From: Fistulifera solaris
Taxonomy: Eukaryota
Direction of reading: 5' to 3'
DNA: 64,000 nucleotides
Assembly: GCA_030295235.1 (NCBI GenBank)
Contig: AP026162.1
Coordinates: 2,418,001 to 2,482,000 of the forward strand
Shown here: positions 1-64,000 of the stretch, piece after piece
Numbering within the stretch: position 1 is the stretch's first letter
How the letters are laid out: the number at the start of each line of letters is the position of its first letter
Notes under the pieces: model-generated
Database searches by the model: none
What the model was told of the DNA's origin: nothing
The model's input: only the letters and a program-made list of their open reading frames with translations
Position numbers and translations under genes: made by a program

Positions 1-1
1 T

Positions 2-454
2 GCCATTGATCAAGCGGCTCCCAATCCGACCCTCTGTGCCAAATTGGGAGCGTCCGCCATGGCCTTTGATCAACGTGTCTTTGTTTCCTTCAATCCTTTT
101 AATGTCTATGTCTCACAAGCAGATGTGAAACCTGCCTGTGTGTTGCGGGAAGCCAATGTGGTGCCCGTCTTACGGGCGAAAGGTCTGATCAATGATCAAG
201 AAGTCCGGGCGTGCAAACAAAATATGAATACGTGGGCCTTTGTTGGAAATTTAGAAGATACACCCCAATTGAGTTGTGTGTACAAATCACAAGATGCGCA
301 AAACGAATTCTTGTCCAATCCCAAACTGGGAATTGGAGAAGATTATTTAGACGATGATCGGGCGTTGGGCAAGAACATCAAAGGGACCATGACGGAAGGA
401 CAAGTGGCGCGGAAACTGAACAATGCGGGGGCATTTGAATTTCCGATTCAATAA
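2..454 (+). CDS. 3' part of a protein of unknown function (open from the window edge)
   Basis: Frame is open from position 2 (AIDQAAPNPTLCAKLGASAMAFDQRVFVSF...) to TAA at 452-454. Composition is protein-like; no family recognised. Confidence 0.65.
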   Translation, partial: AIDQAAPNPTLCAKLGASAMAFDQRVFVSFNPFNVYVSQADVKPACVLREANVVPVLRAKGLINDQEVRACKQNMNTWAFVGNLEDTPQLSCVYKSQDAQNEFLSNPKLGIGEDYLDDDRALGKNIKGTMTEGQVARKLNNAGAFEFPIQ

Positions 455-538
455 TAAGAGTAGTATGAAAGAAATAAGAAGGAAGAGACAATTCTTTTAT
501 GATTTGTGGCCTCTACTTCAATTGATATCGTTCTACAG

Positions 539-1181
539 CTACGACTTGTCGTTTACTTCCTCCTTCGGCGCCGGCCGATGGATCAAAGCGGCGCCATTGA
601 TACAGAAACGAGGTAGATACGCTCCCCGACCGGGGGTCCGTCACAGGACTTTTTTGCAAAACATCGGCAGAAACAGTTTCGGGACGAGGACCATCCATAA
701 AGACATGACCCAAATGGGACGAACACCTCCGACAGCGACATTCCAAACGATTGTCCCATTCTCGTTTGTACGACACCGATGTTTCTTCGAACGAACGCCA
801 AAACGAAGGCCATCCGGAACCGGAATCGTATTTTGCATTCGCCGCAAAAGAGGTGCTCCGCAATACGCGCACGCAAAAATATCGTCGGGTGCATATTTGC
901 CGTAATTGAGGGGGGGACGTCATGGCCAGTTCTGTGAGACCCAATCGTAAGACCAACAATCGCAGAGGATTCCATGTTTGTACTTCATAATCGTCCTTTG
1001 TATTTACATTTTCGCTGCTTTTCGGCGAAAACATGGGAAGACAGGGCATGGTCTTATTATTTGAACGAGTGTTTCGATGCGCCAGGGGAAAGGAATTTGA
1101 AAGGGTAGCCAAAACGAAAACGAAAATCAATAACGATAGCACACTTCTTGTTCGTTTGCTGAGGTGAGCACAGGGATTCAT
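539..1181 (-). CDS. msrB: Peptide methionine sulfoxide reductase B, probably plastid-targeted; contains three apparent single-base frameshifts
   Basis: KYDSGSGWPSF, CRRCSSHLGHVFMDGP in the main frame. CAYCGAPLF lies in an alternative frame at ~850-910 and catalytic RFCING in another frame at ~590-612. N-terminal hydrophobic signal ends ...SNSF. Confidence 0.92.
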
Positions 1182-1767
1182 GGCTAAACAACTATGTCAA
1201 AATCGTTATGATGAGATGAAATGAAGAGAAAAAGGAAAGTGTTATAACAAGAATGAATCATCATCATCATCATCGTCCTCATTCTTTTCATCATCATCGT
1301 CAGTCGCATCGATCTTTACCGTTGTATATTTCACACTGTAGTCCGATACCGGACAGACGAACAGTTATACTTTCTGCACCCGGATCCTTTTCTCAACAAC
1401 AGAAAACGAAAAGCAACACCGGAGACAAAAGCAACGCTCTACACGAACCGAACTTCGCCGCTCACCAATTCAACTTGCCGCAAAATTTAATTCCTATGAA
1501 CATGTAGGTGATTGATGAAAAGAAAAAAGAATATACTGGTACGGAGTATTATAAAAACGCACTCGCCGTGCGGTGCGCTGTTATATGGCGTGATTGTGAC
1601 GTACGACGGTTAGACGGACCGCGACCGCGCGATGCGATATCGCCGCCTTTTTTCGTTGAAGATCGCCAGACGCCGAAATTCTTGCCCGTGGTGAGCGGGA
1701 ATAAGCACACTCTTTTCGTCGATCGAATGAATAGAATGAATCATCATCATCATCATCCAACAGAATC

Positions 1768-3252
1768 ATGTCGATGACTCTTCCTTCGAAACAAAACAAG
1801 ACTTCACTCATGGAACTCATTCATCGCTCGCGACTTGAGCCGCAACAAATTGCCGTGCGCAAGGGCGAAGAGTTACCGACCTACAAGTTGTTGCGGACGC
1901 CCGAGACACTCGACGAGTTGAATTCGGACACCGCAATTTGGATGGAGAACGGGACACTGGTGGTCGTGGGTGGCTTTTTTCATGCCATCCATGGCGACTA
2001 CTCAGTTTCCGAAATGTTTGGAACTGAGATCTTTTGTCACCATTGAAATCTTTGGCGATGCGGACGATGCGATTGTCGAGACGGCGGTGTACTTTGGAAG
2101 TTTGCGCACTTCCAGAAAAGACGAAGTAAAAGATCTTTCCATCAAATACAGCGAGGAAATCGACTTTGACGCTGCCCGCTCGGAGCGGCTGGCTGCGTTG
2201 TTCCAGCCGGCGTCACAAATGAAGATAACATTCCTCTCAAAAGTGGACAAGTTTCTCTCGGCGGTTCTTGCAACGCGACCATATCCGATTGATTTAGAGT
2301 TCGAGACATCGCCGTTTGATGCAGGGGCATTTTTGAGCACCTCGAAAGCCGTACCACATCGTTCGGATCTCTTTCGTTGGGTTACTTGGAGCTCAGCAAG
2401 CAGCTTCAACAACGCCTGTTCCATCATCTGCATTTGTTCGAGCACCTACAGATCAACGGTCTACCGCGTGAGCTGATTCTCAAACTCTTGGCGGCACCGA
2501 TGAAAAGTATTGGTTTTACTCTGAATCACAAAACGGCGCGGATGAATGTGGCAAAGTCCGACATTGTGGCCACGATCATCCGTATCGAATCCTTCAATGA
2601 TGTAAACCCGAATCCGTTTCTGCAGTCATTTTTGAAACGAGTGACGGAGACGCGTCATTTGGAAAGCCTTTCGCTGACGTTGCATGAAGGTTATTATGAC
2701 ACCGTTACGATCGAACAGACGTTGATTCGAGCAGTGCGTGTGAATCAGAATCTGAAGCACTTGGAATTCATGGCTTGCGAACATCAATGGGGAAGATGCA
2801 TCCAGCAGCTCTTTGTTGTCGCGGAAACTCATGAAAGCCTGCGTTCCATGAAGATCAAAAGCTACCCGGATGGTTACGACCCCCAGTACAAGTGGCTGAA
2901 ACGGTTGCTGACACGAAATCGGTATCTGAAGGTGACCGATATTCTTTACGGTGAAATCGAAGCTGACGAAGAAACCTTTCGCATCTATAATTTGAATCAG
3001 TTCTTTCGCGATTCGAAGAAACTCAAAGAAGCGCCGGCAACCATTCGACCGTCTCTAGTGGGAATGGCTTTGACGGATGAGTACATGAACGACCACCAGC
3101 GTACGGGGCTCTTGTTGTCCGATCACGTCGATGTATTGTGTAAGCTGGTGCACCCGGTAGTGAACTTTGGTGAAGAAATCGTCGGTGAAGTGGATATGGA
3201 GGATGAAAATTTGTCATCGGCTGCAGCGTTGCGGAAGAGAAAGACCACGTGA
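1768..3252 (+). CDS. Expanded unannotated RNI/LRR-like family, copy A (subfamily II), split by about two frameshifts
   Basis: ORFs 1768, 1970 and 2377 join into one ~495-aa paralog: LPTYKLLRTP, IFGDADDAIVETA, TRPYP, YPDGYDPQYKWLKRLLTRNR, LLLSDHVDVLC, C-terminal RKRK. Confidence 0.8.
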
Positions 3253-3702
3253 AGTGACACAATCCGTAATCCGTAGTCAATGCTTGATACACCTATGATC
3301 GAAAAGTAGCGCACATTATATCTCTATATTTCTAGGCGTTCTGGCTTTCCGATTGCTTTAGATGTAGGATGTAGTTGGTTTCTTCGTTTCATCCTCGCGA
3401 AAAACTAAAGAGCCACGCGACCCGAAGCCCTTTCTTATTCCATTCCTCTACTGCCTCTACATCTACAAAGTATTCACCCAAGATTCCCCAAATGGAATCA
3501 CGATTTAGTGTCGTACCAGCATCAAAAAGCACTTTCTGGGGTACAGTAATGACCAGTGACCTTTTTGGACAGAATGACCGATTTTTTTCGCACACGGGAC
3601 AAGAAGCCGCATTTCGGTGATGTCAATCGAAAATCGAAGTGCACTTTTGCATTCTCTCTTGTACAACACAAGTAAATCATTTCTTAGCGGTTACTAAACA
3701 TC

Positions 3703-5311
3703 ATGTCGAGTGCAATCGATGATTCCTTATTCGAGTTGATTCCGGAATCCCAAGTCGCGCCCGATCAAGTCACCAAGTATCGCAGCAATGGCGAAGTATG
3801 GCCGGCTTACAAGTTTCGGAGAACTCCAGAAAGCGTCAGCGATTTCGGCGTGAGCAACTTCGGCGAAAGCAAGCCTGAGATCTCAGTGCTACAAGAAAAC
3901 GGAACACGTATTTTGATGGTTGATTCCTATATCGAATGGTATTGCGATGCCATAGCCATTGATCCAGCTACATTTCGCTTCAAACGTAATGTGAAACTCG
4001 CCAAGGATGAACGGTGCTGTTTATTGTTCTTGGACGAATGGAATTTCGCAATCATCGGGACATCCGATCATGCGATTGCGGAGACGGCTACGTTTCTCTG
4101 GAGCTTAAAAAAGACGGTGGTTGGATGTGAGAATCTTGGGTCCGAAGAATCATTTTGATTTCAGCGTCGTTTCACTCGACCAGCTGACTGTTCTGTTTCA
4201 ATCCCGCCCGCGAATGGCGATCAAATTGCAGGTACACAACATTAACCCCGATCAGTCTCGTTTTCTAGCGGATTACCCAGATCGGCTTGATTTGACCTTG
4301 GATCTTTCGAGTGAGGCGTTTGCTGATGGCGGTGATACGTTTGTGGATGTGTTGCTAGAAAGAGAATCTTGGTTTGGTAACTTGACGTTGTTCAACAAAG
4401 ACTATTCAAACAATGAGAATTTTGATCTTCTCCTCCAAGCAGAAGCGCTCGACTCATTAGTTGTGCCATGCGTGCACTCGCCAGAGCTAGTACACCAGGT
4501 TTTTTCTGCATTGGTGAACGAAATTAACGTGACGATTGAAGTTCCAAGAGTTCTGGGTCTCGACTGGACGACAGTAGATATAACTCCGAAGGACATTGCC
4601 GTTAGCTTTCAATTGTTCTATGAATCCGAGGATCAGACTGAGTTTGTGTGCTCCTTTTTGCGTCGGCTGGCGGAGCTGGGGAATTTTCGGAAGTTTGACT
4701 TCAGTCTGTCCCACATGCGTCGAGAGCTGCCCAGGAGGGTAGCCGACGCGCTAGTTGATGCTTTAGTTGCAAACCAAGGATTGGAAGAGCTGGCACTGCA
4801 TCGATCGTGGGAAGCAACGCCGTATTTTGACTCCATAATCAAAGCTGCCGAACGCCATGAAGAACTTGTCTTTCTCAGAATTGATTCATACCCAAAGAAG
4901 ACCGATCCGCAATATGCCATGCTAAGAGGTCTTTTAAACCGGAACAGAAGTATTCGAGTGGTCGATTATGATTTCGAAACGGTGACAAATGGCGATGAGA
5001 TTGATCGGTTGTATGCATTCAACCGTTTCTTTCAAGACTTGCAAAGCTTTCCAATGGAGACTCTTTCATTGCAATCATCACTTTTAGGTGAAGCGTTAAC
5101 TCAAAAAGCTGCTAGTGACTTTCGATGGTCTTCGTTTCTGATGGCGAATCATATGGACTCTCTATGCGAGCTAGTGCAGTATTCATCGCTTCTGTCTTCG
5201 GATACACACGATAATGACACCCCTGAGTGGCCGGCCGACGTTGAGCATGTACTTGCACGTAAACGCAAAATAGGATGTCTGTCATCTCGCCCATGCAAGC
5301 CAAAGCGGTAA
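3703..5311 (+). CDS. Same family, copy B (subfamily I), one frameshift near 4115
   Basis: IIGTSDHAIAETATFLW, FADGGDTFV, LRRLAELG, DPQYAMLRGLLNRNR, YAFNRFF, FLMANHMDSLCEL, basic tail RKRK...KPKR. Confidence 0.85.
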
Positions 5312-5716
5312 AAATGAGCAGGAATCGGTCTTGAAGATATTATGAGCGTAGTACGGAAGACATTGGTTGCTACTATCCATTACGCATAATAAAAACGGTG
5401 AGTCTTAGACCTCCTTAAATAAAATCAGAACTTTAAATAGCTTTGCTGGAGTGATTACTTGACCAACTGCTAAGATGCCTAGAGACTTCGGGTATCGCCG
5501 TTCTCTATTTTCTTTCTTTACTTTTCTGTCAATCTCATAGACCTTAGCTCGTGTAGGACTGTCGCACCGCGTCACCGGTCTTTTTTTTTAAAAAAACACA
5601 CACACACACACAAAATGTAGCACGAAAAGTCGAAAGTGTTCAATTGCGCGCGATCCGACTCTGTTGCTAATTGCTCTAGTAGACCCTATTATTACTTCAA
5701 CGAGACGGATTTCTCA

Positions 5717-7234
5717 ATGGCGATTAATCTAGAAAGAGCCCCAGAGTCACTTTTCGGCTTGATTCCACCCTCCCAGTATGCGTCGAGGAAGAAAGCCGGC
5801 GCAAAGGACAGCAAACTGCCCCTCTTTCAATTCTTACGAGTACCTCGAACGATCGAAGAGCTCGAGCCGTACCAACATGGCGTCGTCGTTTCCATGGACA
5901 ACGGGACAATGATATATATCAACAGCGGAAAGAGAACGTCACCAATTCGTGGTTTCGAAAAGTCGTTCACGGTATCCAATTCTCATGTATGTGTTGACAT
6001 AATGCGCGATTCCGATGACTCGGTTGTCGAGACGGCTGTTCTCTTTGGCACCCTGGAGAACACCGACGAGAAAGTTACTTTCGGTTATAACAAAAATATG
6101 AACATGGATTCCACTCGCGCCGATCAACTCGCTTTTATGCTTGACAAAAACTGTGAGAAGAAAATGTGGTTCGACCATACCGATTTCAATCAAGCAGCTC
6201 TGAAAGTTATCGCTACAAGGCCGTACCCGATGGACCTGACCTTAAAATATTGCTTTTTGGATTTTCACGCTTTCACTCATCACCTTGAGGAACGAAGACT
6301 ATCCTTTGGATCCTTTCATTCTATGAATGAATCGCTAGATGAAGAGGAAGTCAGGCCGCTCTTCAACGAGAGTTTTCACGTTAATCTTCTGCCGGTTGAT
6401 CTTGTCCCGAAAATCTTAGGCGCTCCCACGAAAAGTGTCGGATTCTCTTTCATCAACGACGACATTCGGTTATTAGATGTGGTGAATTGCCCTAAAGCTA
6501 TTCGAATCGACTTCGTGTACGAGGAGTTTCCAACAGAGTTCTTGCAATCCTTCTTTGACAAAATTCACGAGTCAGGTCATTTAGAGAGCCTTGAACTCTT
6601 TTTCTTCAGTGACGGACCAGTTCCTAATCATGTCGGAAAGGCATTGCTTGCTGCGGTCGAAGCCAATAGGAAATTGAATAACCTGGTTTTGGCCGATTGT
6701 GGTAGTGATTGTGATGCTTTCGTAAAAGATCTTTTTACGGTCCTCGAAAATCACCAAGAACTGCGTACGTTTGGAGTTTGTCGTTATCCCGTGCGTCTCG
6801 ATCCTGATTTTCTGTGGATGAAGCGACTCCTCGAAACAAATCGAAACTTGGAAATCACGGATACGGATAAGACGAAACTGAGATTTGGCGACGATGAAGT
6901 GCACAATATTATTTCGCTGAACCGCTTTTTTCGTGGATCAAAAAGCTTGATGAGAAAGTTGATGCCTCTCCGATTATCGCTCGTAGTAGCCGCATTGACC
7001 TACAAAGCCGCGCACGATTTTGAGCGCGCCGGGTTACTGTTGAATGATCATTTAGACCTTTTCATTGAGCTTTTGGACGAGAGAACATCCATTGCTTCAA
7101 GGGAAGCTATTGCGGAAGAAATGACGGTTGTAGATCTCCCACCAAATGCTGCTTCCGTAGCCAGCGCTGAGAGTAGTGGGGGACGCCCGCGCAAGAGGAA
7201 GATTGATTCGTCAACTCCTGACGGCACAGTATAG
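5717..7234 (+). CDS. Same family, copy C (subfamily II), intact ~505 aa
   Basis: Uninterrupted ORF from ATG 5717 with all family motifs (LFGLIPPSQ, TRPYP, DPDFLWMKRLLETNR, RAGLLLNDH, RPRKRK). Confidence 0.88.
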   Translation: MAINLERAPESLFGLIPPSQYASRKKAGAKDSKLPLFQFLRVPRTIEELEPYQHGVVVSMDNGTMIYINSGKRTSPIRGFEKSFTVSNSHVCVDIMRDSDDSVVETAVLFGTLENTDEKVTFGYNKNMNMDSTRADQLAFMLDKNCEKKMWFDHTDFNQAALKVIATRPYPMDLTLKYCFLDFHAFTHHLEERRLSFGSFHSMNESLDEEEVRPLFNESFHVNLLPVDLVPKILGAPTKSVGFSFINDDIRLLDVVNCPKAIRIDFVYEEFPTEFLQSFFDKIHESGHLESLELFFFSDGPVPNHVGKALLAAVEANRKLNNLVLADCGSDCDAFVKDLFTVLENHQELRTFGVCRYPVRLDPDFLWMKRLLETNRNLEITDTDKTKLRFGDDEVHNIISLNRFFRGSKSLMRKLMPLRLSLVVAALTYKAAHDFERAGLLLNDHLDLFIELLDERTSIASREAIAEEMTVVDLPPNAASVASAESSGGRPRKRKIDSSTPDGTV

Positions 7235-7247
7235 CCGGCAAAAGAGG

Positions 7248-7315
7248 CATGCTGAGCTTGGCTATGTGATCATGATCTCGAGACATGCTGAGCTTGGCTA
7301 TGCGATCATGATCTC
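7248..7315. repeat. Tandem duplication of a 36-bp unit (about 1.9 copies)
   Basis: CATGCTGAGCTTGGCTATG(T/C)GATCATGATCTC at 7248 and 7284. Confidence 0.9.
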
Positions 7316-7544
7316 AATTCTTGGCACATAATAACACCCGGTCCAAAAATGCATCAGTCTTTGACTTACACCGGGGGCAGTACTCAGGTTCGAGTTAGCC
7401 GTAGCTCGTGCAACTTTTTTCCGTCTGCGCCAATCAACGAAACAGTGTCTCCAAATCTTTTCAGCACAAGCTTACAACTGATGAATTTATAGTTTAAGGA
7501 CTGGAAAGCCTCGAGATTGCTCAGTATGATTGCCGACCACCTCC

Positions 7545-7920
7545 GGCTGTGGTCGGAAGGGCGTTTCATTATGCTATCACATCCAACAAGAAGCTAAGAA
7601 ACTTTGAACTAGACGGGATCCTGCACAAGTGGGACACTATTATCCAGGATCTTTTTGCTGCCTTGAGAAACACGAGGGACTACGAATATTTCGCATCACC
7701 CCTTACTTCCAAGAGCTCGACCCCCAGTTCGCATGGCTCAAGCAGTTGCTCCGGCGGAATCGAAATTTTGAACTCAATAATACACCCATGTGGATACTAG
7801 AAGTGGATCGTGAAAAGCACGAAATCCAGGTATTGAACCGTGCTTACCGGGAACAATAGGGCATAAAATACGATCGTTGCACCTAGGCGCTGACGCATAG
7901 TGTTTCTTACGAATGCCGGC
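7545..7920 (+). pseudogene. Same family, copy D: C-terminal fragment only
   Basis: Frameshifted pieces NKKLRNFEL and LEKHEGLRIFRITPYFQELDPQFAWLKQLLRRNR; no N-terminal region is seen. Confidence 0.75.
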
Positions 7921-8227
7921 GTAATGAACTTTTTGTCGACGTATCCTTGATGAGATAAGAAGATTTGAAGTTTAACGTGAAGGATAAAGTCATAATAATT
8001 GTGTCTATAGAAAGGGAATATGCATTGGAATTATGTCGTATACAACAACAACAAGCTTACGGGACTGAGTTCTAAGTCAAGGGTCGTCATTGGTCTGTAC
8101 CAGTACGACGTGCGACCAGCAGTTTTTGCGCGAACGGCGAGAAACGTTTTCTTTTTTCGACGCGACGACAAAAAGAGAATAATGACTGAAGAAAAAACAG
8201 AGCCATTATCAATCAAGCAAGGAAACA

Positions 8228-9847
8228 ATGTCAAAGAGTAACGCGCCTCCACTCCTGGCTCTAATTCCGCCTACCGATCTGGAGCCGCACCAGATCGCAA
8301 CTACCAAGGAAGGTGTTCCTTTGCCTACGCACACTTTCTTGCGCCCGTTGCGAACGATCGATGAGCTTATGGTTTACGAAAACGGGGCGATTGTCTGGAT
8401 GGAAGAGTATGAGACGTTAGTCGTGATCTATCGTCGATACAATACCTTTGGCCCCCTGGATATCAAGTACTTGAAGTTCTTTCAGTTGTATTTGCAGTTT
8501 GACGAGGGAGCGGTAGGAATTCGAATTTTTGGCAGCGAAAATGGTATCATCGACTCTGCTTTACATTTTGCGAACGTCGAAGTTTCTGAAAAAGAAAATT
8601 GACTTCCATTATGATTCATTACAGCGAGCACTTGAGTTTTGACGCTAGTCATGCGATGCATTCAGGCCTCTTGCTAGACGCGTTCTCAACAAAGCGTGTT
8701 GCCCTCAATGCTGTTACCATTAATAATGTCTTGGCCCGTGTTCTCGCTACTCGGCCTTATTCGATTGTATTGACTGTGCCGAACTCAACCATGGATTTTG
8801 AAGCGTTTACGGACCATCTTCAAGGCCGTACGGCAAGTTTTGGTTCTTTGTCTTTGCCAAGTTCATTGGAGGATCACGACATGCTCCGACTTTCCGATCA
8901 TCTGCACCTCTTTGAGAGTATTGACGTCACGGATGCTTCAAGCGAATTTATGTGAAAGCTTCTGTCTGCACCCTTAAAAAAACTTTATTTCACAGTTGGC
9001 CCAAAAACAAGCGAGACGGATTGCTCGACAGTAAACATTATCCCCAAGGAGATTCAGATGCTAGTTGATTCAGCCGATGAGTTTCCGACCCGATTCGTCG
9101 TCCTTTCTCTATCGAGTGGCTCAATGCAAACATTTAGATGAATTCTTTTTGATTTCGAGAAACCTTTCCATTCCAGCGTACTCAGGAAGGGCTCTCGTGG
9201 ATGCTGTGGCCGCTAATCAAAAATTGAGACATTTGAGCTTGATTTTTTCTGGGCGTGAATTTGACCCTTCACGCTGAAAGATCTCCCTCGCCTCACTTAG
9301 CAATCACAGAGAACTTCGCACTTTTGAAGTAGCAGGGTACCCGGATCAGCTTGATCCGGAATGGTTATGGGTGAAGCAATTGCTCAAACGAAATCGGCTT
9401 ATAGAAGAGATTTTCATCTACCGTGGAAGTCAAAGGTTGCGGGACGAAATTGATGTAATTCACGCGTTGAACCGCTTCTTTCATGGATCGAACGGCTGAA
9501 GAAAGAGGAGGCGATTACTCGACCATCTTTCGTAGGAGCCGCTTTGTTTCGCAACGCCGCAGGACGATTCTCAGCGTGCTGGGTTGCTGTTGGCGGACCA
9601 CGTTGATGTAGTATGCGAGCTTTTCCACGAGGTGGATCCCGCCAGCGAGAATGTCGTGACGGAAGCGGGCTCTGAGGAGGACAGACAGATCTCATCGCCT
9701 TCCGGAAGCAGTAGAGAGCTCAAAGCGCCAAGAGAAATGATGAATTCTGAGCCTTGTATGGAGACTTGTATAGACAAATGTATAGTTCGTGTATATATTC
9801 TTTTGTTCGAATTACCGAAATACAGGATGCCCTTTACTATAGACTAG
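8228..9847 (+). CDS. Same family, copy E (subfamily II), multiple frameshifts; possibly a pseudogene; 3' end uncertain
   Basis: LLALIPPTDLEPHQ, TRPYS, ANQKLRHLSL and LLADHVDVVCEL occur in successive frames. Confidence 0.75.
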
Positions 9848-10118
9848 GTACTTGTACTCATTATTACTACGTATTTAGAATCGCATGTACCTCTCTAGAG
9901 CTGAAAAGGGCGCGATCGACGCGTCGCTATGTCGCGGTCGCAGAGTGGCATTGAATGATTTGTACCGGCACCCGTTACTTAGGAACGATACGTCTTTGGT
10001 ACGCGCTCGCGCTTATTCTTTTGCCGCCTCATTTAATGCGAGTTCGTCTCCGCCACGCCTCTTGCATGAGGATTGCGAGGAGCAAAATACTTATCGGTGT
10101 GCATGCCTGGATGAAACA

Positions 10119-11617
10119 ATGTCGTTACAAGCAAAATCGAATATGACTTCCCCATTGTTCGGTATTATACCGTCATCGGAACTCCAAGAGCACCAGATTG
10201 CAGGAAGAACGGGCAGGATCTACCGACCTACCAGTTTTTACGAGCGCCCTCGACGATCGACGAGCTGGCGCACTACCAGAATGGCGCAGTCATTTGGATG
10301 GAAGAGACTCTCGTTTTGCTGAATCACGGCGAGATATTCGAAGAGTACTCGTTACCGAAAGTTCAACTCACGGAATACTATTTCGCACTCAGCTTTCTGC
10401 TCAGTGATCACACCAAGGTCAATTGTCGGATCTTTGGCGATGTGAAAGGAGTCTTGAAGACAGCTGTCTTCTTTACCAGCTTGGAAGTTTCTGAAGGGAA
10501 GCACTTCATAAATATATCCATCAGTTATCACCGCGGCTTGGTGTTCGATTATTGTCACACGAAGGAGTTTGAGTTGTTGTTTGAATCCATCGCAAACCAG
10601 AATTATCTTTTATCCCTCTTATCTGAACGACTTTGCCACTTATTTCATTACGACACGACCATATCCGATGCATTTGACTTTCCTTGCCACCTACGTGGAC
10701 GGAGAGGAGCTGGTGACGAGTATGCAGGAACGTACGACACCGTTTGGCTCCCTGGAGTTTCACGGCATTTCGCCGATGTTGGAGGCTATACAAGAGATCT
10801 GCCGACATCTTCAGTGGTTCGAACACCTTCAATTCAGTGAATTTCCCGGTGATCTCGTAATCAAGTTACTATCCTCGAATGTCCCCAGTATCGGTTTTGA
10901 TATCGACCGCCGTACGGAAACGTTGGACCTGTCAACGGTAAACATTGTTTCCTCCAAGATTCGTCCTTTCTTCGAGCCGAGAATTTCCCACGAAATTCAT
11001 GTTATCGTTTTTGCATCGAGTGGCCGAACTAGGTCAGCTGGAATGCTTCGAATTCAACCGAACGGATGGCCCTCCGGTTCCGGACGATGTCAAGAATGCA
11101 TTGCTGGCTGCCGTGAGCGGCCAGCAAGAAACTGACCAAGCTGACGTTATCTTCGAGCGACGAATCTCTGATGTGGGACGGTCTAGTGGAAGATCTGTTT
11201 GGCGTTTTGGAAAAACACGAGGCGTTGCGCACATTGCGCATCACCCCGTATCCTACAACACTGGATCCACAGTTCGCTTGGCTCAAGCAATCGTACAAGC
11301 GAAATCGATACATCGATGTCACGGATTCATCAGGAGACAAACTGGAAGCAGACGATGAAGTAGATCAACTGCTTGCGGTAAATCATTTCTTCCGCGGATC
11401 CGAAAAGCTGAAGAAAGAGCCCACAGCTACTCGACTGTCCCTCCTAGGAGCCGCTTTAACGCATAGCGCTGCATCCGACTTGCCACGGGCTGGGCTGCTT
11501 CTGATGCACCATCTGGATTTGATTTGCGAGCTTGTGCACGAAAATGAGTCAACTGGTGAAGCAGAAGATGTCATAATGGAAATGATTGGTAGTGACAGAT
11601 ATGTCGCGCCAGCTTGA
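10119..11617 (+). CDS. Same family, copy F (subfamily II), multiple frameshifts
   Basis: LFGIIPSSELQEHQ, IFGDVKGVLKTA, TRPYP, DPQFAWLKQSYKRNR, RAGLLLMHHLDLICEL. Confidence 0.78.
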
Positions 11618-11983
11618 GTCAAGCAGCGCTGATGGTGAGAAGGCCAGCAGCAATCGCTTCGTTAAGGCTGCTAGAACCAAGCAATTATACGTATTGAACT
11701 TCTGGTGTCATGTTGTTACGTGGTCGCTCATAGACAAGATTTGGCAAGATGTCGATCATGTCGATTGGCTATTTGTTACTCCGTATAACTATACCTTCGT
11801 ACAATGAATCTTGCGTGACTGAGGAGCTCTATGATGTAAGCCCTAACCCTTTATGCGGGTATAGACTCATTTTTGCGCAGAAAATCAAGATCTCATCGCA
11901 AACAACGCGTTTCTTTCATCACAACAAGAGGGACATAAACTTCAGGTCACCTTGAAACTACATTATTTCATCTGCCAAAGTCA

Positions 11984-13473
11984 ATGTCGTTCTACAATTC
12001 TCTTCTCGAGCCTCTCCCGGCATCTAAGCTCCAGCCTCATCAGATTATCAAGTTCGAAGATGGTGACGTTTTGCCTGTCTACCGATTTCGAAGAAATCTT
12101 TTGAGCATCGACTGTTTCGCGGGAGATTCTTCCATTCATTCCATTCTACAGGACAATGGTACTCTCATATCGATCACGTGTTCACGTGTGCAGTGCTATG
12201 GGCCACAAATCGTTGTTTTTGAAGACCCTGAGACCGCAGAGAAGCGGGTTGTCAAGTTGGTCGACCAAAGGTGCTTCTTTCTCTATTTCAATCAAGTGAA
12301 TTGCATGATTTTAGGAACGTCGGATCACGCGATTGCCGAGACGGCTCAGTTCCTCTAGAATCTAGAGGAAGACGATGATTCGTGGCGCATGGAAATCCGC
12401 AGCTCGAGACGTCGTTTTGATTTTGGTGTCTTTTCGTTCGCGCATCTTGCTTCTTTGCTGCGCTCACGCCCGAACATTCCAATCACATTGAGTGTTATGG
12501 GCATCACTCCCGATCAATCACGATTACTAGCGAATTACCCGGAAACGGTGAACATGCGTTTCAACGAGCTATTCTGCAATGTCTTTACCGATGAAGGGAA
12601 CACCTTTGTGAACGCTCTCGTCGAAAGAAACTCGTCGTTCGGCACTCTATGGCTATGGAATGAAAGCAATCTACAGGGTGTTACTTTCGAACGTATTCTA
12701 CAGGCAAAAGCAATCGACAAATTAGTTATGCCCACCGTCAGCGTTCAGCAGATACCTCGTGTTCGGCTCTGGTAAAGGAGGTCGACTTCACTATTGATGC
12801 CCGAGACATGAAGGCATTTGATTGGTCGAACATGAACATTGTTCCGAAGAAGCTGTCTCTGGAGTTCAATTGTGCTCATAGCTCTAACGAATCTGACGAG
12901 TCTATTTGCATGTTCTTCTTCCGTCTCGCTGAACTAGGCGATTTTACCAAATTCGATTAGAATTTCGAAGGAAACGGCAACATACCCACTCCAGTTTTCG
13001 AAGTGCTGATGTGTGCCGTCGAGGATAACCAAAAGCTGAGAGAATTGGCCTTGCATCGACTGTCTTACAAAGTTTGTCCGTTTCTTCAGCAAATTTTTGG
13101 AAGAGTCATGGCACGCCACCAAGGATTGCATTCCTTGAGTATTTCTGATTCAATCTTGCGAATGGTGGATCCCAAACATACTTTGTTGAAGCAGCTCTTG
13201 AATCGCAACAGGAAAATCCAAGGGATTGGTTTTGGAGACGCCCATGATAAAGTGGGCTACTATGAGACCGAGATTCGTAAGCTTTATGCGTTCAACCGAT
13301 TCTTTCAAGACTTTGCGCATCTACCGATGGAATCACTGTCTCTTGTGCCGTCGCTCCTCGGAAACGCGTTGACCGGCTGTGCTAGCCGTGACTTTCGATG
13401 GTCTGCTTTCCTGATGGCGTACCATTCGGATGCTCTGTGTCAACTCGTGGAGAACTCACCTTGCCTTCGATGA
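11984..13473 (+). pseudogene. Same family, copy G (subfamily I) with a nonsense mutation and frameshifts
   Basis: The conserved Trp of AETAxFLW is an in-frame TAG (12356-12358), and the ORF at 12389 continues in the same frame. C-terminal YAFNRFF and SAFLMAYHSDALC are present. Confidence 0.8.
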
Positions 13474-13882
13474 GTGCGAGTGAATTCGATAATATTGGTA
13501 CTGTACCCGAGCCTAGCACGATGGAGAGTTTTCTCCAGTCTGTCCGTAACGAATTCTTCTGTTACGACGATATGTCGCTCTAGTTTGCGAACTGAAATAC
13601 TATAACGCGAAGTTGGCGACAGATAAATAATTTCATATTACCTTCTCTCTTCGATAACTTGGCATCTTAGTACTCATAGTTGCTGCGGACCGGTATATCA
13701 TGCACACCTCATGCTTGTCTACTTGATCCTTTTGATCAAAACGAGACCTTAAAATCTGAAACACGACTTTGAGTGCTCCGCAATCGCGTGCATTCCTGGG
13801 TGCATCGAAGTGCTCTATTGCGGTCACCTTCATTTATTCGTTGCATACCGCGCTTTTGTCTCTCGACTGTCCTATACCCCTT

Positions 13883-15121
13883 TCAATGCTCTTCAAATCC
13901 AAACGACGTTTCCGTATCCATGGCATGATTGGCCAACCAATCCGCCCGTTTGTTGTACTCGCGCGCAATGTGCGTGACGCTAATGTCTTGAAATTCCTGC
14001 ATGACGTCCCGCGTGGGTCCCCACAATTCTTTTAACTTTGGATCCCGCACTTGATACACCCCATTCAATTGTTTGACGACCAATTCGCTATCCCCCTGCG
14101 CTTGAATGCGCTGAATGCCCAACGATTTCGCACACAACAATCCCAATAATATGGAATGATATTCGGCCATGTTGTTGCTCATCGGCGGCAAAAATTTCCA
14201 TCCACACCAGACTTCGTGTCCTTGATCATCAAATAAGACCATGCCACACCCCGATTTCCCCGCCGGATTGCCCCGGGCACCTCCATCGAATTGCAACAAA
14301 TAAGTGCGTTGCGGATCAATGATGGTGGTGGTGCTTGTCGTATCCTGATTCTCGTTAGAAATGGTTGGGTTGTCATTACTACTACTTTCATTCGGAATCG
14401 CCGGCCACACGCCTTTGTTTTCGTCCGAAGACGCCTGTTGCTGCGATGCCGTCATCGGAATGAGCACAGGCGGCACCGATGGTTTGCGTTGTTTCCCTTG
14501 TCCCGTGAATGCATGTCCCATGGGATCTCCTTGTGGTTGTGACAAGGACGATTTGTTGGTCGCCAAGGCCCGTTTCGCCAATTCCGTCGCTTCCTCGACG
14601 TTTGGCACGATGCGGACCCGAAACGTTTGGAGGCGTTCTTCGACCAAATGCATGACTTGCCAATAGAGCGGTTTCATAATGCGTTTTTCCATGGGAAAGA
14701 TGCCTTGCAATTGTTTCGCCAAGACGGCATGATCCGTTTCCAACATCAAATGTTGGACTCCCAACTGAATGGCGTAATGCAATCCGACAATGAGTGCGGA
14801 ATATTCCGCCAACGACAGTGCACGATCACTGGGAAAATAGTGTCGGGCCGTCAATGTAGAACTAGAATCTTTCAACACAATCCCGATCCCGGTGCCATCG
14901 GCATTGAGTTTACTGTATCCTTTGGTTTGTAAAATATACGTGTGTTGGGGATTGAGAAGAAGTGATGAAGTCGTCGAGTGAAAGGCCGATTGAGGAGAGG
15001 ATGGGACTTCGAGAGAAGCTTCTAAAAAGGAAGGAGTGATGGTCGATGCACTTCTCCGAGCGGATCTCCATATTCGATCCAGAAAAAAGAGAGGACGACG
15101 AGTCTGATTTAGGATCATCAT
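13883..15121 (-). CDS. RNase HI-like protein with two tandem RNase H domains (N-terminal one degenerate), likely organelle-targeted; start codon uncertain
   Basis: C-terminal domain: LQFDGGARGNP, NNMAEY, GDSELVVKQL, REYNKRADWLAN. N-terminal domain: LQTKGYSK, LAEYSAL, TDHAVLAKQL. Arg/Ser-rich N-terminus. Confidence 0.9.
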   Translation of the reverse strand: MMILNQTRRPLFFLDRIWRSARRSASTITPSFLEASLEVPSSPQSAFHSTTSSLLLNPQHTYILQTKGYSKLNADGTGIGIVLKDSSSTLTARHYFPSDRALSLAEYSALIVGLHYAIQLGVQHLMLETDHAVLAKQLQGIFPMEKRIMKPLYWQVMHLVEERLQTFRVRIVPNVEEATELAKRALATNKSSLSQPQGDPMGHAFTGQGKQRKPSVPPVLIPMTASQQQASSDENKGVWPAIPNESSSNDNPTISNENQDTTSTTTIIDPQRTYLLQFDGGARGNPAGKSGCGMVLFDDQGHEVWCGWKFLPPMSNNMAEYHSILLGLLCAKSLGIQRIQAQGDSELVVKQLNGVYQVRDPKLKELWGPTRDVMQEFQDISVTHIAREYNKRADWLANHAMDTETSFGFEEH

Positions 15122-15547
15122 GGCGGATGTCGGGAGAAAGAATGCAGTTATTATGAACGAATAAAGAAACAAATAGGGCCGTTTCCTATCCGCCTGCACC
15201 ATGCATAAAAGAAATAAGTATGTCGAGAAAGAGGATACAGACAGAGAATGAGGCTCCAGCAACGTCAAATATCAGAGGATGGTTTGCTGTTATAATAACG
15301 TGATGTTATTGTTGGGAGACTTCCGTTAGGTCTCCAACCAGGGTGAACCTCTTCCGATAGCTCTCCCGTTAGGAGAGACGTTAACTGACTACATTCAACT
15401 TTACAGTAGAGTACGCGCCATTGGATGTGGTACTAATTACTTAGAATCTACTTAGGTTGCTCGATAAAGTAACAAAGCCTTATGAATGACAGTCCCGGAT
15501 GATTCATGAATCACCCCTCTAAGATAACCAAATCCTCAATAAACAAT

Positions 15548-15689
15548 AGTCAGCGAGCGCGACCGCTCTTGATAAAGAAAAGTCAGCGAGCGCGACCGCT
15601 CTCAATTGTCAATAAAGAAAAACCAGCCTACGTGACCCTGATGCAGCGAGCGCGACCTTCCAATAAAGAAAAACCCAGCCTACGTGACC
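15548..15689. repeat. Subterminal direct repeats of the MULE
   Basis: CAGCGAGCGCGACC x3 and CAATAAAGAAAA(A/C)..CCAGCCTACGTGACC x2. Confidence 0.85.
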
Positions 15690-15806
15690 TTCCACCGATC
15701 AAGGCTTTCGTCGAAAACTACTTCGTAAATAATCAAAACCCAATCTACACAATTTCAGTTTCAAACTAGACTTGGTTGATTAATATCACACATTACTCTA
15801 TACGTG

Positions 15807-16355
15807 TCATTCAGCCAATTGAAACATAACATCAAATACAAAAGGTCGGAGATCATCTCCGACTCCAATCTCCGAAATAGAGTCAAGGAACCATGTCCTC
15901 TCATTGAGGGCACGTCGACCATGTTTCAGAATTGTCGCCGCATAAAAACATACATATGGTCCGCAACTATGGCCATCATGTTGCAATAGTTTATTGGGAA
16001 GACGCATTTCTTGGTATTCCCACGGAGCGAAATCGGGTAATGTTGATTCCTGCTGCTCGCTTGTTGACGGCATTCTAATTGCTGCCTCACCGCACGCGAA
16101 TTTAAATAAACCTGAAAGCCAGACAGCATTAGAGTAGTGATCGTCCGGATCTTCGAGGGAGTCGAGCGAATAAATAACTCGATTATCGGCATCAACCACC
16201 ATCAACCACCAGTGCCTCTCCTTGCACATAGGGAATAAATGAATGCCCAAATTGTTCGATTTTGTCATAGAATTCAATGCCACAAACGCTGAACTAAGCT
16301 GCAGTCTACCCTCTCTCTTAATATTTTGGTTGGCGGAATCCCACAGATTACTCAT
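15807..16355 (-). CDS. Ulp1/SENP-like (peptidase C48) domain inside the MULE
   Basis: FPMCKERHWWLMVVD...IYSLDSL...QHDGHSCGPYV gives the H-D-Q-C catalytic order of C48 proteases. Confidence 0.88.
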   Translation of the reverse strand: MSNLWDSANQNIKREGRLQLSSAFVALNSMTKSNNLGIHLFPMCKERHWWLMVVDADNRVIYSLDSLEDPDDHYSNAVWLSGLFKFACGEAAIRMPSTSEQQESTLPDFAPWEYQEMRLPNKLLQHDGHSCGPYVCFYAATILKHGRRALNERTWFLDSISEIGVGDDLRPFVFDVMFQLAE

Positions 16356-18389
16356 GACATACGACGGGTGTGCAATAACTCCCTCATCCGTTCACGGTCT
16401 TGCTTGTTATGCTTTCAAGGAAACTGTTCACAATCGCGTCATTGAAATAACATTGCGAGTTCATAATTTCAAGGCATTCACTGGTTATGGATGCCGTGGC
16501 ACCACTTAGCACCTTGATATGATGCTTCTTTCCCTCTTCAGGTCGTGGACGACTCCGCGACCTTTATCAACGCCCTTTGCACTGGATTGCAAAAAGGAGT
16601 GACCGAAGAGATCCCCTGGCATCTTCTTTGTTGTAAATCAGATCGTTTCCATTCTTTCTTGTCCCTACAGTGATAAATGATTCTATTCCACTTCTTTCCT
16701 TTTGCTGTCTCTGCAAGAGTATTCCGCGACGTGGATTGCAATATTGTTCTCACTCACAAGTCCTCGCTGGTTTGCTTCATGCTTTTCGGGTTGAAGCCCT
16801 TCTTTTCATCGTTAAATCATTTGTTTCCGTTTTCCGTAAATGATTCTGGAATATCAAACTCGTGTTCTTGAACCAAACAATTTAATTGCTCAATGGTTCC
16901 CACAAATGGATAAGCTGTGTCGTAAAAATAGGATACGATCTTTGATGGTTCATCAGTAATGACTGGGGGTTGCAAAGGGGCTACTCCAATTTGCCTTACT
17001 TGTTGTCGACGTAATGAAAATTGATTTTCATTTCTGGGATCTACAATCTTACCGTCTCAGGTCGAAGGGTGTTCTCAAGAATTGTGATGAGGTCCCACTA
17101 GTGGCAGTAGCGGGACTTGTTATAGCTCTCACGAAGTTCTTCTGGTTTTCGGAATACCCACTGAAAATGAACTTGAGAGCGCTTCATTTTGTGCCAAGTT
17201 CTTTCTTCGCAGATCTAGCCGGCATTTTCAGGAAATGCGACGAATCGTCACTGAGATTACCGGATTTGGCGGGACTTGCATTCTTCTTTTGGATGTCTAA
17301 TCGCCTTTTAAATACATGTGATGAATCGTCACTAGCAGACGTGGGCGGGACTTGCATTAGTGGGTTCTGTCTTCGGTATCTTTATAATCATATCTTCAGG
17401 AATCGTGATACTTCGGTTGTTGGACTGTTTCGAATGAGATCTTGGCAGTGCTCTCAGATTACCCCTCTTCATAGTTGGCATCTCAACTATGGAAGAAACT
17501 GCTGTGGCGGGACTTCCTGCTTTTGCTTCTGCAATCGGTGGCGGTTTCAACTTCTTTTTTACGGGCATGAGTCGGGCCTTTGGCTCTGGAATTTGCTGTC
17601 AGTTTCGATCTTTTCCTTTTTGTGTTGTATTCTCATTCATTGAAGACTCGATAGTCAAGGCATGAGCTCTGATATCAGGTGGTGGCTTCAGATTTTGACT
17701 CTTCATGGTCGGCCTCTCAAAGATTGACGAATCAGTTGTGGCGGGACTTGTTCCTTCAGCTTTTTGATTTGGTGGCTGTTTCGGCCGCTTTCCTCTTTCT
17801 CGTTGCCATTTTGACTAATGAAAAATCTGTTGTTGCTGGACTGGAAGCACAAGCTGTTGTGGTCGGCGGTGGTTTCAAATTCGGTCTGGATGCGGTCGCT
17901 GTCTTCAATATCGATGACTTTGGCGGTAGATGGACTTGCCTTCATGCTTTTTAAATTCAAGTTACTTGTTTGGATCTCCTCTTTGTTCTAGTTGTTGGCA
18001 TTTCATTTACTGAATATTCTGTTGTTGCGGGACTTGAGGCAAAAGCATTATGTGCGGTGCTTGGTTCCACATCTTCATCCTCTAGAATTGTCGACAGATG
18101 ACCCGAGTGTGCACTGTTCAGACGGGAATCGTCATGGATGCCTACCTCGACATCATCAACCATGGTCAATTCTTGTTCGTGACTTCTTCTTTCCGTGTAA
18201 TCCTTGTCACGAATAATTACTACAATATCTCGGTTACTACCTGACGGAGCAAGGTCCATATCCAGAAGATAGTTATTTTCGTTGTCGTCTTCAGCGTGAA
18301 TTTCTGCAGCGTCTTCTCCAGTAAGCTTTAAAATCCGTGACTGGACAATGGCATTGGCTGCATCAGAGTCTTCTACTAAGCCAATCTTG

Positions 18390-20700
18390 TCAATATTGTG
18401 AAGGCCATGTCCTCCCGGAGGTATCATCGTTGTCCAAATCTTCAGAAGTAATTCCTGCATCCATGTCAATGACGCATGTTGGGAAATGGTTGACCAGAAT
18501 TGCGCCAGTTTCAAGTAATGCAGGATCCATGTACCTTCGATCATCTTTGAGGTAGTCCAGACACTGTCGAATTGTGTGATTCGGTGATCTGCAGTGAAAG
18601 CAGTGCCGAGGTAAGGGCTTGCCGTCTCTACGCTTTGCGTCCAAGAGTTGATTCTAGCTGTTGCATGTGTTCCGCCTTTGGTTTGGTCCCAAAATCAAAC
18701 AGACCATCGGGCGGCAATCGCTTCTGCTATTGCATCGTTATTTCGACTGAGCTTGTTCTTTGAACTTGGCTCATACTCCTTTGTCATTCGTGCTGATTCC
18801 AGCGCCGATTGCTTCTTTTTCTTTGACTTACGTGGTCCCGGTTCACCATTACTGATTATTCTGTTCCCCGAGTTAAGCTTGTCAGTGTAAGTTGGTGATG
18901 GATAAATGTTTTCTGATTGATAAGCAAGCTTGATATCCCCAAATCCCCGGACGCCAAGTCGCCGGATAGTTGTTAAGAAACTCTGTAAGGAAGCCGGCGA
19001 TCACCACTTGTCGGAACTTTTCCAAACTCTTCGTGAGAATTGCGAAAACACAGAGGGTGGGATTGAGGGCCAAGTTGAGGATCTTGTACGTGAAACAAGG
19101 TTGATGTGGCCGCAGTAGATTTCCGCATCGCTGTTCTACTGCAGGAGCAGTACAGGGACGGAGTGCTCGTGGGTTCATAAGTAACATACTCCGTCTTCTT
19201 GTGCTTTTCAGCTGCATAATTTGAATTTCAAACTGCCATCGGGCATCCTTCAGCATCCTCTATTACAAAATCTAGATCTTCATTGCCTGTATCTTGCAAG
19301 CTTCGAAAGTATATGGTGAGGAACCTAGCAGATTTGGTTGTTATTTCATCTCGAAATTGTCGAAGAGATTCGGCAGCCGCCATCAAAAAAGTTAGAAATG
19401 GCTAGTGGAGGGGTATTAGTCCTCACTTCATGATGTAGAAGCCACTGCTGGGCCGATTCGACATGATTTGTTGAACAGAAACCATATAAAGGGAACTTGT
19501 TTCCAACTGGCACGTGATCGTTGAGCAACCACCTCCATTCGCCGACGTCTCCACTTATCTCTGTGAAGCCATTCACTTCAGCTAGATAGGTAAAATATAG
19601 GGGCTCCCACATAGATTCATGTTGACTCGGTGTATTTCCAAACACAGTCCAATGAGTAGGATGAATTGTCCCAAGAACATAGATAACAATTCGCTGCACC
19701 GGTACTAAGAGTTTCGTTTTCTTCAATTTGTGGAAGCGCTTTGACAAGCTTCTTCGCAGCATCCAAGAAGGCGTTAACATCTGGAGCGCTTTGCATCTCG
19801 CGCGATAAACCAAGCGACCGCTCTGCCCTCTCAGCGATCGTTGATTGATATTGAATAGATGGTAAATGTTTCAAGAATATGAATCAAGCAATACTTCACG
19901 GAAACAACCAGTCCATAATGTTCTGCCAACTGCCGGCGAGAATGTGTCCTCGGTCAGTGAATACTGGAAACTCTTCGAAATTGAACCCAGCTTGATACAT
20001 CATGAGAAGGATATATATCATCCCTTGCTTGTTTTCCGAGGGAATCAACCCAAAACCAAGTGGAATGTTACTTCCATTTCCATCGACCCCTATGATCGGG
20101 ACTCCAATTCCATCGTGTTCGGGTATACGGATGTGTGTTCCGTCTAAAAGATTGCAGGAATGCAGGCATTTCTAAAGAAGTGCGCGGCATTCTCAATGAA
20201 CACAGTTGACCGAAAAAAGCATGAGTTCTGGTCAGTTTCTAAATTGACGGAGGCATTTGGATTTAGCTCGACATATTTCCGAAGATACTGGGCCAACAGC
20301 TCATTGTACATCAACAAATCCTTTCGGTAGACCTCACGGAAGTGTTTCTTGAGATTTGAATGCATTGTCGGGCCAACTTCGATGTCGAAACCCTCTTTCC
20401 TGAGGACGGCGTTGAGATTCTTGCGAGTAGCATGACTGTCGAAGTTTGGTGCCTGGAAGCATGTTTTGAAGAAGTCTTGAACAGCAGGAATGTTCTGCAC
20501 TATCATTGATTTTCTGCGGCAGTCCTTTGGGAGGTCGTTTGTTGGAGTGCAAAACAAACTGTGCCTGAAGTTAGTACTAGGATGGTCGTGTAGCAATCGA
20601 AGTTCGCCGTTTTCTTCCTTGAACTTAAGTGAGAACGTTTTGCAGCAAGTGCACACGTAGCAAGGGCTTTCTCCGTGCTTGCTGACATCTCGTAAGAGCT
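18390..20700 (-). CDS. MULE DDE transposase with SWIM and CCHC zinc motifs, fragmented by frameshifts
   Basis: Manual translation: LDGTH (~20140), GVDGNGSNIPLGFGLIPSE, VFTDRG (~19955), YCLIH (CxxH, ~19885), TNHVES (~19465). SWIM-like CSC...CGH at ~19110-19150; CFHCRSPNHTIRQC at ~18565-18605. Confidence 0.9.
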
Positions 20701-21563
20701 TTCGATCGCATTACACAAAAGCGATGCTGCGGAGAAGCTCCTCGTGATCATCCTCAGGGATCGGTTTGTCATAGAGAAACTTTTCAAAATCATACGGACC
20801 GGTTGGAGGAAGTGCCCCATATTTTTGCATAATCGTGACGAATGATCGTCGCCCTTCGTTTCAATGATCGACATGTTAATGTTGTAAAAGAGCAACAGTA
20901 GGAACGGAAGGGCAACTATGACAATAAGGAATGCAGCGTTCTGATCATCTTGTCGGCAGTCGGAACGGAACAAACGCACAACGCGAACGATTGTGCGGTT
21001 ATTGTGCGTGACCTAAGTAGAACTAATGATGGATGGAAGGCCTTTAAGTAATTAGTACCACATCCAATGGCGCGTACTCTACTGTAAAGTTGAATGTAGT
21101 CAGTTAACGTCTCTCCTAACGGGAGAGCTATCGGAAGAGGTTCACCCTGGTTGGAGACCTAACGGAAGTCTCCCGTTATTGTTGTTTTATTATGCCCGCC
21201 GCCACTGCAAAATTTCGAAAAATGCGTCGGTCAATCATCCACAGAGGTTCGGGTTTGATGAGGAGGAGGTCAAACGTCAAACGCTCACTCCCGTCAACTG
21301 TATTCATGAATATGACATCATCAAGACACGATGCGCGTTGCTCGACATCATCCACGCGTACGAAATAATGACGTCACATTGTGATGGCGGCCGCCCAAAA
21401 TCTTTCGTTCCAATCAAAACCCTCGACGACGACATCCCTTCTTGCGGTTGTTGATGTTATTATTGTTGTTGCTGCAGTAATATATTCTTCTTTTCTTCTT
21501 ATTTAGCGCAACGCAGAGAACCAAATTACGCTTCCTAGGCATCATCATCCGAAAATAAGAATA

Positions 21564-22862
21564 ATGTTGGTATCTTTGTTGCAGAAAAGCAGTCGCCCGA
21601 TGATGTCGATGCAGAAGACTCTTCCAAAATTCTTGTCGACCATGGCGCGTACGACATCCGCGGCCGTGCACATTGATCGTTTCACTCCTTCTTCGACTAC
21701 TAGTACTACTACACACTACGACCAGCGCCTTCCGAATGAAGTGAATCAACGCAATGCCTTGTATCAAGACGAAGCCGCCCGGACCTTGGGTGATGTCACG
21801 GCGTCCGTGCGTCACGATTGGACGAAAGACGAAATTGCTGCCATTTATAGTTTGCCGTTTTATGAATTGATGCATCGCGCCAGTATGGTCCATCGCATGT
21901 ACTGGAATCCCGCCGAAGTCCAACAATGCACCTTACTGAGTATCAAGACGGGCGGATGCACGGAAGATTGTAAATATTGCAGTCAATCGACGCGCTATAA
22001 AACGTTTGTGAAACCGACGCCGACGATGAAAGTCCAAGAAGTCTTGCAAGCGGCCCAACGGGCCAAAGACGCCGGATCGACCCGATTTTGTATGGGTGCC
22101 GCGTGGCGGGAATTGGGCAACAAACAAAATGCGTTCGGGCACATTCTCGAAATGGTGAAGGGCGTCAATGCCATGGGATTGGAAGTGTGTTGCACATTGG
22201 GCATGTTGACAGCCGAACAAGCCCGCCAATTGAAACAAGCGGGATTGACGGCGTACAATCACAACCTGGATACGTCACCCGAGCATTACCCGAACGTCAT
22301 TACGACCCGCAGTTATGAAGATCGATTGCAAACGATTGCCAATGTACGAGATGCCGGCATTAGTGTGTGTTGTGGTGGTATTTTGGGATTGGGTGAGAAA
22401 GAAACGGATCGAGTGGGATTGTTGCACGTATTGGCGACCTTACCGGAACATCCGGAATCTGTGCCGATCAATGCTTTGGTGGCCGTCCAAGGAACGCCTT
22501 TGGGTGATCAACAACAAGAAGAAGATGATGATGCCATGAAGTCGGTCGATGTCTTTGATATGGCCCGCATGATTGCGACGGCTCGGATTGTCATGCCCCG
22601 GACGATGGTCCGTCTTTCGGCGGGACGATTGTCGTTCAGTGATGCAGAACAATTCCTCATGTTTCAAGCCGGTGCCAATTCCATTTTCAATGGTGACAAA
22701 TTGTTGACCACGTCGAATCCAGAATTTGACGCCGATCAAGCCTTGTTTCGCAAATTGGGCTTTCAAGGAAAACCCGCCCACCAAGGTCCTTTGGTCGCAC
22801 CGGCCGAAGCAGACGGACATGTCATTGTCACGCACGTGCGGGCGGAAGCGCAGTTGGCTTGA
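21564..22862 (+). CDS. BIO2: Biotin synthase (radical SAM), mitochondrial presequence likely
   Basis: LLSIKTGGCTEDCKYCSQS (CxxxCxxC), STRFCMGAAWR, YNHNLDTS, PESVPIN, RLSAGR, GANSIFNGDKLLTT. Confidence 0.97.
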   Translation: MLVSLLQKSSRPMMSMQKTLPKFLSTMARTTSAAVHIDRFTPSSTTSTTTHYDQRLPNEVNQRNALYQDEAARTLGDVTASVRHDWTKDEIAAIYSLPFYELMHRASMVHRMYWNPAEVQQCTLLSIKTGGCTEDCKYCSQSTRYKTFVKPTPTMKVQEVLQAAQRAKDAGSTRFCMGAAWRELGNKQNAFGHILEMVKGVNAMGLEVCCTLGMLTAEQARQLKQAGLTAYNHNLDTSPEHYPNVITTRSYEDRLQTIANVRDAGISVCCGGILGLGEKETDRVGLLHVLATLPEHPESVPINALVAVQGTPLGDQQQEEDDDAMKSVDVFDMARMIATARIVMPRTMVRLSAGRLSFSDAEQFLMFQAGANSIFNGDKLLTTSNPEFDADQALFRKLGFQGKPAHQGPLVAPAEADGHVIVTHVRAEAQLA

Positions 22863-23009
22863 AACAAGAAATAAGACGAAAAAAGAGACTAAAATTATGA
22901 TAAGTAATCACAGAAATACATATTGTTATAGTTGGTTTCCCACATCGTATTGAGTTCAACATGCATTGCTTGTTACATTTTCAACTCCACAGCCCCCTCT
23001 CTCTTTTTT

Positions 23010-23846
23010 TTAGTTGGACATGTTGTGTTCGACACGATCGACATCATCCAATTCCTCCAAAGCATCAATGATTTCCATATTCTTTTCAAATTCTTCGTCG
23101 GAACATTCGACGGGCGCTTTACTGACATAGATTAAGGACATTTCCAAACCTTGCTCGTATCCCATGGACTGAATGGCTTGAAACATGTTGGAGGTTTCCG
23201 ACGGATCGGTATAGACGCGAGTTGTTCCTTCTTCTACCACCAATTCCATATCGGAACATCCCGCTTCAATGGCGGCTTCCAAGACGGCTTCTTCTTCCAA
23301 CACGGCCGGTACTTGCACACATCCCTTCCGATCGTACAGGAACAAGACACTACCGGCTTCGGCCATTTTGCCTTCTCTCTTGGAGACAGTCGATCGGACA
23401 TCGGCTGTCGCGCGATTGTTGTTGTCGGTCAAGACATGAATGACCAACGAAGCACCCCCGAATCCGTATGCTTCAAAGATGGATTCCTTGAAATCACCAA
23501 CATTGCCTTCCGAGGCCTTTTTGATGGCCCGTTGAATGTTATCGACCGGGACACTTTGAGCCTTGGCCTGTTTCATGACATCCGCCAAGGCGCGATTGGC
23601 ATTGGGATCGGGACTGCCGCCTTGTTTGACGGCCATGATGATTTTTTTGCCAAAAATGGCGTTGGTTTTGGCTTTTCGGAGGTCGGTCTTGGCTTTGGTG
23701 GAGGCCCGGACGGCGGCGGCGCGGCCCATATCAAGTTGTGTAGTACTTGTAGTTGTCGTGGGTAATTGTGTTTGTGGTGTCACCATAAACGCCCAAGTGG
23801 GCGTGGCGAAGAACAGGGTCAATAGAATGAAGAGAGATTGTTGCAT
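23010..23846 (-). CDS. YebC/PmpR/TACO1-family protein with a bipartite plastid-targeting presequence
   Basis: GGSPDPNANRALA, YGFGG, LTDNNNRA, DALEELDDVDRVEHN; signal peptide ending TWA-F. Confidence 0.93.
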   Translation of the reverse strand: MQQSLFILLTLFFATPTWAFMVTPQTQLPTTTTSTTQLDMGRAAAVRASTKAKTDLRKAKTNAIFGKKIIMAVKQGGSPDPNANRALADVMKQAKAQSVPVDNIQRAIKKASEGNVGDFKESIFEAYGFGGASLVIHVLTDNNNRATADVRSTVSKREGKMAEAGSVLFLYDRKGCVQVPAVLEEEAVLEAAIEAGCSDMELVVEEGTTRVYTDPSETSNMFQAIQSMGYEQGLEMSLIYVSKAPVECSDEEFEKNMEIIDALEELDDVDRVEHNMSN

Positions 23847-24148
23847 GGTGTCGACGAGATGCGAGAGAAGTAATAATTTGTTCTGGAACGATTGCTACAA
23901 CGTCTTTGCTTCGATTCGTTCGTCAATTACAATTCGTTCTCGTCAGCTTTGAGTGATCTTTGATAAAGTAAAGACGTTTCGTTTGCTGCCCTGCTTGCTT
24001 TTGAACGATGTATTGTCGTATTGTCGTTGTTAAGGTCGTTGTCACTTTTTTCTTCGCCAACCAAATCGGCGGCGGAGAAAACGTGAAAGACACACCGTGC
24101 GTCAGTCTCGATAACTGTGTCGTAGTGGTACAATACTTTAGTCATGTG

Positions 24149-24176
24149 TGAGTCATGAGTCATGAGTCATGAGTAA
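24149..24176. promoter_or_regulatory. Tandem TGAGTCA (AP-1/GCN4-type bZIP consensus) array in a divergent intergenic region
   Basis: TGAGTCA x3 plus TGAGTAA. Regulatory function is inferred only from similarity to the consensus. Confidence 0.35.
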
Positions 24177-24696
24177 CGAAAGAAAGCTTGAGCATCGAGC
24201 AACAATTTTGTCAGAGTGCGACTCACTATCGATAAGAGTGTACTCGAGGAACCCCATCGAAACACTTTTTGTCGACCGCACCGAAACGCTTCGTCGCCCA
24301 CTGTTTCTTTTATACAAGCGAGTCGGCCGGAAATCGTTTTTCGAACGCCGCACAACGACGCAAGTAAATACTCGCAAAAGGCACCATAAAAGCCTCTCTC
24401 GTTCTTCTGGAGAAAGAGACATCGATCGTTTGATTTGCTAATTTTCTTGCAAGGTTCGACGACACGAGTTACGATTGTGGGGTGCGGCCCGTCGCGAAAT
24501 GAAATTGGATAATTGAAACGATTCTATTTTTTTTTAATTTGTAGTAATTATCGACTTCACCGCCGCACAGAGATCGAAGAGCCTCTCCGTTTCACGCACA
24601 TGCTGAGAGAACAACATCATTTTTACAGGGAAGAATTCATAAGAAAGAAACGCGGCAACATATTCTTTTCCTGAATTAACGGCGAAGAAGGACACA

Positions 24697-27696
24697 ATGG
24701 TACGCGCAGAGAACGAAAAAAAAGAATTCATCGTTCTTGATCTCATTTTATGCTCTTTATAAAGGTCTTTTGCTGCATTGCCATTGTAGCTATCGCCATT
24801 GTGTATTTCATTGGATTATGGATTCGACAATTGTTTTTGGGACGGCGTCGCGATCCCTATTTTGCGGCATGGCCACCCCCACCCCGCGCGTTGGCGGGCA
24901 ACGGGGCGTGGCCGGTCTATGGACATACGCGATTGTTTCGACGGCACGTCGGTGATGTCATGCTCAGAATTTGAACCGCAATGGACGGAATATGCCATCG
25001 CGGGTCGTTCTCTCGGCCACTGTTTTGCGATTTTCATTTGGGGACAGTGGCGGGTGGGCATTCAGGGACCGGAACGCGCCCAACAATTCTTTCAACAGCC
25101 CTTGCAAGAAGGATGGCCGTGGACCCCGCCCGTGACGTTATTGGGAAAATCGTGCCTCGCATTGTTGCAACAAGAAGATATCGGACAAGCCAAGAGTTTG
25201 CGGGGGATGTTGGAAAAGCCATTGTCGGCGAACGCTCTGCAACGATTCGCTCCGGTGTTTGCGCAAGCCGCCGAGCAGTGTTTATTGGCGGTCGAACAAG
25301 GTGTGTTTCGGAAAACGCGGTCGCCACAAAAGCAACCACCGGATCAGTGTGCGGCGTCACCGACGGATGAGGAGGATTGTTGTGAGGACGAAGAGGAAGA
25401 CGAACTCGAAGAAGGTGCTTGTTGTAAACTCAAATGGGAGGCATTGCGGTCGTACAGTTTAGATTTAGTGAATGGGCCTTTGTTTGAAATGAATTTATGG
25501 AGCGAAGAGACCGTCAGTCCTTTTAAAGCAAGCTCCCACGAGGCATCCTTTCAAAGAGAAGAAGAACCACCGACTTGGAAAGCCGTGTTAACAAACTGGA
25601 ACACACCGAAACATGCGAGAAAGGAAGAACCGCCGACTCGTGAATTGATGTTATTGTGGATGGAACGAATAAAACTAGGTTTAGATGTCATCAAACTGAC
25701 GTTTGGACCGGAATGGATGTATGTTTGGATGTTCAATGAATACGGGAGAGCCGTCAATGCACGCATGTACGTGGAGAAGCTCATTGGGGGACATGTGGAG
25801 CGCATGGCGGCGTTAGATCCGCAAGTAACGCATGAACGGGGACACGTCTACCACGAGCCCACCACGCAGCCCTTCCCTCTCTTGGCGCTACATCAGAATT
25901 TAGTACACAGTAAAGAAGGCATCTTTGGAGACTTTTCGGTGTATCCGACGCCAGCGAAATCAACTGCTGTTGGAGTCGAAGAAGTGACACCGGGAAACCG
26001 AACACGTTGCAACAGCATGCCCAATACTTCGGTCGCCGAATTGTCACCCGTGAAGGACGCTTGTTTCGCGTCACCGTACGTGACACCCTTTAAGACAGAA
26101 CAAGATTTGGCTCGAGCCAGTCCGATACGGAAGCCGGAGAGTATTTCACCGGAAGGTACGAAGTGGGGATTGAAAGAAATACGTTTAGAAGGGTTTCCAC
26201 AAGGTGCATCCATGTCACCATTGAGTGAAGTAGGCACTTGTCCGGTTCCACAATGGAAGAGTCGTCCCATGGCAACTCCCCTGGCCGACACAGCTGAAGC
26301 GACAGATGGAACCAGGAAGCCTCACCAGAAGAAAAATGTCAGTGAAGTATTTCGAGAAATAAAAGCGAATAGAGAGAAGCAGAAGCATCTCTCAGATGAC
26401 GGCCAAGTCGTTTATAGCTTTTTCAACCCCACACAGCGGAGATCATTTGACGAAGCCGATGACTCTCCAGTAATCAAAGCCGTTAAGTCGATGAATGGGA
26501 AGAATTTGACGGAAACAAAAGAGATTCCTACCCATATTGCACCAGACACTAGTGAGACAGCAGAAGAGATTTGCAAAGAAAACGCATCACAATCGACCCA
26601 ACGGATATCAAATGTACATAAACAAATCGAACAACGATCAGTGACAAACGGCACCCATCTGAAAACCTTGTCGTCGTCTTTTTCTTCGAATAAGTCGGGT
26701 ATTTTAGCTGGGTCAACTTCTGCACCATTAAAACGCTTTGCAACACCCCAAATACCAATGACAACACCCTTCCGACAGCAGAAGAGGGTTCGTAGTACAG
26801 GAAAGAAGAAACCGATTCCGGATACAGGCGATACCAACGTGCAGTCGCTTCTACAAGCATTGTTGCAACAACGAGGTCCAGAGGGAAAGGGTATATCGCA
26901 AACGACCTTGATGGAGCTGATCATCAACATATGGATGATGTTAGAAGTTGGAAATGCTTGGACTGCCATGGCCATGACCCTGCTAGCATGGGACGAGACA
27001 GCACTGAGTGTAATTCAAGAAGAGTTAGATGTTCTAGAACTAGAGTTTGGCGGCGAACTTCTTTCTCCTGCAGCGCTGGATCGTATGAAATATCTCGATG
27101 CTCTTATTTACGAATCAATACGCCTGATTCCTCCGTTCTTGGGAGGACTGAAGTCGACTACTGAAACGGTTATTTTAAAGGATGCCGGTGTACAAATTCC
27201 AAAAGGATCCCACATTTTCTTCTGTCAGCCATCGCGACAAGAATTCGATCTTTTCGCAGCTGTCGGCAAACGTCCGGAATGTCTGGGTCAGCAGTATCCT
27301 TGTATCGAACTCTTTGGCTTTCTACCACTACAAGGGCTCGAGGTACCACTGATGGTGTTGCAGTGCAAGGTTTTTCTGGTTGTGACGCTTCGAAACTACG
27401 CACCCACTGTTTCGAAACGAAATACGTTTATACGTCGAGTCAAATCCGCCGTGAGCTTTCGAAAAAGTCAGCATGTCGAAACACCCGAAGCATCATTGCG
27501 ATCCTGGGCGGGACTCACGGATGTTGCCGAAGGTTCGAACCATTCCATCGGCGCGTGGGATGTGGAAGACGGGCCTGCCGCGGCCGCGGATCAAAGCAAT
27601 CACAGGATGACCCCTTCGGAAGCGCTGAAGCAGTTTACGAAAATTCCATTTCCGGAGCCCAAGCGGGTGATTCAGTTGAAACCACGGGGTCTTTAG
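24697..27696 (+). CDS. Cytochrome P450-fold protein with large low-complexity insertions and no recognisable heme-ligand motif
   Basis: TM anchor plus PPPP..GAWPVYGHT (frame of ORF 24750; two frameshifts near 24757 and 24970), GWPWTPPVTLLGK, IQEELD, MKYLDALIYESIRLIPP (ExxR), GVQIPKG. Confidence 0.8.
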
Positions 27697-28120
27697 GAAT
27701 TGAAGTTGACCTCGGAAAGTTTTAGGAAATCTGACATAATAATAATGCATATTATTTACATCGTGTTACCGACCCTCAATTAGTTTTCATGCTCCTGCTG
27801 ATTTTAGTAGCCTCTAGAGTGATCAAGCTTTTTAGCAATGACATTTGATGACATAGCCCTCGAAAGTATGTTTTATGTTAAAAAATACTGTACATAGATG
27901 AGTCACGAACATAACAAACAGTGACCCGGCGTCTGGCCTTGGTGCCGCACGTACTTGCGCCGCATCTCGCATTTTATTTTGTTATTCACAACAATAAAAA
28001 CGAAGAAGAACATCAAACAAAAGCATCAAGCAATACCTTCAAGCAACGTTCTAAGAGATTATCTTGACTGTTGAGTTCTAGGCTGATCTAAGCTGTTAAA
28101 ATAGCCTCTTGTTGACGAGA

Positions 28121-28573
28121 ATGTTCCGCTTTCCTTCCTTGCTGTCTCCCACCCCTCGCACGCTCGCCCTGCGACCGTGTTGGCTTTCCTCAATGTCAAC
28201 AAACACCGCTGCTTTCTCATCTACGAATGCAGAAAAGAGTATCCACGACATGTCGAATGAAGAATTGGCGGATACATCGACTATTCCCGGTTGGGAATGG
28301 ATTCATTCACCTCCCCGCAAATTCCCTCGGGGCGCCTTGATCGGGACAGTCGTATCGGATCGCATGCAAAAGACCGTGAATGTAGCCGTCGATCGATTCC
28401 GTATCATTCCGAAATTGCGATTACGACGACGCTATACACGAAAATTCATGGCACACGATGAACAAGAAGTGGCGAAGATTGGAGATTTGGTGATGATTAC
28501 ACCGTGTCATCGTATTTCGAAGCACAAGCATTTCATGTTGCGAGAAATCTTGCGCCCGAAAGATAAATTGTAA
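28121..28573 (+). CDS. MRPS17: Mitochondrial ribosomal protein uS17m
   Basis: GTVVSDRMQKTVNV, KFMAHDE, IGDLVMI...ISKHKHF; Arg/Ser-rich presequence. Confidence 0.92.
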   Translation: MFRFPSLLSPTPRTLALRPCWLSSMSTNTAAFSSTNAEKSIHDMSNEELADTSTIPGWEWIHSPPRKFPRGALIGTVVSDRMQKTVNVAVDRFRIIPKLRLRRRYTRKFMAHDEQEVAKIGDLVMITPCHRISKHKHFMLREILRPKDKL

Positions 28574-28781
28574 TGTTTATAATGCTTCGTTTTCATTTTT
28601 TTGTTCTACAGTAAGCGAGTGAATTTCTTTCCAGCCTCTTAAGTATCGAGGATCGTTCCGATGCGAATGTTACTGGTATTCCGTTTTAGATTACAGTTAT
28701 GCATATCCTATGTTCTCTAGCCAGTCGTCATTCTTAAACGGTAGTTAATCGTCTTACCAGGTATTCGATACGTTAAACATC

Positions 28782-30286
28782 TCAATAAAGGAAGGGCGAA
28801 AACTGCACTAACTCACATAGGATGTCCGTATAATTCGCAAGCAAGAGCGAGGATCGTCGAAAGTCACCGCTAGCACTTTGCATCAGCGTCTCGCCGACGA
28901 TCACTGGTTGAAGCGAAAGAGGTTCCTGCGTGAGCCCTTTTAAGCCGCGAAAGAAGCAGTTGATAACGTACAAATCATCTATCTCTGCACCGTCTGTCAC
29001 TCTGTTTCCATCCTTATCCATTACCTCAATGTACGGATTGCGCTTAAGCAATTGTTTCAGCAACGCATAGCCTGGATCCGCCTCTTCTTGATAGTTATCA
29101 ATTTTAAAATAGCGCAAGCTTTTGTGACTCTCCAACGTTGCGAACATGCTCTCGAGATGTTGATCAAATTGAATGAGAGAGTGATGCAACTGCAGCTCTA
29201 CCAGACTTTGATTAGCCTCGACAGCACGAAGCAGCTCCTCTACCACCGTAGCTAGTATTCTGTCAGACGCGTTGTATTTGAAGGTGAACTCTAATTTCAC
29301 AAAGTGTCCCAGTTCCGCGATACGGCCGAAAAATGCACAGAAAAAATCTTTGTATTTCTCGTGGACGTAAAGTGATCGAAATGATACTGAAAGTTCTTTC
29401 GGAACAATGTCAACAAGAGACCAATCCATCTCCAGAACTGTTTCTTCATGAATTTCAAAACCGACGCCCTTGACCGAGGCGGTCAAAAGCTGGTACATTT
29501 GACGCGGCGTTTCGCATGCAAAAATATGCAGCTTGTCAATTGTTCTGGCTCGTAAGAGGCGATGGAAAATGTCCTCGTCTTGCTCTCGGAAATGCCACAA
29601 TTTTAAATATCCGAACGGCGTAACTCGCTGTAGCAGGATCTCAGCAAATGTAGCGCCCCCATCGGAAAAGTGATCGTCCAGATTTTCCTCGAACGAAAGG
29701 AAAATGGGATGCGGCTGCCGAGCTAAAAACACCGATTGTGCTGGGCTGATGATGTTGGATCCTGCAAACAAAACTTCAGTTTCGACACCGTTTTGAAAAA
29801 GGAGACTCAGTTGATCGGGGGAAAACACACCAAAGTCAATAGGCTGCTCCGAATCAGAAATATACCACCTTCGACAAGTGCTGCCTAATATGCCCCAAAT
29901 AAAGGCCGCTGTCTCCGCAATCGCATGATCTGATTTCCCAATGATTGTACAGTAAAAGAACTGGAGACGATACTAAAGTACCTGTCATCCTCTTCCAAGA
30001 TAGCATTATATTCCGAACCATCTTCATAGTAGTCTCTGTCATCAAAAGTAAGCACTCCATCTTCACATTCGCTTGGTAAATGTGTCATAATAAGAGTGTC
30101 ATTCGGTCGCCAAATTGCATATAAAGCAGTATCAGTAAGCTGCTGGAGGTCCTCAACACTGGGTGTTCTTTTGAATTTGTGCCTGGCCAAGCGTAACATC
30201 ATGAAAGCGGTGACGTCCGGCACTCGCTGTTGGTCCATTTCAGAGAGCGGAATGCGTTCCAAGACGTCTTCAATTCTGGGCAACAT
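28782..30286 (-). CDS. Expanded family, copy H (subfamily I), frameshifts near 29880-29960
   Basis: LERIPLSEM, HKFKRTP, FSDGGATF, DWSLVDIVPKEL, DPGYALLKQLLKRN, LLANYTDILCEL. Confidence 0.82.
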
Positions 30287-30622
30287 TTTTGCGGAATAAT
30301 CAAATTATACAATCAGTTATCAAGGCTATAGACAGTCACAATTGCAAATGCAATGCTTATCATTATTATTTTTTTTGATGGTGCTCATCGTCGCGAACCT
30401 CGCCCGACATACTCAATCTGACTCAATGCGACATTTAATTCGTTTTGAAATCTAGGGTCGTAAAATAAGATCTCCCACTTCACCTAAGGCGTACGCTTCG
30501 CAAATCGATAAGAATGATAATAAGACAATGATGTTACACAAAGTATTAATCATGAAGAGCCAGTTCTCATTTTCAGAAATTCGTCTGTAGTAACAAAACT
30601 GCACCAAGCTCTTTTCCTCAGG

Positions 30623-32148
30623 CTAGCCAGAGTAAAATGCATCTGAACGAAGCAGCGATGGGTATTGTACCAGCTCACATAAAGCATCGGTATGATTCGC
30701 CATCAGAAAAGCCGACCGTTGAAAATCACCGCTTGCACTGCCGGCCAGCGTCTCACCTATAAGCGGTGGTAATAGTGATAGTGTCTCCCGCTTGAGACAC
30801 TGGCAATCTTGATAGAAACGGTTGAATCGATAGATTCGGCCTACTTCATCACCATCTGTCACTCTGTTTCCATGGCGGTCAAACACTTCAATGAATCTGT
30901 TCCGATTTAGCAGTTGCTTTAGCATAGCGTAGCCTGGATCGAACTCCTCCGTATACTCGGCAATTGTAAAGCGGCGTAATCCTGCATGGCTTTCCATCGT
31001 GGCGAATAAAAGATCGCGGTGTTCGACAGTTTGGGTATGCGCATAGCGCAAATGCAACTCTTCTAAACTGTGATTGGCGGATACAGCAGAAAGCAGCTCA
31101 TCGAAGACGCTGCAGGGAATGATCGCGTGCAACTTGCGAAACATTGTGACTCCAAGCTTCCTAAAATCTACCAGTTCGGCGAGTCGTCGAAAAAAAGAAC
31201 ACATAAAGACGATGTGAGTCTCGACATCTAGGTAGGACAACTCCACGGTCAGTTCGTTCGGAACAATGTCGACACGAGACCAATCCAGTTGCAAGCAACT
31301 CTCCACTTTCATCGAAAAGCCAACACCTTTGCTAGAAGAGGACAAGAGCTGCAGTATTTGTTGCGGTGTAGCGCAACCAAGCTCGAAGTTACTGAACTGT
31401 TGTAGCCGTTAAAAGAAAATGAAAGCTGTCATTTTGGCGTTTTCCTCAACCTTCCACAACTTGAGGCTCCCAAAGGGCGAATCCCTTCAAGAAGACTATT
31501 CACAAATAATTCACCCCCGTCCGAGAAACAGCGGAGAGAATCTTCTAAAGTCAGAGAGATAGGAAACGGCATTTGAGCTAAAAACACGGATTGCACAGCA
31601 CTGATATTCGACACTTCCAGCGTGATCTCCATCATCGGAATGTCTCAAATAGAAGCGCCAAGTTGTTGTGTCGAAACAATGCCAAAATTAAAATGTTCAT
31701 TCCAGCATCGGACCTCCCGAAACCGGCTATCGGTGTCGAGTTCCCATAGAAAAGCCGCTGTTTCCGCAATGGCGTGGTCGGACTTTCCAATGACAGTACA
31801 GCGCAGAGAACCAGAACAGAACCAAAAGCACCGGTTGTTACCCAAGGTAACGCATCGGATCGAACTTGTGTCTGGATCATGATAGACGAGCAATCCGATC
31901 CCATGCACCGGCCGGTTCATCTGTCAGAATGAGTGTTTGATTGTCTTGCCATATTGACCATAAGCCTTTCAGCTGCTGAAGGTCTTGGATGGAAGGAATC
32001 CTTCGAAACCGGTAAGTTGGCAACGCGTCCCGACGATTGCGTACAACAATGGGAACGCGTGCTGCAACGCTAGTTGAGTCTGAGGAACGAGTTCGAGCAA
32101 CGCTGATTCTCCGTTTGCAATGCTCTTTTCGATCCGTGATGCATCCAT
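30623..32148 (-). CDS. Expanded family, copy I (subfamily I), multiple frameshifts
   Basis: VIGKSDHAIAETAAFLW, FSDGGELFV, DWSRVDIVP, DPGYAMLKQLLNRNR, RSAFLMANHTDALCEL. Confidence 0.8.
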
Positions 32149-32760
32149 GCTCGAACGTTAGCTCTGTTGACGATATCTACAATGGTCAGCGTGAAGTGAC
32201 GGTTCTGGATGAGACCGTGCACGTTATTTGTGTCGATTGGAAGAGCCACCTTGGTCTAATCTTTCACGGGATGCGAATGAAAATGAATAATTATTATGCT
32301 CTGCGTCGCATGTGGATGCGTTCTTGGTGTTCTTTTTTTCGGACTTTCGGATCAAAAAGATCCTCAGCGCCAAAGTACTCTTTGGATGATAAACTATACA
32401 AATGACGTCAAAAAAGCGGCACTCAGCCATCAACGCCTTCTCATTCTGTGTCGCATCGTTTCATCGTAATTTCTAGCTTCCAGCTATATAGACGTCTTCA
32501 TGTTTTATCGATACCCTAACTTTATTCAATAAAAGCCCTCCCCATAAACAGCAGGTTCAATTTTTAAAGATAATTGTTATTTATGAAATAAATAAATGAA
32601 TGCGAAGTTCTAAATGATTTCAAAAAAATGAAGATGAAGGAAGGGCATTTCTCGAGTGCAATCAGAGTTTATACCCACATAAGCATAAAGGGTTCGGGAT
32701 TTGGGACAGTGAGCAGTGAGCCACAAAGATTGCGAACCATGATGATCGATAACGATAGGT

Positions 32761-33100
32761 CTAGTGCCTCATAGCAGAGCGTATCCAAAACACGCGTATC
32801 CGAATATAGACGTATAAAGTACGAATTGAGTACCGTTTTGGATACGATGGATACAGGGAAAATATATAGGATATAGTGTACACGATATTACAAAAATTTT
32901 CCTATTTAAGGATAAGGATCATCAGATTTTGTTGTCTATTCTCTATTCATCATCGCCGAAACAAGATAGAAGATGGTTTACACATAAGACGGGTGTATCC
33001 AATTGGATACATCGTTTGTCGTACTGGTATATTTGGATACACTTTTACTACTGTTCTATCCGCTGTATCCCTGTTGATACGCTCTACTGTGAGGCACTAG
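32761..33100. mobile_element. 340-bp MITE with TAGTG-type (hAT-like) ends
   Basis: TIR CTAGTGCCTCA(T/C)AG(C/T)AGAGCGTATC matches 23/25 (32761-32785 vs 33076-33100). Repeated internal GTATCC/GGATAC motifs. No 8-bp TSD found. Confidence 0.75.
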
Positions 33101-33362
33101 ACTCACTGATACTGGTACTGTACCAGGGACGAAGTTAACTATGTCTCCCATTGTACTTAAAATCCACAGTCACATTATTACTTCGGACAAGGGTCAAAGA
33201 AACGGGAATCAAAGATAGTACTCCGTACATTTTTGTAGCATTTGTCAATGTAATGATTTTTGGATATTTAAGCCTGTACAATACTATATTGTAGCTAAAT
33301 AAGTAAATATATTTTTTTAGTACTAGCGAAGACATCGTCTCCGAACGAAGACTTCGTCTCCC

Positions 33363-35272
33363 TAATCCGGTTAATCCTCACCAGTTTAGTACCGGAAGAC
33401 ATGTCACTACGACATTTATTGAGGTTTACAAATTTTGCCACGTGTAACTTTTCGGTGTATTTTTGTTTGAAAACCTTTTGGCCCGGCCCGCTCGCTACCA
33501 CCGTTTGTTTTTCTAATGAAAGAGCCGACGGGCGCTTCAGCATCAGCTTTTGTTTGTTTCAAAAATCGTCACACCTCTCACTCTCACTCACTCTCATTAT
33601 TTCGTCGCCGTTCGAGGTTCATAGTCTAATTCATACACCGTACCATGTAAACCAGAAAACGTTCACAGTTATTCAGCGGTTCGCGTACCAGGTAAGTTTT
33701 GTTTCGTGCAATGGCATTTGCTTTGCGAAGCACTCACCATGGATGTCGATTATCTCTGTTTTCAGCAATGGCCACGCACGTCGAAACATATTGTTCATAT
33801 CGCTTGGGCGCACGCTTTAAAAGGCGGACGATAGATGATGAATTTCTCATCATTGGCTCGTGGCTTCCTTGCTTGTTTGTTTGTTTGGTAAAGTTGAATA
33901 TGCGTATCACTAGGCCGTTTGATTGCAAGTCGTTCGAAGCTCTCGTTTTGTCTGTTTGATGTCCGTGTTGAAATCACCCGGTTATTGATGGTGTATCGCG
34001 TATCGCCCATCAGTTTTGCGTCAACCGCCAACATAACGTTTATTGAGATCGCTTTCATTGGTTGATGTGCCGTCGAGTAGAGGTCATTTGTGCTCGAAAG
34101 CATAACGCAGTCTTGCGGTTACTCTATTCCTTTCACTCCTCAATCTCACCATAATGATTAAACAAATGGATAACTGACATACGATAGCTCTCCTTTATAA
34201 AAAGCAACTTGATAGAGACTTTTTTTTTAGAAAACATAGTTGTCATAATGCAAACTCTGTGTGTTGCGTCGTTGCGTATAAGCTTACTGAACTTCTGTGT
34301 TACCCCCACGGAAATTCTGTCTGGTTTGTCTCCCATTAGCAGAAATTCTGTGTGATGAGTCAGTCGTTGATTAGAAAACAAGATAAGCTTATTATGATGC
34401 TAATTGTTTGGGAACTTTACTATTTCTACAGTTTAAAGTTTAAAAATGATGAAGTCTACCTGGTACTATTGAGGAAAGTAATGAAAGTCGGCTGCTGATC
34501 ATTGAAGGCAAACGACAGTCAAGCTCTGGCAATCAACGCAAACAGAATAGTGAAAATGGCGGACTTTCTCAACGCGTCAAGATCATATTTGACTGATCTG
34601 CCAAACCATTGAGCAATTTAGCAATGAAAAAGGCTTGAGCGACTTTCAAAGAGAACCAATAAAGCCTTTCTGTAACAAAACATGCAGACCTCCGCTCGAG
34701 TAATGACGAAAACATCCTTAGTGCTTCTCCCGTCACAATCCATGCCGCCCCATGCCGCGTCATGCATCATACGCGTTCTCATTTTCCGTCCCGGCAGATC
34801 AAGATGGCTGAACAGTCTATAGCCTGCAATCAGAAACAAAGGTGTGTGAGTGTGATAACATCAGAAGAGACACTGGGCGATGGATGCAGATTTTAGCTAA
34901 CTTACTCCTTTTGCCGTCAGTACTCGTATCTCTCCTTCTTCCATTTGCTTGTGTTGTATTATGATTCATGCGAGTATCGTTCGAAGGAATGTTTGATACG
35001 GAGTAATTGATAATTGAACGACAACGATTGTTTTTTTTATGACGACGCTTGATTTTGTGTTGCTGTTGCTGATCGAGAACGTGGAAAATGAAACGTCGGA
35101 ACGACCGTTTTGAATTTGTCTAAGTAAAAATCTTTACTTAGATATCAACGGCAAACGAACGTTGGAGCTTGCTCGCGCGATAAGAGCTTCTGAAATACGA
35201 GTGACGGACGAACTATTTCGGTGGGGAGGACGGACTATCCGGTATTCAAACTGGTGAGGATTAACCGGATTA
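33363..35272. mobile_element. 1.9-kb TIR element with TA at both ends (Tc1/mariner-like TSD); no recognisable transposase
   Basis: Perfect 25-bp inverted repeat TAATCCGGTTAATCCTCACCAGTTT (33363-33387 and 35248-35272) that splits a GACTTCGTCT array. Confidence 0.8.
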
Positions 35273-35351
35273 AGACTTCGTCTTCGCTACTGGAGACTTC
35301 GTCTTCGCTAAGGTAGACTTCGTCTTCGCTATGGGAGACTTCGTCTTCGTC
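35273..35351. repeat. ~20-bp tandem array of AGACTTCGTCTTCGCT; related arrays at 33329-33362 and 35880-35955
   Basis: Four near-identical units are visible directly. Confidence 0.9.
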
Positions 35352-36404
35352 TACACAAAATCGAAGACATTTCGTTCATACACGATGTCTTCTTTCGAAG
35401 ACATATTGCTTTTCTTCGCGAAAAACGTTGTTTCTCTCATACAAAAGAGTAGCGAAAGGTATTGGTATTTTTCGCTTATTATTTCCGAAAAAATCATCAA
35501 GGACAAACGGCGATGACGAATGACGACTCCTCCCTCGACTTGAGGGCACATGCCGCATTATTCATACCTTCCTTCGGCTCCGCCCCTCTAAATGAACCAG
35601 ATTGGAACAAGAGCTGTTTTTACCATTATTCGTGCGCTTTGGTTACGCCGAAACAGTATTCTCCATGAAATAGACGCGGCAGGCAGGAAAAGGCCGAGGT
35701 CGCAACGTTAGGCGACGAATTACGACCCAATATCTCCTCGGCCCAAACGGCCTCTTACCGGGAGGACCGCCCGTTGCTCGACGTTTCTCTCAAAGCAGCT
35801 GTCTCTCTCTCTACCGGATCAACGTGCTCTGTTGATTCAATTGAGGCATTTTCGTCTCCCAACTCCCAACTCTCCCAACGAAGACTTCGTCTCCCAATGG
35901 GAGACTTCGTCTCCTAAACGGGAAACTTCGTCTTCCTATGGGAGACTTCGTCTCCTTTTATGGGAGACATTTTTCGATACAAGACAGTACATGCTGAGTC
36001 GTGGAAAAACACATGGGGCATACATTTCAAAACGTTTAAGTAAGTAGAGTCACTGGACAACCGAAGTATCATGCCCGATAGTAAAAATTCTACTTAAGTA
36101 CACTATAAGTGCCTGTCAAGTACCGTCACGTTGAGTACTATGGAGATATATTTAACTTCGTCCCAGTAAAACTATTACTATTGCGCCATTTTTTAAACGC
36201 TAACCCTACAACCAATGCTCCAGTCTTGTTTTACAGAACTCGCCATCAAACCTTTTATTCCACGCAGCTTCCGAGTTTGCTTCCGAGCTCACTTCTCACC
36301 TCTCACCGGAGAAGCACGAATCACTGGAGACCATCGTTCCTTATCATTTCTTCACAAAAATAGACAATCTGCATTCATTTGTAAGGAGAGTATATTTATT
36401 CATC

Positions 36405-37366
36405 ATGGGAACAGAAGACAACTTATTCACGTTCTTGTCCTTCAGACATGTAATGGATAGAGCATTCATTATCTACTTGAGCCACTTGCTCTTGTTCACT
36501 CAACTGGCAATCATTGTGATCATCCCCCAGGTGGCAATCGCAGTCGCCTTGAGCAAAACAATAAGCGATCCTCCCTCAGAATCTATTGGGATAGCCTTCA
36601 ACTATATGGTGGAACGTGTCTTATGCTACCCAATCGCTATCTTCGTGCAAGCTGGCATCATTCATGTCGTGGCCAACCTCTACACGCAAACGATTGCCAC
36701 ACTCAAGAGATGCATGGTGTTTGCTTTGAGCCGATTTTGTGCTGTTTTCTGCTTCGATTTGCTCTATTCAGTCTTGTTTTACATTTTCTTCATTGGGATT
36801 GTGGGTCTGGCTATTTTCTTGTATGAGCTGTTTGAAGATATCCCGCATCTGAGTTATATTCGAGTACTACCTTTGATTACAGCTTCAGCATTGATAATTT
36901 ATGTCATGACTTCTTTGACGATTACATTGCCGATTTTTGTGGTAGAGAAGCGGTCTCCATGCGATGTTATCAAACGATCATTTGACCTTTTTTCTGGATA
37001 TCGCCGCTACATCTTTTGGATCTTTCTGCTTTTCTTCACGTCATACTTTGTTTCTTTGATGTATCAACGCCTCATTGGGGCAATATTTGGATTTTCCACT
37101 TTGGCGGTGGTTCTCAGTCGCCTTCCAGGAATAGTGACTCTGCCGTTACAGACAATGTAAGCATATTTTATTGAGTCATTCATGTCATTATTTCATGTGT
37201 AGCTCTCCTCACAAACTGTTACTTTTCCAGCATTATCACCATTCTCTACATCAGTTTACGCGTGCAAACGGAAGGTTTGGACATGGAAGTACTGATGAGT
37301 GATGTGCAAATGCCGATCAATGGCAGCTCAAGTCAGGAAAATGCGGTCCTAGCGGAGGTGGTGTGA
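36405..37366 (+). CDS. Multi-pass membrane protein of unknown function, two exons (intron 37157-37230)
   Basis: About six hydrophobic segments. The GTAAG...TTTTCCAG intron restores the frame to IIITILYISLRVQTEGLD...stop at 37366. Confidence 0.8.
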
Positions 37367-37609
37367 AACGAAGTATTGCATTCATTCATTTAAAAACGAG
37401 AAGTTTGATCACAGACTGAATGCACTTCAATGGTACCTTTCAAAGGTGGTTTAAAATAAATTGTTGCTTTCAATCAAACAATCGAGTGGCGCTTTTATTA
37501 TTAAGTCTATCATCTACTTTTTGAACTGTCGATCGAACAAGTTGATGCATTCCTTAGCTCCTCAGCGTTGTTTTCGTTGCTTGTTTCCCGAGACAAAGTC
37601 TCAACTCAG

Positions 37610-40600
37610 AGCAATAATAAACGAGATTCTCAAGCGAATATCACAACAATATCCGCAACAACGATACAACTTGGAATCAATGCGCTTACCGATCTCTCCT
37701 TCACGTGAAATGCTCAATAAACCACCAATATTTGCAAGCAATATGCTTCGTTCTCAGTGTCATCTTTGGATACTCATTGTTCATCATTATCAATGCTCCA
37801 TTGTTGTCCTCCCATACGGTAGAAACTGTAGAAGCAGAATCTCTGTCTATCCCAAAATGAATAGTAAGCTCTTCCATCACCTCTCTGATAGGCAATAACT
37901 GTCTCATCGCAACCGATGCTGCAATAAACTCTGCTTCCGTAGTAGAAAGCGAAATTTCCGATTGTAACTTTGAACCCCACAGCACAGGAACATCACCGAG
38001 TGTGATGACATATCCCGTTCGACTCTTAACACAGACCGGATCATTTGCATCTTCCGAATTCCACAATCCAGCAAAATCTGCATCCACAAACAAATCCAAT
38101 TTCAGATCATTCGTGGGATGTATAATCATTCCTCTCGTTCTCGTAGCCTTCAAATATCGACCAATCGTCTTCAACGCTTTCTCGTGAACTCGTTTCGGAC
38201 AATGAGTGAATCGCGCGCATTGATGCACAGCACATGCAATGTCAGGTCTCGAATTCGATGCCAAATACATCATCATTCCAATAACACTTGCATACGACCA
38301 ATCTTCGACACAATCTTCACCGTTCTCATCCTTTCCAAGCATAGTCGGGCTCGCGGGAATTTGATTTTCTCTACTATCCTGCAATCCCAGCGTCGCAACA
38401 ATACGATCAAAAAGCCCAGTTTGCAACAACTCCAGAGTTTCGTCCGTCTTTTCGCTCAATCAATATACCAAGAAATCCAGCAACACTTTCATCTTCAACC
38501 TTAAGCTGAAATCTCTGATACTTCTCATTGTGACAAAGATCATGAATGACCTCATCGATATCAGACACATCGTGTGCAAAGAACAAGCAATCATCCACAT
38601 AAGTCAAACACAACACCTTATCTGAAAGAAACAAGCACAGCTCATTCTTCGATTGACGAAATCCTCTGTCTTCCAATCCTTTCTTCAATGTCTTAAAGAA
38701 ATTCAGCGGGCTTTGGGCGTAAACCATAAACACTCTTCTTCAACTTGAAAATATAACCTGGTCTCTCGTGAACGCTTTGGCATCTCACAATAGACCTCTT
38801 CGTCAAGATCAGCTTGAACAAAGGCTAACGTATAATCAACCTGTCGTGTCGCCAATCTCAAAACTATCGACATAATCAACAATAGACGCACGGTACTCCA
38901 CGAAACGACCGGTGCATACGTTTCAAAGAAATCGACTCCTTCAATCTGTCGGTCTCCTCGAATACACCAGCGCTTTGTATTTCTTGACAGTCCCATCAGG
39001 ATATCTTTTGCATTTGAATGCCCAAGTACTTGGCAATATGTTGGCTCCCTTTTCTATCGCTTCCGACCTCGGTACTTCATCCCACGGGTCTAACGCCTTC
39101 AACGAGTAGTACTCATCGTCCATTGCTTTTTCGTAACCAATTGCATCCGGACCATTCATCACTTGATAAAAGTTCGGAGCATCCTCATTGTTCACCTTCG
39201 CAGCAAAAGCAAACGGATGTATGTCCTCAATCAAGTTGTCATCGTCGCTGTGTCTGTATCATCGAAACATGTGCCCAATAATTTCCAACAGCCAACGGTT
39301 CCTCATCAAAACTCAATGTCGACAAGAGAGCATCATTCGAAGACAAAACTCCAAATTCAGCTTCAATCTCATGCAACAGTCTCTCTTCTTCGCTCAAACC
39401 AAACTCAGATTTGACGAAGTTCACATCAGTTTCGTCTTCGGGACCAAAGTAACGATCACCTTTCACTGGCTTATTTGCGTAATCGGGACCATAAAACTTT
39501 CGATTCCAATGACAATTTCTACCACTTCTCCTTGGTGGCTGGGGTTCTTCATCTTCATCCACTATGTCACATCTCCCTCTGGAAACGACAACGGAACTTC
39601 TACTTCCATTTCATTCGATTTGTTCTCCACAGGAATTTTTGGGCTCAGGCTCATCGGTATTCGGATTCTGCACCAACGGAATTGTCGTAAACCTTTCGTC
39701 CTACACCACATGAAATTGTGATGAGACCGCACCAGTTCGCAAGTTCCTGATCAAACCAATCGTACTCGCATGTCAGGTAAATATACCCAAGAACTGTCCT
39801 CTTCGACTTTTCGGGTTGCCAACGAGGTAACTTCTTTCCGTCCTGAACTTTTGCATCCAAAACATAACACGGACATCCAAAGACTCTCATCTTCTGTAAA
39901 ACCTCCAAGTTCATGGTCACTCCTGAGAATAACTCAATCGGTGCCAAACCTGTATCTTTCTTCGGAAGTCGGTTCCAAAGATAGACTGCGTAATCCACAG
40001 CAAATGGCCACAACTCAATCTTTGTCTCTGCGGGCCAGTGAATCATCGCATGTAGCAGCATTGTTCGGGCACTTTCGGTAATAGTTCAGTATCGCGTTCT
40101 CGGCAATACCATTCTGATGATGCGCTCCAACACCAGAAAACTCAATGCTCTGTCCTTTAAGCTCTAAATCCTTCATGAATTCCTGTGACTTGTAAACTCC
40201 TTGATCGGTACGGTATCCGTGAATTTCAACACCATACGATCTTGCTTCCTGCTCAAATGCATGCTTTGCTCTGAGCGTCTCTGCAGCCGTCGTAGTAATC
40301 TGATTTTTAACTTGTCGCTGTATCAACGAATATAGTTCCGTAGCCATATTTCTCATTCTCTTGCTCCTTTCCATGAGTATCTTCCCTTCGACCACGTTCA
40401 GATGAAGTAAACTGATTGGATGAAATAACTTGGCCAGGCGTCAAGATGCCAGCCTTTAACACACCGTCTCTACTCGGGACTTTTGACTGCTTTTCGGTTT
40501 CAATTGCACGCCTTTTTGCTTTTCCATATTGACATGCAGCAAAAACTGGCGGCTCGCACGAGGACGTCTTCTCATATCGGGTAGGAATAAGTGGAACATT

Positions 40601-43415
40601 CGTCTTATCCCCCTCAGCGAACTCGCGTGAGTTGCTGAATCCACTGAAAGTTAAAATGCCCCAGACGATCATGAATCAACTTTAATTCACATTGCGCGGG
40701 CGTCAGGTTCAAATTCGCTTCCAACGTTACTTGAATAGAGCTAGGAGCCACAGCAAATCCTTGATTGACCGTATATCCTTGATTGACCGTCAGATCATCG
40801 CACATGGTAAGACGATCTTTGGTAGCGTAAAACGTAAGCTTGGACTTTGTAAAAGGAAACCTGAAAACACATCCATGTTCATTGACCAGGAATGATCCCT
40901 TGCCCCCTCTGGCTTCAATCTGGAAATGAACTTGAGGGCTGAACAACCGTACCTGCGCCGAAGGAACATACAGCTCAATGACGGATTGCTTGAACTTGTC
41001 CGTTATCGTCACGAATTGACCACCTGACAAACCCCCAACCTTTCACTTGGGCCTTCTGTGCAATACCTGTTAAGTTGCCGCCGGAGTTGTGAAACTCCTC
41101 GAAATCTTCTCAATGTGGCGTCACTCCGGTAGATGCTCCAGTATCAAAAACAATTGGCGTCTCTGACACGTTCCGAAGTAGACACTTTGTAGATGAAAAC
41201 AACCATCGACCGGATGACCTTGACCTGTATCCATCAATGGGTAAAGCGTAGCAATGTAGCTTGATAAACTTCCCAATAAACAAAGATCGCATCACAAACG
41301 AACTGGGCACTTCCATAACTTCATTGAAAGCACAACCAATAATCACTCCAAAAGAAACAAGCCAAAGTAGAAAGACAAGCGTGTTGATGATTGCGCTCAC
41401 ACTCATCTTCTCAATTCTGGAAAGTTTGGGCCATCTGCTCCATCGGTCCAGAAAACCAATGAAGCGGCCCATTAAAAACGCTGGCGTCAACTTGCCGGCG
41501 TAATTTCCTTGACCACCTTCTTTATCTTTATCCTTCGCGTCAGAGTCTGAATTCTTCTTGCCTTCCGACTTTGTAGAATCATCCGACACAAAGTTAGCCA
41601 CCATCGCGCGGTGCGTATCGGTGTCATGATCGTTCCATCTGTTGCATCGACCACACCAATAGACCATTTTGCCATCATTAACTTTCTTGTGCGGTTCGCC
41701 TTTCTTTGGAGGAGTGCGATACAGGTCTTTGTCGCCTTTATTGCTGGACTTATCATTTTGTTTTCCGCTACCTTGGCCTTGGCCTCCACGACCACCTCGA
41801 CCACCTTTTCCTCCGCGTCCGCGACCACGACCTCCACGGCCTTCTCTATGACCACCACGCTCATTATTATTCTCTTTCTTCGGCGCTTTGCAGTCTTTGG
41901 CCATGTGCCCTTCCTTTCCACAATTGTAGCAATTGCCGGCAAAGAATCCAGTTTCATCCTCTCCGTCGCCAGCTGCCCACAAACTCGCACCAATCAATCC
42001 AGAATAGAGATTGTTGGCTTTAGCAGTAATGTCTTCCACAGTGCATCTGTCTCCCGCCACAGCTCTAAACGTCGTAAGCTTGCGGTTAAACTCTTCCGTC
42101 GAACTCTTGACTAGTGAACGTTCGATGATAATCACAAAGTCAGGCACAGTCGCATTTCCTGTAAACGTATCCACATTCGAAAGCATATTGAACACTCCAT
42201 GTGCAACCGTGCAATAACTGCGAACGTTTTCGCCAGGAAAGTCGGTTACACTCAAGCTCTCAAACTGATCAATCAAACCACGGAGCGTCGTCGAGTCTCG
42301 CACAACAACGAATTCCATCATCATTTTAAAGTAAACAGGGCCAGTTCGATGAATCTCCGGGAGGCCTTGTGCCTGAGTTTTGATCCTCGTGCGAAGCTCT
42401 TCGGAGCAACTGTTGAGAATCAATTCTCCAGACCAAGCCAAATTTTCCCTTTTGTATTTCTGTCGAGAAACACTCGCCAAAAACACTGAATGTTTTTTAA
42501 TATTCTCCATGCTCACTTCCGAATAACGCAAAAGAAGCGAAGAAATCTTAGCATCTGGCGCTGGGACCTCAATTCCATATCCAGGATGATGCACAAAGCT
42601 CGTCGGAATGTCGAAAACATCCAACATGTCGTACATTCTCATCTTTTCGCAATGTCCCGATACGAAGATCCACACGATACCACTTCACAATGTCTCCGCC
42701 GAGCCCGCAACCTTCAAATTCACAGTGTCCATGGAATCAAACTGCGGTTCAATCCCTTCCGTGGCATGCTCGCGAAGATAGTTTTACTCCTTAGTACTCA
42801 AATCCTTTCTGTCCTTCTTTGGGAATGGAATATTCCCTTCCAACTGCTCAGCGACGCTTAGAATGGTCGCCGGAGGCGCTTCTCCATCCAAGTGATTGCT
42901 CAAATAATCAAACGGATCAGCCATGTTGATTGTTTCGGTCACAGGTTCAGTCGGATTCTGATCTGTCACAAATTCCAACTGTTCTTGTTCAGCTTCCGAT
43001 TCGATGACGTCTTCGAAAGATGAAAGTTCCCTCTCTTCAAAGACTTCTTCCTTTTCTTCGTCACCCACTTCCTCTCTCAAAGCAGGTACTTCCTCTTGTT
43101 GCCGATCTTGTGGTGGGTCAGCACTTCTGGTTCGCCGTGTTGGCATTCAATTCCTCGTCTATCAAACAGATCCAACACTCGCGCGTGAATCTGGGCTCAT
43201 AACCAGCAATAATAAACGAGATTCTCAAGCGAATATCACAACAATATCCGCAACAACGATACAACTTCGAATAACAAAGTCAATTCTAACACATTAATGA
43301 TTATCTTACAATTGTTGTTGCATCGCAACAAGTCATTCCGATGACGTCGACTTTTCAACCAACTCGTGTCCTAGTCAGTAACGTATACTTGAACGAGACT
43401 GCCCATTCATCTTCA
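37610..43415 (-). mobile_element. Ty1/copia LTR retrotransposon, decayed, with a 3' internal deletion; outer edge of the 5' LTR uncertain (43322-43415)
   Basis: Order gag (CYNCGKEGHMAKDC) - PR (IVFDTGAS) - INT (HDRLGH, YRTDQG, QNGIAE) - RT (ETYAPV, YVDD) - RH (FVDADFAG, STTEAEF, WEDN). A 63-bp LTR segment is shared at 37610-37672 and 43205-43267. Confidence 0.93.
43191..43204 (-). other. Primer-binding site complementary to the anticodon arm of initiator tRNA-Met
   Basis: Minus-strand GGTTATGAGCCCAG directly follows the 5' LTR. This is the same type as the half-tRNA PBS of Drosophila copia and yeast Ty5. Confidence 0.85.
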
Positions 43416-44018
43416 CTAGTAGACTTAAACCAGCTTAGTAAAGATTATTGCTTCTCTCTTTTGAAAGCTTTCAGCTGATTTCTTGACAAGAATTATTAGA
43501 GCAGCCCGGTCTTTGCCAACAATTCGCGACTTCCCACCAGGTACACTGCTTTTTTGGAATTGATCCCCTCTGCTAGGTTCAAAACAAGTGCTCTGGTCCA
43601 ACAGTAGACGTGTGAGTGTGCTCAGTTTTAATGTAGAAAGATCAACCTTGAGGGCTAGAAATGAACGGCGTATGTTCAAGTAAACATGAAATCTGCTCGA
43701 GCTCGGCTAGAACGTCCGTGTGGTTCGCGAGTAGAAGCCCGGAACGCTTAAAAATCAGTCACCAAACACGGTGATATTTGTGCAAGACCCTCGCAACCCT
43801 ACAAGCAGTCATTTTCAACGCGTATATTCAATCAATCTTGTCGGCGTATGCTACTCTTCTTCCAAAAAGTTGGGGTTAGAAGACTACCTTAGGCTGGCTT
43901 AAAACAACCACAGGGACCCACACTTAGTATCAACAAAGAAGCATTCTGAGAGAGTTCGTAATGGTTAGTCTCTTATGCTCGTGATTTCTCAAGAGCCATC
44001 ATTGTCCGCTTTTATCAC

Positions 44019-45551
44019 TCAAGCATGCATCGTAAAAAACGATGAATACTGCGCCAACTCGCATAGGGCATCCGTATGATTCGCCATCAAAAGCGCATTG
44101 CGCTGAAAATCACCTCTTGCACTGCGAGCCAGCGCCTCATTGACTAGTGGTGTTACAAATGACGTTGAGCTTTGTGCCAGGCTTTGGGAGCCCCGAAGGA
44201 AGCCGTTAAATGAGTAAATTCGGTCAATCTCGTCACCATCTGTTATCCTTTCTCCGAAATAATTAAGCACTTCGATCGACCTATTCTTCTTGAGCAGTTG
44301 TTTCAGCATTGCGTGGGTAGGATCCACCTTTTCTAGGTACTGGTCGACTTTGAAGCGGCGCAATCCCTTGTGGTGCTCCATTGCTGCGTATATCTCACCG
44401 AGATGTTTGTCGTATTCGATAAAAGTGTAGCGCATGTAAAGTTCTTCCAAATTTTGGTTGGCGTCTATAACACGAATGAGCTCCTCCGCAATACTTTCGG
44501 GTATGCCTCGTACCCACTTGGGGCAAAGAGCAAGTTTAAGCTTCACAAGATCTCCTAATGCAGCGAGACGACGGAGAAAGGAAGCGATAAAGTCGACGTG
44601 AGCCACCGATTCACAAGATGAGAATTCAACCGACACATGTTTCGGAACGATTTCAATTGTAGTCCAATCCAGCCTCAAGGAGTCGCTGATATCAATAGTG
44701 AAGCTTACTGCTTTCGCTGAAGCCAAGAGCAGCTCTCGTATCAGCAATGGTCCAACGAAGCAAGACATTTCAAGGTTGTCGATTGATTCGCACAGCAGAA
44801 GCCGTTGGAAGCAAACGCCAAGAGGTGCATGTATTTCCCCACCTAGCCTTAGACTACCAAAAGGTAATTTTCTTCCATGGAGTGCTTCCACAAACGCGTA
44901 ACCCCCATCTGAAAAAGAGCCGAGCGAATTCCCTAATTCAAGCGCAATGGGATGCGGTACCTGGGTAATATATTTCGCTTGGGCTGGGCTGATGTTCGAT
45001 ACTATTAATTCTGTCTTGGACTGCCTGTTTCGGAGAAGGAGATCAAGCTGCTCATTCAACACGGCACCAAAGTCAAATCGTTCATTGCAATGTACGTGCA
45101 TGATTTGAATATTGCTTTCTAAACCCCAGACAAAGGCTGCTGTCTCCGCAATAGCGTAATCTGACCTTCCAATGATTGTACAACCAAAAGAGCCGGATTT
45201 GGTATAAATGTATTTTTCATCATAGGCCAGGGTGACCTGCTGTATCAAACTTCCTTCGAAGGCATGATTGCCCTGAAAAAAGAGCTCGCGGTCCACGCAA
45301 CCGAAGGACACACCAGTCACAATGAGTGTATTGTTAGCTTGCCGAATCGCCAATAAACCAGTAAGTTGCCTTAGTTCTTCAGCACAGGGAGTTCTCTTAA
45401 ACTTGTAAATGGGCAATACTGGTCCATTACGATACTGCAGGTACGGCAGATGTCGTAAATTGAGTCGTGACGGAGGAATTTCTTCCAAAACGGACTCGTT
45501 TGCGGTTAGCATTCTTTCTAACCCACGAAGCTCGTCTATCAAACACGCCAT
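44019..45551 (-). CDS. Expanded family, copy J (subfamily I), intact 510 aa
   Basis: Single ORF with LPIYKFKRTP, IIGRSDYAIAETAAFVW, FSDGGYAFV, LRRLAALG, LMANHTDALCEL. Confidence 0.9.
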   Translation of the reverse strand: MACLIDELRGLERMLTANESVLEEIPPSRLNLRHLPYLQYRNGPVLPIYKFKRTPCAEELRQLTGLLAIRQANNTLIVTGVSFGCVDRELFFQGNHAFEGSLIQQVTLAYDEKYIYTKSGSFGCTIIGRSDYAIAETAAFVWGLESNIQIMHVHCNERFDFGAVLNEQLDLLLRNRQSKTELIVSNISPAQAKYITQVPHPIALELGNSLGSFSDGGYAFVEALHGRKLPFGSLRLGGEIHAPLGVCFQRLLLCESIDNLEMSCFVGPLLIRELLLASAKAVSFTIDISDSLRLDWTTIEIVPKHVSVEFSSCESVAHVDFIASFLRRLAALGDLVKLKLALCPKWVRGIPESIAEELIRVIDANQNLEELYMRYTFIEYDKHLGEIYAAMEHHKGLRRFKVDQYLEKVDPTHAMLKQLLKKNRSIEVLNYFGERITDGDEIDRIYSFNGFLRGSQSLAQSSTSFVTPLVNEALARSARGDFQRNALLMANHTDALCELAQYSSFFTMHA

Positions 45552-45859
45552 AGAATAGTGGGGTCGCTAGTTTGTTGGAGGATCTAGAGTCGGCGCATAC
45601 CTGATTATGTCAGTATCACAATCAAATTATGATTTCCGCGCATTTTTTGTTACAAATTTTATTGCATCATCATGGTTTTTATTGACGACTCCTCATCATA
45701 CAAACAAGTCGCTTGTCGCATAGAGATTTAATTCGCGTTTCGCGTTTCATTTCTAGGTGCCAATAAAGCGCTGCGACCTGCGACCTGATGAGGGTTTACT
45801 GATTATCAGTCCCATTTACAAGTGACTAACTATGTGACCAACACCTGGTAAGCAGTCTT

Positions 45860-46190
45860 GATATTTTGTCTCGTAACCCTTCATGATCCTCCATAGCTGC
45901 AAATAAATCCTTGAGATTTCCTTCAAATCACTGAACGCAAAACAAAGCCATAGTTCCTCAAAATTCTGATTGGCGACTACAGCGTGAACTACCTCTTGTG
46001 CTATACCGTCGGTGCATGATGGTGTCCAAAGTATGATCGAGGTGCAGTTCAAGGCTCACAATATGTTTCACTTCGGAGATACAACGAAGAAACGAATTGA
46101 TAAAGTCAATGTGAGCCTCTTACTCGCAACGCGAGGATTGTACTATCAGTTTTACGGAAGCATGTCAACAAAAGACCAATCCATTCACTG
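45860..46190 (-). pseudogene. Expanded family, copy K: internal fragment
   Basis: IAQEVVHAVVANQNFEELWL, with upstream remnants of MDWSFVDMLP. Confidence 0.6.
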
Positions 46191-46546
46191 GTAAGGATAA
46201 AGAAAAATGGGAAATAGAATCAAGACGTTTGTAATGTTTCGAAGTCCTCTTATTAGGTGACAAGACTAATCGCTGTATTCGAAAGCGTGCAAATCCTTAT
46301 AAGATGCAGTCCCGTGCCCAATTAACCTTTTGTTGTGGCCAGTGCAGCCAGACAGGGCCCACCTTGGCTTTCGAAAATCGCATGTACTTGGTAACAGTCA
46401 CCTCATGACCCCACAGACGATTCGCAATATTCTGAACTCCCAGAAGCAAAATTGATTCATCGGATCTAGATGCAGTGGTTGAGAGACGCTCACAATCTTC
46501 GTCACTCGTTCTTCTGGCCAAACTTTTCGGCTTCAAGCAAGCTTAC

Positions 46547-46810
46547 CTAAATCCCTCCTCCTGCGACTGAGGGTGATGCCATCTCGGTCATGAGCTCACA
46601 TAATACGTCGGTGTGATCCGACAATAGTATCCCAATACGAGGAAAGCTGCCTGCAGCACTATGTGTCAACGCAGCGACAACAAGGAAGGGACGGAGGTGA
46701 TCCAGTTGTTCCCGTAGAAGTAGTGTTTTACGGAAGTATCGGTTAAGCATGATAACATCCTGAATGTCTTTGACCACCATTAACATTGGATCAGAGTCGC
46801 CACGTCGCAC
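46547..46810 (-). pseudogene. Expanded family, copy L: C-terminal fragment of a subfamily II gene
   Basis: LNRYFR...AALTHSAAGSFPRIGILLSDHTDVLCEL. Confidence 0.75.
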
Positions 46811-48247
46811 AAAGGGGACGTATTGTTTGCCATCAGAAATGCCAATCGTTGAAAATCATTGCCAGCACTGTGGATTGAAGCTTCGCAAACAAGCGCTGGC
46901 ATTATTGACAGGGTTTCCTTTCTAAGACCTTGGAAGTCCCAAAAGAACTGATAGAATGCATAAATTCAATCGATAGTATCCTCGTCGGTCACTCTTTTCC
47001 ATCGCTGTCTACAATTTCAATATTTCTATTTTGCTTCAGCAACTGCTTCAGCATCTCATAGCATGAATCAAGTTCGGTGGGGTACTCGTCAATTTTTCAG
47101 ACAGCGTAGACTCTCATGTCGCCCATAGTCGTGAACAGTGAACACGTCCCGAAGCTTTGTACCGAGTTTTCGCAGCACGAAAGACAAGTGCAACTCCTTT
47201 AATCCTTGGTTTGCAGCAACAGCATGAATCAGCTCCTCTACGGCTCTAGTGGGCACTTGTGGAAACCAAAATGTAAACTCGAGCTTCACGAAATCTCCCA
47301 TTCCGGCAAGACGCCAGAGAAACGAACACAAAGAGTCGGTGTGGTCCTCCTCATCAAACAAATCTAGATCCAGTGACAGCTCTTTGGGGATAATGTCAAC
47401 AGATGACCAATCCTTCCATAAATCATCCCCTTCGCAGAGAATACGAATACACTTGACCGAAGCAGTGAGAAGCTGCCGTATTTGACTCGGGGTCCCGACT
47501 CTCAACTCGACTTGTTCAATGGCTTTGGCTTCCAAAAGACGTTGAAACGTGTCACTTTGTGACTCCAGTATTCTCCACAGCTTCAGAGGCCAAAGAGGAA
47601 TCTCTTCGCAGAAGCGATTCGACGAATGCATTACCACCGTCCGAAAACGAGTCAGAAGATTCCTGCAAGTAGAGAGATATGGGATAGGGAAGCTGGGCAA
47701 TAAAATCAGATTGCATTGGGCTTATGGTCGACACATCCAATGCAATTTGCGCGTTTTCATGTGTTCGGAAAAGAACTGCAAGCTGTTCTAGTGAGAAAAC
47801 ACCAAAGTTGAACTCGCCACAGCTCGTACAGGTCTCTGGCTTCAATGTTATGAAATAACTCCCACAGAAAAGTTGCTGTTTCTGCAATAGCGTGATCTGA
47901 TGTTCCAACGATGGTATATCGAAGAGAACCAACACTGAACCAAAGAAACCTTTCATCGTCGGCCAAGTCTATAAAGCTTGTACATCCCTTTTTGGAGTCT
48001 TGCTGGTCAAGATATGATATCGATCGTCCCTCAATTTTAGCCGGATTATCTGTCACAATGAGTGTTCGATTTTCTTGCCAAATCGACCACAAACCATTCC
48101 GCTGCTGAATGTCTCGGCTAGTGGGTGGCTTTCGAAATATGAAAGTCGGTATTACCGCCCCATTTTCGTCCACAACTACTGACATCTTTGTAGCTTGAGC
48201 TGACATTCTGGAACAAGGTCAAGCAAAGATTGAAATTGGTTCGACAT
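46811..48247 (-). CDS. Expanded family, copy M (subfamily I), multiple frameshifts, 3' end fused to fragment L
   Basis: IVGTSDHAIAETATFLW, FSDGGNAFV, DWSSVDIIPKEL, ANQGLKELHL, LAFLMANN. Confidence 0.75.
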
Positions 48248-48733
48248 TTTCTTTTCTATTCACTTTTGCCTTTCACACGGATACCATCCGGGGTGGCGAA
48301 CCACGGGCCATTCGGTGAACTGTTTCAAAGAGGGTCGCAAACGGCTTTCGAGATCAGTCAAGAAGCTGAAAAAGCTCTTCAAACTACTTAATATGTTACA
48401 CTTCATAGATCAAAGTCCTGCAAGATCCACTTTTTATGTTGCTTCTCTGCTACCGCGATTTGGGCTGTCGCCTCATACTCATCTCGCACATTTTTTGGTA
48501 CAAGTATCTGTGAGTCACGCTTTGATTAGTGCGAGTCATAGATAAGGAAGACGAGGTGCCCAAAACGTGAAAACGATTCGACCAAAAGAGTATCAGATTC
48601 CATATTGATAAAATAACGGATGAATTAGACATGGATGGAGTACGGTGTTAAAACGCTACGGCGAACCAGTCTACATTTTGGTAAAGCTTCATTGTAGGCT
48701 GCACCCGAACCGGGCACACTCAAAGGTGTGAAC

Positions 48734-50274
48734 TTATTTCCACTGTCGCTTTCGGCGTGGTCCTAGCTCCGAATCTGCTGGATTACCCTCGTCGTCGTCG
48801 TCTCCCTTCCGTTTCAAAAGACTGCTATCATCGTGAGCTTCATTCGCCAAATCGATCTCGTGCAAAACTTCGCACAAGATGTCTGCCTGATCTCCCAATA
48901 ATGACGCGGCACGCTGGAAATGGTTTACGGCGCCATAAGTCAAAGCGGTTACCAGGACTAACGTTCGGATAGACAGCGGCTCTTTGGTCACCATGTGCGA
49001 TCCATGAAGGAATCGGTTCAATGCGTAGAGTTTCTCGAGTTCGCGATCGTACTTCCAATCCAAACCGTGGTTATTAGTCACATGCACGCGTCGATTTCGT
49101 TGCATCAAGTGCTTGAGCCACTTGAATTGAGGGTCGAGCATTTTAGGGTAAACACTTATACTGAGAACCGTGAGTTTGTCGTGCTTCTCAATAACGTCAA
49201 AGAGATCTTTAATGAATTGGTCATCCAGTGCCTCCCCCGAAACTGGTAACTTGAGAGACTTCAGGTTTTTGCTTGCACCAAGAAGACCAAGTAACGCCAT
49301 TCCAGCTTCAGCAGGGATGGGATCATCTACACATAGAGAGAGCTCGAGACTTTCCAAATGGCCTAGTTGGGCGACTCGGCGAAGAAAAGATAACATGAAT
49401 GTTGTTGGAAACGCGGCTTCGTATAATGTTTGGATGCGAATTTCTTTGGGAAGAATGTCCGCTGCCATCAAATCAAAATCGTTGTTTTCTTCACCGACTG
49501 TGAAGCCCACACTTTTCACGGGCGCGGACAGCAGTTGTAAAATTAGATCATTGGGCAATCTGTTGACGCGGAAGTGTTCGAATAAATTCAGTTGATGGAA
49601 AATCGTCTTAAAAAGACTCGTCGCAAGGGACTGTTCAGATGTCAGAGAACCAAAAGGTGTTGTACGGCCTTGAAAATGCTTCAAAAAAGCATCGTTATCA
49701 ATTGACGCGGTTTCGAGGTATAAATTGAGTGGGTACGGGCGTGTTGCAATCATCGCGGAAACGGCACTGTTGAGCTTAGAACCAATGAAACATATTTTCC
49801 TGGACTGATTTTTATCCATAATCAGAGCAAGCTGTTCCGCACGGGCATCATCAAAGTCCAAGTTATTCTTGTAGCTGATCTCGATCTGTTTTTGGAAGCT
49901 CTCCAATGTCCCAAAGAAAGTAGCCGTTTCTAAAATGGCATCATCCGAGTCACCATGGATTCGTATGCACACGCCCGGATGGAGCTCAAAAATTTAGTGA
50001 ATCTGGTAGGCGGTGGAAATCGACCGCCATTGTTGATGTAAGCCAACGTTCCATTGTCCATCCAAACCAGCACGCCGCCCTGGCCAGTGCTGTATGGCTT
50101 GAGCTCTTCGATCGCGGAGGGCGCTCGTAAAAACTTGTACAAGTGCCATTCCTTACCCTTTTCCGTCACTGCAAACTGGTTCGCTTGGAATTCAGAAGGT
50201 AAAATTAAGGCTAGTAATGAATTTGGGTTCCTTCCTGGAGTGATCGCCATTGTCATTTGTCTCGAATCAATCAT
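48734..50274 (-). CDS. Expanded family, copy N (subfamily II), one frameshift near 49975
   Basis: LLALILPSE, YKFLRAP, IHGDSDDAILETA, TRPYP, DPQFKWLKHLMQRNR, tail KRKG...PRRKR. Confidence 0.85.
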
Positions 50275-50453
50275 TTTTATTTTTATAAGACTGTTATCGC
50301 ACAGGAAGAATGTTAAACTACTCTCTAGGGCATAGTTTTGGTGTCCTAAGACATTTTTAGTGTACTAAGCAGTACCGTATTGAGAAAATAATGGTACTTT
50401 CATACGCGCATTGACTTTCACAAGTTTAATTTGGTAAACGCAAAACACAAATG

Positions 50454-51003
50454 GAGCTACATTTTTCAAACATAGGAATTCTCTCATTTCGGCGAGGTAT
50501 GTTTGCGAAGAGCGGCGATGTCGCGAAATACTAAGATGTTAATTACGTCTCGAGACGTCTCAGAGACGTCTCTGAGACGTCTCAGAGACGAATTTAACAC
50601 GTCTCAGGATTACGTCTTGAAATCGGAAACTTTGATTAGGGTTTTTCTGCACATACGAAACAAGATCGCAAGGAACGGAAAACGGATCGCCCATCGTAAT
50701 CGTAAATGCCGAAGCATTTGCACGCAGCTTTGACCGACAATGCTCGTTATTTCTTCGTCTACTTAGTAACCGCTCATCATGCCCAAACCAGAACCTATTA
50801 GTAATAAAGAAATACTACGTAATCGTTACGGAGTAGTCTAGATGGTATTAAAAACCCTAATGAGAAACTCATGTTAATTACGTCTCGAGATGTCTCAGAG
50901 ACGTCTCTCTCTACATGTACGTCTCAGGCCGAGACATCGCCGCTCCGAGTGGTTGGACGGCTCGCCGAAACCCGAAAAAGCGAAGTGTTGAAAAATGTAG
51001 CCC
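50454..51003. mobile_element. 550-bp MITE with palindromic GAGACGTCTC arrays
   Basis: TIR blocks G(A/G)GCTACATTTTTCAA, TTTCGGCGAG and GAGCGGCGATGTC at both ends; internal repeats at ~50547-50607 and ~50881-50927. Confidence 0.75.
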
Positions 51004-52748
51004 TATTGGTTATACGTGTTGGTAGTTGAATATCATATGCTATCCAATTTCACTATTTTTGCGATACCATAACTTTTCGAAAACATGTCGGATTGCTTTC
51101 GTTTTTCAATATAATAAAACAATTTATTGAGCTTGATTTATATAACAAAGAATAGGCTCGATACGACGTCGGTGTCAAAAGTTGAGGTGCCCCGAAAGGG
51201 ATAGCATATGGGATAGCATATTAGCTAAAACTTGCGTTGAAAGTGACATAAAGCAAGAATGTAAAGGCTATAAGGACAGGAAACTCTCTGTCTAAGCCTG
51301 TTGGGTGCAAAGGCAAACCTGGGCTATTCACGGGACAGGAAATCGTGGCTTTCGTATCAAAGAAACGATTCAATTTCAAATGCTATCAAATTTCCTAGGT
51401 CGTGGCTCTTGAGACGAGTTAACTCCTGTCCATATCGCTCGCCAATTCTGTTCTTACTACTAATGAACTTATGAAATACGCAGTCCTTGCTTGGGGAAGA
51501 ATGTTAACGGCACAATTCCGCTCTCATCTACTATTAATCGGTTTTTCCGAGTGAAGGCTACTTTGACTTCATGCGCTTGGCGCCATCACACTGCTTTTAA
51601 GGCCATAGATTTATTGTTAATGGCTAAAATGCTTTTTTAGTAATACATCATGTACTTCCGACGAAAAAGCGCGACATTCATACTCGAAAAGCTGCGCGAC
51701 GTGCCGCTGAATATTGCTACTTCAGTTTAAGCCGACTCTCATGTTGCTACCACCTCTTTTCCTCCAAATTATTCTATGAGTTAGTTTAACCGTGTTTAAA
51801 CGGTTTGAATGTGCAAACGAACCACGGCAATTGTTTCTTCTTAAAAGCGCTGGATGAGGAAATGAGATATTTCACGAGTGCTTCGGTCTCACCTACGAGA
51901 AGTAAATTGCCGACTTCTTTTATCCACAATCACATAGATCTCGCTTACTTTTTGTCGAAGCATAGAGTAACCGTAAGAAAAGCTGATGAGACGGAAGCAG
52001 TTGCGTTGATTCAAGGTGTAAAGGAAGTCAAGACGTTCTTTATAATACGAATTGCGCTGAGCGAGTATCATTTGCGCCGTGTGGACTCGTCTCACCGTCT
52101 TCTGCTTTCATTTTCACAGTCAGATCTTGTATACCGGTTATTCTCATTACAGCAAATGTTGCAATAAACTGTAGGCTTTGACTGTGACACACAAATTCAT
52201 TCTGTTGGCCTTTATGCTGGCGATGCCACGGCGACGTGGTCAAGGCGTCAACGCTGCTATCGCTCAGCGACTGTAACAATTATTTATTTGTTTTCGTGTG
52301 ATATGAAAGAATTCAGAGTCTTCCTGTGATCAAAGGGACACGCTGCTGCTCAGAACCGTCGTCTTCATGGCCGCAAGGTGCTATTTTGACGCTCGTCGGC
52401 TCACGTGTGCTTTCGGTCATTTTCAGATTTTTGCGATAAAATCACGTTTTATCGAAACCGGATAGACAACTAGTCAGAGATAAAATGTACTTTGGGTACC
52501 GGATTCAGATGTGAAAATTTTCAACAAAACGTGCGGACGAAACTTCCTCCAGGTCGCGAGCAGGTCATTTTCAACGTTGACCTGGGGGTATACGATTGTT
52601 CTTATGGATCAAAACAAGCTTCTAGTTCTTTGTTTAGCACCAACGGACTTAAATTGAACAGAATACGAGTTGCGCAAAAATGTACTTTTGGATAGCATTT
52701 TAGGTAGCATATTAGGGTTCAAAATGCTATCAACACGTATAACCACTA
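51004..52748. mobile_element. 1.7-kb hAT-like non-autonomous TIR element
   Basis: TA(T/G)TGGTTATACGTGTTG inverted match 17/18 (51004-51021 vs 52731-52748); repeated subterminal GATAGCAT/ATGCTATC motifs. Confidence 0.65.
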
Positions 52749-53259
52749 TGTATAATTTCCGTTGAACATGTGTATTAGCGATGATGAATGCGCGTATGAA
52801 ATCAATGGGCTTGAACATAAGCGGTACTCAATTGTACATACTAAACATACTATTGTGTCTTACGACACCAATACTATCCCCAAGAGAGTACTTTAACATT
52901 CTTCCAGCAATAAACGCAGTCGATAGGAGATTTCCGGAGATAAAGTCGCATCGGCAATCGTCTGGGCTAACTCCACCCAATTCAACAATTTTGGTAACAA
53001 AAACAATTTGAGATTATATCTTAAGTCCATCCAAGTAGTTGGGATTTACTGCTGCCGATAAAAGCACTAGAACCGATTCAGACTGGTGTCACGAATAGTA
53101 GAGGCTTAAGATTCTTGTGCATTTTCCCACTGGCGCTGCTGATTTGTAACTATAACGGTCGGTCTACCCAGAGCAGTTGGGCAGTCAACATCCATTTTAC
53201 TAATTCATTACTGCGTTGTCTTTTTGAATGATTAAGACCGGTGGATCGATTTGGGATAG

Positions 53260-54740
53260 CTAAAATGAATACTGCATCAGCTCGCATAGAGCTTCAGTAT
53301 GATTCGCCATCAAGAATGCAGACCGGCGAAAGTCGTGACTAGCGCATTGGGTCAAAATCTCTCCCACCAGTGACGGTAACAACTCCATCGATTCTTCCAA
53401 GAGATCCTGGCAATCCCCAAAGAAGTCATTGAAGGCATAGAGCCGGTCTATTTCGTCGTCGTCTGTAAATGTGTACCAATTGTAGTCGATCACTTGAATA
53501 TTTCTGTTCGTCTTTAGTAGCTCTTTCAACATGTTGTACTGGGGGTCGGTCTCAGCAGGATATGCATCTAATCTGAGGAACTCCAATCCTTCGTGACGCG
53601 CCACTGCCGCGAATATGTCCTGGAGATACGGAGTAACTTGACCATGTGGTTGATAAAGGGCCAGTTCCTGCAGATTTTGGTTCGCGTCAATTGCATCGAT
53701 CAGCGCGGTAACAACCCGACTGGGAACACTGGAGTCGCTCTCATAGCACAAATCGAAATCGAGTTTCACAAAATCTCCCAATTCGGCAAGGCGACGGAAA
53801 AACGAGCAAACACAATCTGTATGAGCCTCCGAATCATATTCGACTTTGAATGCAATAGTCAATTCTTTGGGCACAATGTTCATTCTGGACCAATCTAGAC
53901 CCTGTGCCGCGTCAACTTCGATCGTCAAGTCGACTTCGGCTACCAAAGCGGAAAAAATCAGATGTATCTGCTGCTGTGGTCCAACATATGGTAATACAAG
54001 CTTGTCAATAGCTTCCGCTTGTAAAAGGAGACGGAAATTTTCATTTTGTGTGTAATCCTTGGCAAACAATACCAAAGCCCCAAACGATGATTTCCTTTCT
54101 CGAAGACAATGAACAAAAGTGTCACCACCGTCAGCAAAAGCCTCGGCGGATAGATCTAAAATCAAGTCTATTCTATCCGGATATTCAGCTAGAAATCGCG
54201 ATTGAGCCAAGCTAATGTTGGTTACATCCAACTTGATACGCACATTCGGGTGTGTTTGGAAAAGACCGTTCAGCTGGTCGAGTGAAACGACACTAAAGTT
54301 AAAACGACGAGTGGAGCAACAAATTTCGATGCGCCACGACTCATCTTGTAAGCTCCACAAAAGGCAGCCGTCTCTGCTACAGCGACATCGGATTTGCCAA
54401 CAATTGTGCAGTTCACGTGGTTGTACATGAGGAAAAGACATCGGTCATCGTCGGCGAGGGTAACCAATCCTCCCGGATTCTTTGCGTCGACGGCTTCGAA
54501 TGAAACAGCATCCGACCCTATTTCCTGTAGAGGACCCACAAGTATACGTGTATCATTCGTTTCCTGTAAGATAGAAAAGATAGAGTGACATTCTACCAAC
54601 TCTTCTAGACTCTCTGGAGCTCGGAGGAATTTGTAGGTCGGCCAGTAATCACCATCTTTGTAGCAAATCCTCTGATGCTGATGGCGCTTTAATTGAGACG
54701 CCGGAATAAGCTTTAGCAGCTGAGCGTTTGGAGATGACAT
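53260..54740 (-). CDS. Expanded family, copy O (subfamily I), one frameshift near 54360
   Basis: LLKLIPASQL, WPTYKFLRAP, IVGKSDVAVAETAAF, EYPDRIDLILDLSAEAFADGGDTFV (close to copy B), RSAFLMANHTEALCEL. Confidence 0.87.
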
Positions 54741-55609
54741 ATCGGTTCAATTGTCAAAACTTTGAATGCAAACGGCATAATGCGCGCGGCAGTAAATTAT
54801 TATTCGTTTTCGTCGCAAAAAATAATACAGTCACACCGTTTCCACACTACAACAACGCACAAAGCACAAACAAACACCCGTTTCATGTAAACAATAAACA
54901 ATAAACCGCACATGGGGAAAACGCGTAAAAAATGAGAAACAGTCGAATTATGAATTTTTATTGCGTTTTTAGGAAATTACGAAACTTCCATTGAGAAAGC
55001 GGCTTCGAATCTGAAAAACGCCGAAAAACGATCAACCCCCAAGGAATGAATCGCAGGTCGAGCAGGGTTCGTGATATTTGCGAACCAGCTAATAAGGTAC
55101 GGTACTGTACCGGTACCGTACCTCAGTTACAAGTAAAAGGTGGGGGCTTAGTCTATAGCAAGCTGAAAAACCGAGAGACTTAGCCTTTTAGGCCATCTCA
55201 CATAACTTCTTGAAACCAAGACACAGATCTGTAGATTCAAGCAGCAGGCTTGCACTGACATTTCAACCTCCGCCTTGGCGCACCAGGTCGGCTGTAGCAG
55301 CAACGGCAGTTGAAAGATCATATTCTCCCGTTAAATACTGCACTTCGAACAGGTGCTTCAGGCGATAGGCTGTAAAGGTTCGACCATATAAAGAAGTATC
55401 CATGTTTCTGTGTTCGTAAAAACATCGGTTCATCGCAAACAAAAAAAAAGAAACCTTAATCTATGTGTTAAAATGGGTTTGTCCCTTTCAAGCTGTGAAT
55501 GGAAGATCACGCCGTTTTCAACCCGAATGATTCTGGCGGCGAACGACCCAAACCAGAATTAGCTCCCGATGACGCCACAACAGTAAGCCGTGAAAGATCG
55601 ACTCTTATC

Positions 55610-56203
55610 TCATTTCGCATGCACTCGGATCAGTGCTTTTTGTCCTTCAATTTGGGGTGGATGCATCAATTCCGCGCTCGGCGGCAATTGCTGTAACACC
55701 GTATCTAACAACAGTAGAGGCATTTTCAAGACACAAATATGTCCCTTTTCCAGAAATTTTGTCACTTGCTGTAATTTGCGTTCCAAATCATGGTCCGCAA
55801 TCTTGGGCTGGAGATGAATTTCTTTGATCGTTTTGCGTTTCGGAGCGGAACTTTCTTTTTCTTGTTTGTACAAGAAGGATTTCCAATTCTCCATACGGAC
55901 GACAGGAATCTCTTGTTGCAAGGAAATGCCAATCAAATCCAGTTTCTGTTGGACCGACAATTGTACGGCTTGTGGTAACGACAACAATTGTGTGGAGTTG
56001 GGATGTTGTAATAGACGCACTTGTATCTCTTGCGGCGGTAGATTGCGGGCTCGTTTTCGTATGGCTTGCACGAGTGCTTCATTGACGAGATATTGTTTTT
56101 GGTTACTGCTTTTCGTGGCCAAGGTGGCTGCTGGATAACCAAGTCTTGGTAGTATTCTGCTGCTAGATGATGAACATTGGGCGGCTCTTGCTAGCAAATT
56201 CAT
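55610..56203 (-). CDS. Organellar (probably mitochondrial) translation initiation factor IF-3
   Basis: VNE...VRLL...LDLIGIS...PVVRM (IF3-N) and KEIHLQPKIADHDLERKLQQVTKFLEKGH (IF3-C); presequence-like N-terminus. Confidence 0.85.
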   Translation of the reverse strand: MNLLARAAQCSSSSSRILPRLGYPAATLATKSSNQKQYLVNEALVQAIRKRARNLPPQEIQVRLLQHPNSTQLLSLPQAVQLSVQQKLDLIGISLQQEIPVVRMENWKSFLYKQEKESSAPKRKTIKEIHLQPKIADHDLERKLQQVTKFLEKGHICVLKMPLLLLDTVLQQLPPSAELMHPPQIEGQKALIRVHAK

Positions 56204-56799
56204 GTTTTAAGGCTTTCGAGGGAAGGGTATAACCACTGAGTGTTATGAATTTGCGTGTTTTTGGAATGTCAGCGGAATGAATAATACCCATCCTCAATGT
56301 TTCGTTTTTTCGTCAGTTTGGCTTTTTGTGATTGTCGTCATCCCCATCATCCGCGAACCGCGAACGGAAAAAGGAAACGAAGGGCGAAGTAAGAGCGCGA
56401 AGAGGCGCAAACAAAAAGTGCGACTGACAGATGTTGAATAACCAGTCACGCACGTGTCTACAATAAACGGAAAGACATGTGCACTACATATTACATGATA
56501 CTGAAAACGAGAAGCGAACAGCAATCTACCTAATCCCGAATCCTCGTTATTCAAAGAACTAACAGCTGCCGAAGGAACCTAAACTATTACTGACAAAGAA
56601 CAATGCCAGCAGCTTCTGCATATTCTACATGAATCAAATGAGAACAATGAAGAGACAAACAAGAATTCAAATCAATAGGATAACTTCATTTACTAGCTCA
56701 TAATTTTAACAAGCAATCCGTTTGCAGCAATCCGTTTGCACCAAGTTAATTTTGTCAAGCCCAATCCATAGACGGCTCCGGCACCTGTGGATTTCAAGA

Positions 56800-56815
56800 C
56801 GCTTCCTCTGCGCCA
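56800..56815 (+). other. Putative primer-binding site complementary to the 5'/D-arm region of initiator tRNA-Met
   Basis: CGCTTCCTCTGCGCCA directly follows the LTR. Its reverse complement TGGCGCAGAGGAAGCG matches the eukaryotic tRNA-iMet segment TGGCGCAGNGGAAGCG. Confidence 0.75.
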
Positions 56816-57771
56816 AGTGACCATAAAGCTCCGCACTTTATAACAACTACTTCGTTCGACGAAATGGCTGACGCTAACGCGAACAACGCCAACCAAAACC
56901 TCGCTGCTCCCGTAGCAGTAGCCTTTGCTCTAAGCCCGGCTTGAGCACCCACCATGTCATCGACTTCTCTACTCGCGAAGGATCTCGCCTCTACGAAATG
57001 GCGACCAAGCAGATTGGAGATGAACGATTCGACTGCGATCCCGGTCGCATGCGCTCCTTCATCGAAGGACTTAGCATCCGTGCTAGCAACTTTGGTTGGG
57101 GGCCGATCTTCAACATCCCCCGACGATATCGAAGCCATCGAGCCTGTCCAGAACACCACCAACCTCCTCTCCAACTACGGAGACATTACTTTGGAGCACA
57201 TTCAAGCTCACGCACGCACATACATCGGTACCCAGACCCGTGCAGCTTAAGACTCCTACATGGCAGCCAACTGCCTCATTTCCTCTCTAAGCCCAGCCGC
57301 CATCGATCGCATCACGATCTGGCGGGACCAGTACACCTTTGATGGTATCCCCAGCGGGCCTTGCCTGTTCAAAGTCATCATCCGTGAGACTTACATTGAC
57401 ACAAATGCAACGGTCACGCACATTCGCACGCAGCTCTCCAGTTTGGACCAGTACTTACCTAAGATTCAGCACAACATCACCAAGATGAACCAGCAAGTTA
57501 AACAGCTATTGGAAGGCTTGGCAGCGCGAGGGAGAAACCACAAACGATCTTCTTGCGAATCTCTTTAAGGGTTACAAGGCAGCCTCCGATCGCACCTTTG
57601 TCAACTACATCCTGAAGAAAGAAGAAGATTACCACGAAGGTCTTCCGATGACACCGGATCACCTCATGAACCTAGCAGATAACAAGTACAAGACCTTGGT
57701 ACAACTTTCTCTGTGGAACGCGCCTTCGCCGGAAGAAGAAAAGATTCTCGCATTGGAGGCAAAACTCCAAA

Positions 57772-59587
57772 AGATTCGTAAGCAAAAAGTTCCCCTTTGA
57801 TGTCGGCCGATGATTGACTGAGTTCACTAGCGAACATTGCGATCATGATCTCTATTAATCGAGTAACGGGACGTCGTTGGCGAGTGCTGCGTCTCTCCCT
57901 CTGAGATTGTGGTGGCGATGGAGAGGAAAGTGGTTCAGGTTGACGATCGGTGGACGGAACATTGTCATCAGGTGGTGCGGCGGTCGGCAGCGGCATCGGT
58001 AACGGAGAGAGGTCGGCGGGTGTAGTAGTAGGTGTATCCGACAATGTAGGCGTGGATTGTTGAGGATTTGCGCTTGGAGCGGCAATAAAACCGGCTTTGA
58101 GTTGCCACAAACATGTTTTCGCAAGGTCCGGAACAGTTTGGAATTTCGAATCAAATTTGACGTGAAACTGGGGACTGACGAGTCCTGTGTCTGGGTTCAG
58201 TACCAGGGCGACAGAACGGCTGTGTACTGGAGAACGTCCCAAATAAATTCCGAGATGTGAGCGCAGACGCCATTTGTGAAATATCCGACTTTTTCCTCCT
58301 TGAAGCGCGGCGTCAAGAACAAATACTGGGCAACCGAATGGTTTCCAATGAATTGGATTCGAATGAATATCCGTGTTGGCGAAGAGTTGATAAGGAGTAC
58401 GGCGCTCAGGGTGCTTCATGTTTGGCATGTGGTTGATGGAATCGTTTGCCATGCGCAAAGCATAAGGCCACAGGTGAGTTGTGATGGCTTGCGGCCACTT
58501 GTGTTGTGCATCGATCAGCATCGCTCGAGTGAGTTCTTGCAATTGTCCTATGCGGCGTTCAGCTTTGCCATTTTGATGATGTGCTCCAACTCCTGCAAAG
58601 GAAAGTCCCTGACCGTTTGTTACGCAATCGTTGACCCAAGTGTTTGAATTGAAAATTCCATTGTCGGCATGATAGTGTTTGATCTTTTCGACTCCACAAT
58701 TTCGAGTGTATTGTTCAAAAGCGTGTTTTGCTTCCAAGGTCTCACTCGCACTTTGTGTCTTTTGCAGGTGAACATAACTCAAGCTGGAATAAAGGTCGGC
58801 GAAGACGGTGGGCGCATACAAATAGCGTTTTGTCGTCAAGATTCCTGTGAGCTGCGCAATGAGGCCAGGCGTGGGTGATACCATTTGATCCACAGCAACA
58901 ACTTCGCCGGGGTGAGTAGGCTTGTGAAGGGTTTTGCTTTGTTTAGCTGGTTTCGTTCGCCACTGACGCTTTGTTGCTTTTCCGTAAAAACAGGCGGTGC
59001 ACACCGGTGCCGGACACGTTGCAAGTCGGTGGAATAACTCCTTGCTTCGCCAATTCCTGAAGCTTCTCCATCGGATATTTCACAAATGGCGTCTGCGCTC
59101 ACATCTCGGAATTTATTTGGGACGTTCTCCAGTACACAGCCGTTCTGTCGCCCTGGTACTGAACCCAGACACAGGACTCGTCAGTCCCCAGTTTCACGTC
59201 AAATTTGATTCGAAATTCCAAACTGTTCCGGACCTTGCGAAAACATGTTTGTGGCAACTCAAAGCCGGTTTTATTGCCGCTCCAAGCGCAAATCCTCAAC
59301 AATCCACGCCTACATTGTCGGATACACCTACTACTACACCCGCCGACCTCTCTCCGTTACCGATGCCGCTGCCGACCGCCGCACCACCTGATGACAATGT
59401 TCCGTCCACCGATCGTCAACCTGAACCACTTTCCTCTCCATCGCCACCACAATCTCAGAGGGAGAGACGCAGCACTCGCCAACGACGTCCCGTTACTCGA
59501 TTAATAGAGATCATGATCGCAATGTTCGCTAGTGAACTCAGTCAATCATCGGCCGACATCAAAGGGGAACTTTTTGCTTACGAATCT
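57772..59587. repeat. 517-bp inverted repeat (57772-58288 and 59071-59587) with a 782-bp spacer
   Basis: Identical translations appear on opposite strands in three frames; the junctions were read directly from the sequence. Confidence 0.95.
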
Positions 59588-61946
59588 CTTCAAACCGCCT
59601 CAGCAAAACTCAATCCACCGGATCCATTCTATGTTTTCAAAACGAGCGCCGACCCCGATTCAATGTATTTGCATCAAGCTCGCAAACAACCCGATTGGCC
59701 GGAGTTTTCCAAAGGCATGGACGCCCGAGATCGAGGATCAAATGGCAAATGGAAATTTCTCATTGTTTCCAAGGAGTCAAGTTCCAGAGGGAGCAACGAT
59801 TCTACCAACAGTATGGCAACTTCGTCGCAAACGAGACATTATGACACGCCCGAAGTCAAGAAGTGGAAAGCGACTGACTATTGATGGGTCACGGATGAAA
59901 TATGGTCGCGACTATGAATTGACCTACTCTCCGGTTGCTAATTGGACTTCAATCCGCTTGTTACTAGCAATGGTGATCATACATGGTTGGCATACTGAAG
60001 CAACTTCCGATTATGTTCAGGCATTTCCTCAGAGCCGTAGCGACAAAGAAATTTATCTGTCCATTCCGAAAGGATATACAATACACGGAGCATCCCCGGA
60101 CGATTATGTTCTGAAAGTCCACAAGAATGTTTATGGAGCAAAGGATGCAAGTCGAACATGGTTCCTTTATTTGCGAAAGAAACTATTTGAGATCGGTTTC
60201 AAGCAATCGGAATACGACGAATGTGTGTTTTACTACAAGAGCACGATGTATGTTCTATATACCGGCGACAGTATTCTTGGAGGTCCTAATGAAAAGGAAA
60301 TTGAGGAAATTATTGAAAAGATGAAACAGATCAAACTAGACATTACAGTTGAGGGAGATTTATCGGATTTTCTGGGAGTTAATATCAACAGGATCGGTGA
60401 ATCAACAATTGAATTGAAACAGCCACATCTCATCGACTCGATAATCAAAGACATGAAATTCGACCAGAAGGAAGTTAAAACAAAGGATATTCCAATGGCA
60501 TCATCGAAGCTACTTTCGCAGCATCCCAAATCGCCGCCATTTGACAAAAGTTTTCATTACACTTCAGTCATCGGAAAAATGAACTACCTGACGCGAGGAT
60601 CCAGGCCAGACATCGCCTATGCGGTACATCAATCGCACGCTTTGCATCAAACCCAAGGAAAGAACATGGAGATGCAATGAGATGGCTTACAAAGTATCTG
60701 ATAGGGACAAGGGACAAAGGAATGATTCTGCACCCAGACGTCTCTAGAAGCTTGGAAGTTCATGTCGACGCCCGATTTCGCAGGCAATTGGGATCCAGAG
60801 ATCGCTTTTGAGGACCGAAACACAGCTCGCTCCAGACACGGATTTTTCATCACCTATGCCGGAGTATTGTTGCATCACAAGAGTCAACTTCAGACAGAAA
60901 TTGCATTGAGTTCCACCGAGCGAATTCACCGGATTGAGCTACGCACTCAGAGATGCAATTCCTATCATGAACACTTTGAAGGAGATGCAATCACTCGGAT
61001 TTGATGTGAAAGAGTGGAGGCCAAAAGTCCATTGCAAAGTATTTGAGGACAACTCGGGAGCTCTGGAAATCGCAAAAGTTCCGAAGGCTCGACCAAGGAC
61101 GAAGCATTTGAATGTCAAACTGCACCATTTTCGGTCATACGTTGACAGCGGAGATATAACAATCCACAAAATCGATACTCTCGAACAAGTTGCGGATATT
61201 CTAACGAAACCACTCACATTTGATCTCTTTGCCAAACATCGGAAGGCAATTCTCGGATGGTGAGATCGCAGTTCGAGAGGGAGTGTTGAATAACCAGTCA
61301 CGCACGTGTCTACAATAAACGGAAAGACATGTGCACTACATATTACATGATACTGAAAACGAGAAGCGAACAGCAATCTACCTAATCCCGAATCCTCGTT
61401 ATTCAAAGAACTAACAGCTGCCGAAGGAACCTAAACTATTACTGACAAAGAACAATGCCAGCAGCTTCTGCATATTCTACATGAATCAAATGAGAACAAT
61501 GAAGAGACAAACAAGAATTCAAATCAATAGGATAACTTCATTTACTAGCTCATAATTTTAACAAGCAATCCGTTTGCAGCAATCCGTTTGCACCAAGTTA
61601 ATTTTGTCAAGCCCAATCCATAGACGGCTCCGGCACCTGTGGATTTCAAGAGACAGACACTTAAGGTTTTCACTATGGTGATAAAAGTCGGTGAGTTACT
61701 CGTTTCGTACATTTGGGTTGGTACACAAACGAGACCGCAGCGTGATGATGTTTATTATGCTGCGATGGGTCATTTTCGCCTTTTGCGGCCCTGCAAATAA
61801 TACTCCGTACCGAAAAAAAAGAGAAACGATAATAGAGAGCAAAGGCTTTTACTTTCCTATCGTTTCTTAACATAAAAGAAAAACCGACTTGCCTGGCGTA
61901 ACGATTGAAGAGTAGTAGTGTCTATCGCCGGAAAGAATCAAGCAGA

Positions 61947-63358
61947 ATGGTGCAAATGAGTCGACAAGACCAGGCGGTCGTCCTGGCGTTGCCCGGAAAT
62001 GCGCAATGTTGTGATTGTGGTATGAAAAATCCTCAATGGGCTTCGGTGAGCTTTGGGAATGTCTTTTGTCTCGAATGCAGTGGTGTTCATCGGTACGTAT
62101 TTGCGTGAGAGAAAGTAAAGACGTGTAGAAGTGACTGACGTTATGCCTTATTATTATGGGTCTTTTTCTTGTTATTCAACACTTTATTTATTATTTATCA
62201 ATCAACAATCTACAAAAATAATACAGTTCCCTCGGAGTTCACATTTCCTTTGTCCGTTCCATTGCCATGGATTCCTGGACGGATGCCCAATTGGCACAAA
62301 TGAAATTGGGCGGCAATGACAAATGCAATGCCTACCTGCAGCAACACGGCATTGATCCCCGCACACCGATCAAACAAAAATACGAAAGTCCGGTCGCGCA
62401 ATTGTACAAGTTGCAACTCAAAGCACGAGCCGAAGGCAAACCGATACCGACCGAATTGCCGGCCGCCGCGCCGCGCAGTGGGAACCTGCCGAGCAGTCAC
62501 AACAGCAGTAGTAGTAATAATAGTGCAGGTGATCCCCAAAGCATGGAGCGATTGCCGGGAGAATCGGAACAACAGTACGTGGCACGACAAACGCGATTGC
62601 GGGACGAAGCGCGGGCACGCATGGCGGCCAAGTTTGGGAATAGTGGTGGCGGTATGGGTTCGAGCAGTATGCAAGGAATCGGGAGCGATCCATCGTACAA
62701 TCCGCGCGCCGGAGGTTATTCCTCGAACAACAACAGCACCGACGTCTTGCAAACGTTCAGTTCGGGATTGGGTGCTGCCTTGGGTGTCGCAGGATCGTAT
62801 GCGGGAAGTGTCGCCGCCAAATTACAATCGGAAGATACCTTGCAATCGGTCAAAACGGTCGGATCGTCGTTTTGGGGGACTTTGACGTCGTCCGTGTCGA
62901 GCGTGGCGGCGACGTTGACGACGGACGAAGATGATGGATTGAGTGATTTGCAACGACAATTCGCGTCACAGAAACCAACACAGAGTAAATATGCGGGATT
63001 TGGTAGTGGTGCTCCCACGAGTAGTGGTAGTAGTTTTGGTGCACCGGCGGCGAGCAATCCATCATTTGCGTCAAACGTCGTCCAGGAAGCACCCGGATTG
63101 CCCGGAGAAGACCGCAATGGAGTCGAGCGTTTGACGGGAGAGTCGGATGAACAGTATGTTGTTCGTCAAACCCGATTGCGAGATGAAGCGCGGGCACGCA
63201 TGGCGGCCAAATTTGGAGGTGGTGGTGGACTGTCGTCCGTGGCCAGCAGTCCTCCGCCGGCGTCGGCGCGTCCGACGCCACCGCCATCGCTGGTGAAGCC
63301 TCCATCCAGTGGAAATAATGTGAATGCGACGGATTTCTTCTCTTCGTTTGGTGCGTAA
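61947..63358 (+). CDS. ADP-ribosylation factor GTPase-activating protein (ArfGAP1-like), two exons (intron 62093-62226)
   Basis: CCDCGMKNPQWASVSFGNVFCLECSGVHR | SLGVHISFVRSIAMDSW; the GTACGT...ACAG intron keeps the frame. Confidence 0.95.
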
Positions 63359-63487
63359 GGGTAATGATCATTGGGCCTTTTTGTTTCTATGAATGGAGAA
63401 GAATAGGATACAATAAACTGAAATAACACCCATAACGGAAAAGATGCATATTGGGAATCAAAGTGTAATTATCGGAATATTATGTTT

Positions 63488-64000
63488 CTAGCGCTTTTTC
63501 TTATTCTTTTTGCGTTTGTTTTGCTTCAATTTCGGTTTGACTTCGGTGGCCGTTTCTTCTATAGATTCGTCATCTTGGCGATGTTGGATGATAGGAGGCA
63601 TTGAACTTCGAAGTTCTTGAAACGACTCAGCAATGCGTTCTTCATAGTCTTCGGCAGAAGCAAATACACTTGACTCAAACTTCGATTTCTTTTTGCTGCG
63701 GAAGCTAGCCACTTCTTCCAGATCGTCCTCGTTGTCATCGTCATCGCCATCATCCATGCCCCCGGCCATAAACAAAAGTTCAGCGTCGTCGTCCTCCTCG
63801 TCTTCTTCTTCTTCAACGCCCTCGTTGAAGCTATCTTCGTCGTCGGATTTATCTTTTTGGTCCTCGTCATCCTCATCGTCCTCCAACACAAGCTTTGGTG
63901 GCATCTCTGCATCACTATCCGAGTCATCACTTTGATCCATGAAAGCATCGTCGTCATCATCGACATTGTCATTATCGTCTGGACTTGACGAAGAATCGTT
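63488..64000 (-). CDS. Acidic/basic C-terminus of a nucleolar protein, probably NOC1/MAK21/CEBPZ (partial)
   Basis: A D/E-rich tract is followed by KKK..SVFASAEDY and a basic tail; the gene runs off the window edge. Confidence 0.6.
   Translation of the reverse strand, partial: NDSSSSPDDNDNVDDDDDAFMDQSDDSDSDAEMPPKLVLEDDEDDEDQKDKSDDEDSFNEGVEEEEDEEDDDAELLFMAGGMDDGDDDDNEDDLEEVASFRSKKKSKFESSVFASAEDYEERIAESFQELRSSMPPIIQHRQDDESIEETATEVKPKLKQNKRKKNKKKR

Follow-up and report, generated by a model that had tools for sequence, protein, structure and literature searches.

A candidate primer-binding site for the D-arm of initiator tRNA-Met in a clade of diatom Ty1/copia elements

Introduction

The primer of Drosophila copia is the first 39 nt of a tRNA. 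As far as the accessible parts of the literature describe them, copia, Ty5 and the plant elements Osser, Bryco and Gymco-II (1/2 tRNA-Met) have no TGG, carry a primer-binding site (PBS) against an internal part of initiator tRNA-Met (iMet) and take a 5' fragment of that tRNA as primer. The element described here (element A) resembles them in all of these respects, its primer being a prediction. Elements of the copia/Ty5/Osser type pair with the anticodon stem-loop and their fragment ends near nt 39-40, whereas element A would pair with the D-arm and its fragment, as read from the sequence, would end at nt 23. Element A therefore has the internal iMet complementarity of a half-tRNA element and not the pairing with the anticodon stem-loop; a second element in the same stretch of DNA (element B) has that pairing.

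Several other elements likewise have an internal PBS in the published material available, namely Tca2 of Candida albicans (a tRNA-Arg fragment), the plant element Bianca (1/2 tRNA-Ile) and the fungal element FunCo1 (internal tRNA-Lys). These differ from element A in using other tRNAs, with the site in the anticodon arm or the cut in the anticodon stem. The conventional copia PBS, as described in the accessible accounts of most plant Ty1/copia elements and of metazoan GalEa, involves the same tRNA-iMet and the same position after the LTR as in element A, but it starts with TGG and pairs with the 3' CCA end of the tRNA, and element A has no such site. Tf1/Sushi and TAR elements are like element A in having no site for a tRNA 3' end; theirs pairs with the 5' end of their own transcript. 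The diatom CoDi copia elements share with element A a diatom host and diatom-named relatives, and the text on them by Maumus et al. (2009; PMC2806351) holds no occurrence of 'primer binding', 'tRNA' or 'polypurine'.

Neumann et al. (2019) distinguish three primer types for LTR elements: an element may use a complete tRNA, take a half-tRNA produced by cleavage in the anticodon stem, or prime itself. Reviews and surveys, in the parts open to us, list further internal sites in tRNA-Arg, tRNA-Lys and iMet and describe none in the D-arm. Internal tRNA-fragment priming is known in copia elements, and the anticodon stem is the one location linked to it to date. We found no description of a D-arm PBS, or of priming by a D-arm fragment, in the literature searched, which lay mostly outside subscription journals. 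The author of the initial annotation of the locus likewise knew of no account of such a mode; an earlier description of a D-arm site fixed across a clade is possible.

Element A is a defective Ty1/copia element

The window is the whole 64-kb stretch of DNA analysed here. It contains a biotin synthase gene (21507-22859) whose named relatives come only from diatoms (Seminavis, Nitzschia, Amphora, Cyclotella and Bacillariaceae). Element A is a 5,220-nt LTR element of the Ty1/copia type at positions 56432-61651. Its two LTRs (56432-56799 and 61284-61651, plus strand) are 368 nt each, in direct orientation and 100% identical, and read TGTTGAA...TTCAAGA. A perfect target-site duplication, GACAGA, flanks the element at 56426-56431 and 61652-61657. 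This is 6 bp long, compared with the 5 bp usual for copia, or alternatively 5 bp with an extra G.

Several features expected of Ty1/copia are present: LTRs with a target-site duplication, a copia-type reverse transcriptase, a polypurine tract (PPT) before the 3' LTR and a candidate PBS after the 5' LTR. The reverse transcriptase frame (59517-60680, plus strand) matches Pfam RVT_2 with E 1.5e-30 (107 bits against a cut-off of 31.6) and is 63% identical to its best relative. An open frame at 60910-61263 (plus strand) aligns with the end of the pol consensus and represents RNase H or the C-terminal end of pol; the PPT, GAGAGGGAG, follows at 61275-61283, directly before the 3' LTR.

The rest of the interior is damaged. 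A gag remnant without a Pfam match (56865-57800, plus strand) is interrupted by an in-frame stop at 57248-57250 and by a frameshift, and no protease frame was seen in the element. A 520-nt inverted duplication has its left arm at 57769-58288 and its right arm at 59071-59590, the two being 100% complementary. Whereas relatives have gag_pre-integrs before RVT_2, the integrase core of element A is inverted within this duplication: an open frame at 57664-59079 on the minus strand, with a weak SH3_retrovirus match, covers the core and the C-terminal part of integrase. With its interior rearranged and its gag broken, this copy is defective and not autonomous; support for the PBS comes from intact relatives. 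The inverted duplication, which coexists with identical LTRs, could have arisen when the reverse transcriptase switched templates or through a rearrangement not long ago, or it could be an artefact of assembly.

The site after the 5' LTR matches the D-arm of initiator tRNA-Met

The 16 nt at 56800-56815 read CGCTTCCTCTGCGCCA and begin at the first base 3' of the 5' LTR. The initial annotation had drawn attention to these 16 nt and to the lack of a TGG-type PBS, and both observations are correct: the base that follows the LTR is C, there is no TGG 0-5 nt from the LTR end as in a conventional 3'-end PBS, and TGG is absent from all 60 nt after the 5' LTR, up to the region of the gag ATG. With up to 2 mismatches allowed and both strands counted, the 64-kb window contains this one match to the sequence (0.04 expected), and at least one match arose in 4 of 100 shuffles of the window.

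The reverse complement of the site, TGGCGCAGAGGAAGCG, equals nt 8-23 of tRNA(CAT) genes with initiator features, so that 16 of 16 bases pair. We obtained these genes by scanning IMG/VR contigs for CGCTTCCNCTGCGCCA, which gave at least 120 loci and at least 130 motif sites. The reference genes thus come from virus-classified contigs and not from diatoms, often lie in tRNA clusters and were picked by the motif itself. Among the matches listed, 96 of 130 motif sites fall inside tRNA genes called by ARAGORN, and 88 of these 96 are tRNA-Met(CAT), corresponding to 75 distinct sequences; the placement of the motif at nt 8-23 of eukaryotic iMet, given in the initial annotation, is borne out by them. 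The motif starts at nt 8, or at nt 9 where ARAGORN adds one 5' base. Of the 75 distinct tRNA(CAT) sequences among the matches listed, 68 carry A as base 1 and a GATCGAAAC-like T loop occurs in 61; both are marks of eukaryotic initiator tRNAs. Position 16 of the tRNA is A in 49 of these 75 listed sequences, G in 17, T in 6 and C in 3, A16 being the commonest variant.

The D-loop of the matching iMet has no position 17, and linear nt 23 is therefore Sprinzl G24. The part of the site conserved in relatives (see below) is the 14-nt candidate PBS CGCTTCCTCTGCGC at 56800-56813, complementary to iMet nt 10-23 (Sprinzl G10-G24). It covers the 5' strand of the D-stem and the D-loop, together with all but one of the four bases in the 3' strand of the D-stem. 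In element A two further complementary bases, CA at 56814-56815, stand opposite G9 and U8.

A different partner for the site would be some other host small RNA with the 3' end ..GCGCAGAGGAAGCG, either a second tRNA species sharing this D-arm or an RNA that is not a tRNA. The same 16-mer does occur in non-Met tRNAs, at 8 of the 96 tRNA sites among the matches listed (Val 3, Arg 2, Pro 2, Ile 1, all in virus-classified contigs). The remaining 88 of those 96 listed sites are tRNA-Met(CAT), most with initiator features, and we regard another small RNA as very unlikely. Another tRNA would also need an internal cut, which would leave the mode of priming unchanged.

The block is conserved at the LTR junction of related elements

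A profile of 32 pol proteins found 249 related metagenome stretches, and the best 80 of the 249 represent 78 distinct loci, with best-segment identities of 44-72%. The element A reverse transcriptase has named relatives in the diatoms Cylindrotheca closterium and Fragilaria crotonensis. Viral contigs were scanned twice for pol relatives, and none came up. Many of the metagenome contigs are circular permutations with one collapsed LTR.

The sequence CGCTTCC[T/C/G]CTGCGC occurs on the pol strand in 52 of the 78 loci drawn from the best 80 of 249 stretches. Allowing up to 1 mismatch in its 13-nt core, these loci (best 80 of 249; 396,962 nt) yield 54 sites, all on the pol strand and none on the opposite one, where 0.078 per strand are expected. 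Across 44 distinct sites, including that of the window (relatives again from the best 80 of 249), no variation is seen at positions 1-7 and 9-13, and C occupies position 14 in 91%. Position 8, counted in 43 sites, is T in 37 (86%), C in 5 and G in 1. This position faces tRNA position 16, and the two rank orders are complementary (T, C, G against A, G, C). The base at position 15 is random (0.12 bits), and 80% of the sites have A at position 16. Conservation in the relatives thus spans 14 nt, corresponding to tRNA nt 10-23, with little beyond. The conservation at the LTR junction anticipated in the initial annotation accordingly holds for the first 14 nt, in 52 of 78 loci (best 80 of 249), and does not extend to all 16. 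In some families the complementarity goes on into the acceptor strand with position 9 left out; locus L179, for example, fits nt 3-8 of an iMet of the type found at locus L118.

The block adjoins the last LTR base in every distinct site, and the first base after the LTR is C in 44 of 44. Immediately upstream, the LTR ends in the usual way, with A at -1 in 100%, C at -2 in 93% and A at -3 in 91%, while the rest of the LTR is not conserved, nor is the 5' UTR around the block. The LTR of element A ends in AGA, and 37 of the 44 distinct relatives (best 80 of 249) end in ACA. In the relatives, as in element A, AGAGGGAG followed by TG precedes the LTR. The block lies 201-564 nt after this conserved PPT and TG (39 LTR-PBS pairs from 38 loci), one LTR length past the end of pol, and an open frame of gag size begins some tens of bases 3' of it. 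Among the 52 carriers, 19 have an open pol frame of at least 1365 codons together with a second open frame of at least 408 codons. These coding-competent members have the D-arm site and not a conventional 3'-end PBS, as the proposal in the initial annotation implied that intact members should.

A chance resemblance, or a functionless relic of a captured piece of tRNA gene, has next to no likelihood in our judgement. The short length of the match is the one point on its side. Set against it are the rarity expected in the window and in the relatives, the 54 sites found in one orientation and at one position, and the invariance of the block while neighbouring bases drift.

Self-priming as in Tf1, with the 5' end of the element's own transcript folding back on the site, is suggested by the lack of TGG, which the accessible descriptions of self-primed elements also record. 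Such pairing (Tf1/TAR type) was sought with 10 nt or more required. Within the LTR of the window element, complements of the site reach at most 6 nt; in the 39 LTR-PBS pairs the longest measure 4-7 nt. These lengths are at the level of shuffled LTRs, and self-priming was rejected; it is extremely improbable here.

The block could also be an auxiliary packaging or annealing site, for the D-arm of iMet or for another factor, with priming elsewhere or from the CCA end. Ty1 has extra boxes that contact its tRNA and Ty3 has a split PBS. Accessible accounts of both describe bipartite sites that also contact tRNA arms, and a conserved duplex of only 14 nt would suit such a role. Against such a role, the block always adjoins the last LTR base, where the first DNA nucleotide must be added, and no TGG-type site follows the LTR in the window. 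In addition, neither the 78 loci nor element A contain, on the coding strand, any match to a 9-mer complementary to the core of the iMet T-arm. On these grounds we consider an auxiliary role unlikely. The search for a T-arm complement box did show GATCGAAA to be over-represented on the coding strand (26 against 5), which probably stems from the codons of the conserved pol motif IDRK.

Apart from the block, the PPT and LTR start, (G)AGAGGGAG followed by TGT, are nearly invariant across L121-L198 and make a handy marker. In two contigs that have the 3' LTR beside the 5' copy (L126, 5997-6123; L157, 5990-6116), C, identical to the first base of the PBS, follows ..ACA in both copies. This may be an effect of a 127-nt assembly overlap, or a base of the primer site may have been carried onto the LTR end.

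Loci without the block mostly end before the junction

Nearly all of the 26 of 78 loci without the block stop short of the LTR junction. Their sequence upstream of pol is no longer than 1158 nt (normalised), and in the 13 carriers that have the block upstream of the pol match it sits 1210-1574 nt away. The PPT marker described above is present in 18 of the 26. In three of them (L143, L155 and L189) the LTR ends are homologous to those of carriers (L122/L127, L154 and L185, respectively) and are followed by unrelated DNA; by their sequence, these junctions are read as a 3' LTR with its flank. The bases that follow the LTR there are A, A and C. Two loci, L174 and L178, are ambiguous.

No other PBS was seen in the 26 loci, the junction being mostly outside the contig, and weak look-alikes of the block in them are scattered in coding DNA. 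One candidate for a 3'-end PBS, TGGTACGGGAA in L189, was discarded: it lies inside the LTR, and the LTR end of L189 matches that of the block carrier L185.

Element B carries a candidate half-tRNA site

A second, decayed copia element of an unrelated lineage, element B, occupies 37610-43272 on the minus strand. Its reverse transcriptase is 28% identical to that of element A. Remnants include a gag with a zinc knuckle (41113-42684) and traces of gag_pre-integrase and of the integrase SH3 domain. The element is bounded by a 68-nt direct repeat (43272-43205 and 37677-37610, 99% identical). LTRs are seldom as short as these repeats, which finish with ..TGCT.

Directly after the upstream repeat, at 43204-43191, stands GGTTATGAGCCCAG, the complement of iMet nt 26-39 (Sprinzl 27-40) according to the tRNA genes among the matches listed. 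Judged by this complementarity, it is a classical half-tRNA site, directed at the anticodon stem-loop of iMet. Two copia lineages in one genome thus appear to address the same tRNA at two different internal sites.

The host has an initiator-like tRNA with a closely matching D-arm

ARAGORN found no tRNA genes in the 64-kb window, and no Rfam match reached the gathering score. We compared contigs from the host with the 72-nt iMet gene of L118; the host sequencing run used (X1) contains 0.89 of the sampled words of window positions 52000-57600, and nothing from two other runs, X4 and X5, aligned. A 47-nt host contig (depth 36.9) reads AGCACTG followed by tRNA nt 8-44, and 35 of these 37 positions are as in the L118 iMet, with no gap. 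There is consequently no intron at the proposed cut. The acceptor strand ahead of the match starts with A1 and the contig continues through an iMet-like anticodon arm, which also speaks against the other small RNAs weighed above.

An initiator-like tRNA(CAT) is therefore present in the host, differing from the L118 reference by no more than 2 letters in the D-arm region. One of the two differences is probably in the anticodon loop, where element B implies CTGGGCTCATAACC and L118 has CTGGGCCCATAACC. As to the match with the host iMet presumed in the initial annotation, an initiator-type piece is present (35 of 37 over nt 8-44), and the exact GCGCAGAGGAAGCG at nt 10-23 is likely.

A model for priming by a D-arm fragment

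We consider it probable, with a real share of doubt, that the 14 nt are the minus-strand PBS of a clade of diatom Ty1/copia elements and are primed by a 23-nt 5' fragment of tRNA-iMet. The observations behind this are the anatomy of the element, the complementarity, the conservation of the block at one position throughout the clade, and the lack of any site of the TGG or self-priming type. From them we infer iMet as the host partner, G24 as the end of the fragment and the way in which the tRNA is cut. As far as sequence comparison can go, the primer of about 23 nt put forward in the initial annotation is upheld.

Under this model the site would pair with nt 10-23 of cytoplasmic initiator tRNA-Met. 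The first DNA nucleotide would be added opposite the last base of U5, placing the 3'-OH of the primer on the base paired with C56800. Since the pairing ends at the last LTR base and a free 3'-OH is needed there, the tRNA would have to be cut after G24. Such a cut, one base before the end of the D-stem, would yield a 23-nt 5' fragment that reverse transcriptase could extend into U5. The fragment might be pre-formed, or the whole tRNA might be cut after annealing. In Tf1, the element's RNase H makes an internal cut at the end of the duplex and so produces the primer.

The length of 14 nt may be set by two methylations that block Watson-Crick pairing, m1G9 and m2,2G26. Initiator tRNA-Met carries both, and nt 10-25 would then be the sole stretch of its 5' half free of pairing-blocking methyls. 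Both modifications are frequent in eukaryotic tRNAs according to the accessible sources. During plus-strand strong-stop synthesis, copying of the primer would stop before m1G9, so that exactly 14 nt would be regenerated in each cycle. The m1A58 of retroviral primers fixes the 18-nt PBS in an analogous way. Position 15 would be inherited through the genomic RNA only and hence be free to drift; its variation is family-specific, in keeping with this proposal. The pattern fits iMet in particular in two details: the rank orders of site position 8 and tRNA position 16 are complementary, and conservation ends with the base opposite G10, beyond which the base facing G9 is random and that facing U8 is mostly A.

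Several points weigh against the model, besides the defects of the window copy and its LTR end in AGA. The D-arm of a folded tRNA is locked in a stem and in tertiary pairs and must melt, and a 14-nt duplex is shorter than the usual 18-nt duplex of a retroviral PBS.

A more specific version is doubtful, though worth stating: a pre-formed 23-nt 5' iMet fragment, cut in the D-stem, would prime a diatom-wide copia clade, the supply of the fragment (e.g. under stress) would gate transposition, and the 14-nt site would be the footprint of m1G9 and m2,2G26. Rogato et al. (2014), in the parts available, report P. tricornutum fragments of about 19 nt 'matching the D loop and the anticodon' that belong to no standard class. 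These may offer a lead on D-arm cuts in diatoms, and only a lead.

If D-arm-fragment priming is correct, internal priming would have a second site, fixed across a clade, and the position at which a tRNA is cut could evolve. It would also provide a natural case for what sets the length of a PBS, as the block fits the unmethylated stretch between G9 and G26. Short 5' tRNA fragments would be tied to the start of retrotransposition; in the literature accessible on the subject, tRNA fragments are mostly linked to its inhibition (3' fragments). There may be a practical side as well. Diatom genome projects are described as screening LTR candidates with software that requires a PBS for a tRNA 3' end, and such screens may discard or misjudge the clade with the D-arm site. 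Copia elements are described as a major class of diatom transposons.

Other features of the window

An RNase H-like frame (Pfam RVT_3, 13886-15271, minus strand) adjoins a 5.6-kb segment with 130-nt perfect inverted repeats at 15314-15443 and 21045-21174. The segment contains an Ulp1-protease-like frame (15810-16391, minus strand) and is possibly another mobile element. Elsewhere, a stretch of 118-123 nt recurs at 28794, 30656, 44040 and 53263, and inverted at 5069, with 63-74% identity. It starts long minus-strand frames without a Pfam match (28785-29972, 30623-31408, 44022-45566 and 53263-54444), and the frames that share it look like a local gene family.
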